A stretch of 63,902 nucleotides of DNA, filler included, from Neolecta irregularis DAH-3 (taxonomy: Eukaryota), in the NCBI GenBank assembly GCA_001929475.1. It is 11 parts of 11 records of this genome, joined end to end, with 100 filler letters (N's around TTAATTAATTAA, not from the genome) between each part and the next. Parts side by side here need not be neighbours in the genome. Positions count along the whole stretch, not along the records: positions 53,298 to 62,271 come from LXFE01000836.1; 10 more parts are not named here. One strand, 5' to 3'. Both the position numbers and the translations under genes were made by a program. The notes below the pieces were generated by a model. It worked only from the letters and a program-made list of their open reading frames with translations. It searched no databases and was not told the DNA's origin. Below, piece after piece: positions 1 through 63,902 of the stretch. The first letter of the stretch is position 1. Every line of letters begins with the position of its first letter.

Positions 1-1149
1 TTCGATCACTGGATTCATAACCACCTTTCAGAAATTAAAACTCTGGGTCGATTATCCTGAACCAGTCCTAGTCCATGCCTTTATTCGAGCATTCGCGAGC
101 ATTCCCGCCTGTCAAGAGAAGTTGATTGACAGAGCGCGGGAAACTATTTCGGCAGCAATCACAATCGCTCATGAATTCGAATTAAAGAAATCGATGGTCA
201 AGGGCTCTAATGGTGATAGGGGGGGGTATGCCCCCACGGAAATCGACGCGGTTCGAAAGAAAGGATACTGCAACTGGTGCAAGTCCAGTAAGGGGCACAC
301 AAAGAAGGACTGCTTCTTCTACCCCAGAAATAAACCTCCCGACAGTTTTGCCTTTAAGAAGAAAGGAGGCGGACAACAACGAAAAGTTAACTCAGTTGAG
401 TCGGGAAAAGAGCAGGAGGGAATGGATGGAGAAGCCTACCCCCTTCAGTAAATGTGTCTGACAGTGGTTAGATAGATAAATCAAACACTGTCGAAAAAAC
501 TTCTCTGCCACTTGAAATTGTGAATGTAGCCCTATCTGGCAAAGGCCTCATCAAATTCCCTTGCACCATAAGTCAAAAGAAGGTGCAAGTGGAAGCCTTG
601 GCACTAAAAGATGATGGCGCTACCCATAATTTCATAGCGAAAAAATTCGTTAAAGAACATGGATTGGAAACCAAGTCAATAGGATGATCAGTCAAGGTCG
701 TCATGGCTAACAAGGCTGAGGAACAAGTTAAACCTCAGCCGCAGGCCTTGGTTTTCACCATGGTCACAATCCCATCGAAACAAGGTCAACTATCATTCTT
801 TGATACATTCGAGGTTGCAGACCTAGGGGCATATGACATGCTCCTAGGAAAGAAATGGCATGAAAGATTCCAGCCGATTATCGATTATCGCGAAAATGCT
901 TGCAGGATTGCAGGCCATGATCTGATTACCCATTCCGCACTTAATCAAGTCATGACTTGCAATCTGGTAGAAATAATCGAATCAGATGAACTCTTTCTGG
1001 TGGTGGCTGAAAAAATACAGCCACCAGAATCACAAACGCAACTTTCAAGTGGAATGAGAACACTATTAACGGAATATGATGACGTCTTTAACGAAAACTT
1101 CCCCTTCCCTCCAAAGAGGGAGGAAGACCATAAAATCTCCCTGCTCGAC
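1..1149 (+). mobile_element. Degenerate Ty3/gypsy LTR retrotransposon fragment (gag end, aspartic protease, start of pre-RT region), cut by the contig end
   Basis: Gag-like ORF with a Zn knuckle CNWCKSSKGHTKKDC ends at 451. In the -1 frame follow the protease motif ALKDDGATHNFI (601-636), YDMLLGKKW and EYDDVFNENFPFPPKREEDHKI. In-frame stops at TAG 469-471 and TGA 685-687. Confidence 0.85.
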
Positions 1150-1249
1150 NNNNNNNNNNNNNNNNNNNNNNNNNNNNNNNNNNNNNNNNNNNNTTAATTA
1201 ATTAANNNNNNNNNNNNNNNNNNNNNNNNNNNNNNNNNNNNNNNNNNNN
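1150..1249. other. Artificial contig linker; identical linkers at 3236-3335, 5123-5222, 11007-11106, 24496-24595, 31892-31991, 37436-37535, 48572-48671, 53198-53297 and 62272-62371
   Basis: N-run + TTAATTAATTAA (stops in all six frames) + N-run, exactly 100 nt each time. Genes are truncated at several of these junctions. Confidence 0.97.
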
Positions 1250-1385
1250 CTGCTTTTCAGCGATCGGCCTGGAAGCCAAAATGCGAGCCATTGCAGCAAA
1301 GTATTTCCGGCCGAAGATCCATGCAGCGATGTCTGCAGATGCCGGCTGCGTGTTGTGCACAAGCTGGTTGATTCGACAACCTTTG
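1250..1385. mobile_element. Partial second copy of the MITE at 2263-2433
   Basis: Near-identical to 2269-2400; bounded by a linker and a 10-N gap. Confidence 0.8.
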
Positions 1386-1439
1386 NNNNNNNNNNATATT
1401 TGTCCCTCTGGCGTATAAGTACACACAGTAACCCTAATC

Positions 1440-1570
1440 TTCTCAATGACATCCGTTACAAAATCTGCAAAATATAATCCTATTCTCAATGACATCCGTT
1501 ACAAAACCTGCAAAATATAATCCTGTTCTCAGTTACATCCGTTAGAAAATCTACAAACATGTATAATATC
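1440..1570. repeat. 43-bp tandem repeat, about 3 copies
   Basis: Unit TTCTCAATGACATCCGTTACAAAATCTGCAAAATATAATCCTA starts at 1440, 1483 and 1526; the third copy is degenerate. Confidence 0.9.
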
Positions 1571-1628
1571 TGCTCTCCATCTGGACATACACCACTATTG
1601 ACAGCTAAAGCAGGAGGATAGATCTTTT

Positions 1629-2108
1629 TCAATTCCTGGTATCAATGAATACAACTTTTATCTTAAGAGACAAACAACGGGTCTGTGACGAGGTTATGTA
1701 AATGATGCCGCCGTTACATGTCTTAAAGACAGCCTGAGACCCATAATTGAGATAATACTTCCCAATTGGGCCTTCGAATTCGGCAAAGTCTGAGGAATTT
1801 TGGTCGGGTTCTTGAGCCAGGGCAAAGTAAAGTCCCAAGTTACTTGACTGGCCAGAGACATGCGCAAACAACCTTTTTCCCCGATCCTCTCCTGGTCCCC
1901 ACTTTACAATTCCAGATTCATCGAAGTAAAATACGTCGTGAGTCTGAGCGTTCGCCTGTAGCCAGTATCTACCGGGTATATTTTTGTTTTCCAGAAGACC
2001 AAGCCTAGTTGTTGTTCTTCCATCGGTGCTTTCCTCAAAAAACTGATAAATCTCGTGTGCCGCTGATATTACAAAGGATAAGGCAGCGAGAATAACGGAA
2101 ATCTTCAT
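1629..2108 (-). CDS. Small secreted protein of unknown function (159 aa), paralog of 2587-3079
   Basis: ATG at 2108 gives the signal peptide MKISVILAALSFVISA. Shares RLGL, YWL, DVFYF, KW-P, F..CNG, RC and KIKV motifs with the divergent neighbour. Confidence 0.75.
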   Translation of the reverse strand: MKISVILAALSFVISAAHEIYQFFEESTDGRTTTRLGLLENKNIPGRYWLQANAQTHDVFYFDESGIVKWGPGEDRGKRLFAHVSGQSSNLGLYFALAQEPDQNSSDFAEFEGPIGKYYLNYGSQAVFKTCNGGIIYITSSQTRCLSLKIKVVFIDTRN

Positions 2109-2262
2109 TGGCGACAAGATGCCGATCAACGGCATCTTATAAAGACGACTAGACGGCCTCGGCGTAGTAGCCTGTCGGTCCAACATCGTTCCGCTAGCAG
2201 CAATCTCCTAGCTCGTCTGGCAAAAATAGAATAAAATACGGGGCTAAGAAAACCCGGTATTT

Positions 2263-2433
2263 GTGCGGCTGCTTTTCAGCGATCGGCCTGGAAGCCAAAA
2301 TGCGAGCCATTGCAGCAAAGTATTTCCGGCCGAACATGCAGCGATGTCTGCAGATGCCGGCTGCGTGTTGTGCACAAGCTGGTTGATTCGACAACCTTTG
2401 GCTTCCAGGCCGATCGCTGAAAAGCAGCCGCAC
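2263..2433. mobile_element. 171-bp MITE with perfect 37-bp terminal inverted repeats
   Basis: GTGCGGCTGCTTTTCAGCGATCGGCCTGGAAGCCAAA at 2263-2299 and its exact reverse complement at 2397-2433; second copy at 1250-1385; no clear TSD. Confidence 0.85.
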
Positions 2434-2586
2434 TAATCTTCCTTATTGCCAACCCTCTTGTTTGTCCATGTTTTCGTCAGACGACCAAGGAGATTGGAAC
2501 GATGTCGCACTTGAGAGCTATTACTTAAGGCTGTTTGGGTAGTCATCGTTATAAGACACCTCTGATCGACATATTTCTCGTCACCA

Positions 2587-3079
2587 ATGAAGTGTTCTAT
2601 TCTTCTCGCTGTCTTGCCCTTTGCCGTATGTGGGGTACAACTACCCAAGCAGCTAGATATGCGATTATCGTCTAGCCACCCAGATGGCACAGTATCAAGA
2701 CTTGGTCTTTCGCAAAACACAAACTATCGTGATGCATACTGGTTAATCGAGCAAGATGAAACTCAAGATGTGTTTTACTTCGAGACTGGTGGTCGTGGAC
2801 TTATCAAGTGGAATCCAGAAGCTTCCATAAATGGGATATGTTGCAACGGCAAATAAAGGGGACGCTATTCTTTTGTTTGCCAATCTCAAACAGACGGACC
2901 TGAACGCGATTCCCGCAGACTTCAAGATCGCTCGTTCAACCAATGGCGTGCATTTCCTCTCAGTCAATGATCACACCGATTTCTTCTCATGTAATGGCCA
3001 AATTTACACAGCACTCGCGGACCCCTCCCGTTGTGACGCTATGAAGATAAAAGTCGAATACCTAGACTACAGGAAATGA
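2587..3079 (+). pseudogene. Small secreted protein paralog of 1629-2108 with an apparent frameshift near 2820-2835
   Basis: Signal peptide MKCSILLAVLPFAVCG. The N-half (ORF 2587-2856) and C-half (ORF 2831-3079) each align to the paralog but lie in different frames, with no GT-AG intron at the switch. Confidence 0.65.
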
Positions 3080-3335
3080 AAACGAGTTGTCGTTGCTGCG
3101 AATTGTGGTTTATATCGAGATAGAGAACAGAGATTATAGCCAAGATTCTCATATCTTGGCAGCTAGGTATATCCCTTGAGGATTCTCCTATCTTAAGCTA
3201 GAAATATATCCTAGTCTTATTCATATTGAGGTCTCNNNNNNNNNNNNNNNNNNNNNNNNNNNNNNNNNNNNNNNNNNNNTTAATTAATTAANNNNNNNNN
3301 NNNNNNNNNNNNNNNNNNNNNNNNNNNNNNNNNNN

Positions 3336-4334
3336 AAAATCCCAAATTTCTTACGATCCAGGTACTATCCACAGCCACTTGTGAAGAATATGTTTTTCCC
3401 GCGGGAATACGAATCATTGCAAGCACCTTTTATGGAATATGATAGTTTGATATTACTCAATCCTGAGATCGATTGGAATAACGTATGTTCAACTAGTCAA
3501 AGTACGCTAAGATTAATGCAGCCACATTTAGATGAAAGTAACCTTGAAATCCTGATGCACGAAATGATACACGTACTTGGCTTCGAATTTACATGGTACA
3601 AGCACAGGTCATGGTATGCGCAAGAGTCCAAGTTAAAGCCTCTTGTTTCCCACTATAAGAAAGACGTGAATACTGGCGAAACAATAAGCAGTCAACATTA
3701 TGACACTGCGTACTGCAAATTTGTCAAGTTCAAGTTTGGAGATAATTGGATAACAACTGGAGAAGTAAGAAGGATTCTAAGCAATCGTTGGGGAAATGAA
3801 GCCAAACATTGGAAAAACATTGGGGGAGAAGACGATTCTTTTTGCGAAAATCCTTTTCCGAACCAGATATCAACTGCTTTCCGATCTGCAACGAAGAGAG
3901 GAGACGTGGTTTTCAATGCCAATTTATGTAATGGCGGAGAGATCCCTCTGACTTCCCCGGATGTCTCACACGTCCACGTCTACGATGACGACGCTGACTA
4001 TTTGATGAATCCTTCCGCTGGCCGCAATTTACAACGGGGGTTTGACACTATCGGCTTGATAGGGCCAAAGATCAGAGCGATCCTAGGTGCAATGGGATAC
4101 GGAATCGCAGGACTGAAAGGCGTTGGCGCAATTGCAGTTCAAGATGACATGAAAATCATACCACCTCGACCTATTACTACTACGACAAATGAATCACAAG
4201 ATGATGACGACGACGAAAAAGTATCCGCTCGCCTATATCCTGATCGCTCTGTGGAAAATGATCCTTTATTGCTCGAGGAAATTAAACATGGCATTCGTGG
4301 GCTATCAGAGACATCGCAACCGGCACTTGAATAG
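3336..4334 (+). CDS. Zincin metalloprotease (HEXXH, leishmanolysin/M8-like architecture), 5'-truncated
   Basis: Frame is open from the contig edge. ILMHEMIHVLGF motif, a distal SHV candidate third ligand and a Met-turn-like DYLM. Confidence 0.7.
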   Translation, partial: KIPNFLRSRYYPQPLVKNMFFPREYESLQAPFMEYDSLILLNPEIDWNNVCSTSQSTLRLMQPHLDESNLEILMHEMIHVLGFEFTWYKHRSWYAQESKLKPLVSHYKKDVNTGETISSQHYDTAYCKFVKFKFGDNWITTGEVRRILSNRWGNEAKHWKNIGGEDDSFCENPFPNQISTAFRSATKRGDVVFNANLCNGGEIPLTSPDVSHVHVYDDDADYLMNPSAGRNLQRGFDTIGLIGPKIRAILGAMGYGIAGLKGVGAIAVQDDMKIIPPRPITTTTNESQDDDDDEKVSARLYPDRSVENDPLLLEEIKHGIRGLSETSQPALE

Positions 4335-4718
4335 GCAGGCGGACAGACAGATGACGGTAGTTAGCACATGTGCTGATTCTGTATATAGGTAGTGTCTAGC
4401 CTGATTAGCAGACTAGACTTCAACTTGATATTCGTTATACGTAGTACTATAACTTGAAGTACCAAGCCAGAGTACCAAGCCATAGTCCCCCGCATCACCA
4501 AATCCAAGTTCGGGATGGTCACAAGAGGTATATGAAAAAATACAATAGCAACGGCAAGACTCTATATAAACAGTCTCGATTTCAATACGGTGAAATCAGT
4601 GTTGAATAGTTAAATTTGTATTGATATTAATGTTGTACCGAAATAATAAAATTGAGGCCAGGGATAGGTGGCTCAAGTCTATGTTGATGATCGACCAAGC
4701 CCGCGAATTTCTGCGGCA

Positions 4719-4877
4719 TCAGCAGCAGCGGAAGCGTACGGCGATGCGCAGGTCGTCGCGGGTCGAGTGGGACGAGGGCAGCATAAAGAACAGGTATGGA
4801 AACACCGAGGTCGTGGCAATCGGTTCTGTCAGGCGGCAGGCAGCGAGGATCAGCAACAGCCGCTGCGGATAGCCCAT
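4719..4877 (-). pseudogene. Isolated N-terminal fragment of an MFS transporter (YCR023C/ZIF-like)
   Basis: MGYPQRLLLILAACRLTEPIATTSVFPYLFFM resembles the first TM motif of this MFS group; stops after 52 codons. Confidence 0.6.
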
Positions 4878-5222
4878 GGCGGGAATAGAAATGAACTTTG
4901 TCTGAGCACTCAGTGTTCCTAATCGACTACTAGCTGCCTTTCTAGCCTTTGTCCGGAGGAGCTAGTGGACGATTTCGTGGAGCCAGAAGTGAGTCAGGGC
5001 GGGCCAGTCGAGGCGGCTGCCACACGGATGGTGCACAGTGCGATGCTACTGCTGGCAACAAAAGCGAGCAGTGACGAGATGCGCAGGAGGATTATTCGTT
5101 TCAAGCGTTCTGCAATTGCGACNNNNNNNNNNNNNNNNNNNNNNNNNNNNNNNNNNNNNNNNNNNNTTAATTAATTAANNNNNNNNNNNNNNNNNNNNNN
5201 NNNNNNNNNNNNNNNNNNNNNN

Positions 5223-5377
5223 CGCGCGCCAGCACCCGCCCTCGCGGATGGTGACCGTCACGAGATGGCAGCGGGTGACTCGGTTGCTATGGGTGGATTC
5301 AGTCTGTGACCGTCAGCTAGATGATGGACTCAGTCTGCGAGGGTGATTGTCAGCTGCATCATGCGAAGACGAAGGCG
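5223..5377. repeat. Dispersed GC-rich repeat; second copy at 9939-10156
   Basis: Near-identical sequence at both sites. The second copy has extra internal ~31-bp units (GATTCAGTCTGTGACTGTCAGCTAGATGATG). Confidence 0.85.
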
Positions 5378-5387
5378 NNNNNNNNNN

Positions 5388-6899
5388 CCGCCTCCCGCAA
5401 GCATCCCGCAGACCTGCTACCTCGTCCTGTCGCCCCTCAATAATACCTTTGAGCGCAAGTGCATCCCCCTGCCTCCCGCCCCAGACTCGGTCCGCATCGG
5501 CAGGCAGACTAATGCAAAAACAGTCCCCGGCCGCGAAAACGGCTTCTTCGACTCAAAAGTCCTCTCCCGCCAACACGCCCAGGTATGGGCCGACCCTCCC
5601 TCGGGCCGCGTATTCATACAGGACGTCAAGAGCAGCAACGGCACTTTTGTAAACAGCCAGCGGCTCAGCAACGAGAACCAAGAAAGCGAGCCCCGGGAAC
5701 TGAAACGAGACGATACGCTAGTATTCATTCCCTCGTCTCCCTAGTCGTGCTCATCGCGCAGGAACTAGGCATCGATATCCTTTCAGAAGATAGCAAAACA
5801 GTTATTCACCATAAAGTCGCTGCTCGTGTGGAACATGCCGGATTTCAGCCCTATCCCGGCCTCGCAAATGGATATAATATATCTCTAGCTGATATAGACC
5901 CAGAACCCTCTCAGTCAGAATTCGCTTCCATCGCAGCGCGAAGGAACAGTATTCAAAAGTCTTTCAATAAGGGTATAAATATAAATATCATCTTGAAACG
6001 ACTGAATGTATGTTTGTTTATTTCTGTGTTTATTAATTGCAGGATGAATTGAGAGCGTCTAGAGCGGTTACTTTGGAATTACAATCGACAAAGGGTGTTT
6101 TTGACGAATTAGAGGGGTGCATATCGCAAAAGGTGCCATGTATGCGCCGTGTTGTCTTGACAGTTAGCCGCCATCCAAGATTAAAGTCATGGGCAATATG
6201 TCTACGGATATGTCTGTCTCAGATACAGCTGTCCCCGACATATCAGTCACACAGGAATCCGAGTCTAGTGACTTCGTCGCTGCGCTACAGAAAGCCCGGG
6301 AACATATTGATTTGCAGTCTGCGCAGATTGTAAATCTCGTACAAGAGTTGCAAAAAGAACAGGAAATGCGGCTCCTGGCCGAGAAACGATTGGCCAGTTT
6401 TCTTTCTTGTAGAGAATCGGTTATGACGAGTGAGCATTTGGACCAAGTAAAGAGTGAAGTTGCTGTTAATGAGCTGGTGGTCGTGTCTGGCGATGATACC
6501 AGACTGTCACGCGATGTTGATAGACTGCAGGATCTTGTACGTGAGGCACATTCATTTGCAAAAGAATGGGAAGACAAGGCAAGACATGCAGAGGCCATGT
6601 CTGAGCAAAAGCTGCGGGAACTGGAAGAGTTGCAAAGGGAGATTGAGCTCTCGAGTGAATCGTCTACTGCGTCTGAGGAGGATGGATTGTGTGTTGACCG
6701 ACGAGTGAAGCGAGGAAGGCGACGACGAGGGTACCATGGCCGCATTGCGCATGGCAAGGAACCCAAGGAAGAAGGGTTTACCCCTTTTGGGTCTGCGTTT
6801 GGAGTAGTGTTGGTCGGGATAGGGATCTTTGCGATTATGAATGGGTATCAGTCGTTCGGGATCTTTGCTCAAATATACAGATGGAGTCGGTTGAAATAG
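5388..6899 (+). CDS. FHA-domain, coiled-coil, tail-anchored STRIPAK/FAR subunit (Far9/Far10/Vps64, SLMAP-like); 5' end lost in a gap
   Basis: FHA motifs IGRQT, FDSKVLSRQHA and DVKSSNGTFVN. Introns 5721-5761, 6008-6042, 6133-6167. C-terminal TM FGVVLVGIGIFAIMNG. Confidence 0.85.
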
Positions 6900-6954
6900 G
6901 CGTCTTTGGAAATTGTGTTTGCAAGGTAGGAGTGGGTTTGGAAGAGGGGCATTT

Positions 6955-7740
6955 TTATAGGGACAATTGTTCGTTCATTTCGAATTCGTGCAGCTCTTTT
7001 GGATTAAAGAGTGATTTGTAGTCTACTGTTTCCACTCTGAGACCGATTTGCCCTGCGATTTTGAGTGCGAATACTCGAGCAGCGTCGTCTACCGAGACCT
7101 GGACACCTAGTTGGTGGAAACTTGTCATTTTGGTATCTCTCAGGCCGCACGGGACAATACTGCCAAACTTGTCGAGGTCTGTAGAGACATTTAGAGCGAT
7201 ACCATGGCTTGTAATGTGCCGGCGTATATGAATGCCGATGCTCGCAATCTTGTATTTCTTGCTAACCCATAAACCGACGTTGTTGGTGATCCGTGTCGGG
7301 ATGCCAAAATAGCCGCAGGTCTCGAGGAGGGCAGACTCTAGCATATAGACATAGGACCTGGTTTTGAGCTGCAATTAGCTAAACAGCACAGTATATATAT
7401 ATACCTGAAATTGGGTGAGGTCGAGGACAGGGAAGGCGAGCAGCTGGCCCGGGCCGTGAAATGTAATTCCGCCGCCACGACGAGTAGTGAATATTTCAGC
7501 AGGTAAAGCTTTCAATTTGGCGTGTAGCGCAGGATCAATGGGAGGAGCAGTAAGACCTGAAGTAAAAGTGGGTTGCAACTCCAACGTGAGAAGAATTGGC
7601 TTTTGTGGATTTTTTGAACCGCCAGGAGATCCAGAAGTAGATGCCTTGGCTACTAAATTGCGCGAGACGAGACGGGCTTGGATGGCGTCTGCGGTGAGAT
7701 ATCGCATGGGCGAAGGCAGAGGGACATGCAGCAGGGCCAT
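6955..7740 (-). CDS. LIP2: Lipoyl(octanoyl) transferase LipB/Lip2
   Basis: RRGGGITFHGPGQL, KIASIG, ITSHGIALNV and IVPCGL motifs; intron 7369-7404. Confidence 0.92.
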
Positions 7741-8049
7741 TTTCTTTTAGTGGTGACTCGATGTTGTATTACTATTAGATATGCAAAGACATACGTGATG
7801 CCAGCCCCCCCAAATCTACTCCCCTATCTACCTATTTATAATACCCTACTATCTACCCATTTCTAATACATTACCGTCTACTCTCCTATCCACCCATTTC
7901 TAACACTGCAAGAATATGAGGTAATACCATGACTGACGAAAACACTTGGGAAAAGGAGGATGACTTAACAGAGGACATTATATCAGACTACTGGGTTATG
8001 TTGCCCGCATTAGAAGCAGCTCAATGCCGCTGATATCAAACGGGGGAAG

Positions 8050-8225
8050 TGTAAGAATACGAGTAATATTCTTACCAATACGGCAAGTGGCTCAATTGAA
8101 ATTTACGGTATTAAATAATAGTGCATATAAAGGGAACAACATAAACCAAACCTTAGTTTCGTTCATATAACATAGGTTAGACAATTAAACCTAGTCTTAT
8201 ATGTACCTCAGGCGTACCACTTACA
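8050..8225 (+). mobile_element. Solo LTR (family A)
   Basis: TGTAAG...CTTACA ends; shares CTAGTCTTAT.TGTACC and the 5' hairpin with the copies at 50038, 56110 and 57557; no TSD seen. Confidence 0.65.
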
Positions 8226-8332
8226 AATCCCTACCATCTACCCATTTCTAATACCCTACCATCCACCCACTTTTAATACCAAATCCTCCGCCCATTTCTA
8301 TATCATCTACTACTGCCATTTATACTACCATA

Positions 8333-9804
8333 ATGCCGTCTACTCCATTTAAAATCCCAGAAAAGTATTCGCACAACGCTGGTTTTGGTTCCATGTTCGA
8401 GTCAGAGGCCATCCCCAATGCCCTGCCCGTCGCCTGCAACAGTCCCCAGAAACACCCTCTCGGCCTCTACACCGAGAAACTATCTGGGACCGCCTTCACC
8501 GCCCCGCGCCATTCAAATCTCCAGTCCTGGCTTTACCGCATCCTGCCCTCTGCAGCGCATCCATCATATACTCCACACCATTCCGCAAATGCCCCAGATC
8601 AGCCGTCGCAATTGCCACCCACCTGGCTCCACATCCCGAATCAATTGCGCTGGAGCCCCTTTGACATCGATCCCGCCGTTGATTTTGTATGCGGAATGAA
8701 ACTCCTGGCAGGGGCTGGAGATCCTGCGGTTAAAAATGGTTTGTGTATCTACATCTACGGCGCTAGCAAGGACATGGACAACCACGCATTTTACAATGCA
8801 GACGGTGACTTTCTAGTCGGTATGCCTATTTAGCCTTCATTGTTGCTAACCCAAAGTCCCGCAGCAAGGAACGCTCGATATACAAACTGAACTAGGCAAT
8901 CTGCTTGTCCGCGAGAACGAAATCTGCGTTCTCCCCAGAGGCCTCAAATGGCGAATCTCCCTCCCCAACGGCCCTGTCCGTGGCTACATCCTCGAAATCT
9001 GCACTGTAAACCACTTTGAGCTACCCGACCTCGGCCCAATCGGCTCCAATTGCCTCGCAAATGCCAGAGACTTTCTCGCTCCCGTTGCCGCCTTTGATAA
9101 AGACATGTCCCCTTGGAAAATCACTGCAAAATTCAACCACAATTTGTTCTCTGCAATCCAGAATCACACCCCCTTTGATGTAGTGGCCTGGCACGGTAAT
9201 TACTACCCATACAAGTACGATCTCGGCCGATTCAATACAATCGGCTCAGTCTCCTTTGACCATCCCGTGCGTTCAACGCCCCATCTCTCCTAATCTGTAG
9301 GACCCTTCAATATTCACAGTTTTGACCTGCAAAAGCGCTTTCCCTGGAACAGCAATTGCAGACTTTGTCATATTCCCACCTAGATGGCTTGTCCAAGAAG
9401 ACACATTTAGACCCCCTTGGTACCATCGAAACACAATGTCAGAGTTCATGGGTCTCCTCGGAGGCGTGTACGATGCAAAAACCGGAGGAGGCTTTCAACC
9501 CGGAGGCGCATCCCTCCACAACGTCTTCTCCGCCCATGGACCAGACGCGGAATCTTACGAAAAGGCTATAAACGCACACTTGGAACCCCAAAAAGTCGGC
9601 GTCGGAAGCATGGGTAATTCCTTCATACATACATTCACTTGCTAATTCTTAGCCTTTATGTTTGAATCTCAATATATGATTGGCGTTACTAAATGGGCGT
9701 TGACTGCTTGTTCTAAACTCCAGGACGATTATAATGAGCATTGGCAGCAACTAAAGCCCCATTTTCTAATCGACAACCCGAGTCAGACGACAGATTCTAA
9801 ATAA
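8333..9804 (+). CDS. hmgA: Homogentisate 1,2-dioxygenase
   Basis: [50 protein letters not shown] and GASLH motifs; introns 8820-8855, 9267-9300, 9614-9652. Confidence 0.96.
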
Positions 9805-10394
9805 GTAGATATGGTTTTGAAATAATCAGGTTTATATCAACTGTTCAACAGGGCGCGGTCCAGCGTGTGCACGGCGGCCTCCAGTTGCTGCCGTTGCACC
9901 AGCCGCACCGCCTGCACCAGCGCAGTGTCTGCGTCCAGCGCGCGCCAGCACCCGCCCTCGCGGATGGTGACCGTCACGAGATGGCAGCGGGTGACTCGGT
10001 TGCTGTGGGTGGATTCAGTCTGTGACTGTCAGCTAGATGATGGATTCAGTCTGTGACTGTCAGCTAGATATGGATNNNNNNNNNNTGACTGTCAGCTAGA
10101 TGATGGACTCAGTCTGCGAGGGTGATTGTCAGCTGCATCATGCGAAGACGAAGGCGGCGAGCTTCTCTGTGGCGGCAAACGCCTGGCGGTGGAGGCGGGC
10201 AGCCGCTTCAGCGAGCGGTACAGCGCAACCGAGATAGGCGTCGACAAACACTGGGCGGCGGCGCGAGTTGGGCGAGAAGAGCGAGGAGGGAAGTTTTGAC
10301 AGGGCGAGAGAGAATCTGCAGGAGAAGGGCAGGAGAAAAGGGTGTCGTTGTTGTGGTGGAGTTGATAATTGAGTGCCGTTTCTCTCCATTCAGC

Positions 10395-10600
10395 TTCCAC
10401 TCCCTCTCCTCCCTATACTCCACCTTTACCCTCCCTTTACTCTCCCTCCTTTACCTTCCCTTTACTCTCTCCACCTTTACCCTCCCTTACTCTCCCTCCT
10501 TTATCCTCCCTATACTCTCTCCACCTTTACCCTCCCTTCTCCCTCCTTTATCCTCCCTATACTCTCTCCACCTTTACCCTCCCTATACTCTCCCTCTAAT
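10395..10600. repeat. CT-rich low-complexity tandem repeat
   Basis: Repeating CTCTCCACCTTTACCCTCCC-type units. Confidence 0.9.
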
Positions 10601-10633
10601 GTATTCCACTCTACTCATTCAGTCCACCCCACG

Positions 10634-10860
10634 CAGTGTTGTGGACGGGCCATGGGCTTCGCCTGGCCCAGAAAAACTCGCGGCCCATCGGCCAAGACGG
10701 GTTAGTTGCCCGTCCTCGTCCCCAGATCTCCGCCAGCCCTAGTCGCCCGATCTCCTCCGTCCACGCCCATCATCGTCGCCTGCCCTCCGCCCTCTTCACC
10801 TGCCCTCCGCCCTCTTCGCCCGCCGGTCGCCGTTTTCGCCCGCCCTCCGTGGTCTTCCAC
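10634..10860. mobile_element. Partial copy of the CAGTGTTGTGGACGGG-TIR non-autonomous element
   Basis: Starts CAGTGTTGTGGACGGGCCATGG, matching the TIR of 49283-49972, followed by CGCC-rich internal sequence. Confidence 0.65.
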
Positions 10861-11226
10861 ATTCAAATTGTTAACATATATAGAATTTGACCAAAGAAGA
10901 TGATGTTCGAAAATTCGTTATTCACAGAGACTTTGAACCAAATGGTAAAGGAAGAAGACATACACAAAATCTCCCAAGGTCCAACGGTATATAAATCTTT
11001 TATATCNNNNNNNNNNNNNNNNNNNNNNNNNNNNNNNNNNNNNNNNNNNNTTAATTAATTAANNNNNNNNNNNNNNNNNNNNNNNNNNNNNNNNNNNNNN
11101 NNNNNNTTACGTTTTTTTTTGGCGAGGTGTCGCGTAAAGGGGGGTGTCGCTTAAATCGGTGTTGAGCTTACTTGAAGGTTACTCGAAGTTGTCTGTGCAG
11201 ACGTCATACATACTCCTCGCTTGTAA

Positions 11227-12021
11227 ATGCCAAAACTTGACACCAAAAAAGCTGCTAGTAACTCAATCAAATCCAATGAGAGGCGTAACAAGATGATATT
11301 CAAAAATATTTTAGACAATCCTTATACTGTTCATTGGTTTAGACATTTACAAACTTACGAATGTGCTCATTATCTAGGCCAGAAATCGACCTAGTTAACA
11401 TGGAGAAAATTCTCGATCTTCTAGTATCGTAACACCTCTAATTGTGACTTACCTAAAACAAGATTATTGCTGCCACTATCAACCTATCATCTTTTTCCAA
11501 AAGATCAAATATCTCGATCGCCGCCAGCTCTGGAGAATTTTCTCTCACTCGGGTTGAATGAAACAACACGTCGACTTGAATCACAGAGTTTTCGAAAAAT
11601 ACCATGCACTTTTCCGTCATATCTTACAGGAAATGACGAGACGAACGAGGACAAAAGAAAAAAATTATCATCTGTATTTGTCTGCAGAGGAGATATGTTA
11701 TCAAGTCATATGTGGGGTCATTTTCCAACCTTATGCGGTATTGCCAGTGACGAAACATGTGAGATACGGTTAATATCACTACCAAGAGGTGCAGAGGAGA
11801 GACTTGCTAGAGCAACTGGCCTGAGACGTGTTGGAGTCATTGGAGTGATGGTATATTTCCCGCAGAGGGATGTAATCAAATGCTAGGTGGACACACCTGG
11901 GAATGAAGAACTGATGGACCTCATCAAATCCAATGTCAACCCTATTTCAGTTGATTGGTTGACCAAGCCTAAGTTTCGACCAACCAGGATAAAGACTATT
12001 TGTTTAGGAAAGCCCTCTTAA
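11227..12021 (+). CDS. POP3: RNase P/MRP subunit Pop3 (L7Ae-like)
   Basis: FKNILDNPY..W-P, LGLNETTRRLE, VFVCRGD..HFP, LPRGAEERLARATGL and VDWL motifs over four exons. Confidence 0.8.
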
Positions 12022-12283
12022 AGGAAGATTAGGTAGGCAAGCAGTTCTCTTTCCTAGTAGGTAGAATCAGGACTATGTAAAGTCCAATGGTACGCTTTGA
12101 TGGGTTTTCAGACGTGTTCACCACAATATTGACACTGACGTGATATAATGTGAAGTCAATATCAATTATACAGAATCCATTTATCAATATTGAATCCTTA
12201 CAAGGATAATAAAACAAAAACGGAAGACCAATACCCTGTGGAGATGACCAAGAAACGCTTGAAGGAGAAAAGAAATACCAATG

Positions 12284-15200
12284 CTAACGGTCTCTTTTGG
12301 TTAATCTAGGACATCGACTGTTATTCAGTAATCTCGCCTCTCTTTGCAAGACAATTTCTGCCCAAGCAGCCTTTTCGGGTATTTTTCCATAACATATGAT
12401 TTGACCGAGAGCTTTCATCCATCGCTCTTTGTCTGCTTCAGATTCAGCATAGAAATCGATGACCTCTCCATCAAAGAAACGGATTCGGAAACCTTCTTCA
12501 ACATACATATAACCTTCTTCTTGCTCTGCGAATGCTGAAGTACGACGAGATCCTTCTGCCTGAGCTAGACGATTTTTGTCATCATATAAACCGGTTGCTT
12601 TGGTTAGAGAAATTGCTGCACGTAAAGTTCGAGAGGCTTCATGGAACGCATAGAGTTTGGGGCCAACAAGTTTGAAGTATCTCCTTCTCCATGTCTGATA
12701 TCAAATAATGTTCAGTACAATGAATGGATACCGAGCAATCACCCCCTTGTTGGGATAGATGGCCTTCGCATAGCAGTTGGCTATACCATTCGGTAGTTTG
12801 CATTTCTTTTATACAAGCTGCCAAACTTCGCGGAGGTGGAGTCTGAAGATCAGCGCTAAGTTCCTCTATTATCATAAGAGTACCTTCCTTGGCGCAGGTG
12901 GCATATAAAGCATCTGGAGATCGAGCTTGCCAATCTTATAAGGCCGTCTTCTCGTAATCTTAAGAGGCAGTTTAGGTTTACAGCCATATTGAATTTCAAC
13001 ATCTGTAGCCCACTCATTCATCAAAGTAACCTCCGTACTATAAGGCCGACCAAACGCTGAATCTTTGTAGGTATCAAGGGACACATACACTCGAGCAAAG
13101 CTTCCATCATTCCCGACAATCCCATGGAGCGGTTGTTGATGTTGTATAGCGGCCGCTTCTTGTTCTTGAAGTTTCTTCGTTTTCTTGGGTGAGGAAAATA
13201 CACGACTGAAAGCACTTTGTTTCGATTTGGAAGGTGAGATCGGTAAAACGGGTTGTTTTTCAACTTTTACTTGTAATGTCAGCATAAATTCGAGGTCATC
13301 CAACGCAAGTCTAGATTTTCAGTTACGAGAAAGCATTCCTACTTACAGCTCGAATTCTTGACATATCTCCGAGATATGTTCGAGTTTGTTGTAGGCTGTT
13401 TGAATGCAATGAACACCGTTGTCCAATGTACAGCTGAAATACATATCTCGATCTTCTCAGTCAGCATATCCAATATAAAGAAGGATGTGCCTAGAGGTAA
13501 TTTGAGATCCAAATCTTTCACTCGAAGAACACGAACGAATAATCTCCCACAATCAGCGAATTTCTCGTTAACTTTCTTAATGGCAATTTCGCCTAGCTCT
13601 CTGATTTGTGTCTTCTTTGAGGTCGAACTTCTCTTTTGGTTGCTCTTGTCCGCTAGGGATTTGTTCTTTGAAGGTGCTGGCGGCACATCAAGTTCAGTAA
13701 CCTAGAGATGAGCGTTTCATAAAGAAAAGTCTGTTACTCTTGGCGACAAGTTCTTATCCGGGGATGAGGAGACTGATTCGACATTGGCGCTGTCGTGACG
13801 ATAATGACTGAGATCTTTATCGCTCGACGCGTGAACGATGTTCGTATTCTGTCTCATTAAATAACCACGCTATAAATTAACATATATTCGTTTCGGGAGC
13901 AAACCTTCTGACCTTCGATTACTCTCTCGAAAGCTTGCCCAATATCAGAAAAACCAGTGTCGGATGGTCGAGGGAGTTTGATCTCCAATCGAGGTAACTC
14001 AATTGTTTTCGTCATAACCATCATTGGTTTTTCGTCTTCCTCATTAGCAGCAGAATCGGGTTTCGAATCATCTCCAAAACCGATGGTAGTTGGTGCCTCG
14101 ATGTTTACTTCATCCTTGTTTTCTATATGTGATTCACCGCTGACTTTACGGCGTTTGGCTGCAATTGTAGCAGCATCCGCAGGCGTTAACGAGGGACGGA
14201 TCTTTAGTCCGCGACCTTTGACCGTTGCCCGCTCAGGGGAGACTTCAGGAGAACATTTATTGAGTGTGTCTTCATTCTCGCCGTCATTGAAATCGGTTTT
14301 CATCTGAGACTCTGGAGTAGATGGCCGGAAGACTGCATGAGCCAAGGATTTGTGCTCGGAAGACGCTAGATTCGTCTGAACAAGTTTTGGATGTGTTGTT
14401 TGAGCATCAGAGTTTTTTGAAATTGTCGTTGGAGACGACATGTATCCTGACAATCCCAAATCAATATCGCCAAGGGCGCCAAATTCGGGCAACATAAGCG
14501 GGGAGACTGTCGCAATGTACTCCGGCATATGAGGGCGAGATGCATCAGCGATTGAATCATCTTCGGTCTCATCGTTCAAATTCTCTGCGAGGTCTGGAGT
14601 TGGAGGGAACGATGTAATCAATGCGACGTTTGGAGATACTGTATCAATTGAGGCATTATCGACCGTTGGCGGTGAAGAAGTATAGGTATCTTCTGAAAGC
14701 TCTTCTTTGATCTCATAAACTTCGCCGAGACCCGATGTGCTAGTAAGATCGTTTTTGAAGCTCGGTGAAGTATTTTGATCGATTTGAGATTCCTCTTTAA
14801 CTTCCTGGGCAAGATCCTTGTGAGTTGATGAACGAGCCAGTTTATAAAAGTAGGTATCACTTTCAGACGAACTCGCGGTGGGGAAAATAGGCAGTTTCTC
14901 TGTTTCAAGTGCCACTGGGCTAAACCCTTCGCCAGTATATGTGGTATCACCGTTTATCGAGATCCCAAGATCATCATAGGAAGAACTCCGAGGTTTCTCA
15001 ATTTCTTTGAGATCAGGTTTGGCTTGACTGTCAGGGTCCGGCATAGGTTCAGGAACTTTGACAACTGGCTCGGGCGCACTTGAACTCTCTGGACTCTTCG
15101 ATTTTTTCTTTGCTGCAACATCCATCTCGCTTGCCTTCCGCCTCAACTCTCGCAGTTTCTCGACTAATGCTTCTTTAGAAGTCGGGCTGGAAACAAGTGC

Positions 15201-16229
15201 GGGAAGTGTCGGCAAAGTTCTCGCAGAACTTGGGCTCGCGCTGCCTGGGACCTGTGGTAATGGTCGACCTCCCCTAGAGGAGGTTGGAGAAGGAAGTTGA
15301 AAAGGGTCTGGAAGTCCTCCATGTTTGGCGCCGGCGGGATTGGAATATGCCCAATCCTCTACCAGACCTGGACTTTCACGAATGCTTGAATTTCCCTCGC
15401 TTTCATCCTCAGAACCGTACATGCCTGCAAAATCAAAGCTAGAGGCACTATAAGGCGACTGCGTGCTTTCCCGCTCGAAATGCAGAATTTGAGGAGCGGC
15501 GTCGTCAAATTTGACTGTTTTTCGCTTACGACGTGGAGTTGCTTGACTACCGTCTGAGTCTGCACCAGGAGACGACGGACTCTGAAGGTTGCTAATCAAT
15601 GATGATTTAGGAGAAAATGTCCGTTCTGGCAAAGGATTATCTGCAGTAGAGGTGTCTCCAAGCCCAAATTTGCGTTCAGGTGTTAAGGAGGTTCGGGGCG
15701 AGGTATTCTTGGGTTGGGGTACAGGGATCGGAATACGTGTCACTGATTGTTGACGTCGATGCTGTTGGAGAAAAGGCGAACTCGATACTGCTGAACTTTT
15801 AGAGGACGCTCGTTTAATTGGCGAATTTGGTCCATTGATGTCCTGGCTGGCAAAAATAGAGGTTCTCACTGGAGATTTCCCGGCCAGAAGTTCTAAAGGT
15901 GTACTTTTCTTAATAGGCGATGACGAGCCTGTAGTAAAATATAAAGTCTCGTCGGACGACGAGGTTTCCTTGGCCTGCCAGAAACTCCTCACGTCCGATT
16001 TTTTCGGGAAGGAGGACTGTAATTGATGAACCTTGGATTGGCCACCTTTATCCAGCAATGGCGACGGTATGTTATGCTTTCTAAAACTTGGATTGACGTC
16101 AGTGTCCACTGAAAGCTTAGGGTGCAGAGGAGTGTTTCTATAGCCAATGGTACTTGGATTCATGGGATTATGGGACTCAATTTGCTCAGAAGGGTCGAGC
16201 ATTGCGATCTTGCTTGTTCCATTCATCAT
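12284..16229 (-). CDS. BUD4: Bud4/anillin-related septin/cytokinesis protein with C-terminal PH domain
   Basis: Long Ser/Pro-rich N-terminus with KTVKFD; RGYLMRQNT, GRLFVRVLRVKDL, GSFARVYVSL; PH motifs GHLSQQGGDC and FRIRFFDGEVIDFYAES. Confidence 0.85.
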
Positions 16230-16595
16230 ATAATCGTGGTGATTGTTGTGATGGTCTCTTATCAATAAAGCGTGACAGGCCTAGATTTTCGGTAGGGTAA
16301 GTTTGATCCCAATTTGTTTTCCAAGAGGGTCAGCCTTTACCCCCAAGCGGGAAACTGTAAACAAAGCCAATTCAAATTTGCACGACCGCGTACGAAACTC
16401 AAAACTGGGCGCCGAGGAGTAAATATATGGACAATATAAGATAATATTATCTATATATTTAATTCAGTCCTGCTTTGTTACAGCTAACGGAATCATTGTG
16501 AAGCAGCTAGTGCATATCAGAAAGAAACGAAACCACACTGTCGCTACATCCTGGTGCATATTGACCATTATATGCCCCTACTTTACCCATATGCG

Positions 16596-17982
16596 ATGCG
16601 CCTTACTTCGCTACTTCTTTCTTCAGCATTGACATTCGTTATCGCAGGAGATCCCCGACTGTCATTAACGGATTTCCATGATCTCAACGCTTGGGACCAG
16701 TGTACGTCATGCTTTCCAAGACGAGGGCGCCTGTCGGTTAATGTTTGATTTAGACGGATCCGTTCAGGTTTATAGCGATCGCGCAATCTTATCAGCGTAT
16801 AAAAGCCACGTAGGTGCGCTATGGGCAAAGCTGAGCAATCCGCACGAGGTCAATCGATTACTACACAACATAGACTGATACATCATAGGGATGGGTTGCT
16901 GAGTACGAAATCAAAGTCGACGGTCCAGAATATGGTGGAGGTAAAGGGATTGCCCTCTGGTACACCTCAGAAAGAGGGAAAGGTGGGCTGGTGTATGGAA
17001 ACCAAGATAAGTGGGATGGCCTGGGATTATTTATCGAATCTTCAAGTAATGGCCGGGTATTACGCCCCCTAGTTTTTATTGAAATTTCAGAGCATTCTCA
17101 ACGGGCATTTGAACGATGGATCTATCGAATATACGAAATTAAGCCAGTCATCTTTGCAAGCATTTAGCAGTTGTGCGTTAAGTTATCGAAATCGTGGTCG
17201 TCAAATAATCAAAGTTCAGCATGTTGAACATTCTCTTCGGGTCAGTCCTTCTTGGCTACAACAATGTTAAGGTGTATAGGTCGAAGTAGACGGTAAATTG
17301 TGTTTTGAAACAAATCAGGTCGTCCTACCCGTGGGATACTATTTCGGCATTTCTGTATGTGGCGGATGATCTTCTCTGATTTCTTAAATAGGCCGCATCC
17401 GCTGACCTCCCCGACACACACGAACTTTACAGCATATCTGTCACCCCAGCCGTTAGAGCTGACGAAGCTGGAGCTAGCAAACAACTACATCCAGATTCTA
17501 AATACCAAGGACAAGATATCAGAATGAGTGTAAGTTGCTCTTCTTTGCTTACATAAACTTACGCCATGCAGTACGAGGATTTAAATTCTCTTAAGCAAGA
17601 TCTTAGTGCTCTTAAACAGCAAGTGGTCAGCATCACCCAAAGTCTTTCAAAACTTGAACAAATCGATCGATCTATTTCAGAACTTGCCCTTCGAATCCAA
17701 CGTATAGATCAGCATACTTCAGTTAGCCATGTTGAAGGTTCGAGGATTGCCGATAGAATGGAAAATCTTGGCCAGTCTATGTCACTCCTTGAAAGACGAT
17801 TGGCGGAAGGAGCTGACCATCTTATATCGGTCCTCCCCAAGCATCTCTCAAGTCACGTTGCTGAAGCCACCCCGAATCTTTTCAAAGCGCTGGGGGTTCT
17901 GTTTTTGGCTCAGTTGATAATATTCGCTATATATCGAACTCTCAGATCGAAGCAAAAAGCCAGCAGTAAGAAGTACCTTTGA
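16596..17982 (+). CDS. L-type lectin ER-Golgi cargo receptor (Emp46/Emp47/ERGIC-53-like)
   Basis: Signal peptide; GALWAK; GHLNDGS and AFSSCALSYRN; coiled coil; C-terminal TM followed by KKYL; several short introns. Confidence 0.8.
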
Positions 17983-18187
17983 CAAATAGTGGGTATTATA
18001 ATCTAGACAAAAAGGTTATATTTTCCGAATAGTTCTCTCTGATCTGATTATAAATTCATGTTGAATGTATTCCTGATACATTGATCAAATGTGGATTGAG
18101 GGTCAGCTCAAGCCTCTGTCACGCTCTTTCGCGAAGATAGGCAGCAGAAACTTCCCCAAGCCATCTCCTGCTTATGAGATGGAATGG

Positions 18188-18840
18188 TTACGTAGGCTTT
18201 GATGTGCCTTGCCAAACTTCCATCAGATTTCGTCCGGTTCTCACACTCCGGATCTCAGCGATCTCGTCATTCACAGCGTCTTTTAGTCCAAGCAGTATCC
18301 AGTCCTTTTTCAAATCATATCTCTTATTTTCCGGGAGGATGAGCTTGAATGTCACGTCTTTAAGATGTTCGCCTCGCAATGTTATTGTAAGTTTTCCAGA
18401 TGCGATCCCTTTCCGAAGACGATCTTCATGGATTTTGTCCACTTCTTCCACTACCGAAGATTCAGATTCACTGGTCTGGTAGTCCTGGTCTCTCTCGTGA
18501 ATTTGATAGTGTCCAATGTCAAACAAGAGAACAGCACCAGCTCCATACGAGCCCTTGGGTATCACGCCTTCGAATGTAGTGTAATCGAGAGGATGCGGAT
18601 TGACCTGCACGGCGAGCCTGCGCTCCCCTGGCTGTAACATTCTCATACCTTTTGGAATGGCCTGAGCAAGAATGAGTTTATCGCAACCACTATGTAGGTT
18701 ACCCATGAGAACGTTGTTCCGTCTAATTGTAAACGTAAATCGAAATGCAGCCTAGTTGCATCGTGAACTTGCACACAGAAGAGGTTTTTTGATGATAAAG
18801 CCGGAAACCTCTCGATCATATCAGGAGGAAACACAGACAT
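18188..18840 (-). CDS. Stand-alone DNA ligase D 3'-phosphoesterase (LigD_N/PE) domain protein
   Basis: FCVQVHDATRLHFDLRLQLDG..FSW|AIPKG, RLAVQVNPHPLDYTTFEGVIPKGSYGAG.V.LFD.G.Y; intron 18662-18702. Confidence 0.9.
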
Positions 18841-18942
18841 CCTGTACCACCGACCGTGGCGATTTGTACATATACTGTGAGGTTCGCCACAGATTGTGGC
18901 TCTGACTGTTCCACCACCTTGGAGCAATCCCGGGCAGTTACC

Positions 18943-20210
18943 ATGGCGATGGATCTCGTCCGTTCTCTACTTCGACATGTAGTTCGCGCATTCTATGAGA
19001 CGAAGCATGTCATTATACTCGAAGCGCTGATCCGCCACTCGGCGTAAACCCACTGAGTTGAAAAATCAGAAAGCTAAATGATATAGTTTGCGAGATGAAG
19101 ACTTTGCTGTTATGACCTCTTTGCAGCCAAAGGAGGTACAGAAAATATGTGGAAAGCTAAGGGAGGATCGTTTACTTACGATGTGTGTGTTGTGGTTGCA
19201 GTCGTGTTGATGTCTAGGCATACAAAGGTTGAAGGGAAGAGCGAGCATCACAGGACATATAATAAGACTTGGTATTTTATCGACTATCAAGTCGCTGTCG
19301 ATGCGATCAAATTCAAAATGTACCGGTTACAAAAGCGAATAGAGGAGGAGATGACAAAGGTATCTAATTACAAACTTTTCAACAGGTATTCATGGATGAG
19401 CAAGCCGAAATGAAGGGATATCATTGCCCAAGATGTTCTCGGAAATATACAGCCGTGGAAGCAATGATGCATGTCGACGAATTCATGATCTTCCAATGCG
19501 AGTTATGTCAAATTCCTTTAGAACCTGAAGCCGAAAGCGAAGAATCCAAACGAAGCCAAACAACTTTCTCAAATTTCAACGAACAACTGGTCAGAGTGAT
19601 TGAGTTATTGAAGAGTATCGATGAAGTGGTAGTTCCTGTGTATGTTACATCCTTTAGATACTAACTGATATCAAAGAACTGACTTCACCAAAGCCCATGC
19701 AGAAGCAGTGCCTCCTGCTCATGTGGAATCAATATCCGATGGCTTTCCTCACATGCCCCCCGGATCAGCTACACCTACCGCAAATTTAACGACTACGTCT
19801 TCGCAGGTGGCCATCGATTTCGTTTCTCGTGCGCCTGGCGATGAGACCGCAGAAGAGAAGATCAGAAAAGAGGCCCTTGCACAGTCAAATCAACTTCCTG
19901 TTTGGCATACACAGAGCACCATTTCCGGGGATCTTACATATGCCGGGAAGCAAAGCCAAGATATGGGCCAACAACACCACTCACAGCAGGAAACTATTGT
20001 AGATGACAAGTCGGCAAAAATAGTTGACGACGAGGGTATGATCTATTTGTTTGTAGCCTTCAGGCTTAAATTGCAGCGATTAAAACTTTCTACGCTGGTC
20101 TAGGGAACGGAAAACGCGAGAGCGAAGACGGATCGCAAGGAGAACCCACCGCCAAACGCATTAAAGTCGAGGAGGATAGTGACGAAGATGAGGAATTTGA
20201 GGATGTTTGA
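18943..20210 (+). CDS. TFA1: Transcription factor IIE large subunit
   Basis: LLRHVVRAFY, WYFIDY..VDAIKFKM, Zn ribbon CPRC...CELC, NQLPVWHTQSTI, acidic C-terminus EEFEDV. Confidence 0.93.
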
Positions 20211-20597
20211 GCCTCCATGCTCAAGTTGATGACGGAGTTGACAAACTCCTTGATGATGGAATGGTTCGCTTTTTTGGAAGGTCATCGAATATTGCCTATG
20301 GCAAACTGGCCACTAGTTATCCCTGTTGAAAGAAAACAGGAATTCCTGCATCTAGCTGTCCTTGGTTAAGATAGCTGAATATCACGGAGATTCCATTCGT
20401 TGGCCCCTATTATTGGCTAGGCCTGGCGTTCGCCAAACTGGAAAATGTCTCACCGCCTCTTTCCTCATTCTATTCCCCTTATTGATAAATATCGTGTATT
20501 CGCTTTAGGAACAGGGTTAGCGCCTCCTGTGTCCTTTACTGGTACCGAATTACCATAAGTAGTCTGGGCGCTACCCGTATCTTTTCTGTCAACAATC

Positions 20598-23500
20598 ATG
20601 AAAGATCCAGAAAAGTCGTTCCCGCGTGCAATCACTTTTGATCGTGTCCAGTCAAATTCTGTGCAGTTTGAAACAAATCTGGTGCGAAGGATATCAAGCG
20701 TTTCGACTTTTGCGACCACCCGAAGTGAAGATGGGTTTGCGATCTCTGAACGAGCATCGTTTCGTAGACGAAGCATCGAGCCTACAACGACCCTTCCTAT
20801 TGGATTCAGGACTGTTTCAATTGGAATTCACGAGACCAATGAACGAGAGGAAAGAGGCCACAAATCAGAGAAAAAGGGCGTTGTTGGAGGTATGCCAGCT
20901 TGTCAAACTGTCTAACATTCAGCACTTTCTGATCTCGATTTTCATCTCGTTTCAATTCAAGAACTCTCAACCCGCTTTTCGACCAGTATCCAGCAAGGCC
21001 TTAGTCCGGAACAAGTGGCGAGAAAACTTACTCTGGAGGGACCCAATGTTCTTTCGCCACCTCCTTCAAGGGTTTTCCAGAAACTCTTTGGCTACGTTTT
21101 TGGTGGTTTCGGCTCCATCCTTATTATTGCCTGTATATTGGTTTTCATATCATGGAAACCTTTGGGAGATCCTCCAGCGTCTGCCAATCTCGCTCTTGCT
21201 ATCGTACTTCTCGTGGTTGAAATCGTCCAGGCTTCTTTCAATGCATGGCAGGTATGTTGTTTTTGGGCTATCTGCATTTGGTACTGATTATACAGGACTG
21301 GAGCACGTCACAAGTCATGGCTTCGATAAGTGGGATGTTGCCTAGTGACACAATAGTTGTCCGAGATGGCACAGAAACCAAAGTACCATCTCGAGACTTA
21401 GTTCCCGGAGATATTGTTTTGCTAAAAATGGGTGTCAAGGTCCCCGCGGATATTCGACTCAGTGAAATTTGCGGAGAAGTCAAATTTGATCGCTCAGTTC
21501 TCACAGGTATTTGAATAGAGTGTTTTATTGGGGTTTTAACCAGGTAAGGCGAGGCTGATCCTGTGTCCGGGACTCGCAATTATACAGACAAGAATTTCCT
21601 CGAAGTAAAGACTAGTGGTCGCATTCAGTTTGACTCGTTAGACTGGCAATGTTGCTCTCCAAGGTACACATTGCGTCGGCGGGTCTGCTACGGGTATCGT
21701 CATTCAAACAGGAGATCGGACTGTATTCGGTCGAATTGCCAAACTCTCTTCCAGTGACAAGAGAGGGATGACGACTTTGCAACGGGAAATATTCCGTTTT
21801 GTTTCGATTATCGTGACACTTGCCCTCTTAACCTGCGTCCTGGTCCTTATCATATGGGGTTCATGGCTTCGAAGGAGTCATCCGACATGGATTACGACTA
21901 GTATTTTGATTGTTGATGTTGTCAGTGTCCTTGTTGCATTCGTTCCCGAAGGTATCGCCTGAACGATGATGGAGATTAACAGTTAGGCCTTCCGATTGCC
22001 GTGACTACTACTCTGACTATTATTGCACGAACCATGAAAAAATCCATGGTTTTGTGTAAATCACTATCTGTGGTAGAAACTCTTGGTGCCGTCAACGTGC
22101 TCTGTTCAGATAAAACCGGAACCCTGACTAAGAACCAAATGTCAGTCACAACAGCGTGTATCTTTGTTCAAGAAACAACTCCTCGAGAGGCTCATGAAAA
22201 TATTATACTTCATCGAGCCAGCCCTACGAATCCGGGCTCTGCGTTAAGTCAACTCCATGCCGTGGCCAGTCTTTGTTGTGCTGCTACATTTGATGCTACT
22301 ACAGTTAACTTTCCTCTCGCCCAACGCAAAATCAATGGGGATGCTACGGATTGTGCTGTTCTCCGTTTTGCCGAAGAACTCGGAAAAGTTGACGAAATGC
22401 ATGCTGCTTGGAAAAAAGTTTACGAAATTCCGTTTAATTCGAAAAACAAGTTTATGTTACGAATCGTCAAGCCATTCAAGTCTTCTGATTCAATTTCGGA
22501 GGGTGTCATTAGTGCATCGGAACGTGCCTCGTTCGACGGCTCCCAAGGATCTATATTATTCATTAAAGGCGCTCCAGATATTTTGATCAAGCGCTGCTCG
22601 AGTGTCCTGTTACCCAACGACGAAGTCGTTCCCCTCACAGAGGAAAGGATTACCACTCTCTCAGATATACAACTTGGATGGGCTTCGAACGGGCTGCGGG
22701 TTTTACTTCTTGCTCGCCGAATCCTGAAAGAGACGGATATATCACCGGATCTTGAAGTCGGTGGAACTGCCTATGCTGACGCTGTTCTCAATCTTGCTTT
22801 CCAAGATTTGACAGTCGTTGGAATGGTAGGTATTGTTGATCCACTGAAAGATGATATCCCCGAAGTCGTTGCAACTTGTCGATCCGCCGGTATCCGTTTC
22901 TTTATGGTAAAGATTCAATTAGCGACTACAACTCACAAGTTAGGTCACGGGTGACTTCGCTGTTACTGCTGCTTCTATAGCTTGTCAGAGTGGTATTATC
23001 ACTGTTGATCCGAAGAGTATTCACAATCTCTCACATTTGAACCGGGGAATTGAGGAGAAAGTAGAAATCACGCCCTATTCTAGGGAAGCTCATTTGCCTC
23101 CAGTAGCTATTGTTTTATCTGGAAGTGATCTCATTACCTTGAACGACTACCAGTGGGAACAACTTTGCGCTTATGAAGAAATCGTATTTGCTCGAACCAC
23201 ACCCGATCAGAAGCTCCGTATTGTCAAAGAATTCCAGAAACGAGAATGCGTTGTTGGTATGACAGGAGATGGGGTCAATGATGCTCCTTCTCTAAAGGCT
23301 GCGGATATTGGAGTTGCCATTGGAAATGGTAGTGAGGTGGCTATCGAAGCTGCAGATATCGTTCTTTTGGATTCTTTTTCAGCAATAATCACGGCTATCG
23401 AATACGGAAGGCTCGCATTTGATAATCTTCAAAAGACCGTAATCTATTTGCTACCTGCTGGTATTGAATTTGTTTGTGGTACGGCTAACGATTCCCTAGG

Positions 23501-24286
23501 AGCATTCTCTGAACTTTTCCCTGTGTTATTCAGCGTTCTCTTCGGTCTTCCTCAAATCTTATCGTCCTTCCTCATGATAGTTATCTGCTGTCTTACAGAT
23601 GCCGTTGGTGCAATGACAATGGTCTTTGAAAAACCGGAAAGTGATCTTCTCACTCGACCACCTCGGAATATCCACAAAGATAGATTGGCCAATAAACGAC
23701 TCTTGTTCCAAGCTGTTGGATTTATTGGACTCATTGAATGTACATGCTCTATGGCTATGGCCTTCTGGTACATGCAGAGGAACGGTGTTCCGTTCGGTGC
23801 TATGTGGCTTCAGTTCGGAAATTATCCTGATGGTATAACAAATGATCGTGTAAATGCCGTCGTTGCAACAGCTTCCAGCATATACTTCTCCAATTTAGTA
23901 CAAGGCCTTTTATCATCACGTATATACTGATATTTTAGGTCATCATGCAATTCTTCAACCTTCTTGCAACTAGGACAAGAAGACTTTCTATCCTGCAACA
24001 GCCACCTATCTTCAACAAGCGAACGCAAAATCGATGGATATTCCTTGCTATGCTCTTTGCACTTTGCGTTGGTATATCTCATCATTGCAACGCCTGGCTT
24101 ATATTATTAGTGTTTTTCTTTTGTTACATCCCTACTTTTCAGAATGTCATTGGTTCCACTAAAATCCCTGTTGAACATTTCTTTCTTCCTGTTGGGTTTG
24201 GAATGGGATTATTGTGTATTGATGAGGCGAGGAAATTAGCTGTTCGGACTTGGCCAGAGGGCTTTCTTGCTCGGATAGCCTGGTAG
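20598..24286 (+). CDS. Na+/K+-ATPase-like P-type ATPase (fungal ACU-type cation uptake pump)
   Basis: VAFVPEGLP, CSDKTGTLT, FNSKNK, KGAPD, ARTTPDQK and MTGDGVNDAPSLKAADIG motifs; multiple short introns. Confidence 0.88.
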
Positions 24287-24595
24287 GTAATAGGATGTTC
24301 TGGTAGTTAATTGCACGATTATGGAGGACGATGAAATAGTTTGATAAAGAAGATATGAGTAATATATCTTGCAGCATGGTACAGAACGAATTCAAGGTCA
24401 TTAAAAATTTGTCCCCTCATTAACTGCTTCATCAGTAGGATACAAAGCACCAAGGTATAAAGGCTTTGGAGCGGCACATCGCGATGGTCTGCAGANNNNN
24501 NNNNNNNNNNNNNNNNNNNNNNNNNNNNNNNNNNNNNNNTTAATTAATTAANNNNNNNNNNNNNNNNNNNNNNNNNNNNNNNNNNNNNNNNNNNN

Positions 24596-24704
24596 ACAGG
24601 CCACACCGGAGCAATAATATACGTAGTTGCCCGTATTCCTGAATCGCGATCGTATATATCCCGTGGAGCCTCCTGAGCGGCAAGTCCGGACACCCAACGC
24701 TCAC
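24596..24704 (+). mobile_element. 3' part of a solo LTR-like repeat (family B); fuller copy at 28657-28841
   Basis: About 95 bp homologous to 28748-28841, both ending GCAAGTCCGGACACCCAACGC(T/C)CACA. Confidence 0.55.
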
Positions 24705-25177
24705 ATGTAGCTTCAGCGGCTCAGCTTACAATGGTCCAACAATTTACCCGCACGACAAACATACCTCTACTTTACATAATATATATTGTGGTGACATGAA
24801 ATAGAATTTTTGATATTGCGATAATATTGTTGCCTTTTAATATATATTGCCATGATATAATATAGACATTTTGATATTATGATAATATTTTGACCTTTTT
24901 ATATTGGGAATACTATATCATTTATATTGTTGCACGCTTGGATTCAATATCAGCAGATTCTATACGCCCCTGACAATTAAGAAGTGCTATGCTATCAAAA
25001 CAGGGCCACCTGAGTCTAACCCATAGACCATCCCCAAAATCATGCTTGAATCTCCTTGAGATATTCCATTTATCAAAGGCCTTCTATTTTATTTCTATTT
25101 GACAAAACCCAGCCTTAGTCAAAAATATGGTTTACAAAACCCAGATTTGATAATCAATATCCTCTACTCTATAATGA

Positions 25178-26546
25178 CTACCAGACATCGTTAGAAGGAG
25201 TTGTTAGGTCAAACATTCCCCAGCTCTGCTCAACATTGTATTGACCAGGTTGCTTCCAAAGATCCTCAAACGTTGTAAATAAACAAACATTCGGACCCAT
25301 CACCGACAGGACACTTTCAATCGCAATCTTCTGATTCGCATATGACGGAACCATGCCGCCATTGGTATTTCCGTGGTTGGGAAAGCCAGTTTCCGTAACG
25401 AAAATATTCTTATTCGCACACGCAGCTGATACTCGATTCACGTATGATTGAACAATAGCACCGTCGTCTGCAGCACTTTTAGAAGGATTGGCATCGAAGT
25501 ATGGATGAGCATTTAGACCCACGACATCAAGGACACCTGAGGCACACAAACCAGGATTCTAACTATTAGAGGATTCTCAGTAAGGGCTTCAAACTTGAAG
25601 ATAGGATTGGACCGTATCAGCTGTGCCAATTGGTCCAGTGTATCCAGCAGCTACAACTTGAGATCGAACTGATTTAATTTTAGCTATCAAGTTGGCCGCA
25701 GTGTCGTGTTTAGCCTGGAGCACTTCATTACCTTTAACATTAAACATGCATGGTCAATCATGAATTCATACCAATCATGAGCATATCGACCAAGTCATAA
25801 TTTTTATTTCCCTGTCCCCAACTGATGAAAGCTTGAACCTGAGGATCAACAGAAGCGGCGCTTTTCATCCCTAGACCCACAATAATCTTCATTCCATTGG
25901 CAGAAACGGCCTGCCCAATATTCTGAAGGTTGCTACAGCCGGTGTCATAGGTTCGAACGGAATGAAAGCCTTTTGCCTTTATAAAGGTAATATCGGACAA
26001 GACTTCAGCTGCGGACTTGCAAGACCCAGCGTTGTTGAAGGAATTATAAGCAAGTGCTCGTGCCTTTAAAACGCCAGGGGTCCATGAACCAACACCACCT
26101 CCACCGGTGGATCCCGCGGAGGTCGTAGGCGTCACATTGGCTTTTGTAGTGGTCGCGTTGATGGAAGATGGAGTGATNNNNNNNNNNTGTGGGTCCCGCG
26201 GAGGTCGTAGGCGTCACATTGGCTTTTGTAGTGGTCGCGTTGATGGAAGATGGAGTGATGGAACTTGCGACGGATGGAGTGGCTTGGGGAGGTTGAGAAG
26301 TTGCTGGGCTAGTGGGAATTGATTGAATTGCTTTCGTTGAGGTGGGATGAGTGTTAGCCACCGAAAACCTGGCCTTGTGATGGCCGGGGTCCGTCCTCGA
26401 TGGCTTTGGCAAATGATCTCTATCATTGTCGTCAGGACTTTCACTGATAGCTACTGTAAGAAGCGTTATCACGGTTCTCGCAAACCTATCGGTACTGCTT
26501 CCAATACACAAAAAAACAAGGTGAACAGGACAACAGAAAGATGCAT
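25178..26546 (-). CDS. Secreted GH17 beta-1,3-glucanase/transglucosylase (Scw4/Scw11-like) with Ser/Thr-rich repeat N-region
   Basis: Signal peptide MHLSVVLFTLFFCVLEA; SVRTY, IG|NE, NAHPYFD, VTETGFP and VEQSWG motifs; 10-N gap at 26178-26187 inside a repeated Thr-rich unit. Confidence 0.88.
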
Positions 26547-27312
26547 TGTCGAATGAGTAGAAAACTAAACGATTGAGACGTTATTGACCTTCCAGAGATC
26601 AATGAAAGAGTGTTGGAATGCAAATTGACAGTGAAAAAGCGAGTTCTGGATGGGGAACGAGCGAGTTCCGGATAGAGAACTAGACTCTTATAGAGAAGAT
26701 AGGATCTGAATCTCTTGGCTGAATGAAATTTGCTTGACCACAGGCATGCGGGTTTATATAGTTCAGCATTGACCCTTGTTCCAGATGCAGTAGAGTCACA
26801 AGTCGTTGCAAGAAGACAATCTGTCGAGGAGTTGAGGAGACCTGAAAAATGAAGAAGGCTGGCAATGAGACTCGATGGATATGAAGCCACGATACGATAT
26901 CGATGTAAGGAAGCGAGAGATTCCGGAATTGAACATTTCCATATCCGACAAATACGCGGTTTCAACCCCAAGGGGAAGCGTATATTTTGTCGCCAGGACG
27001 GACGCAAGGGAGCAAGGTCGAAGGGTCGCCGAAAGAGGAAACCGGGCGAATTCTTTCCCTCAGGTTGAGTCCATCGAGTCTTCGATACCCGATATCCAAG
27101 TTCCGGAAAGTCCAGTAGAATAAGCCAGTAGAAAGTTTTCTTGCGTTCGCAATAATGACGATATTACCAATTTATTCAGATCGAATTTTAGAAATATTCA
27201 TAATAATACCTAAGCAAACACCAATGCAGGCCACATGTCTATAGGCATTAGCTAACAAAGGGATTGGCGGCAGTGCAGCCGGGATGTTACCTCAGCCGGG
27301 ATGTTACCTTAG

Positions 27313-28360
27313 CTATTTACCCTGTTGATCTGGGACGATCCATTCAACTTGCCCAGTATGTTTATTGGTGATCATGACGGCATTTTCCGGAGTTTCTCTA
27401 ATGGAACCCTGAATCTCCCATTTCACGGATTGCTCCCACATCTTACTCTGTAGGACGATATATTCAATGATTTCTTTTCGCTTTCCCTCAATGCTCTTAC
27501 CATTTAGGTCGTATGTAGACATACTCTGTTTGTAAGAACCGTCAGTGGTGTCCCCGAACCTGAACCGAATGAAATCGCAATATTGCTTGAGCAACAAACA
27601 TCCTTTCAATCGCATCATATCTCGCGATGTAAAAGGAGACGATTTTTGGCTGTGATATCATCTCGTGGAGATTCCAGGAAATTCGTGTCTTCGCTTTATT
27701 AGAAGCGGTTCGGCTTTCAATTTTTTTCTTCAGTTTGTGGAAATATACCGGTTGAGTAATCCTTCCTACGGCCTCTAGATTTCCCCTAAAGCATTAGACG
27801 GGGGTAAATGAAGCAAGGTACTCGGCCAGTCCTTTATTCATAATTTTATACAATTCTGTTCCATGCTTCTTAAGCAAACTTGCCTTGATCTTTCGCGGAT
27901 GCAATTGATACTTCAACATCATCCAACTGTGTGTAAGGCTGGTTATTACGATAGAGGTTTACTGGTAGAGACTTGCAAATTTACAAACTGCCCGTTGAAA
28001 TATTAACTTGAGAAATAACTTTGGACTTTGCTGGACAGTGCGAACACTTAGTGTCGGGGGAACGTACGTTCCTAAATCAGCCATCTCTGATAAGGTTGCA
28101 AAAATACCTGAGAGTAATTCCATACCGGCCGGCTGCTGATTTTTATACTTGACAATTGGAATCCGCGTATTAAGATTGTCATGACCTCTTTTCGCAGCAT
28201 AGTTTGGAAGAGCAGTATGGATAATTCGGCTCCTTGGAAACTGTGGGCAACTCCGGAGGGATTGAAGGAAGGCAGTGGCCATGGCGCCCTTCTGGGAGTC
28301 AGAAATTTGATTATGGAATCCGGTACGAAAAAACATTGCTAGTCCACTTGCACACCCCAA
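27313..28360 (-). other. Broken ORFs of unknown identity (possible orphan gene or pseudogene)
   Basis: Two collinear ORFs of 101 and 133 aa; no recognisable motif and no clean splice model. Confidence 0.25.
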
Positions 28361-28656
28361 CTTTTCGAAATTTCTAATCCCTGCATTCCCTTGTTTGTCA
28401 GCCTAAAAATCACACCCAGTCTCCATTTTGCACTTGTCATACCTGAAATTCTCCTCACACCCAGCCAATAGATGTACGAGCAACAACAGTGTTTCGTATG
28501 AAAATATTTGAATGAGTTGGTACTTCATAGTAACATTGAAGTGAATTTACTCCATATCAGACATGATAGCAGGCTCTACTCTCACTTGTCCTTGTTGTTC
28601 TGAGGACTTGCAGAAACCTCTCATCAATAATTGAGCGCCGACAGTGTGTGCCCCGC

Positions 28657-28841
28657 TGTGGGGAGACAAACAGAGTTAAGGAAGCGCATATTCCTATTGT
28701 TCTATATGAAGAGCTTGGCTTGGTTAACAAGCTAGGCTTTGGAACCGAGCAATAATACATTGTTGCCTTTATCCATTGGATCGCGATATATTATCCAAGC
28801 TAAGTCTCCCGAGCCGCAAGTCCGGACACCCAACGCCCACA
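28657..28841 (+). mobile_element. Solo LTR-like repeat (family B)
   Basis: TGTGGG...CCCACA ends; homologous to 24596-24704; no TSD seen. Confidence 0.55.
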
Positions 28842-29257
28842 GTATGCATGGGCTTAGTCAACCTCTCGCTGCAGAAGAACGACCTGAATGCAGGGATGAG
28901 ATTTTGTCTTAAAGTTCTGCATGTTTAGATATCATTTCAAATACCAAAATATGTCCTAGTTACAGTTAGAAATCTGATATCCAAACATATTCATAATGAA
29001 ACCAAAGAGTTTGTAATATTGTGGCATTTTAGCCCTACCTAGATGGTGAGGGTACAAGTCTATATTTCAATTCAACGAAGATTCAAAGATTCCACTAGTT
29101 CAAACAAATTGGCTCATCTAGCCGTAGTCCCGACCTAAGATTTGTAAACCTAGCGATTCTCTTGGTTACTGGCCAGTGCAGCGAAGCCCAACTTTTAAAT
29201 GCAGAAGCCGATTATCACCCAATGATTACTTTTCCTTCTACGATGAAAGATTTCAGA

Positions 29258-30112
29258 CTACATGTCCTGGCCCTTTGTAAACAGTCGTACCCCTGAACTG
29301 TCGCTTAGCGGCGCGTACAGCATCTCCATTTCCGGATCCTCAGACTGGTCACTGTTTCCACCTCGCACAACTCGAAGCACCCCGGTCACGTCCTTGGAAT
29401 GGCCTGTCTGTAGAGGTCGCACGCTAAATATGGTATGGGCTTCATGGGCCATGGAAGCCAAAATCGTGTGATGATGTCGTTCAATCGGGGTTTCTGCGTT
29501 TCGATGACCGACAAGGCTGCTATCAGAATTTAGCGATAAAACGAGACTATGTGCTTTCTATATAATGAGGAGTTGGCTGGGCTTTCAGTGTACCAGTCTA
29601 ATCTCATCAACTAAGTGAAGCACATCCGTCGAATTTAACAGATATACAGCCGAGAGAATATCGATATTTTCAATGATTACGATTGGGATTTCTCCACTAT
29701 TGGCCTTTGCGATATCTTCTATTTGCGCAGTGAAACAGGAGAGCAAATACTTGGAAAGCGAGTTCGCATCAGAACCATACTGGTTGAATGGCTTCGCTGG
29801 ATACTGTACTAAAATTCGTTCAGACCCGTCGACAAAGACAAGTTTCTTGGACCGCGAGAAAGACTGCAGGTTGCAACCCTTGATAATCATTCTCTGTTGC
29901 TTGCATTTTTTTCATACCCATTTACGAGTAGAGCTTTTGTAATTCGCAAAATCGACTAAGAAGGACCAAAACAGAACCGGGCGTTCCATTTGATTTAGCA
30001 CATTTATTACAAAATGTTGCAATAAAAATCTCGCCGGAGCCGCAAGAGTGCCCGTTAGTAAATACAAAGCACCCTCGGGTGGTCCAAGTGGTAAATGATT
30101 ATTAAGGTTCAT
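29258..30112 (-). CDS. ELP6: Elongator complex subunit 6
   Basis: LYLLTGTLAAPARFLLQHF, FVDG, VRPLQTGHSKDVTGVLRV and VRLFTKG motifs; two introns. Confidence 0.82.
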
Positions 30113-30500
30113 CGTGGTAGGGCTGATTCTCGTGATCGTACGTCGCAGACGTCCTCTTCTATGAAGCCCATGCAAAGAGGATAAGGCCTATTGTATCGTA
30201 GATACAGCTCTGATGCCTTGCTATATACTTGTGCAACTGGCTCAACGAGCGATCTCGTAATGCTCCATCTGCTTCATTCAACATGGCCACTTTAGACTCG
30301 CTAGAAAGTCAGAACGATGAGTAGATCGAAGAAAAGTCCGAATGCTCAAAGACTTAAAGTCATGTCTACGAAATTTTTGCATGGACGTTAGATTACAGTC
30401 GCTATCTAATTCGTCATATCTCCCTTGTCTTCCCCGTATAGATATGTTAAAAGACAACAACCAAGAACGCCGGTATGAAAACTATTGTTCAGAATAGTTC

Positions 30501-31891
30501 CTATGCATGCTCCATTCTCTCAGTTGCTTCATCTGCTTGTCTCTGCCAATCGGTTCGGAATATTACAATCATTTCAACCACAACAACACTAACATGTAAG
30601 TTGAAAGCAGGTCATATGGTGGCATACAGTGTGAGAGCATGGAGCATTCCTGTCCAAAGCCCCAAAAGATCCCAATGAAGTTTAAAGGTCAAAGACAAAC
30701 CCACAGGCATTGCCAAGAGGTAGTAAGCCACGATCTAATGTATTAGTGGAACCCAAAGAAACTACTTGCATTAACATATCCACCAATCTTTTGTTTTCCA
30801 GTCCCACGTAAAATTCCTCCTGCAACGGCACTGAAACAATCCAGAATTTCAAACACAGCCGATAAAGGCAGGACAGAGGCAACAAGAGCTAGAGGGTGAG
30901 TTCTAGTTCGACGAATAGCTCAATACCTACGACTTTGGCATCTCCGGTGAAAAGCTTCCCTAAATTGTGTCTAAATAAGAACAAGCCCGCCCTGAATGTC
31001 GCTCAGACGATAGCGCCAAATAGAATGCATACCACGTAAATAAGCCTAAAATCAGTGCCATCACGATGGCTACATTTGCAGCCATCTTGGCTGGCTTCAC
31101 AAGACCAGCTCCGAGAAGATTCCCAATACGTGTTGAAACAGCTACAGCGACGGCAAAAGGAGTCTGGAAGAGAATCGAAGCTTGAACTAAGTTACGCATA
31201 ATGCATGATATACCAGTAGTCCCTAGAATACTCTGAGCCGCCAATGCATTGGATGATATGAATGCTGCTGCGAGCGCCAAAACCTCGAAAGCCGCCCACT
31301 GATGTGTCAATATAAAAAGATAGTCATTCATGCCTCGGAAACAACCTGTTTTGCCTCAGCAGTAGCACTTTTATGATACACATACCATGATTACGCCAGG
31401 AATCGCCAACTTGATCATTAGACCCCAATTAATAAAAGCTCGTTTTGAAAACCCGCACCAAGCCTGTTTTCCATTCACATATGCGATATAGAGTGTTAAT
31501 AGGACTACTTGTAGCCAATATGTAATACAGACTGCTGTAGGAGCTCCGAGAAATCCGAACCCAATCTTTGGATGCCATACAAGGATGTAATTTAGAATAA
31601 CATTGATTGGAGCGGTGAGAAATAGAACGCGGGTCGATGCGCTGAATATTCCTTGTGCTTGAAGAAAACGTTTCTCTACTTCAAAGATCGCATACGCAGG
31701 TCTACTTATCAAAAGACTAAAAGTCAAGTAGAATCCATACACACCAGCTAGGGCGACTCTCATATACCGCGCCACGAGATGAGCAAGGACCGGTTCCTGT
31801 TTTAAAGCTAATAATATTCCCTCGATATTCAACCTCAATAGTCAGGGTAATTCTCAAGATTGACAAACCAAATAGCAGCTACAATGATTGA
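30501..31891 (-). CDS. MATE-family transporter, 5'-truncated
   Basis: KRFLQAQGIF, LAIPGVIM|VVSE|WAAFEVL, STRIGNLLGAG and C-terminal TDWQRQADEA motifs. Confidence 0.9.
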
Positions 31892-32516
31892 NNNNNNNNN
31901 NNNNNNNNNNNNNNNNNNNNNNNNNNNNNNNNNNNTTAATTAATTAANNNNNNNNNNNNNNNNNNNNNNNNNNNNNNNNNNNNNNNNNNNNGGGACCTTT
32001 GAAGAAACATCACATGGAGGAAACTACCAAACCGCCATACAACCTAACAGCCTGCCAAAATATGATTCAATCATACAAGTGCCACTTATATCTAATTTAA
32101 ATCGTCCAAATTTTCTCATGAGCATTCTCTTTAGAAACAATTCTTGCCCCCCAAAAATAAATGAACATTAAAAGGGTAGTAACGTGGGAATTTATGCAAT
32201 CTAATTTCAAGATTTCTAGTTTAGTACGAGCTCTGTGAACTCTAAACAAACAATTGTCTTCATCAAATGGATTTTAGTAAGAAAGGTTTGCAGATACTTT
32301 GATGAGAACAATATCATACCCATATTACATTGAGCAGTTATATAGTCCTTATCCATCTATCGTTCATCATGAACATGAATGAAACGACAAACTGATTTAT
32401 TTTGCGACTGGAACAAGCAAACGGGAATAAATCTCAAAACTAGGTGTCTTTGGAACAAACGTCCATGGTATCGCCTGATTCGCTGCGTTAGTTGCTCCTA
32501 CCCACAAGATTGCTCG

Positions 32517-34215
32517 TTATTCCTGACATCGGGTTTTATTTTCTTGTAACCATCCCTCCAAGGCTTCGCGATCTCTTGCAACGAATCGAACTTTGAAATC
32601 TTTTGGCTCCGCAACGAGTGCTGAATGGCACATGTTACAGCTTACAGCGTTTAGAATATTCGAGTCAAAGTTCTCCTCCGGTAATATCTTGAACGCCGAG
32701 ATAAGTCTGGTAAATGCTGTGAATAGTTCCCGATTACCGAGGTGTGACCCGGCACACATTCGAGATCCAGCACCGTAGGCATAATGCGGAATTGCGGACA
32801 CACCCCCTTGCAGTTTCTGATCTAGATAGCGCGAAGGATTAAATTTCTCGGGTTCCTGGAATCGGTCTGGATCTATTTCGTTATTTTGAATTTTAAAAAA
32901 CATGATACCCATATCGGCAGCTTGAGCATTCATATAAAATAATGTGCCAGAAGGTATGACAACACCTTCGTAAATAATATCCTTGATGCTCTGCCGAGGC
33001 AAACACATTGGAATTACAGTGTAAAATCTCAAAACTTCTTTAACGAATGCCGTTAGATATGGAATCTTTTCTTCCTCAAGACATTTGACCCAGGCATTAC
33101 CGTGGGGATATGCTTCCATGATTGCTTGATACGCTCGATCCTGAATTTCTTGGCCATGAGGCGATGACAAGTATCCGACACCTTGTATGAGATTCGCCGG
33201 GACAGTATCAAGACCCGCAGATACCATCGTCAAGCAGATACTTTTCACTTCTTCCGCATTGAGTTTGGCGTTTGGGTCTTTTAAAATGTTGCCAGTGATG
33301 CAGGGTTTGTCTATTCCCTTTTCGATATCAGATTTGAGACCTTCGAGAAGGTGGTTCAAATATGCATCTCGACGTTTTCGATATTCAACCGCGGAGGTGT
33401 TCTTTTGAGGAAAAATGCGGAGTAGTGGCAGATAATCTTGCCAATTGTTACTTGTACTGCGAAATCGAGAAATAGCAGCTTCAACCTGAATAATTTCATT
33501 TAGCATATCATCTTTCACGCTTCTCATTCGAGTTCCATAGTTTAGAGTCAATGACGTATTTAGCGCGTATCGTTGAAAGTAAGGCTTGGGGTTTATTTCG
33601 TTCTGGCCATTGTTTGAATCTTTGAAAAGATCACGAATTGCCTCGTAGGATTCCAAGTCGATGATAGGCATGTACCTTCCATCAGTATTTTCAGCAAAAC
33701 ATAGATGCATACGATTGAACTGCGGGTCGATTAAGGGCTGTTGCGGCCGCCTTTCGACGATTCTTGCAACTTTCGTCCCATGGGCTCGTGCCAATGGTGA
33801 ATCCTACTCTCCAGCCACTGGAAGAGATAGAGTTATACCCTGGCTAGTTGACACCACACTGTGAAATGTGTACAATTCTGGTCTCGAAATCAAGGCGCTT
33901 TGGTTATCGATCCATAATTCTTTTACAGCCTTGTAACTGTTTGCAATCACGACACGTTTGGTGCCCAATCTGATTTGGAAAACTGGGCCAAGGCCTTTTT
34001 CCTTTGCCCAGTCTTGAAGAACAGACGCATGGTCGTGGCCTAACTGAAGCAGATTGCCGACGATTGGCCAGCCCGGAGCTTCAAGAAGACCCTTGATCTT
34101 GGGCGTGTCTGTCGCAGAAAGGACTTTGATTACGAGATACAGGAAAGCAGCTGAGATTAGTGATGGCGACTGAAGAAACAGTACCAGTAACTGCTATTAC
34201 GCCTGTATAGGTCAT
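32517..34215 (-). CDS. Cytochrome P450, CYP504 family (phenylacetate 2-hydroxylase PhacA-like)
   Basis: PGWPIVGNL, GFTIGTSPWDES, MVSAGLDT, KEVLR and heme motif YGAGSRMCAG; four short introns. Confidence 0.9.
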
Positions 34216-34716
34216 GACCTAGAGAGCTATCTAGACAAACAAGCTTATATATATGGGGCAGTCACCGGATCATTACACTGCACATACTTAAGGGTCTACG
34301 CCGCAGATCCGGGATGAAGGAATGCGGCTGAGACAATTGTATCTCCCATAACATTGTTAATGCCAGTATAAAGCAAATCTGAATAAAATATTTCTCTACA
34401 ATAGAACCTGATTATAACGAATGTGGCGTTCAGGGGTGTTGAATTTGTTATAATGAGGATTTGTTCTATCATATCACCTTAGATTTTATACAAATTGATT
34501 TTGGAAGGCGGTTGGGTTCATTATAACGAGGAATATGTTGTACGGAGGTTCCTTATAATGGGTTGGTCGTTCATGTTTCGATACGTGTTTTCAAGTCACG
34601 TTGGTGTTCAGTATGTGTCCCCTGAAGGTGACCGTGTTCTACTCGCCAGCAACAAATTGCACTTCCATTCGGCTTTTAGCCTTTCGGCCATCCATTCAGC
34701 CTGATTTCATTCTGTA

Positions 34717-37346
34717 ATGTTCACGAATACTCCTATAGGTACTCGCCGCCAGAAAGCTCCCCGTGCAAGACCGCGAATTAGCGGTGCAGACCAACCAGCC
34801 GCTCCTCTGCCTTCTTTTCCCGGGGTGCCTTCGTATTCTTATGGCTCGCCAAACACCACCCTGCCCCATATGCAGACCCTGGCTGATACAAATATTCATA
34901 TCACGGCAGCGATAAACCATGCCGCGAGGCAAGCTGCGGAACGGGAGAAAGAGCGACAACACAGAGAACATGAACAAACTTTCCATGTTCAGGAACGAGA
35001 CCGGGCAACAACTCCCAAACGTAAATCTGGTGGTAATAAGGCTACCCCCGAGCAGATTACACGAAGAAAGGGAAGCTTACGAAGTGCGTCGAGACCCGGA
35101 TCGGCTGGTATTTATGTCCTTCAACACAAGCAATTGACCTTACAGTAAGCGAATTGGACATGGCTGATCGAAGAGTCGAGCTCACAACACATTGTCTTGG
35201 TGGGAGCCCGGCCCATTCACGATACGGTTCAAGAGAACCATCTGGACCGCTCCATCTTGAGCTTGATCTTTTAAACGATTATGCCGAGGAACAAGCCCTA
35301 TATGATCAATTGATTCAAGATGACAACATTGATGATTCGCGGAAAGAGACAGACTACGGGGACGATACCAGAGACGAAGACCAAATCATCGAAATTAACG
35401 GTAAAGGACGTCATTACCAAAACGAAAACGACATCAATCACATCCATCCTCCTATATCTGCCAAAATTGTTAACTTTTTCGGATTTTGGATCGCTTTGGC
35501 TGGTAGGATTTTTAATTCCATCATTTCTTTTGCAAGGGACAAGATTTGGGGCTTCCTTAGAGATTTTTTGATATGGCCGATCGCTATGCTTTCATCTACA
35601 ACTACAAGAGGCACAATCTGGGCAATCGCCATTGCAGTGCTCACCTATTATCTGCTTAATTCGTCATATATCTCCAGTTTCCCGTTTGGTGGTCAAAAGA
35701 AAAGATGGACAGCCCCCGATTTGCCGCCTTCTTCGGCGGAGGAGATTATCTCACGAATAATGCTTATGGAAAAGGAGATTGGCCGGCATGCGACTCTTTA
35801 TGACGATCTTTTTTCGAGCAATAATGTTCAATCCAGGGACCTCCGAAACACGAATACAGAAATGAAGCAAATCGGTGATGAGATCAATTCTTTAGCAGAT
35901 GACTTCAAAAGGTTGACCTCACGACTCTCTAACTTTGAAACAGTATTGAAAGACCAAGAAACAAAGTCCGCTTCACAAGCACCGCATCTCGAGAAGTCGC
36001 TAAAGACGATGGATGAAAGAATATCTCTAGTTCAGAATCATTTAAAAAACGCTGGTAGTTCTTCAGTGAAAGATATCTCAACATTACAGAATCGGTTACA
36101 TTCATTACGAGGCGATCTTCAACAAATTCAGACCGAAATGAAACAGATATCGTCCGGGCAGTATATTCAGGAACAAGCGCTCAAAGTTGTTGAAAAGTAC
36201 CTTCCTCAACAATTGGCTGTAAAAATGAATCCAAAAACTAGAAAACTAGACGTCGTGCCCGAGTTTTGGAATCATCTCAAATCATTATTTCCGACTCGCC
36301 AGGAAATGGAATCGAGAATATCTGAGGGAATTAGCAGCATTTCTATCTCAGACTCCAGCGACATTAAAGTACCGAGTTGGGGTGAATTCCTCAAAAATAA
36401 TGAACATGCAATCAAACAAATGATTCAAATTTCCGAAGAGGAACTGTTGAGGAAAGCGAATGATGATGGAATGATCGTTTCAAAGGCCGTCTTTATGGAT
36501 ATTCTATCTGATCGAATGGCACAGACACAATCCTCATTCCAGTCAATATTACTCGACCTACAAAAACGTCTAGACGAAGAAATTGCAAATTCCAGTAACG
36601 AACGATCAAATATATCTGAATTAACAACTGCCGCAATCGAGAACCTGGTTCAGTCTGCACTCTTGAAATACACATCTGATACAGTCGCGAAGACTGATTT
36701 CGCTCTATACACCGCTGGGGGTCGCATAAACCCATTCCTGACTTCACCGACATGGCGGACAAGGCCGCGAAAGTTTTTGGAGAAATTGGTTAGTCCAGTC
36801 ATCGATTTATCTCAACATGGTCATCCGCCTGCGATTGCTATTGATTCAGACAACGCACCAGGCCAATGTTGGGCGATGCCTGGACATTTTGGATATCTGG
36901 GACTTCGACTAAGCCAAACGATTTACGTATCTGATATTACTGTCGATCATATTCATCCAGATATTGCTACAAATATCGAATCCGCGCCCAAAGAAATGGA
37001 ATTTTGGGTCGAGGTTGATGATTTGAGGCTTCGTTCGCAAATTAGGGAATTTACGGGAGATGAACAGGAACCTCCTTTCGGTCAATGGGGTGGAAAATAC
37101 GTCAAATTGTTAGATTTTACGTATGACGTTCAGAAAGGACAGGTCGCCCAAACCTTTACTATTCCCATTGCTATCAAACGCATGAATATTCCTGTTCGAG
37201 ATGTTATCTTCCGGGTTACAAATAACTCGGGCTTGGAAAAGTATACATGTTTATATCGCGTAAGGGTCCATGGAGTTGCGGGCTTTGACGATCGCAATGT
37301 GGAGAACGACGATATTCAGGCTATTGGAAGTGATCAGGAAATATAA
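34717..37346 (+). CDS. sad1: SUN-domain nuclear envelope/spindle pole body protein (Sad1/Mps3-like)
   Basis: TM segment and coiled coil; SUN motifs DFALYTAGGRI, PGQCWAM, TVDH..SAPKEME and YTCLYRVRVHG. Confidence 0.88.
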
Positions 37347-37679
37347 GATCAAGTACTTTCTTTTTCCTTTATACTTTCTCCTTTTTGATTACGAGGTGCT
37401 GGGCTGGTGGAGTCTAATGATGAACTTAAAGTCATNNNNNNNNNNNNNNNNNNNNNNNNNNNNNNNNNNNNNNNNNNNNTTAATTAATTAANNNNNNNNN
37501 NNNNNNNNNNNNNNNNNNNNNNNNNNNNNNNNNNNTGAAATATGCAAGTAAGTAAGTCCAAAGTCCAGACTTGGACTTACTTACTTGTTAGCAAGTCTGG
37601 CCATGGACCAGATGGACCGTATCAAGTGATCTTACCTTGTAAGGATTTACCCCGTTATGAAAATAGGCGCTACAGGATC

Positions 37680-37954
37680 AACACAACATCCTTGGTTTTC
37701 CACAACACCCTCACCTGCCCGCCTCGCCTGTCACCAGCCCATCTCGCCTGTCTCTCCTATCTCTCGCGCCTCTCCAGCCTTGCGTGCCTGTCTCTCACCT
37801 CGCCAATCTCTCACCTCGTATACATAATATAGCAATTCATACTTGCTTTCTATATAAAGCTCATATCAGGAAAATGATAGTCACATGATATGCATGGACT
37901 GGGCCTGACCCTCAGAAAGTCCATGGGCTGGACTTTGGTCTATCTGCAACACTG
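37680..37954. mobile_element. Decayed reverse-orientation copy of the 49283-49972 element
   Basis: CCCTCAGAAAGTCCATGGGCT is the reverse-complement homolog of 49301-49322; ends CAACACTG. Confidence 0.6.
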
Positions 37955-38440
37955 GCCAGTGAAGGCTGGTGTAAGGACATGAGGCCTGATAACATGCACA
38001 AGAGTGGGAGTACATGAGCTAGAGGAACAGCACATACATAACCAAGCTCACTAACTGTAAGTTGTGAAGTGTAGCTTACAAATAAGATCAAGTTATATTT
38101 CTTAACCTAAGTAAGCAGACCTTTACGCTTATGTAAAGATATGCTGACTCTGCCCTTATATACTCTATTTAATAATTGCCCTTATATAATTTCCCGCCTC
38201 CTACTGGATTGGTGGGATATGTCCGGTATATCGTTACACTTACTCTGGTTAGATAGTGGAATATAACCGAGTCTTATTCGTACTCCGGACGTGAAGTTAC
38301 ACTTGGAGTTCTTCTGAACAACTCTGGAATGTGACGTCAGCGGCTGGTCCATTAACTAAAAGAGAACTAGTCAGCCACCTGTTGATACCCTTTTCCAAAA
38401 CTCACACCTAGTCCTTCATCGATCCGAAAACATTTCAACA

Positions 38441-39504
38441 ATGTCCTCCTTTATCATCCAACAACCCATATCAGACGACGCTATAGACCTTGAAACAACT
38501 CTTCTTGAGCTTGATCGACAACAACGCTTGGTTCAGATCGAACGACGGAGGCTTGAACATTACGAAGCCCAGATCGAACGCCGAAGGTGGGAAATAATTG
38601 CCAGAAGCCGACAAATGTACGACTTGATGATCGAGCGCGAGCAAGATCAGCAATTTTTAAGTGTTATCAATTCGGAGAATATCCTTGGGTACACCTTTTT
38701 TCACACATCTGTTTTGAACACCGTATAGAAACATAATGGATGACTTTTCCGCCTGGCAGCAACAAAGACAAAGACAGCAACTTATTCAACGTCTGTTGCT
38801 GGGAGAGCAGGACTTTAATCATCACCCCAACGGTCTTTCGATTGAGCAGTTGTTTGGGATTTGTATAATCAAATCATGACTCCTATAACTGATTCCCAGC
38901 ATCCTCTAAACCGCAACGACCTCAAATTCAAAAGCCATACAACCAATCATCATCGTTCCTGCTTGCTCCGGAAGGCAAACGTGGCTCTCGAAGACGTCAT
39001 TCACAGCCAGCTATAAAGCTCAAAAAGATTCATATTTCTGGAGGTATTCTGGAAAAGACAAATTCGTTGAAATCAGTTAGGCCGCAAGGAGAAAGATTAC
39101 CGTCGCTTCTTGAATCGCTTCAATGCCTTCGTTCATTCGTTGATGGATATCATTCCGAAATTAGTCTACCGAACCTTGAACCACATCGAATCCAGTCATT
39201 GGAACGAGCTTTCGAGAAGGCAATTGACGATATCATTGCTGTTGACATCGAACCTGAAGGCGAATTACGAAGTTTGAAGATGAATGTGTTGCAATCGGCC
39301 GAAGAAGGCCTAGAAAAGGCTGCTACAATGACTGCTGGCGAAGTTGACAAAGAACTTGAACCAGCTATCGAACAAACTGCAAACGTTGATGCTCCAAATG
39401 CTGGTAGCGTAAACGAAACGCTAAAGAACCCCTCACCTTTGGATTCGCCACAGAAAACTCACAAGGTCACATTGGAGGAGGTACCAGATCCTGAATATCA
39501 GTAG
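38441..39504 (+). CDS. Coiled-coil protein with a putative BAG-like C-terminal helical domain
   Basis: ERAFEKAIDDIIAVDIEPEGELRSLKMNVLQSAE resembles BAG helices 2-3; ends KVTLEEVPDPEY; introns inferred. Confidence 0.45.
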
Positions 39505-39540
39505 ATGTCGAATATCATTGGCGACGTCATGACTAAATCG

Positions 39541-40699
39541 TTACCACACTATTTCGTACAATACAACTATGGAAAAATATACGACATATATACTTGATGA
39601 GACTATTGATATAGAAGTCGAACTGCTGGTACATATATATCCGGCTGAACAGGCGTATTGGCGAACCTTGACATTGACGCCTGTCACAACTTTGTCCTCC
39701 GTCCAAACACACCCAATGACTCGACAGTACACTTCTTTTGTAAATCTTGGTTCTGGTAAGCGAGAAGAGGAGGACAGCCGGCAATGTTGCCCCAGTTAAC
39801 TGGATCCGATCCACATTGTTTGATTGCTTGTGCTAAAGGCGCATTAGCGCCGTCATCCCAGCCTGCAGTGAAATCTCCATGAAGACCATAACCTAATGCA
39901 ATAAACCAAACAATCTGTAGATAATAATACCTATTGTGTCTCCACTTGACAATACATAAGTACCCTCCCCATGATAGTCGAACTGGTTTGTTTGCCAAAT
40001 CATCTCGATCATAACTTGAGGAATTCTGACAGGGTGGCTACTGGGACATATCTGTCCATCGTAGCCATCTGTAGAATAAGACACATGACTTCTATGATCC
40101 GCCGAGTTAAGGTTTACTCCGTCCCAGCATTGAGGAAACGAAACTGAGGCTTGCATGAACATCGAACAGGCTCGTTTTGGAAATCCATACTCAGGTCCAG
40201 AGTTACCAGAGCCATCCACGCAAACGAAGTAGACGGCTTTATCTTCTGGACTATTGGACTGGGTCTGACGATCAGGACTTCCGACAATCATCTGAAGACC
40301 ATTTGGTACTGGCATGACATTCCGGCCACCATCTGGATATTTGTAATACGCTCGATGATTTCCTGAGGGATAGAGGGATAATTTTCCGTCTGTGCCTTTG
40401 TGATACAATGAAGGTTGCCTTGATCAATAAGCCATTGGTTTTATTAACAATGCGTACCAATAATTAGACTTGTCGGCCTGTGTATTGCAAGTCGTACAGG
40501 ATGAACTGATTGCGTTTTCATAAGAGAAAGTCTTCTCGAAATGAGAACCACCCAAAACTGTATGCATATGTGAAACATCTGCTTGGCCTGGGTATCTGAT
40601 CGGATCCAGCCTCTCAGTAGTGAGAACTGTACAGTCAAGAACAAAATATCCCGGCACAGCCGAGATGAGAACGAAGACCAAAAGAAAGGTTGAGTTCAT
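39541..40699 (-). CDS. Secreted DUF1996 protein, no WSC domain, hydrophobic C-terminal tail
   Basis: ERLDPI, SHMHTVLGG, DKSNYW, FPQCWDG, CPSSHPVRIP and YGLHGDF motifs; last exon ends SSIYVVYFSIVVLYEIVW. Confidence 0.85.
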
Positions 40700-41534
40700 T
40701 TCCGCAGTACAAAAGGGACAAAAGACTTTTGGATATACTCAAAGGCGGAGTAAAATATTTTTGAAAGTTCTGCTGTCAATTCAAAGCTTTATGATACTTT
40801 ATCAAGCTTTGTCAGAAGGATCGTGTTCATCACGAATTCATGCTTTGAACCAGGTCTTTGCTTCCATTCAGTGATACACACTGTCTTGTTCATGTTGTCA
40901 GCACGAAATCTGCGCCCCGGTTATTGTTGCTTTGCACTCTTGTCGATGATACATTCTTTGACAGAACTTTTACGGGAATGGCGAATGGAATTCGAACTCG
41001 AAACGATCGTCTACTCTTTCGTGACCTAGTTGAGTCAGCAGTCAGGAAAGCTAACAAAAGTCACCTCATCTCGGGCTTCGAAATCAGTAAGAACCACGAG
41101 GAAACTTGTTAGAAAAGACTCTGGTGCTTTGAGATATTTTCAGCGGGTAAACAGAGCCTTTGGAAATTAAGCTTTGAGGACTCAGCGATAATGTGGCCAG
41201 TACGCAAGCTTTCAGTAAAACAGGATTTTGATAACTCGCTGCAACGGTCAGACTAAATGAGTTTAGTGTATCGGGAGCTAACATAGGCGAAGGAATCCTT
41301 ATCAAACTCCATCAAACCACTTCGAATCTGATGGTTTTGACACAGGATGAAAACATAGCACGGTAACCAATTTAACAAGGTAAATATGCTATTCTTTAAC
41401 TGCTTCAGCAAATATGTACAGAATCTATAGGTGTATGATGCAAATCCGTAAACCAGAAAATACAGGAAGCAAAGCGTTGAAAATCTACCCTGCCAAGACC
41501 TTGAAAAGTGCCAGCACCTCTCAATCAATCAAAG

Positions 41535-43250
41535 TCATGATGATAAGCGTAGAAACAAACTAACGTTCCAGTCACCTCCGCAATTGTTTGATTCATCGCC
41601 AGTACATTTGATAGAGCACTGAGCAGAGTCGACTGTATTTCTAACACCGTTCGCAACGTTGTTTCCGCAAGTGCAGATCGAGCCTTGCATTAAACCAGCG
41701 TAAGAAAACCCTAAACAATTATGTTGGCAATTCTCTATTGTCATGTTTATGTCATCAGAAGTAACTGAGGCGATAAGGATTGGCATTCTATTCTCGCTCA
41801 ATGAAACGCAACCGACAGAGATCCAGGGAGATGGAACAGATCCAATTGCAGTAGCTGAAGGGACGTTGACATCGCTTGTGCACGCCGCAGGAACTGTAAC
41901 ATAACTCGTAATCGTAATCGTGGAAGTAGACGTGTAATCTTCTGCATCTGGAATACCAATCGTTGGAATCGCTAGTTGACTAGTTATCGAGTCTGGTATT
42001 GAGGAAGGTTTCGTTGAAATTGGAGTGGGTAAAATGTCCATAGGCACAGCATTGTTGGGTAAAGCTGAAGTGATTTGAGCTGATCCTGCGGAAACAGCCG
42101 AGGAAGTAGATAGAACTACGTTTGGAGTGTTTGTAACTACGGGCATAACTGAAGCCGATGTCGAAATCGAACTGCCGCAAGTCGGTTTTGGACCTGCTGA
42201 CCACAACAAGTTGCATCCCGGAAGTTTAGCGAGACTCGAAGTAAGACCAACGTCTTCACGTATGACTGGTTCAATGGAACACCCACTTTGGGCAGTTTGG
42301 TCGGCGTATTTGTTCAGCGGTGGGCAACCATACACCTCTCCCCAAGTAGAATCGGCTCCGCATGATTTGAGGGCTTGAGCAAGTGGTGCATCTGGAGCAT
42401 TATCCCATGCGGATACAAAATCACCGTGAAACCCATATCCTAAGAGGTCAGTCTCGTTATGTAAATTGAGTATACCTGTGGTATCACCATTTGCCAAAAC
42501 ATAAGTTCCTGCTCCGTGATAGTCCTTCTCGCCAGTCATAAAGATAAACTCATACATCAACTGAGGAACTTTGACCGGATGGGAAGAAGGACAAATATCT
42601 CCGTTGTAGCCTTCCACGGCAAAGGACATATGGCTTTTATGATCCGGAGCTGTTGTTGAAACCCCGTCCCAGCAGGTAGGGAACCAGATCTGAAGTTGAA
42701 TACCTCCGAGACAAGCTTTATCGGGAAACGCCGTCGACTCTCCATCTGCTTGGCCAGCTGAGCCAAGACACATAAAGCGAATAGCCTGGTTATCTGCTGC
42801 AGATGTATTGAAAGTCTTTCGTGCTGGATCGCCGCTGATAACTTGGAGGCCTTTAGGGAAGGGCTTGACATCCTCGGAAGTAGAATATTTGTAATAAATG
42901 CGCGTATTTCCTAGTCGGTAGATCGAGAATGTTCCATCGAGTGCTTGGTGGTATAGTGAAGGAGCCCTCGGCAAATCAGTACAACTTCTAACAAGACGTC
43001 CATACCAATAACTAGATTTGTCTATCTGAGTGTTGCAAGTTGTGCAAGAAGAATTTATAAGAGAATCATAACTGATTGTAGTGCCAAAGTTGCTCGCACC
43101 ACTTATACTATGAACATGCTGAGATGCCAGTCCTGGAGCCACTATTGGATCTGCTCGTTCGGTAACTAATAAACCGCAATTGAGTACAAAATAAGCAGAC
43201 GCTGTCGCTAAATTTGTGATAAGGAAGGTGAGGAGCGACCTATTCAACAT
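41535..43250 (-). CDS. Secreted DUF1996 + WSC domain protein
   Basis: ERADPIV.PG, DKSSYW, FPTCWDG and YGFHGDF; Ser/Thr linker; WSC motifs MTIENC..C, YAGL..G..C.CGN, C...C.GD...CGG. Confidence 0.9.
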   Translation of the reverse strand: MLNRSLLTFLITNLATASAYFVLNCGLLVTERADPIVAPGLASQHVHSISGASNFGTTISYDSLINSSCTTCNTQIDKSSYWYGRLVRSCTDLPRAPSLYHQALDGTFSIYRLGNTRIYYKYSTSEDVKPFPKGLQVISGDPARKTFNTSAADNQAIRFMCLGSAGQADGESTAFPDKACLGGIQLQIWFPTCWDGVSTTAPDHKSHMSFAVEGYNGDICPSSHPVKVPQLMYEFIFMTGEKDYHGAGTYVLANGDTTGILNLHNETDLLGYGFHGDFVSAWDNAPDAPLAQALKSCGADSTWGEVYGCPPLNKYADQTAQSGCSIEPVIREDVGLTSSLAKLPGCNLLWSAGPKPTCGSSISTSASVMPVVTNTPNVVLSTSSAVSAGSAQITSALPNNAVPMDILPTPISTKPSSIPDSITSQLAIPTIGIPDAEDYTSTSTITITSYVTVPAACTSDVNVPSATAIGSVPSPWISVGCVSLSENRMPILIASVTSDDINMTIENCQHNCLGFSYAGLMQGSICTCGNNVANGVRNTVDSAQCSIKCTGDESNNCGGDWNVSLFLRLSS

Positions 43251-44359
43251 CACGACGAAAAAGAAAGTGAGAAATGATGGACAGCTAAGAGAAATTTAAG
43301 GACAGAGAAAAGATCAAAATTCAGAGAAAAGGCTGGAGAAATACCAGTAGTTTTATATGGTATTGGGCTGGTTTCCTTGGTGCAGGCCAGCCACCGCATT
43401 ACTTTGTATTGCAAGTCCTGGATGTTTCACTTCTTGCTCTAGCCAATTTTACTGATCGGCGCACTTCGTAGGTTGCTCCATTTTATATCTTTGTTCTCTG
43501 GCGGGTACTTTTCTGAATCTACAGTGGACGAGATGAGGTTGAGTAGCATCAAAGGCGGGCCTGATTCATCAATGTTTCAGCTGGTAAATTCCCACTGGAT
43601 TCCGCTTTTTCAGCATCAATTAGTGTGAAACCGCTAGCGACAATGGATGTGGGCCAATGTCGCCATTCCATCGCAATTACTTGGAGGTCCGTTTCTGGAA
43701 ATAGCGCACCATTCGATAATACGAATCTGCTCAAATCACACTAGTAGCAGAATCAGGCAATATTGATCTCGTGACTGAATGAATGGCTGGTTCAGGGCGC
43801 CGCATATGTTCCTGTAATCTCTGAAAGGAACATGCACGTGGTGTGATGCAAACTGTGCCTGTGGCTAGTGATTTAACACCGCTCAAAAAAACTGCACATA
43901 CATTTTTGTCCATGTAAAATATTAGGAACGCGTCTGCCGAGCGAATTTTGAATACAGACTCGCCCGATTAGGAACCACTTACTGAGACCAGGATTGAACC
44001 TTTCATGACTGTTTACGCCTATGAGTAATGCTGCCCTGAGACTACATCTTTATATTAATTAAGGTGCGTTAATCTACCCGCTGAACCTTAATTCGATCTT
44101 CACTCCAGGCAAATACGGGTTAATAGAATTATGTGCCAGGTGGCTATCCGATTATCTCATATCGCTGTAGATCATACAAATTAAACTCCCCCGTGAGATC
44201 TGGCACAGAACAAATACAATACAATACGTCAAATCGTTCACGGGAGATCATTGATTCTCCGCGCGATCAAGTCGCTATCGGTCCAACTGATCGTGTAATG
44301 AATCAGTCATAATTTAAAGTAAATACATGAAATGTTGAATCAACCTTGAGACTTCAAGA

Positions 44360-45855
44360 TTAATGCAACGGTATGTACATGTACAGCGATAGCGCCATAT
44401 CCCCGCCACAGATTTCTGTGTCGTCACCAGAACATCTGGCGTCACAGAAAGTTGCACAAACGGGATTGCCGCCACCGTTTTTTATGGTATTCCCGCAGAA
44501 GCAGCTATCTCCATCGAATAGCGCAGCGAATTTGAAAGATGAGCAGAAGTTGAGACAGGCAGAAATGGTTAGTTTCGAGTCGTCTCTGGTGATTCTTTCG
44601 GTTAATACTGGGCCGTTGGTTCCTTGGGTGAAGCAGCCTAGGAGATCCCAATCATCGGCGGTTGATTCGATGTTGGTGGATACAGTATCTCTTCTCTTTA
44701 AATATCTTGAAGCCGGAATATTTAAAGGTTGAGTTGATACTTCAACTTTTACCGCCGCAGACGACGACATTGTTGTTAATAGCGACGATGACGACGACGA
44801 CATCGAAAGTACAATCGGATTATTTCCTAGAAGCATATTGATTGATCCTTTGAGACCCACATCTTCCGTAACGACTTCCGTTTCAATCTTACACCCACTC
44901 TGAGCTTTTGAATCAATGTATTCTCTCAAAGGGGCACAGCCATAAACTTCTCCCCACGACTGATCGAACCCACATTGATTCATTGCCGAGGCAAGGACAT
45001 TTGGATCCCAGCCAGAGGCGAAATCTCCATGTAGTGCGTATCCTAATACATGAGATAATTTCACCAGGATCAAGGCACCCGTTGTATCTCCATTGGAGAG
45101 AACATAGGTTCCTTCTCCGTGATATGGTTGTGTGCCGGTTAACCATATAAATTCGTACATGAGTTGTGGCATTCTATGAGGAAATCCATCAGGGCAAATA
45201 TCACCGTCATAAGAGTTCAATGGAAAGGCAACGTGACTCTTATAATCCGACGACGTGACCGAATATCCATTCCAACAGGACGGAAACCGAATTTGGGCTT
45301 GAATGCCGCCGGGACACGCTTTCCGTGGAAATTCGTTTGTGGTACCGGAGGCTGCTCCGGACGAATCAAGGCACACGTACATCATGGCGCGATTTTCTGT
45401 GTTTGAGGGGTCAAATGTTCTGCGAGTAGTGTCACCAGCGATCATGGCGAATCCAGTCGGAAACGGTTGAATGTCGAGAGCTCCGACAGGGTACTGGTAA
45501 TACACTCGCACATTCCCGAGGGGATAAGCGCTGAGTTTTCCTTCTGGAGACTGGTAGTACATTGTTGGTGCCCTGCTTATCAATTGCGTTGCTAATGACA
45601 ATGGCCGCAATACCAGTACGATGATTTGTCCGCTTGCGTGTTGCAAGTGCTGCAGGTAGCTTTCATGTTTTGCGTGTAAGAGTACGTATTGCCGAATGTG
45701 TTAGCCCCGGCGACAGAGTGAACATGATCCGATAATGCCTCTGGATTCATCAGAGGGTCAATTCTCTCAGTCACCAGCAGGTTGCAATTGAGGACAAAAT
45801 ATCCGGACACCGGCAAGACAGTGAAGAGAATAGAGAGCAGAGCTTGGAGTAACAT
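44360..45855 (-). CDS. Secreted DUF1996 + WSC domain protein
   Basis: ERIDPL, DKSSYW, FPSCWNG and YALHGDF; KRR site before the WSC domain (LTISAC..FC, CFCGN, CSGD..ICGG). Confidence 0.9.
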
Positions 45856-47357
45856 CTTGAAGATAATCGGGCCGACCGGAGTAGATTCAAAGCAATGCAC
45901 GGCTGTTTCTTGGGGAGAATGGGACTGTACTAAGTATTGATCCGACCGGCGATAAAGCAATGAATTTATAGGAAACTTTGTCAACTGCCGATTATAGAGC
46001 GCTTTCTGACTTCTTGTGCGCCACGTAATTCAGACTGTTGAAGGTTACACCATTCAGCTTGTCTCGCTTCAGTTCTAATGACGGGAACTATGTTTGTCGG
46101 AGATCGGCTTTATTCGAAACCGTGACGAGGCAGCATTTCTGGCAACATGGCGGCATGACCAGGCCCAGATGAAGTTTGATGCCGCCCATTTGAGCGAGTG
46201 ACAGGGTTGTCTAGGACAATGGGCAGCTTCCAATGTCGTTCAGCAGTAGTACTATAAGCCCCTACCAGGGCTAGATTCGTAAGCGGATTCTTTGCGGACA
46301 ATTTGACACCTTCTACTCGAGAATGAATAATCAAACAACGACTCCCTGATTTGAGGGGCCACAAGAAAGCAGTATCGCGCCTTGAAAAAAATGCATTCTT
46401 TGTATTGCAAAATGGCGCAACCGCGAGAAAAATTTACCATGTGCCATGACGCGTAGGTCGCAAGTTCCTTTTTAGAGCATAAGCGAACACACGAACAGCC
46501 CAAATCAACAATTGCAGTGGAAGATCTGGCAAGAAAGTAGTTCCAAGTAGAAATCGAGTTTCCCAAAGTGAGCTGTTGACAAGTTTCGCTTTTTGCGGGG
46601 ATTCGCTCGCATAAATTTTGACTTCAAACATTGAATTTAGAACGAGTTTTTGTAATTTAGCGATTAATAGCCAAACATTTGAAAGGAAAATAAGGTTGAA
46701 TTGTAAAACTTGTTTTATTCCAGCAAACTGTTCTCTGTGGAGCAGATGAATGGTTAAAGTTTGTGAAGTCGTGCGACGGAGAAATTACGCAACACTAATG
46801 GAGAAATAAGTCGTCCAAGCTAATGGGGTTGCTCTTGGGCAGGTTCATTTCGGCAGGAAAACCTGCGGCAGGTAGAAACACTGCCGGTCCAGACAGGGGC
46901 GGGTTTTGGCTTCAAGGGGGTGGGAATAACAGCCTTGTGGAGGTTAGTCCTGGCAAATGTCGCCATATCCAAGTCGTTTGCGAGCCGATAATAATGCTGT
47001 TCTACAAAGACGCGCTTTTCTCTACTTCCGGGGTATTGTGCTGCAAACACGCGCTTGACCAGCCTGAATTTAGAACGAGAAAAGGCACTTGCAATCATGA
47101 AGAACAAGGCACTTGCAATCATGCCAACTCTGCGGTCTGGAGAAGAACATGGCAAACGCAAATACACAACCGCAAAACTGGTGTCGGTTGTGGTTTCTGC
47201 ATTGTGCATTTGTGCGTCGTGCAACAGCCGTGGGTCGGCCAGGGTCGTGACGAGGTGGCGTCAGCCGTAGCAGCCACGCCCAGCGCCTCCCGCTTCTCCC
47301 GGCTTCTCCCGCAACCCGGCCCTCACCCGCCGGCTTTCGCTGCTGCTTCCAACCTCA

Positions 47358-48571
47358 ATGGCCGCCCGCAGCGATGTTGCCGCTCTCACCGATCTCTGTT
47401 CGCGCCCCAACTACAACACCACAGTGCCCCACCGCCCGCTTTCCGCTTTCTGACTACCCCTAGTCTGGCTGCCCCACCACCGTATTTGCCAACCACTTTA
47501 GGGTGACATCGTTCCCAAACACCATTCTCCACCAGTACGAAGTCTGCCAGCCTGCCCCCGCCTTTGGATTTGCTCTGACCACAAAGCAGGTTACAATTGG
47601 CAAGGGCACTCTAAAACCAAGCCTCTCGCGCAAACTGTGGGCGACGTCCTATGTTCAGACTGCCCTTGGAGAAAACAAGGTCATCTTTGATGGTATGTCT
47701 CTGCCATCCTGCGACTCTAAATTTTCGAGGCCGGCACATTGCGTGGTGCAGCAAAAAGTTACCCTTTGGCACTGAAATTGCCCTTGAAACCACCATCAGT
47801 GGCTCTGATCCGAAAACCGCTAATGAAAGGGACCGGCTGACTGTGAAAATTGCCTACTCCGCACAAGTAAACCTTGAATTCATCCACCAATTCCTCCTCA
47901 AGCGATATCGAAAGGATGAACAAGTTCTTCAAGGTAATGTTCTGATCGACTGCTGGCCAATACCAACCACCCAGGGCTTACGGCACTCAACAACCTTTTG
48001 CGTCAAACGCCCACCCTCAAATTTTTCACCATGGGTAATTCTAAGAATTTTTACAAAGAGCAAGATGCAGTGCCTCTCACCGGGGCTCTCCAAGCCTGGA
48101 GAGGCATTTTTCAATCACTTCGACCTTCCCAAGGCAACAATATTTTTTGGTTCTCTGATACTTATTTGATAGGCTCCCTCACTGTAAACGTTGATGTTGC
48201 CACTACTGTTGCCTGGCAGGGTGACCTGTCACTTGTTGATCTGGTATGTAAGCATACAAATTGTCGTGATGCCAACGACCTCGTCTCAATGGGTGATCGA
48301 GATCGGCACAAGCTCCAACAAGCAATTAAGGGCCTCACCTTTTTCGTCACCCATCGACAAGAGCAAGGTCGACGAAAAGTTTTGACTATCAAGCGGTTGA
48401 TGAAGACAAGTTCAATTACTACAACATTTCCGATGGAAAAGGACGGCGAGACAAAAACCATTAGCATACAACGCTATATGAAGATGGCATATAACAAAGA
48501 TATCCGATATCCACAACTTTTCTGTTCGTTCTGCCATTCTTCGGTGGCTCACATATAGGCGTTCAGAGTAC
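47358..48571 (+). CDS. ago1: Argonaute (N, L1 and PAZ start), 3'-truncated by the contig end
   Basis: RPNYNT|SG...FANHF, LHQYEV, IFDG, GALQAWRGIFQSLRP, LTVNVDVATT, IKGL.FFVTH and IRYPQL motifs. Confidence 0.88.
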
Positions 48572-49282
48572 NNNNNNNNNNNNNNNNNNNNNNNNNNNNN
48601 NNNNNNNNNNNNNNNTTAATTAATTAANNNNNNNNNNNNNNNNNNNNNNNNNNNNNNNNNNNNNNNNNNNNTCGTACCGGGAGTATGGGGCGTGCTGACG
48701 AGTCACCGTATATAAAACGGGGCTTAGCTTAGCTTTTTAACCTACAGCGTGTACTGGAAGGAAGTATGTTGAGTTCTGCAGGTATATAGGTTAGTCCTCC
48801 GCCCCTCTTTCTCCATCAATCCAAAATATATCAAAGAGCAAAAGCACAACTTGAAGAACCCTATCCGCCACAACCCTCCCCTTCACCACCTTCAACAGTC
48901 ACTCTACATCCATTCTTTTCTGTGACTCTGACCATTGGGACAGATTCTGCGCGACAAGACCAAGGCCTTGTTCGTTCTGGTCCAGTCGGTTGAGAACGCT
49001 ATTCCACAGTCCTGATAGGAATAGTGCGAATATAGTTGTATCACCCCACACAACGGTACAGACAGGATCAGTCCTAGAGGACGCCACAAGCTGAAATCCA
49101 AGCCTTTGGATCCCCATATGGAAAGTGTTCTACAGGGACCAATCAGATGATGTGACAGTGGCGCGTGCGAGGACAGGTATTTACGACTAGTGCGCTAGGC
49201 TTAACACTGTATATTAATACAAACAGTTATTACTATTAGCGACCCTCAGCTACTATACGACCTTGAGACTCAGCGGAGTATA

Positions 49283-49972
49283 CAGTGTTGTGGACGGGTA
49301 AGCCCATGGCTTTTCTGAGGGTCTGGACCAGGCCTAACATGTGACAACCAATTTGGTTGGTGGCATGCAGGGCAGGAATATGTTAAATTGCAAATATAAA
49401 TTGCTATTATTGCGTATAATTCTTTATATCTATCTAAATATTGACAAGGGAACCGACAGGCGGGTGGGCAAGACGGGCCAAACAGGCGTGCAAGGTGGGA
49501 GAGACGCGCGAGGCGGGAAAGGCGGTTGAGGCAATCAAGTCAGGTAAGGCGAATTGGAGGAAGCGGGTGAGACGGGCGGGCGAGATGGATGGGAGCGGTA
49601 AGAGAGACGGGTGGCCAAGGCGAGTGAGGCGGTTGGGATTGGCGGGGAGAGAGGATAGATATGCAGGTGAGATAGGAGACACAGACAGGTGAGGCAGGCA
49701 GGACGGGAGAGACTGGTGAGAGGTGGCTAAGACGGGCGAGAGGTGGGCCACACAGGCCAGAGAGGCGGGCGAGACCGGAGAGACCGGCGAGACAAGCGAG
49801 ATAGGTGCGCAGGCAAGACGGGCATTAGAGACGGGGAAGCTGGCGAGACGGCTGGTGAGGCGGGCAGGCAAGGCGGGCAAGAAGGTGGATAGGGATGGGA
49901 CAGGGGAGGGGAAGGGCTACCCTAAATAGTATTCGGGCTTAGCCCATGGGCCATGGCCCGTCCACAACACTG
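49283..49972. mobile_element. 690-bp non-autonomous TIR element (CAGTG termini, hAT-like)
   Basis: Perfect 16-bp TIR CAGTGTTGTGGACGGG / CCCGTCCACAACACTG; purine-rich interior; related ends at 10634, 37954 and 56904; no TSD seen. Confidence 0.75.
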
Positions 49973-50037
49973 ATTTCACTACAAGTCAAATATTTCCCAC
50001 GGATAGATAAGCACTTGAAGCATGTGGGCTGTAGCTC

Positions 50038-50217
50038 TGTAAGCGAATACCTATGGCACACGCTTACTAATGCGGAAGGAAGGCTTTCATTAATATTGCG
50101 GCAATTAAATTGCAGCATATAATATGGATAGGTGGTTCATACCTAGCCAAGTCGCCAATACTTAGGCTAGAAACAATACAACCTAGTCTTATTTGTACCT
50201 GGGCTTCGATATTTACA
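50038..50217 (+). mobile_element. Solo LTR (family A) with 5-bp TSD AGCTC
   Basis: AGCTC|TGTAAG...TTTACA|AGCTC. Confidence 0.88.
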
Positions 50218-50250
50218 AGCTCAATAATATAGGTGATTAATAATTGTTGT

Positions 50251-50408
50251 TGTAACGTGTTGCGCTCTTGTGTACAAATAAGACTAGGTTATATTCCTTA
50301 ATCTAAGTTGTAGACTTTATGAGCTTAGGGTTTCTTTGTATACTTTCTAAATACAATTGTCGTTATTTCTTTTCCGCCACTTTCTTATACCCCGGATATA
50401 TCCTTACA
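50251..50408 (-). mobile_element. Solo LTR (family A), opposite orientation, with 5-bp TSD GTTGT
   Basis: GTTGT|TGTAAC...CTTACA|GTTGT; contains TACAAATAAGACTAG, the reverse complement of the family motif. Confidence 0.88.
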
Positions 50409-50864
50409 GTTGTGTTTATTAATTGGTGAGCACGGTCATAGTAAGGCTTTTTCCGATATAGTCGGCAAGACTTAGAAAGAGAAAAATAGATTATACGGTC
50501 AGCTAAACTACAGAGAGGAAAGGCAGCCCTTATTTAAGCCACATGTGGCAGGCTAGCTAGCACAAGGAAAAAAGGAAGAAAGAGGAAACCAGAGAAACAA
50601 AAGAGAAATTCCTGGGAGCGGCCAAAAACTGCCCCGCAGCAACTCAGCCTCCATGGAACAGAAGTAATAAGATAGACAAAATAAAGGAAATTGGAGGATA
50701 GTAGAGCATAGGAGCCAGGCGGGCCAAAACTACCCATCAGACCCCCTCAGAAAAAGAAATAGTAATTGAAAAAAGGAAAACCGGGAAAGGAAAAGGGAAT
50801 ACGCCGGTATCTTTCTAGCCCATCCAGGGGTTAGAGAAGGTCGGGTAGAGTTTATAGGCAAAGA

Positions 50865-52158
50865 TTACTCGATTCGATCTCCCGCTTTCGTATATACTTG
50901 AGAGAGGACCATCTCGGCGAGATCACCAATGAATTGTCGAGACTTGTTATCAAGTGTGCTCATCTGGGTGAAGAAGGTTGTAGAACGGGCCAGGGTTATA
51001 GAAGGATCCATGACGACAAACGCCACATCAATTAAAAGGTTTATCACTTCTCGGTTCTCTATTGATTTTGTCAGTGCTGACCCAAAATACTTCTTATCAG
51101 GGCCAAAACCACTCAAAGAGGTAAACATATCCTTGGCATGTTTCTCTTTCTTGGCATCTGGCTTTACCAGCTCCACCTCCTGGTTGTCAGTGTCGCTGTC
51201 AAAAGCCAAATCATAGTTCCACAATAGCAAATACTGTCCAGGGGCAAAGAAAGTAACGAGCACCAGCAGGTGCTCGTTACTAATAGATAACATCTTCTCC
51301 TTTCGGTCATAAGTAGTTGTAATGCCAGGACGATAATTTCGGCTGAATATATCGAGAAAATCCAACAAGAAGTTGTCAAGAATCTCTGAAGAGTATATCT
51401 TTTTGGGTTTTTTGAGATTATACAAAGATAACTGAAATGGCGGTTCTGAGATTGGTACACGAGATAGCATATTATATGCTTTTTTTCGCGAAAAATCATC
51501 CTCCTGAAGAGCATCAGTTCCCCCTTGTAGTTGCGTGACGATCGCAGAGCAGCGAAGTAAAAAGAAAATATGAAATTTTGATGTGAACTGACTTGTATCA
51601 GTTGGCATCCCGTATTTCTTTAAAACGTTTGTGGCCTTCGGATAATCTATTTTTTGAAAGGGCTCGGCTAGCTCTTTCTTCTTTACTTCTCGAGGTTCTG
51701 GCCCTGATATCTGTTGAATTTCCCGAGGAAAATCTCCCCTCTCAAATGTTCGTGGAATATTGATACTAGAATATCAGAATTTTCTTTTCAAGTACGAAAG
51801 CTTGCTCATAAACTTTGGTCACCATAACGCCATCATCTGAGCGATCTGTTGTCAAGTCCGATGAAAGGGTTTTAACCTGTACACAATATGACTGTTCCTG
51901 AGCATTAACTATTACAAATGAATTGCAATAGTTCATCGCCGAATAGCATGCAGCCGCGCAAGTGCTCTCGTCATCCCATTCACTACCCCAATCCAATTCC
52001 TCGACCACACTGATTCTACCTGTGATGACGACCCTGCGATCGGCAGAGAACGTTCGGGTGTGGAAATTTTGGGTTACATCTGTGAATTGATCGAGATCCA
52101 ATATGGCGAAAATATGGTTTGCATAAAGCACAATCAACCAGAACAGCTTTGGCAACAT
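50865..52158 (-). CDS. Hypothetical secreted protein with a PAN/apple-like Cys pattern at the N-terminus; junction of the two ORFs unresolved
   Basis: Signal peptide MLPKLFWLIVLYANHIFA; CAAAC..YCNSF..YC; a second frame is open from about 51765 to 50865. Confidence 0.45.
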
Positions 52159-53297
52159 GGCGAAGGGAAACTGACTGGCTTATAGGAAGTGTGAGAATGT
52201 TGCGTTGATTGTATACTCGAGAGGACTTTAGTTGTAATTGGGCAACGTAGTTACTTAGGAAAACAACTAAGCTATCTTGATTATAGGTGAATACCCCTCA
52301 GAGCCGGGTGGAGCAAAACTTATATCGTGAATGTACTTTGCCATTTCCCGTTGCAGGGAGTCGCTTCTGGATTATCCACGCCCCCTTGCTGGTTTGGGTC
52401 TACATTTGAGCCGCTTCTGGTTTTCTACGCCCCCTCACAGGATTGGGTCTTATTCTGAATACCACCCTGGGGTGAACAACAATCCATCCACCCCAGGGGG
52501 TCAAGGTGGGGTGGACATTGGGTGTGCCATAGGCTTAACATGACATTGGTAGGATTAATTAGACTTTTAATTACCAAAATAGAATCCCCTCCAGTCACCA
52601 AGAGACTAGCTTGAATGGATTTGGTAGACTTGATGGTACTATAGAAAAGTAAAACATATTTTTATCGGGGTTTCCCTATCTTCTACACGTTAGTATTATG
52701 TTACCCCTGGCCACCTAACACGACGGAATGGTCATTGCTGGCTGAAAGCTTGATGGATCCCTGGGCAAGGCTTTGCATGAATCTCGACGGACAGGGTCAA
52801 TTGAGTTTTAATGCTAAGAGCTGTGACTATTGTTTCGATACTGCGGGCAACCTGCTTAGACATGATGTCTCAATTCATGGTAATCGATTGCAACCTTTTC
52901 CAAGCATAATATGGAAATATGTTACTTAAATCTTATCCGCAATACACAATACTCCCGGAATTGTGTCAGTCCTCTTACGAACATAGGTAGTGTTTGTAGG
53001 TACAAAGGCTGCATGCAAATATCCCGAAATCACATTCAATAGTCACTCTTGGGGAAATGTAGCGGATAAAATAGCCATGAGGAAACGTATAAGATCTCTG
53101 TCATGCCCACCTAATCTATAATCGATGAATTTTCTCGCCATCCTCGCCGGCTTCGCTTTGACGCTCAGTGTTGCACAACCTGCACCTGCAACCCCATNNN
53201 NNNNNNNNNNNNNNNNNNNNNNNNNNNNNNNNNNNNNNNNNTTAATTAATTAANNNNNNNNNNNNNNNNNNNNNNNNNNNNNNNNNNNNNNNNNNNN

Positions 53298-53999
53298 CGC
53301 CTCCCCCGCACTGACCCCCGCCCAGACCCCGCAGACGGCAAAATCGGCATCGACGGCACCATCCAGTACCTCCACGACCTCGGCCTCAATCTCGAAGAAC
53401 CCGCAGCCCTCGTTCTGGCCTGGAAACTCGCCGCCCCCACCACTGGAGAGTTCCACAAGGCAGAGTTTGTCGAGGGATGGCGATCGCTAGAGTATCGCGT
53501 CCTCCCTGCCCGCTATTCACATATGCAGCTGCGATTCCTTCGACGCTATGAAGAACAAAATTCACACGTTCCGCAGATGGATGCTCGAAGATGAAGACGT
53601 CTACCACAAAGTCTATCTCTTCGTCTTCAGCTTCGCAAAAGTGCAGGGCCAAAAGAGTCTGGGTGCTGCCCCCGCTAACTCCCCATTGACGTTCAGGTCT
53701 TGACACGGCTATAGACTACTGGGAACTATTGCTGAGAACCCGGTTTGACCATCTAGACCTCTGGGTCCAGTTTCTCAAGGAAAAGCACGGACGCGCTATC
53801 TCCAAAGACACTTGGAATCAATTGTGGGATTTCATGAAAACTTACGATAAAACATTTCAAGTCTACGATCAAGATGGTAACACGCCAACAGATTGCATTT
53901 GACAGCATAGGTGCATGGCCAGTACTCATCGATGAAGTACAACCCATAATCCAGCTGTGCTAACACCAGTTTGTCGAATATGCTCGAACGAAAAAATGA
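53298..53999 (+). CDS. DCN1: Defective in cullin neddylation protein 1, 5'-truncated
   Basis: IGIDGTIQYLHDLG, LVLAWKL, GQKSL, AIDYWELL, ISKDTWNQ and GAWPVLIDEFVEY motifs. Confidence 0.93.
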
Positions 54000-54157
54000 C
54001 TTGTGTTGCACCTTCTGTACGAAACATGTGGGTTTAGGCGTTCTTCTTGGTCGTCGATGCATATATACAGGTAGCATCTTCAGTTTGTCCAAGATACATT
54101 ACCATTACTCAAATAGCTCTAGAGTTTGATTGTAAAAGTACCATCTCGTCCACCCGT

Positions 54158-54605
54158 CTAATTATGTCTAAAGAATTTCATGCCCATCCAGTTGATGACG
54201 ACCCAAAGCCAGGCAGTCACACCTCCAGAAAGAACAATTAATATAGGGTAATACCCCGGCATTACAAAAATATCATTATCCGTAAGATCAACGCTCTAAA
54301 CTCATTAAATCCATTTTTCCCAATGTCCCCACCGTCGAATTAAACACATCAACATTCTCAAAAGCCCAATCCCACGCTCCGAAAATGCCGCCAGCGCCAA
54401 TGACAAACACCATCCATGTCAAAAACAGCAGTATCCAGCCCCATTTAACAGTCTCGCTGTGGTTCGTGCCAGTGGTCTGCATGCGAACAAAACAAACGGG
54501 CGAAGGAATATCACTACTATCCGATACGATAACCGGAGGCGGAAGTAAAAGCGACAACGGCTTACGGTCTAGACGAGACAATTTCTTCTTCTGACGGTGC
54601 TTCAT
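54158..54605 (-). CDS. PIG-Y/Eri1-like small membrane protein (putative GPI-GlcNAc transferase subunit)
   Basis: WGWILLFLTWMVFVIG; second exon GYYPILIVL..WLWVVINWMGMKFFRHN. Confidence 0.7.
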
Positions 54606-54686
54606 CTGACAAAAGGTCGCTTCGGACGGCGCATTCGCTGTATGTAGTCTGTGGTGGTGTGGCCCGTGAAACAGTGGTTGCCAGCC

Positions 54687-55901
54687 ATGAATACCCCATT
54701 CTCCCTCCACAAAACGCTGCTTTGTGTATTTTTGCATGGATTCAAGGGGGGAGAAGATACTTTTGGTTCTTTTGCAGAGGTAAGACAAAGCGTACCAAAA
54801 TGAGTGGTAATCGAACCAGCGTCTACAAGTTCTACTCGGCAGCTTTTACCCATCCCTCAAAATTGTCGTGAAAGCACCCATTTTTGATACTCGTGGCGAC
54901 TTTCCAGCGACGGTTTTAAAGCTAGGGGAATGGTAACCGTTATATTCCTCCCTCGTTTAACCATAGGCTGCAAACCCAGGTAGTCGACTTGGAAACTGAA
55001 AATGGATCGATAAATCCCACGGTCAATCCCTCCGTTCGGGTTCTCTTTATATGTCACAGTATGGGAGGATTAGTCGCCGCAGACGTGATCCTTTCAATAG
55101 TCGGCGATAAACCCGTAGAGGGAACAGACACAAAAGTGATGTGGCCGCGTATAATCGGGTTAATTTCATTTGATACCCCATATCTCGGCTTAAACCCGCG
55201 TGTATTTGCTTATGGTACCTTGTTCATAGACGACACTGACTGCAGGCGCCATTGACAAGGGCAAGACATTGTATGATTTGGCCACTCGTTATTCAAGTTA
55301 CGTTCCCGCAGGTCTCTTTTCAGCAAAAGCGGCTCAACCCAGCAAGTCGGCCAGCATGTCAACCAGCAAGTCGGCCAGCATTTCAACCAGCAAGTCGGCC
55401 AGCATGTCAACCAGCAAGTCGGCCAGCATGTCAACCGGCAAGTCGGCCAGCAAGTCGAAATGGGGCACATATCTCGCCGGTGCAGGAGTTGCCGCGCTGA
55501 CCGCCGGCGTGGGCGCCGTAGCATATACACGTCGCGAAGATATCAGCGGAGGTCTAGCCTGGGTAAACTCGCACCTAGAATTTGTAGGAATTCTGTGGAA
55601 AGGACAAGACCTAGCCGACCGAATGAAAAACCTTGTCCAACTAGCCAATATTGAATTCTGCTGTTTTTACACAGTATTACCCGGCACCACTGCAACCGGC
55701 GAACGAACATTTGTCAATCTTCCTAAAGAAGGAAAAGTACTTGCGTACTACACTGAACAAAAGAATTCTGTCGCAAAGGACGAAGTAGAAGCCCACTGTA
55801 CCATGTTTCTCCCCGAAAAGAATCCAGGATACTATATAATGGGCGAACAAGCCTGTAGCAAAATAAGAGAGTGGATTCACCCATGGGTGGATTCATATTA
55901 A
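54687..55901 (+). CDS. DUF676-like alpha/beta hydrolase
   Basis: VFLHGFKG, nucleophile elbow CHSMGG, FDTPYLG, SHLEFVG and DEVEAHCTMF motifs. Confidence 0.82.
55341..55457 (+). repeat. In-frame 24-bp coding minisatellite (SKSASMST) x4-5
   Basis: AGCAAGTCGGCCAGCATGTCAACC repeated. Confidence 0.92.
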
Positions 55902-56109
55902 TCCATACTTCAATTTCGTACCCATACATGAATTCAAACTAGCTAGGTTACCATGCAACATATATAAAAGATTTCAGAATGTACAAGATCGTCTAGACCC
56001 ACTGGACCGGTCTATGGTCTGTTTAGACGGACCAGACCAAGGCATCCAGTGGTCCAGGCCGACCAGACCAAGGGTCTTGGTCGGTCTGGTCCGATCTTTG
56101 CTGTTTACA

Positions 56110-56284
56110 GTAATGATATACTCGGAGTATATATTACCAATGCAGTGGGTCGTGTAGAATGACACAAGGTCAATTAGATCTAACCTATCTTATCTTAGAT
56201 TGGTTTGTCTAAGCTCCAAGGTCCATTTATCTTAGATTAGGAATATAACCTATTCTTATTTGTAACCGAGCTTCAACACTTACA
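56110..56284 (+). mobile_element. Solo LTR (family A), degenerate
   Basis: 5' hairpin; CTATTCTTATTTGTAACC; ends CACTTACA. Confidence 0.6.
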
Positions 56285-57556
56285 TTGCAATTTACAAACA
56301 ATAAAAAGAAGGTACACAGTAGCTATCAAAAATCTTCAACTTGGAGCAGATCCAGTCAGCTTCGCTCACCAAGTGTGATACCAACATCATGAAAGTTATA
56401 TTTGCCTTTGGTTTTCTCTATTCCTCCAGGTGCCTCAGATTCATTTCCCCCAATAACATTCCATATCATCGCAAGATAGGCATGTTGAAAAAAAGGGTTC
56501 TTGGAAATTTTCCAGTTATTGGGGTGAATGCCATATAACAACCCGTTGAGATAAACTTGAATAGCAAAGTCGGGATTTTCTTCAAATCCGTACGTTCCAG
56601 GATATATTGAGCGAAAGTGAAACTCTGTATTGCTCATATTATCAGAGAGTCGAGATATTTGATCCTTTTCCTTTGACGAAAATTCGAAGCCGACAGAAAA
56701 AACAATGGTAAAACAATTCCACTCTGTTCTGTAATCGAATAAAATATAAGGTTTCTGGAGTGGTTCATAAAGCTTATATCGGGCATCCCACAGATTTTCG
56801 TCAATGTCTTTACTACCTTGGTCGCATTCCTTGAGGTTGCCTCGTGCTTTTCCAAGCTTAAAAGTCGCAAGGATCTAAAAGCCCATGGCCCGTCCCCAAC
56901 ACTGTGTTAAACATGTTGAAATTGAATGAAAAACTCTTGTAGGATCTCTAGCCATGTATTCTGGATTCTGTATACTTTAATTGGTCTGATAATAAAGGAT
57001 ATAACTTGTGGATTTCACTGGATAAGTTTTGTAACCTATTTATTCTCAAATACTCTAGTGTTGCAGTTTTAATTCAAGCTGCTATTCCTCAAGTTTGTGC
57101 ATGAGATGGAGGATGTCATTGCATATCCAGCTCAAGGATCTATTGAACAAGGAATTTTTCTTGTGTTGGTCTTAATTTATGTTTATTTTCGTGGCTGGTG
57201 TGGTGATTTGTGAGACGTTGGATGCACCAACAAAAGTGGAACACTGGATTTCATATACAGCTGCGGCTGCTTTTTTAGAATTAAATCTTGCATTTTCTAA
57301 ATCATCCAATTGTACCATTTGCTCATTAGTCTCCATTTTTAATCGCTGGTGTTGGAGAAATTTAGGCTTTGGGAATTTATATTTTTTTCGGCAAGGTGTT
57401 AGAAGGAGGGGGGTGTCGCATCCTACGCCGCCGAGCTTACTCAAAAATGATTTCCCAATTTGAACAATTTCTCAGAGAAGAGCGCCATTTTCTAAGGAAT
57501 GCTAGTTCGCTATAAAAATACAAACTTAGTTCATATCTATTCTTTGGCATAGTCCG

Positions 57557-57744
57557 TGTAAGCTATGCGCTTAGAAGTACAATAAGACCAAGTGTTATAG
57601 CTAGCCTAAGTATTCGTACTTCTTACAAAGGGACATACCTAGCCTAAGTATTCGTACTTGGCTAGGAATATCTAACTTTCGAATTTATATAGTTCCCACA
57701 TCTTGCCGTATTAGTAAGATATACCCTTTGGGTATATCCTTACA
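57557..57744 (-). mobile_element. Solo LTR (family A)
   Basis: TGTAAG...CTTACA ends; GTACAATAAGAC motif; internal duplication of CTAGCCTAAGTATTCGTACTT. Confidence 0.7.
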
Positions 57745-57786
57745 GAATTCTTCTATATGGAATATAAAGTTTTATATAACAATCGA

Positions 57787-58810
57787 CTAGAGGTGTTGAA
57801 ATGCCGGATCTAGAAATAAATACAGTTTCCATAATTCAATTTCCAACAAAGAGGCAACCAAAGGCTGAAAAGATGCCCGTTCAATTGCATTTTTCCAAGT
57901 CACTCGTAATTTCGAATCCAAAGGTTGACAAGATTCGCGGTGAGGCAAGAGAATTTGAAGAGGACGCAAATATACGAATCCGATTTGTGTTCTGAGATGG
58001 GTATTTGCAAGGATACTATTCTCCGCGAGTAAATTGACTAGAATGCACAAGATCGCATCGACTAGATGTACCGGCGTCGATTTTGAAAGGAGGGAAGAAG
58101 ATATTGATAATGAGAAATGAGTCGCAAGATGGATTTGCAAATGATTTAATTCTTCAATATTAAATTGATTCGATAAAAGTTGAATCATATGTGTATAGAA
58201 TTCAAACAGGGCCGAAAGAACATGTTTTTCCTCCTCGTCTTTGATGAAATGGAAATCAAGCGACGAGAATAAATCCCGAGTTACTTTATCAAATAGATTG
58301 GAAAGTAGAGAGTCTGATGAATTGGCGTCTAGATATAAAGATATTTGAGTCGAAGTGTCTCTTGTGATATGACGTATCACTGTAACCACTTGAGATACAC
58401 TGGACGCAAGGCGTAGAGCGCCGACAGATGGTACAAGTCGCTGATACTCTTCATGCGAAATCGCGATAACCGGGGGTTCAGAAGGGGAGACAGTACTAAC
58501 TGAACTCGGGGGTGTTAAATCTTCATTAGGGTTCATTTCAGGGACTTTAACAATTGCATTTTCAAGTTCTTTAACGCGAGTTTCAAGGGCGGACACAGTC
58601 TTGTCCAGGGCGGTGAATTTGTCTCTCCAGAAACTAGGATTATATGCTTTGCGCAATGATTGTATGTAATCTGTAGTTTAGCTTGACAAGATGCAGTAGA
58701 GACCTGGGATAAGAAGATCTTTTGGTTTATGCTTAATGAGGACGAGAGCCTGATCTGTTACCTTTGTTTACAGCGAATAATACAAGAGCCAGACGACGGA
58801 TTTCAGACAT
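57787..58810 (-). CDS. rec24: Meiotic double-strand-break factor Rec24/Mei4-like
   Basis: Splicing introns 58750-58783 and 58671-58703 gives MSEIRRLALALVLIKHKPKDLLIPDYIQSLRK...FWRDKFTALDKTVSALE, which matches the Mei4 N-terminal signature LALA..I+.KP....+Y...L plus a W-led coiled coil. Confidence 0.7.
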
Positions 58811-58890
58811 GGAGGTTGAACCCTTCCATAGATTCTACTATTCTTTCATAAATACATTATGCAATCACCAATCACCTCTTCTAATAACAA

Positions 58891-59895
58891 TCATCTACTC
58901 TGCAAAAGCCGTCCATCTGAATCTCGATGCGACCCCAAAAACAATAGCAAATACTTCAAATTAGGTAAAGTATGTCTCAAATCTGCAATTCGTAATGTAG
59001 ATGCGGATAACAACTACAAGTCAATCAAACGTGTAAAGCAATAGAATTTTCCTGTTCGATATTCTTGTTTAATAAGTACACTGCATATTCGAATCTCTGC
59101 TGATCTACATGTTTTTCAAAGAGCGGGAATCTGGGGAATAAGTTTGTAGAAGGAAAAAGGGATCTACGTTCGCTTGGTTGTCATTATAGTTATTGGATCT
59201 TGGATACTGGCATGACCAGAGAGTGGATGAATAGGGTATCTCAATGGAACCTCTAGGTAAAAAGCCAATAAATAAACGAGATGGGCGGTAAAGCCGAGAG
59301 CTGCAGCAACTATTTCTGTATCGTGATCGATGAAAACTGAATTCGGGAGAAAGAGGCCACGGATTTTGAAATGGAGAGGAGAATGTGGGATCTATATGTA
59401 AGAGGGAAACCGAGGGAATGTACTGGATCGATGGGGTAAATGTCTGAGAGGAGATGTACGATTCTCTTGCGTTCGTGGATTAGTATAGTTGAGATTTGAG
59501 ATTTTGTTTTTTTCCTGTCAGATAGGGTGTGGCGAGCCTGGGTGAGATGGTCTAGAGTGGAGAGTTGGATACGGGAGTCGTGGGCCATTGCGTCTCGCTC
59601 GCGGGCGATGGAAGCACGGAGAAGCTGGATGTCTGATTTGCGGGATTGTATCTGTTGTTTTTGGCGGGCGATGGCAGTGTGCAGCGAGGCTAATCGGGCG
59701 CGACGGTGGGAGATGCGGCGGTCGTAGACGAGAGCATGGGAAGAGTCGCGGAGAAGGGCGGCGATGGAGTCTGTGAGCGAGGCGGTAGCTGAGAAGGAGT
59801 CTGCCAGGCATTCAGAGAGGGCGTTGAAGCGGAGCAGTGAGTGGTAGGACGAGGATTTGCGGATCTGAGGGTAAACGGCCAGGGCTGCTTGGAAG
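58891..59895 (-). CDS. UVRAG/Vps38 (Atg14-family) PI3K complex subunit; start codon not found
   Basis: Coiled coil, IYPIDP, IRGLFLPN, AAALGFTAHLV, YLEVPLRYPI, FPLF, RFEYAVYLLNKNIEQ and DLRHTLPNLKYLL motifs. Confidence 0.85.
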
Positions 59896-60095
59896 GAGGA
59901 GTGGGATTGGAGTGTGATTAGATTGGGGAGTGGGATGGAGTGGGGTTAGATTAGGGAGTGGGATTGGATTAGATTCTACTCTACTACTCCACTCTACTAC
60001 ACCACTACTCCACTCTACTACTCCACTACTCCACTCTACTACTCCACTCTACTACCCCACTACTCCACTACTCTACTCTACTCTACTACTCTACC
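59895..60095. repeat. Bipartite low-complexity repeat: (GGAGTGGGATT)-like then (CTACTACTCCACT)-like
   Basis: Visible directly; base composition flips at about 59975. Confidence 0.9.
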
Positions 60096-60098
60096 CTA

Positions 60099-60509
60099 AT
60101 GAAACCACTCCAAACACTCCATCTCTACCGGCATCTGCAGACTCAGCAGATTATCGTGTCCCTGCGCCTGCCGCTGCCCTCGCCGCGCCCATCCGCCGGC
60201 ACGCCCCTGCGCAAAGATCACTGGCTACCCCTTGTCCACGCCCGCTTCTCCTCCCCAGACCCCGCCCGCGCCGTCTACGACATCCTCGCCCTCTACCGCG
60301 CCCGCCGCTCAAAATCGCTGAAAACACTCCCGCACTGCTCCATCCCGCACACCGTCGCAGACCTCGCAGACGCCCTGCACATCGTCACTGCCCCCGTCGA
60401 TCTCCTCTGGGCCTCTCCCGACGACAAGCTCTATGCCCGCTCATGGCCCAAAAACGCTCGCCATCTCCCCCGTACACTCGCCCTAACAAGGGGATTCAGA
60501 CTCGTATAG
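60099..60509 (+). CDS. MHR1: Mitochondrial ribosomal protein mL67/Mhr1
   Basis: LYRHLQTQQIIVS, LRKDHWLPL, TVADLADAL and W..PDDKLYARSWPKNARH motifs. Confidence 0.8.
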   Translation: MKPLQTLHLYRHLQTQQIIVSLRLPLPSPRPSAGTPLRKDHWLPLVHARFSSPDPARAVYDILALYRARRSKSLKTLPHCSIPHTVADLADALHIVTAPVDLLWASPDDKLYARSWPKNARHLPRTLALTRGFRLV

Positions 60510-60521
60510 ACTTGTATTATA

Positions 60522-61201
60522 TCATTGGCCTTGTATTCTTTCCACATTCTCCCGCAAAAGATTCTCCAGCCCCGCAAAGCAGTTTCGCAGCACCCGCAAA
60601 TGGTACCGCAGTCGCCATTCCCTTTGCTCCTCCACCTCGCCCAGCACTCTCCCCCAGTCTCCTCCTCCTAGCTTCTCATAAAGTTCCCCCTTTTGAACAT
60701 AATACTTGATCGTCTCTTCGTGATACCGGTGTTGCAATGCTTGCGCACTAGTCAGCTGAGAAAGTAAGTCTGTGCTCAGCATTAATCCTCCCATTTATAT
60801 ACCCTCAACCAACTCGCATCCCTCCGCACTGGCACAACTCCCTCAGCTTCCAAAAATTGCCTGGTTGCATACCTTGATCCCCGCATATTCAGCCATAACT
60901 TGAGATCGCAGCTCAAATCCGTGAGACTCTGATACTCCAATTTTACAAACCGCCCCAAATCCTCAGCCCAAATACTCTTTTTCCCTTCTTCCAACTTTCT
61001 CTTTTTCTCACTGGGTATAGATTCACTTTTCGCTTCTACACCCCCACAATCGTCATATTCTCGAACCATCATATACAGCAACTGTGCTTTCTTTGGTAAA
61101 ACATCTCGAATAATATTCATTGCATATTCCACATGGTCCAATTGCAGCTTTCGTATACCTAAGGGAATACCAGCCCCTGCCCTCCTTCGAGAAAACATCA
61201 T
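60522..61201 (-). CDS. Divergent proteasome activator PA28/REG (11S)-like protein; start uncertain
   Basis: VKLEYQSLTDLSCDLKLWL and IKYYVQKGELYEK..DWGRVLGEVEEQREWRLRYHLRVLRNCFAGLENLLRENVERI follow the PA28 helix 2-4 pattern; predicted introns 60829-60872 and 60770-60802. Confidence 0.7.
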
Positions 61202-62205
61202 TGTAGTCGTTGTGGTATTAGAACGTAATGACACTAGTTTTAGACGTATTTCTTATATAAGCACACATCATTCAGTACAAACAAATCATTCATCAGATTT
61301 GATTCGATAATCCGGGTAGAAATACTCATACAAATAACAATATTCAGTGGCTGTGCGGCAGGATGTTCACTTACCATGGGATGAATATCTTGTTAAAGTA
61401 TCAAAAAACCGGAAATATTTTTATTCCTAGCAATAAATATTGGAAAATGTGATATCAACTACGAGATTCCTTGACTTTTGTATAGTCTGGGGATTGATGG
61501 CTACTTTGTTTGTCACCGTAGAAAAGCCATGACCAACCCTAGTTTGCCCGCCGGGCAACGTTTAAATCAGTAAAAGTAAGAAGATAAAAAAAGGAATACA
61601 TCAATGCCTAAGCTTCCATAACTACCTAAGATGATTCCCCAGTGCCCCACATACTCCCGATAGCAAGGATACTCTATGAAACGAGATTACCAAAATGATG
61701 AAGCTTCCAACCAGTACGATAGGCTAGTGATATGCAGGGGCAAGGAGGCAAGGTTTGAGGTGGGGTTGAGGATAAACATTCCATATTGAGGATAAGTGAG
61801 CGAACAGAAAACGGACCCGATAGGTTATAGATGATTATTCCGAATGAGAGTGGATAATTGAAAAGGGATTAAAGGGTGTTATAGTATGACTGACCGTTTT
61901 TGGTGAGGATGAGAAAAGGAAGGTGGTTTTGTGTAAATTGATTATAAACATAGTTACCTTCACTCAAAGTAGCCTGCCTCACTATCAACGTACAAACGTA
62001 AGGCGACGAAAGGAAAACCTGAAGGGTCACAAAAACCACTCTCAACATACATGCAAAATGTAAGTCCCATTAGCTATTCAGAGAATCACTTGCAGGAACT
62101 GTAACAATCTTGATGTCTCGAAAATGGTTTCCCTCGCGAATTTTCGATAATAGAAATTGAGCTTTAGTAGGACTCAAGTTCTTCTCATATACTTCAGAGA
62201 GTACT

Positions 62206-62271
62206 TGTAAGTGATCGCCGGAAGTACAATAAGACTCGGTTTTATATCTAACCTAAGTGCGGGAACTTCTA
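62206..62271 (-). mobile_element. End of a family A LTR, cut by the contig end
   Basis: TGTAAGTG...GTACAATAAGACTCGGTT. Confidence 0.6.
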
Positions 62272-62435
62272 NNNNNNNNNNNNNNNNNNNNNNNNNNNNN
62301 NNNNNNNNNNNNNNNTTAATTAATTAANNNNNNNNNNNNNNNNNNNNNNNNNNNNNNNNNNNNNNNNNNNNGGTTGGTGGTGACTGTGGCGACCCGGGGA
62401 TTCGCGATCGTATGGGGACGTTCGAAGTCCCCACA

Positions 62436-62748
62436 GTTATCAATCCATAATTCTTTCACAGACTCGTAGCTATTAGCAACAACGACTCTTTTCATCCCCA
62501 GTCGCATTTGGAAAACAGGGCCAAGCCTCTTTTCCGTAGCCCAGATTTGGAGAGCGGATGCCGGGTCGCCTCTTAGCTGACGAAGATTACCGATGACTGG
62601 CCATCCATGAACTTCTGGAAGCCCTTTAATCTTTGGAATTTCTGTTCTATCGAGGATTTTCATCAAAATATAGAGTATCGCAGCTGTGATGAGCTTCAAT
62701 GAACGATGATAAAGTACCAGCGATAGCTATGTTGTCTACGGCAATCAT
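62436..62748 (-). pseudogene. 5' part of a second CYP504-like P450, interrupted after WIDN
   Basis: IPKIKGLPEVHGWPVIGNL...LGPVFQMRLG.KRVVVANSYESVKELWIDN aligns with 33910-34215 and shares its first intron position; homology stops abruptly at 62436. Confidence 0.75.
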
Positions 62749-63620
62749 GTTTCAACGACAATCTAGATTATAGAACAGACAGTACTATATATCTATCTAT
62801 CAAATAGCTACGTAACTTGTCGGACTAACCTACTAGGTCAGCGACTGGGGTTTCTGCGTATCGTGATTTGGAGAAGGCAAGCTGTTTCTGGTGAATTCTT
62901 TCAGGGTAGCAGTCTCAAGAAAACAGGATTGGTTAGGTTTTGAACAAGGCTTGGTATTACACAATCACGGGTACACTGATTGTTAAAATTTATCTCTGCG
63001 TGATTCCCGGAAAAACGATAACGGAGATAGGATATCATCTGAGACGGGGCGATGTGGCAAAAAAACAATTATCTCGGATAAGGATGATTCCGATAGCCAC
63101 CAGACTGAAATCTTTGTGGGAACAAGAAAGCATTGTTTCCTAATCGTCGGCAGGTTCTGAGAGTATGGATTTCACATGACATGTCTCTTTTGTTTCATGT
63201 TTGCGTTCGTTTATTAGTTGCAGATCATATCTTAGAGAATGTGAAAATGTAACAACCATACAATATTCACTAAATAACCGAAATTGCGAATATGAAATGA
63301 TTTCTATCTGGCCATTTCATTCGGCGGTGAAGTATGCTAAACATACGAAGTTCACGTCGAATCAACCCGATCAGCGTGTCACGTGGTATGCGACTAATCT
63401 TTAACTTTGGGAAAATTGCAATCAATTCACAGAATCAATCAACCTTTTCAATATATTGATTGAATTGATTGAAAATTTTGCTTACTTGCTTATAAACAAG
63501 TAAGCAAGCAAGTCTGGTTCAGGCCTGCGCCGCATCCGCCATTCAGCGTCGAATCTGACCGCACTCCTCCCACTGGCATGCTATGCCAGCACTACGATGA
63601 AAATATTGGCTGCGAAGTAA

Positions 63621-63804
63621 TTTCGAACCACATGCCCACATTGTGGAAGAAGAGTCAGCCATTTGCTCTTACGCATTTGCGAGCTGCATTCAGAAGCAAA
63701 ATGAGTGTCATTTGCTCTTTCCGTAATAATTTCGAACCTCATGCCCACATTCAGACACATCCGGGTGGAAGAAGAGTCAGCCATTTGCTCTTCCGCATTT
63801 GCGA
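63621..63804. repeat. Imperfect direct repeat of about 62 bp
   Basis: TTTCGAACC.CATGCCCACATT[..]GTGGAAGAAGAGTCAGCCATTTGCTCTT.CGCATTTGCGA at 63621 and 63730; the second copy has a 13-nt insert. Confidence 0.85.
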
Positions 63805-63902
63805 AATTTTCTAAAAAACTATTTAATCGTGAGGTACCCGTTCTGACTCTGAATCGTTCCCAACTTATCACAAATCATGTTATCGATTTTGCTTTTCATC
63901 GC

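Follow-up and report, generated by a model that had tools for sequence, protein, structure and literature searches.

A PA28-derived gene of Neolecta irregularis predicted to lack the canonical activation loop and the proteasome-docking tail

We describe a gene on the minus strand of Neolecta irregularis DAH-3 (61201–60522 in the window, by which we mean the whole 63,902-nucleotide stretch of DNA analysed) whose predicted last exon encodes 83 residues which sequence comparison shows to be homologues of PA28 helices 3 and 4, with PA28 gamma as the closest match. As judged from sequence scores, this likeness is real though distant, and beyond chance. The canonical activation-loop motif and the docking tail are both absent from the predicted product. 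Because these two defining features of the 11S activators were not found, we classify the gene as PA28-derived rather than as a member of that group; it probably represents a PA28 relative that has been repurposed or is decaying, with no working activator function.

The gene lies on a draft contig of 8,974 nt (53298–62271). An ATG at 61201 opens the upstream ORF, which is 156 codons long when measured from stop to stop, and 109 codons separate this ATG from a donor (AAG/GTATGC) at 60872. The second ORF (60794–60522, minus strand) ends in ...ENVERIQGQ, followed by TGA at 60524–60522. Joining the two ORFs requires at least one intron, as stops are present in all three frames between approximately 60810 and 60780. 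The predicted product has about 193–203 aa, depending upon the splice model. The frame of the last exon was not favoured by codon usage in a simple frame test, which is uninformative. The proposed features are as follows:

60873–61201, minus strand: exon 1, 109 codons plus 2 nt, encoding MMFSRR...KLWLNMRGS, with donor AAG/GTATGC at 60872
60829–60872, minus strand: intron 1 of the micro-exon model, 44 nt, GTATGC...CCAG, from path enumeration
60838–60872, minus strand: intron 1 with its alternative end at 60838, 35 nt, ...GGGAG; in model B intron 1 runs to 60775 (98 nt)
60803–60828, minus strand: putative micro-exon, 26 nt, encoding (S)AEGCELVE(D); 35 nt if intron 1 stops at 60838
60770–60802, minus strand: intron stretch whose removal is obligatory, 33 nt under models A and A2, GTATAT...TTAAT...CACAG
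60522–60769, minus strand: last exon including the TGA stop, with PA28_C-like helices 3 and 4, ending two residues past aligned helix 4

The intron habits of this genome were established from the continuity of Pfam profiles across ORF breaks together with candidate scans, which gave seven supported introns. Profile continuity was exact for five of these and approximate for those at 21952 and 7404:

8820–8856: HgmA, 37 nt, donor GTATGC, acceptor AAG, branch A to end 7 nt
9267–9300: HgmA, 34 nt, donor GTGCGT, acceptor TAG, branch A to end 7 nt
21952–21986: P-type ATPase, 35 nt, donor GTATCG, acceptor TAG, branch A to end 7 nt
23898–23938: P-type ATPase, 41 nt, donor GTACAA, acceptor TAG, branch A to end 8 nt
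40457–40419: DUF1996, 39 nt, donor GTACGC, acceptor AAG, branch A to end 5 nt
45613–45573: DUF1996, 41 nt, donor GTATTG, acceptor CAG, branch A to end 7 nt
7404–7369: LplA-B_cat, 36 nt, donor GTATAT, acceptor CAG, branch A to end 6 nt

At 8820–8856 the profile passes from position 150 to 151 without a gap, a downstream CAG being left unused, and at 23898–23938 it passes equally gaplessly from 92 to 93. Introns in the window normally measure 33–45 nt, and the seven profile-supported ones (34–41 nt) are unusually short, so that the two very short introns proposed in the first-pass annotation are normal for this genome. A YTRAY box is usual, with its A 5–8 nt from the 3' end of the intron; AAG acceptors are in use, and conservation at donor positions +4 to +6 is loose. 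The donor hexamer of exon 1, GTATGC, is the same as that of the profile-supported intron at 8820 and of a candidate intron at 20890.

Path enumeration yielded 80 GT-AG paths which leave the PA28-like frame open. The gene model of the first-pass annotation, with two GT-AG introns around a 26-nt exon, is among them: its frame is open and it gives the quoted junction and a product of 200 aa, but it is only one of 80. Three models deserve attention:

Model A (that of the first-pass annotation): introns 60872–60829 (44 nt) and 60802–60770 (33 nt), 200 aa, with the 26-nt micro-exon
Model A2: introns 60872–60838 (35 nt) and 60802–60770 (33 nt), 203 aa, the first intron having a GAG acceptor
Model B: a single intron 60872–60775 (98 nt), 193 aa, whose TTAAT branch sits precisely 7 nt before the 3' end but whose acceptor is GAG and whose length is unusual

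The junction in model A reads ...KLWLNMRGSSAEGCELVEDLLSQL.... Models A and A2 use both good donors, GTATGC and GTATAT, the latter being of the type seen in the supported intron at 7404, and both of their introns are normal-sized. Fourteen of the 26 bases of the micro-exon are G, as compared to 8–27% G in the interiors of verified introns, and its exon/intron composition log-odds of +3.0 bits may be set against a maximum of 2.06 among 47 intron 26-mers. Its last six residues score +6 (BLOSUM62) against VSIQEE at the start of helix 3 of PA28 gamma and model B scores -4, on a hand count which is weak. Intron 1 of models A and A2 has no YTRAY box, unlike all seven supported introns, the nearest sequence being CTGAG at 14 or 5 nt before the AG. 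In their second intron 12 nt separate the AG from the branch A of TTAAT, and a GAG at 60775, which is at the modal distance of 7 nt from that branch A, is skipped. No splice model is free of atypical signals. Read-through (models C, F and G) was rejected because the strong GTATGC donor is bypassed in all three, and in model C the PA28_C match is also about 5 bits lower (22.3 vs 27.7 bits). Since introns here normally measure 33–45 nt, the micro-exon type (A or A2) is our predicted splice, with slightly better than an even chance of being correct. Model B, while possible, is a rather improbable prediction, and some other path is a little less probable again.

The evidence for PA28 ancestry comes from the last exon. 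Tested as a separate piece, its 83 residues matched Pfam PA28_C at 26.8 bits (E 4.8e-6, profile 53–136 of 145), and the 90-aa last ORF matched at 27.7 bits (profile 50–136 of 145), the E-values of the two pieces ranging from 2.6e-6 to 4.8e-6. Both scores exceed the gathering cut-off of 20.9 bits, which bears out the expectation in the first-pass annotation of a PA28 profile match; coverage is confined to helices 3–4 of a profile that spans helices 2–4. A phmmer search of the PDB with the last exon returned eight sequences at E ≤10, the best five of which were PA28. These are the PA28 gamma entries 7yqc and 7yqd (E ~1e-3, with residues 155/163–243 of 254 aligned) and the PA28 alpha chains 1avo, 5msj and 7dr6. 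The PA28 chains carried a bias of 0.0, and the first non-PA28 matches appeared at E 0.5 or worse. Identity to PA28 gamma is approximately 22% over helices 3–4, from a hand count on the PDB alignment. The turn between helices 3 and 4 shows a 4-residue deletion relative to PA28 gamma, and in helix 4 both proteins contain an LRN and an N-x-E-[KR]-I block.

The ESM Atlas neighbours of the last exon are PA28_C clusters, with a first match at 0.91 and PA28_C in all ten of the ten best family-bearing matches. One neighbour, at 0.78, is a 78-member cluster in which Basidiomycota is the commonest phylum and only 15% of the members contain PA28_N. AlphaFold2 modelled the last exon as a two-helix hairpin (H3–41/H47–89, pLDDT 76.9). 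With this hairpin Foldseek gave no match in the PDB at E ≤0.001, a bare hairpin being uninformative, and a wide VIA search gave generic helical hairpins (best Z 7.4) with no PA28 chain among the 50 matches listed.

Exon 1, which encodes the N-terminal 109 residues, is another matter. The PA28 likeness with a helix-2 Trp that the first-pass annotation read into it went undetected by Pfam, by PDB phmmer and in the Atlas. Searched separately from the last exon, it gave no Pfam match at E ≤10, to PA28_N and to positions 1–49 of PA28_C (helix 2) included, whether taken by itself or extended into the intron; neither the whole piece nor its halves retrieved a PA28 chain from the PDB, and it had no PA28 neighbour in the ESM Atlas. 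A single-sequence AlphaFold2 model contained helices at residues 15–50, 64–74 and 77–107 at an unreliable pLDDT of 42.8. A basic KKRK stretch is located between two of the predicted helices. Exon 1 may resemble the N-terminal half of PA28 gamma in its Pro-Lys-Lys kink, its basic KKRK-type insert and its Trp near the end of helix 2, which is a lead only. The proposal that a PA28 fold has been retained is supported, by sequence, for helices 3–4; for exon 1, which is unmatched and poorly modelled (pLDDT 42.8), it gains no such support, and the hairpin searches were non-specific.

Canonical PA28 proteins have approximately 26 residues between the Trp and helix 3. Over the same span, counted up to the TSAQ of helix 3, the predicted product has 14 (model B), 21 (A) or 24 (A2). 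The canonical activation-loop motif occurs in none of the three frames of 60740–60905 and on none of the 80 open splice paths, and what can be aligned to the loop region is one Gly plus the start of helix 3, in the micro-exon models only. The loop had been described as shortened and replaced; absence of the canonical motif holds on every path, but whether the loop is shortened or deleted varies with the splice, as does its length. At the C-terminus the alignment stops at residue 243 of the 254 in PA28 gamma, with two query residues remaining. None of the 23 possible terminal introns has a branch box or supplies a tail-like ending, and no such ending occurs downstream of the stop in any of the three frames. 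The earlier statement that the docking tail is absent is upheld, and the alternative splice restoring loop or tail, which would have overturned it, was found neither among the 80 paths nor among the 23 terminal introns.

Neither exon 1 nor the last exon retrieved a homologue in protein database searches. An exhaustive search of 1.84 billion representatives with the last exon found no orthologue, its single match (P0001, a 627 aa protein with a degenerate repeat of ~30 residues, 10 stretches of which were matched) being judged a compositional or repeat artefact. Two metagenome scans likewise gave no match. As a control the neighbouring Mhr1 gene was used, and it too retrieves only the window's own protein, so these empty searches say little about the rarity of the PA28-like gene. 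Within the window no second PA28_C was found among the 34 listed ORFs of at least 150 aa and the 179 N-free ORFs of 75–149 aa, the latter scanned against Pfam in sets of 150, 28 and 1.

According to Fort et al. (2015, PMC4453063), PA28 is missing from Ascomycota (>100 genomes) and present in Basidiomycota, and Jonik-Nowak et al. (2018, PMC6048556) describe it as lost in all Ascomycota, with PIP30 kept. Our literature search for an ascomycete PA28 found no report, 'PA28' in two Podospora papers being a gene-name artefact. To our knowledge, PA28 function outside animals is essentially unstudied. A 2023 review (PMC10526260) describes the activation loop as invariant in 11S regulators and critical to gate opening, and states that mutation of the C-terminal residues abolishes proteasome binding by these regulators. 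The NLS of PA28 gamma is placed in a homolog-specific insert, the helix 1–2 linker (PMC7915322). PA28 gamma without its last 14 residues is reported to neither bind nor activate the 20S, while still promoting chromatin compaction (bioRxiv 10.1101/716332).

PA28 gamma (REG gamma, PSME3; 7yqc) is the known protein whose sequence best matches the last exon, including the blocks of helix 4, and its NLS linker may correspond to the KKRK region of the window protein. The latter is shorter (~193–203 aa vs 254 aa), lacks the canonical loop and the last 9–11 residues which dock into the 20S alpha ring, and is not detectably similar in its N-terminal half. The nearest functional analogy is the engineered PA28 gamma delta-C described in the preprint, which likewise has no docking tail. 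That protein is a laboratory construct with the activation loop kept, whereas the window gene is natural and has no loop motif either. The Basidiomycota are described as carrying a single-copy PA28 that also belongs to this family (Fort et al. 2015), its last 150 residues being reported as >30% identical to those of other opisthokont PA28 (PMC4453063). Compared to that description, the window protein is detectable over only ~85 residues, at ~22% identity (to PA28 gamma). Family drift is illustrated by two very divergent 11S relatives, PA26 of Trypanosoma brucei and a distant Giardia homologue (PMC4453063, PMC10526260). PA26 is reported to have a working activation loop and to dock by its C-terminus (PMC10526260); neither trait is found in the window protein.

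We lean, tentatively and at somewhat less than an even chance, towards an intact protein derived from PA28, helical and probably oligomeric, which would act apart from the proteasome, without classical 20S docking or gate opening. The gene would then be an intact but highly diverged PA28/REG (11S) derivative in an intron-rich fungus. Exon 1 would supply helices 1 and 2, with the basic, NLS-like KKRK linker between them, and both exons together might form a PA28-like four-helix subunit. Judging from published PA28 biochemistry, a subunit without tail and loop should be unable to dock classically on the 20S alpha ring or to open the gate of that ring. Any function it has would most likely be independent of the proteasome, probably that of a nuclear oligomeric scaffold: the KKRK linker suggests the nucleus, and a proteasome-independent role is possible because PA28 gamma delta-C is reported to compact chromatin without binding the 20S. 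The gene might thus be a natural counterpart of that construct. The roles suggested in the first-pass annotation, a non-activating partner subunit, a dominant-negative regulator or a repurposed heptameric ring, are hypothetical. The two open ORFs, a donor at 60872 with a strong consensus for this genome, and short introns of the usual size argue for an intact gene; the silence of exon 1 in PA28 searches, the atypical signals in every splice model, the codon usage of the last exon, the empty orthologue searches, which bring no sign of purifying selection, and the non-specific hairpin fold searches argue against this explanation.

More specifically, it may be, although we consider this unlikely, that a PA28 gamma-derived ring has been kept and its proteasome contacts discarded, in a lineage that may lie in the Ascomycota, making the gene a natural separation-of-function allele. 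Were this true, the ancestral 11S would have a proteasome-independent job, probably nuclear and able to outlive the activator role, a PIP30 homologue retained by Ascomycota being an example of a partner. Helices 3–4 without loop and tail offer either a snapshot of activator loss or evidence of a second, proteasome-independent function, and the human delta-C result, as reported, suggests that the second option is possible.

Decay offers a different account, in which PA28 function has been or is being lost and the gene is weakly expressed, silent or non-functional. Both proteasome-contact elements are gone, every model has unusual splice signals near the former loop, codon usage in the last exon is atypical, no orthologue was found among the 1.84 billion representatives, and loss of PA28 in the Ascomycota is reported (PMC4453063, PMC6048556). 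On the other hand, the ORFs are still open over 109 codons of exon 1 and 83 to 90 of the last exon, the start codon and strong donor are retained, and neutral decay would erode a helix 3–4 signature such as the one which here exceeds the Pfam cut-off. The missing orthologues also weigh little, as the Mhr1 control found only itself. We regard a relic as possible but doubtful. That the protein is still linked to the proteasome, either as a non-docking subunit in a mixed ring with a canonical paralogue or through a non-canonical 20S contact, seems less probable. The mixed heptamers that PA28 alpha and beta are reported to form (PMC10526260) are a precedent, and a canonical paralogue may lie beyond the window; but among all window ORFs of at least 75 aa there is a single PA28_C match, and ~22% identity over helices 3–4 makes conserved subunit interfaces doubtful.

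It is very improbable that the gene is unrelated to PA28 and that the likeness is that of any charged helical hairpin. True, the match is limited to 83 residues and 27 bits, fold searches gave generic helical hairpins only, and the N-terminal half is without PA28 signal. Against this stand E-values of 2.6e-6 to 4.8e-6 with a score above the curated Pfam cut-off, the five PA28 chains heading the PDB list with bias 0.0 before unrelated proteins begin at E 0.5, PA28_C in ten of the ten best Atlas family matches, and the two helix 4 blocks, LRN and N-x-E-[KR]-I, present in both proteins. A canonical activator masked by errors in the gene model or in the assembly is the least credible of the explanations. 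The contig is a short draft piece (8,974 nt) and the splice is only predicted, but the loop motif occurs in 0/3 frames of 60740–60905 and on 0/80 open paths, no tail-like ending is present in the three downstream frames, and 23/23 terminal introns are without a branch box. For the present sequence, this explanation appears largely refuted.

Downstream of the PA28-like gene, on the opposite strand, is the convergent gene which the first-pass annotation called MHR1; Pfam confirms the family (30 bits). This gene (60099–60509, plus strand, stop at 60507–60509) encodes 136 aa, is GC-rich relative to its surroundings and shows no word-sharing relative in the protein database besides the window's own copy. 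With only 12 nt between its stop and that of the PA28-like gene, the 3' ends of the two transcripts necessarily overlap. The Mhr1-like gene is immediately preceded by two tandem-repeat arrays (59898–59972 and 59976–60091), the units of one being of the GGAGTGGGAT type and those of the other of the CTACTCCACT type, which are roughly mutual reverse complements. They are adjoined by a minus-strand ORF with a sub-threshold match to ATG14/Vps38.

The gene content of the window is fungal, comprising Mhr1, Pop3 (Pfam 22.9 bits vs a cut-off of 22), three DUF1996(+WSC) genes, P450s, argonaute, HgmA and GH17. Pop3 and Mhr1, taken with the very short distance from branch to AG in the introns, may point towards the Ascomycota. 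Scanning the window for Rfam families and for tRNAs gave no match. The window consists of joined contigs, the linkers being made of 44 N, 12 bases and 44 N, and some 10-N gaps are also present. In the linker at 62272–62371 the 12 bases are TTAATTAATTAA, which places stops in all six frames. The joins include 1150–1249, 3236–3335, 5123–5222, 11007–11106, 24496–24595, 31892–31991, 37436–37535, 48572–48671, 53198–53297 and 62272–62371, among others, and a P450 gene at approximately 62372–62726 is cut by a join. As the contigs were joined artificially, synteny beyond contig 53298–62271 is meaningless. Three DUF1996 paralogues lie in a row at 39896–46029 on the minus strand; two of the three carry a C-terminal WSC domain, and two of the three have an intron at a common position, at profile ~49–50.
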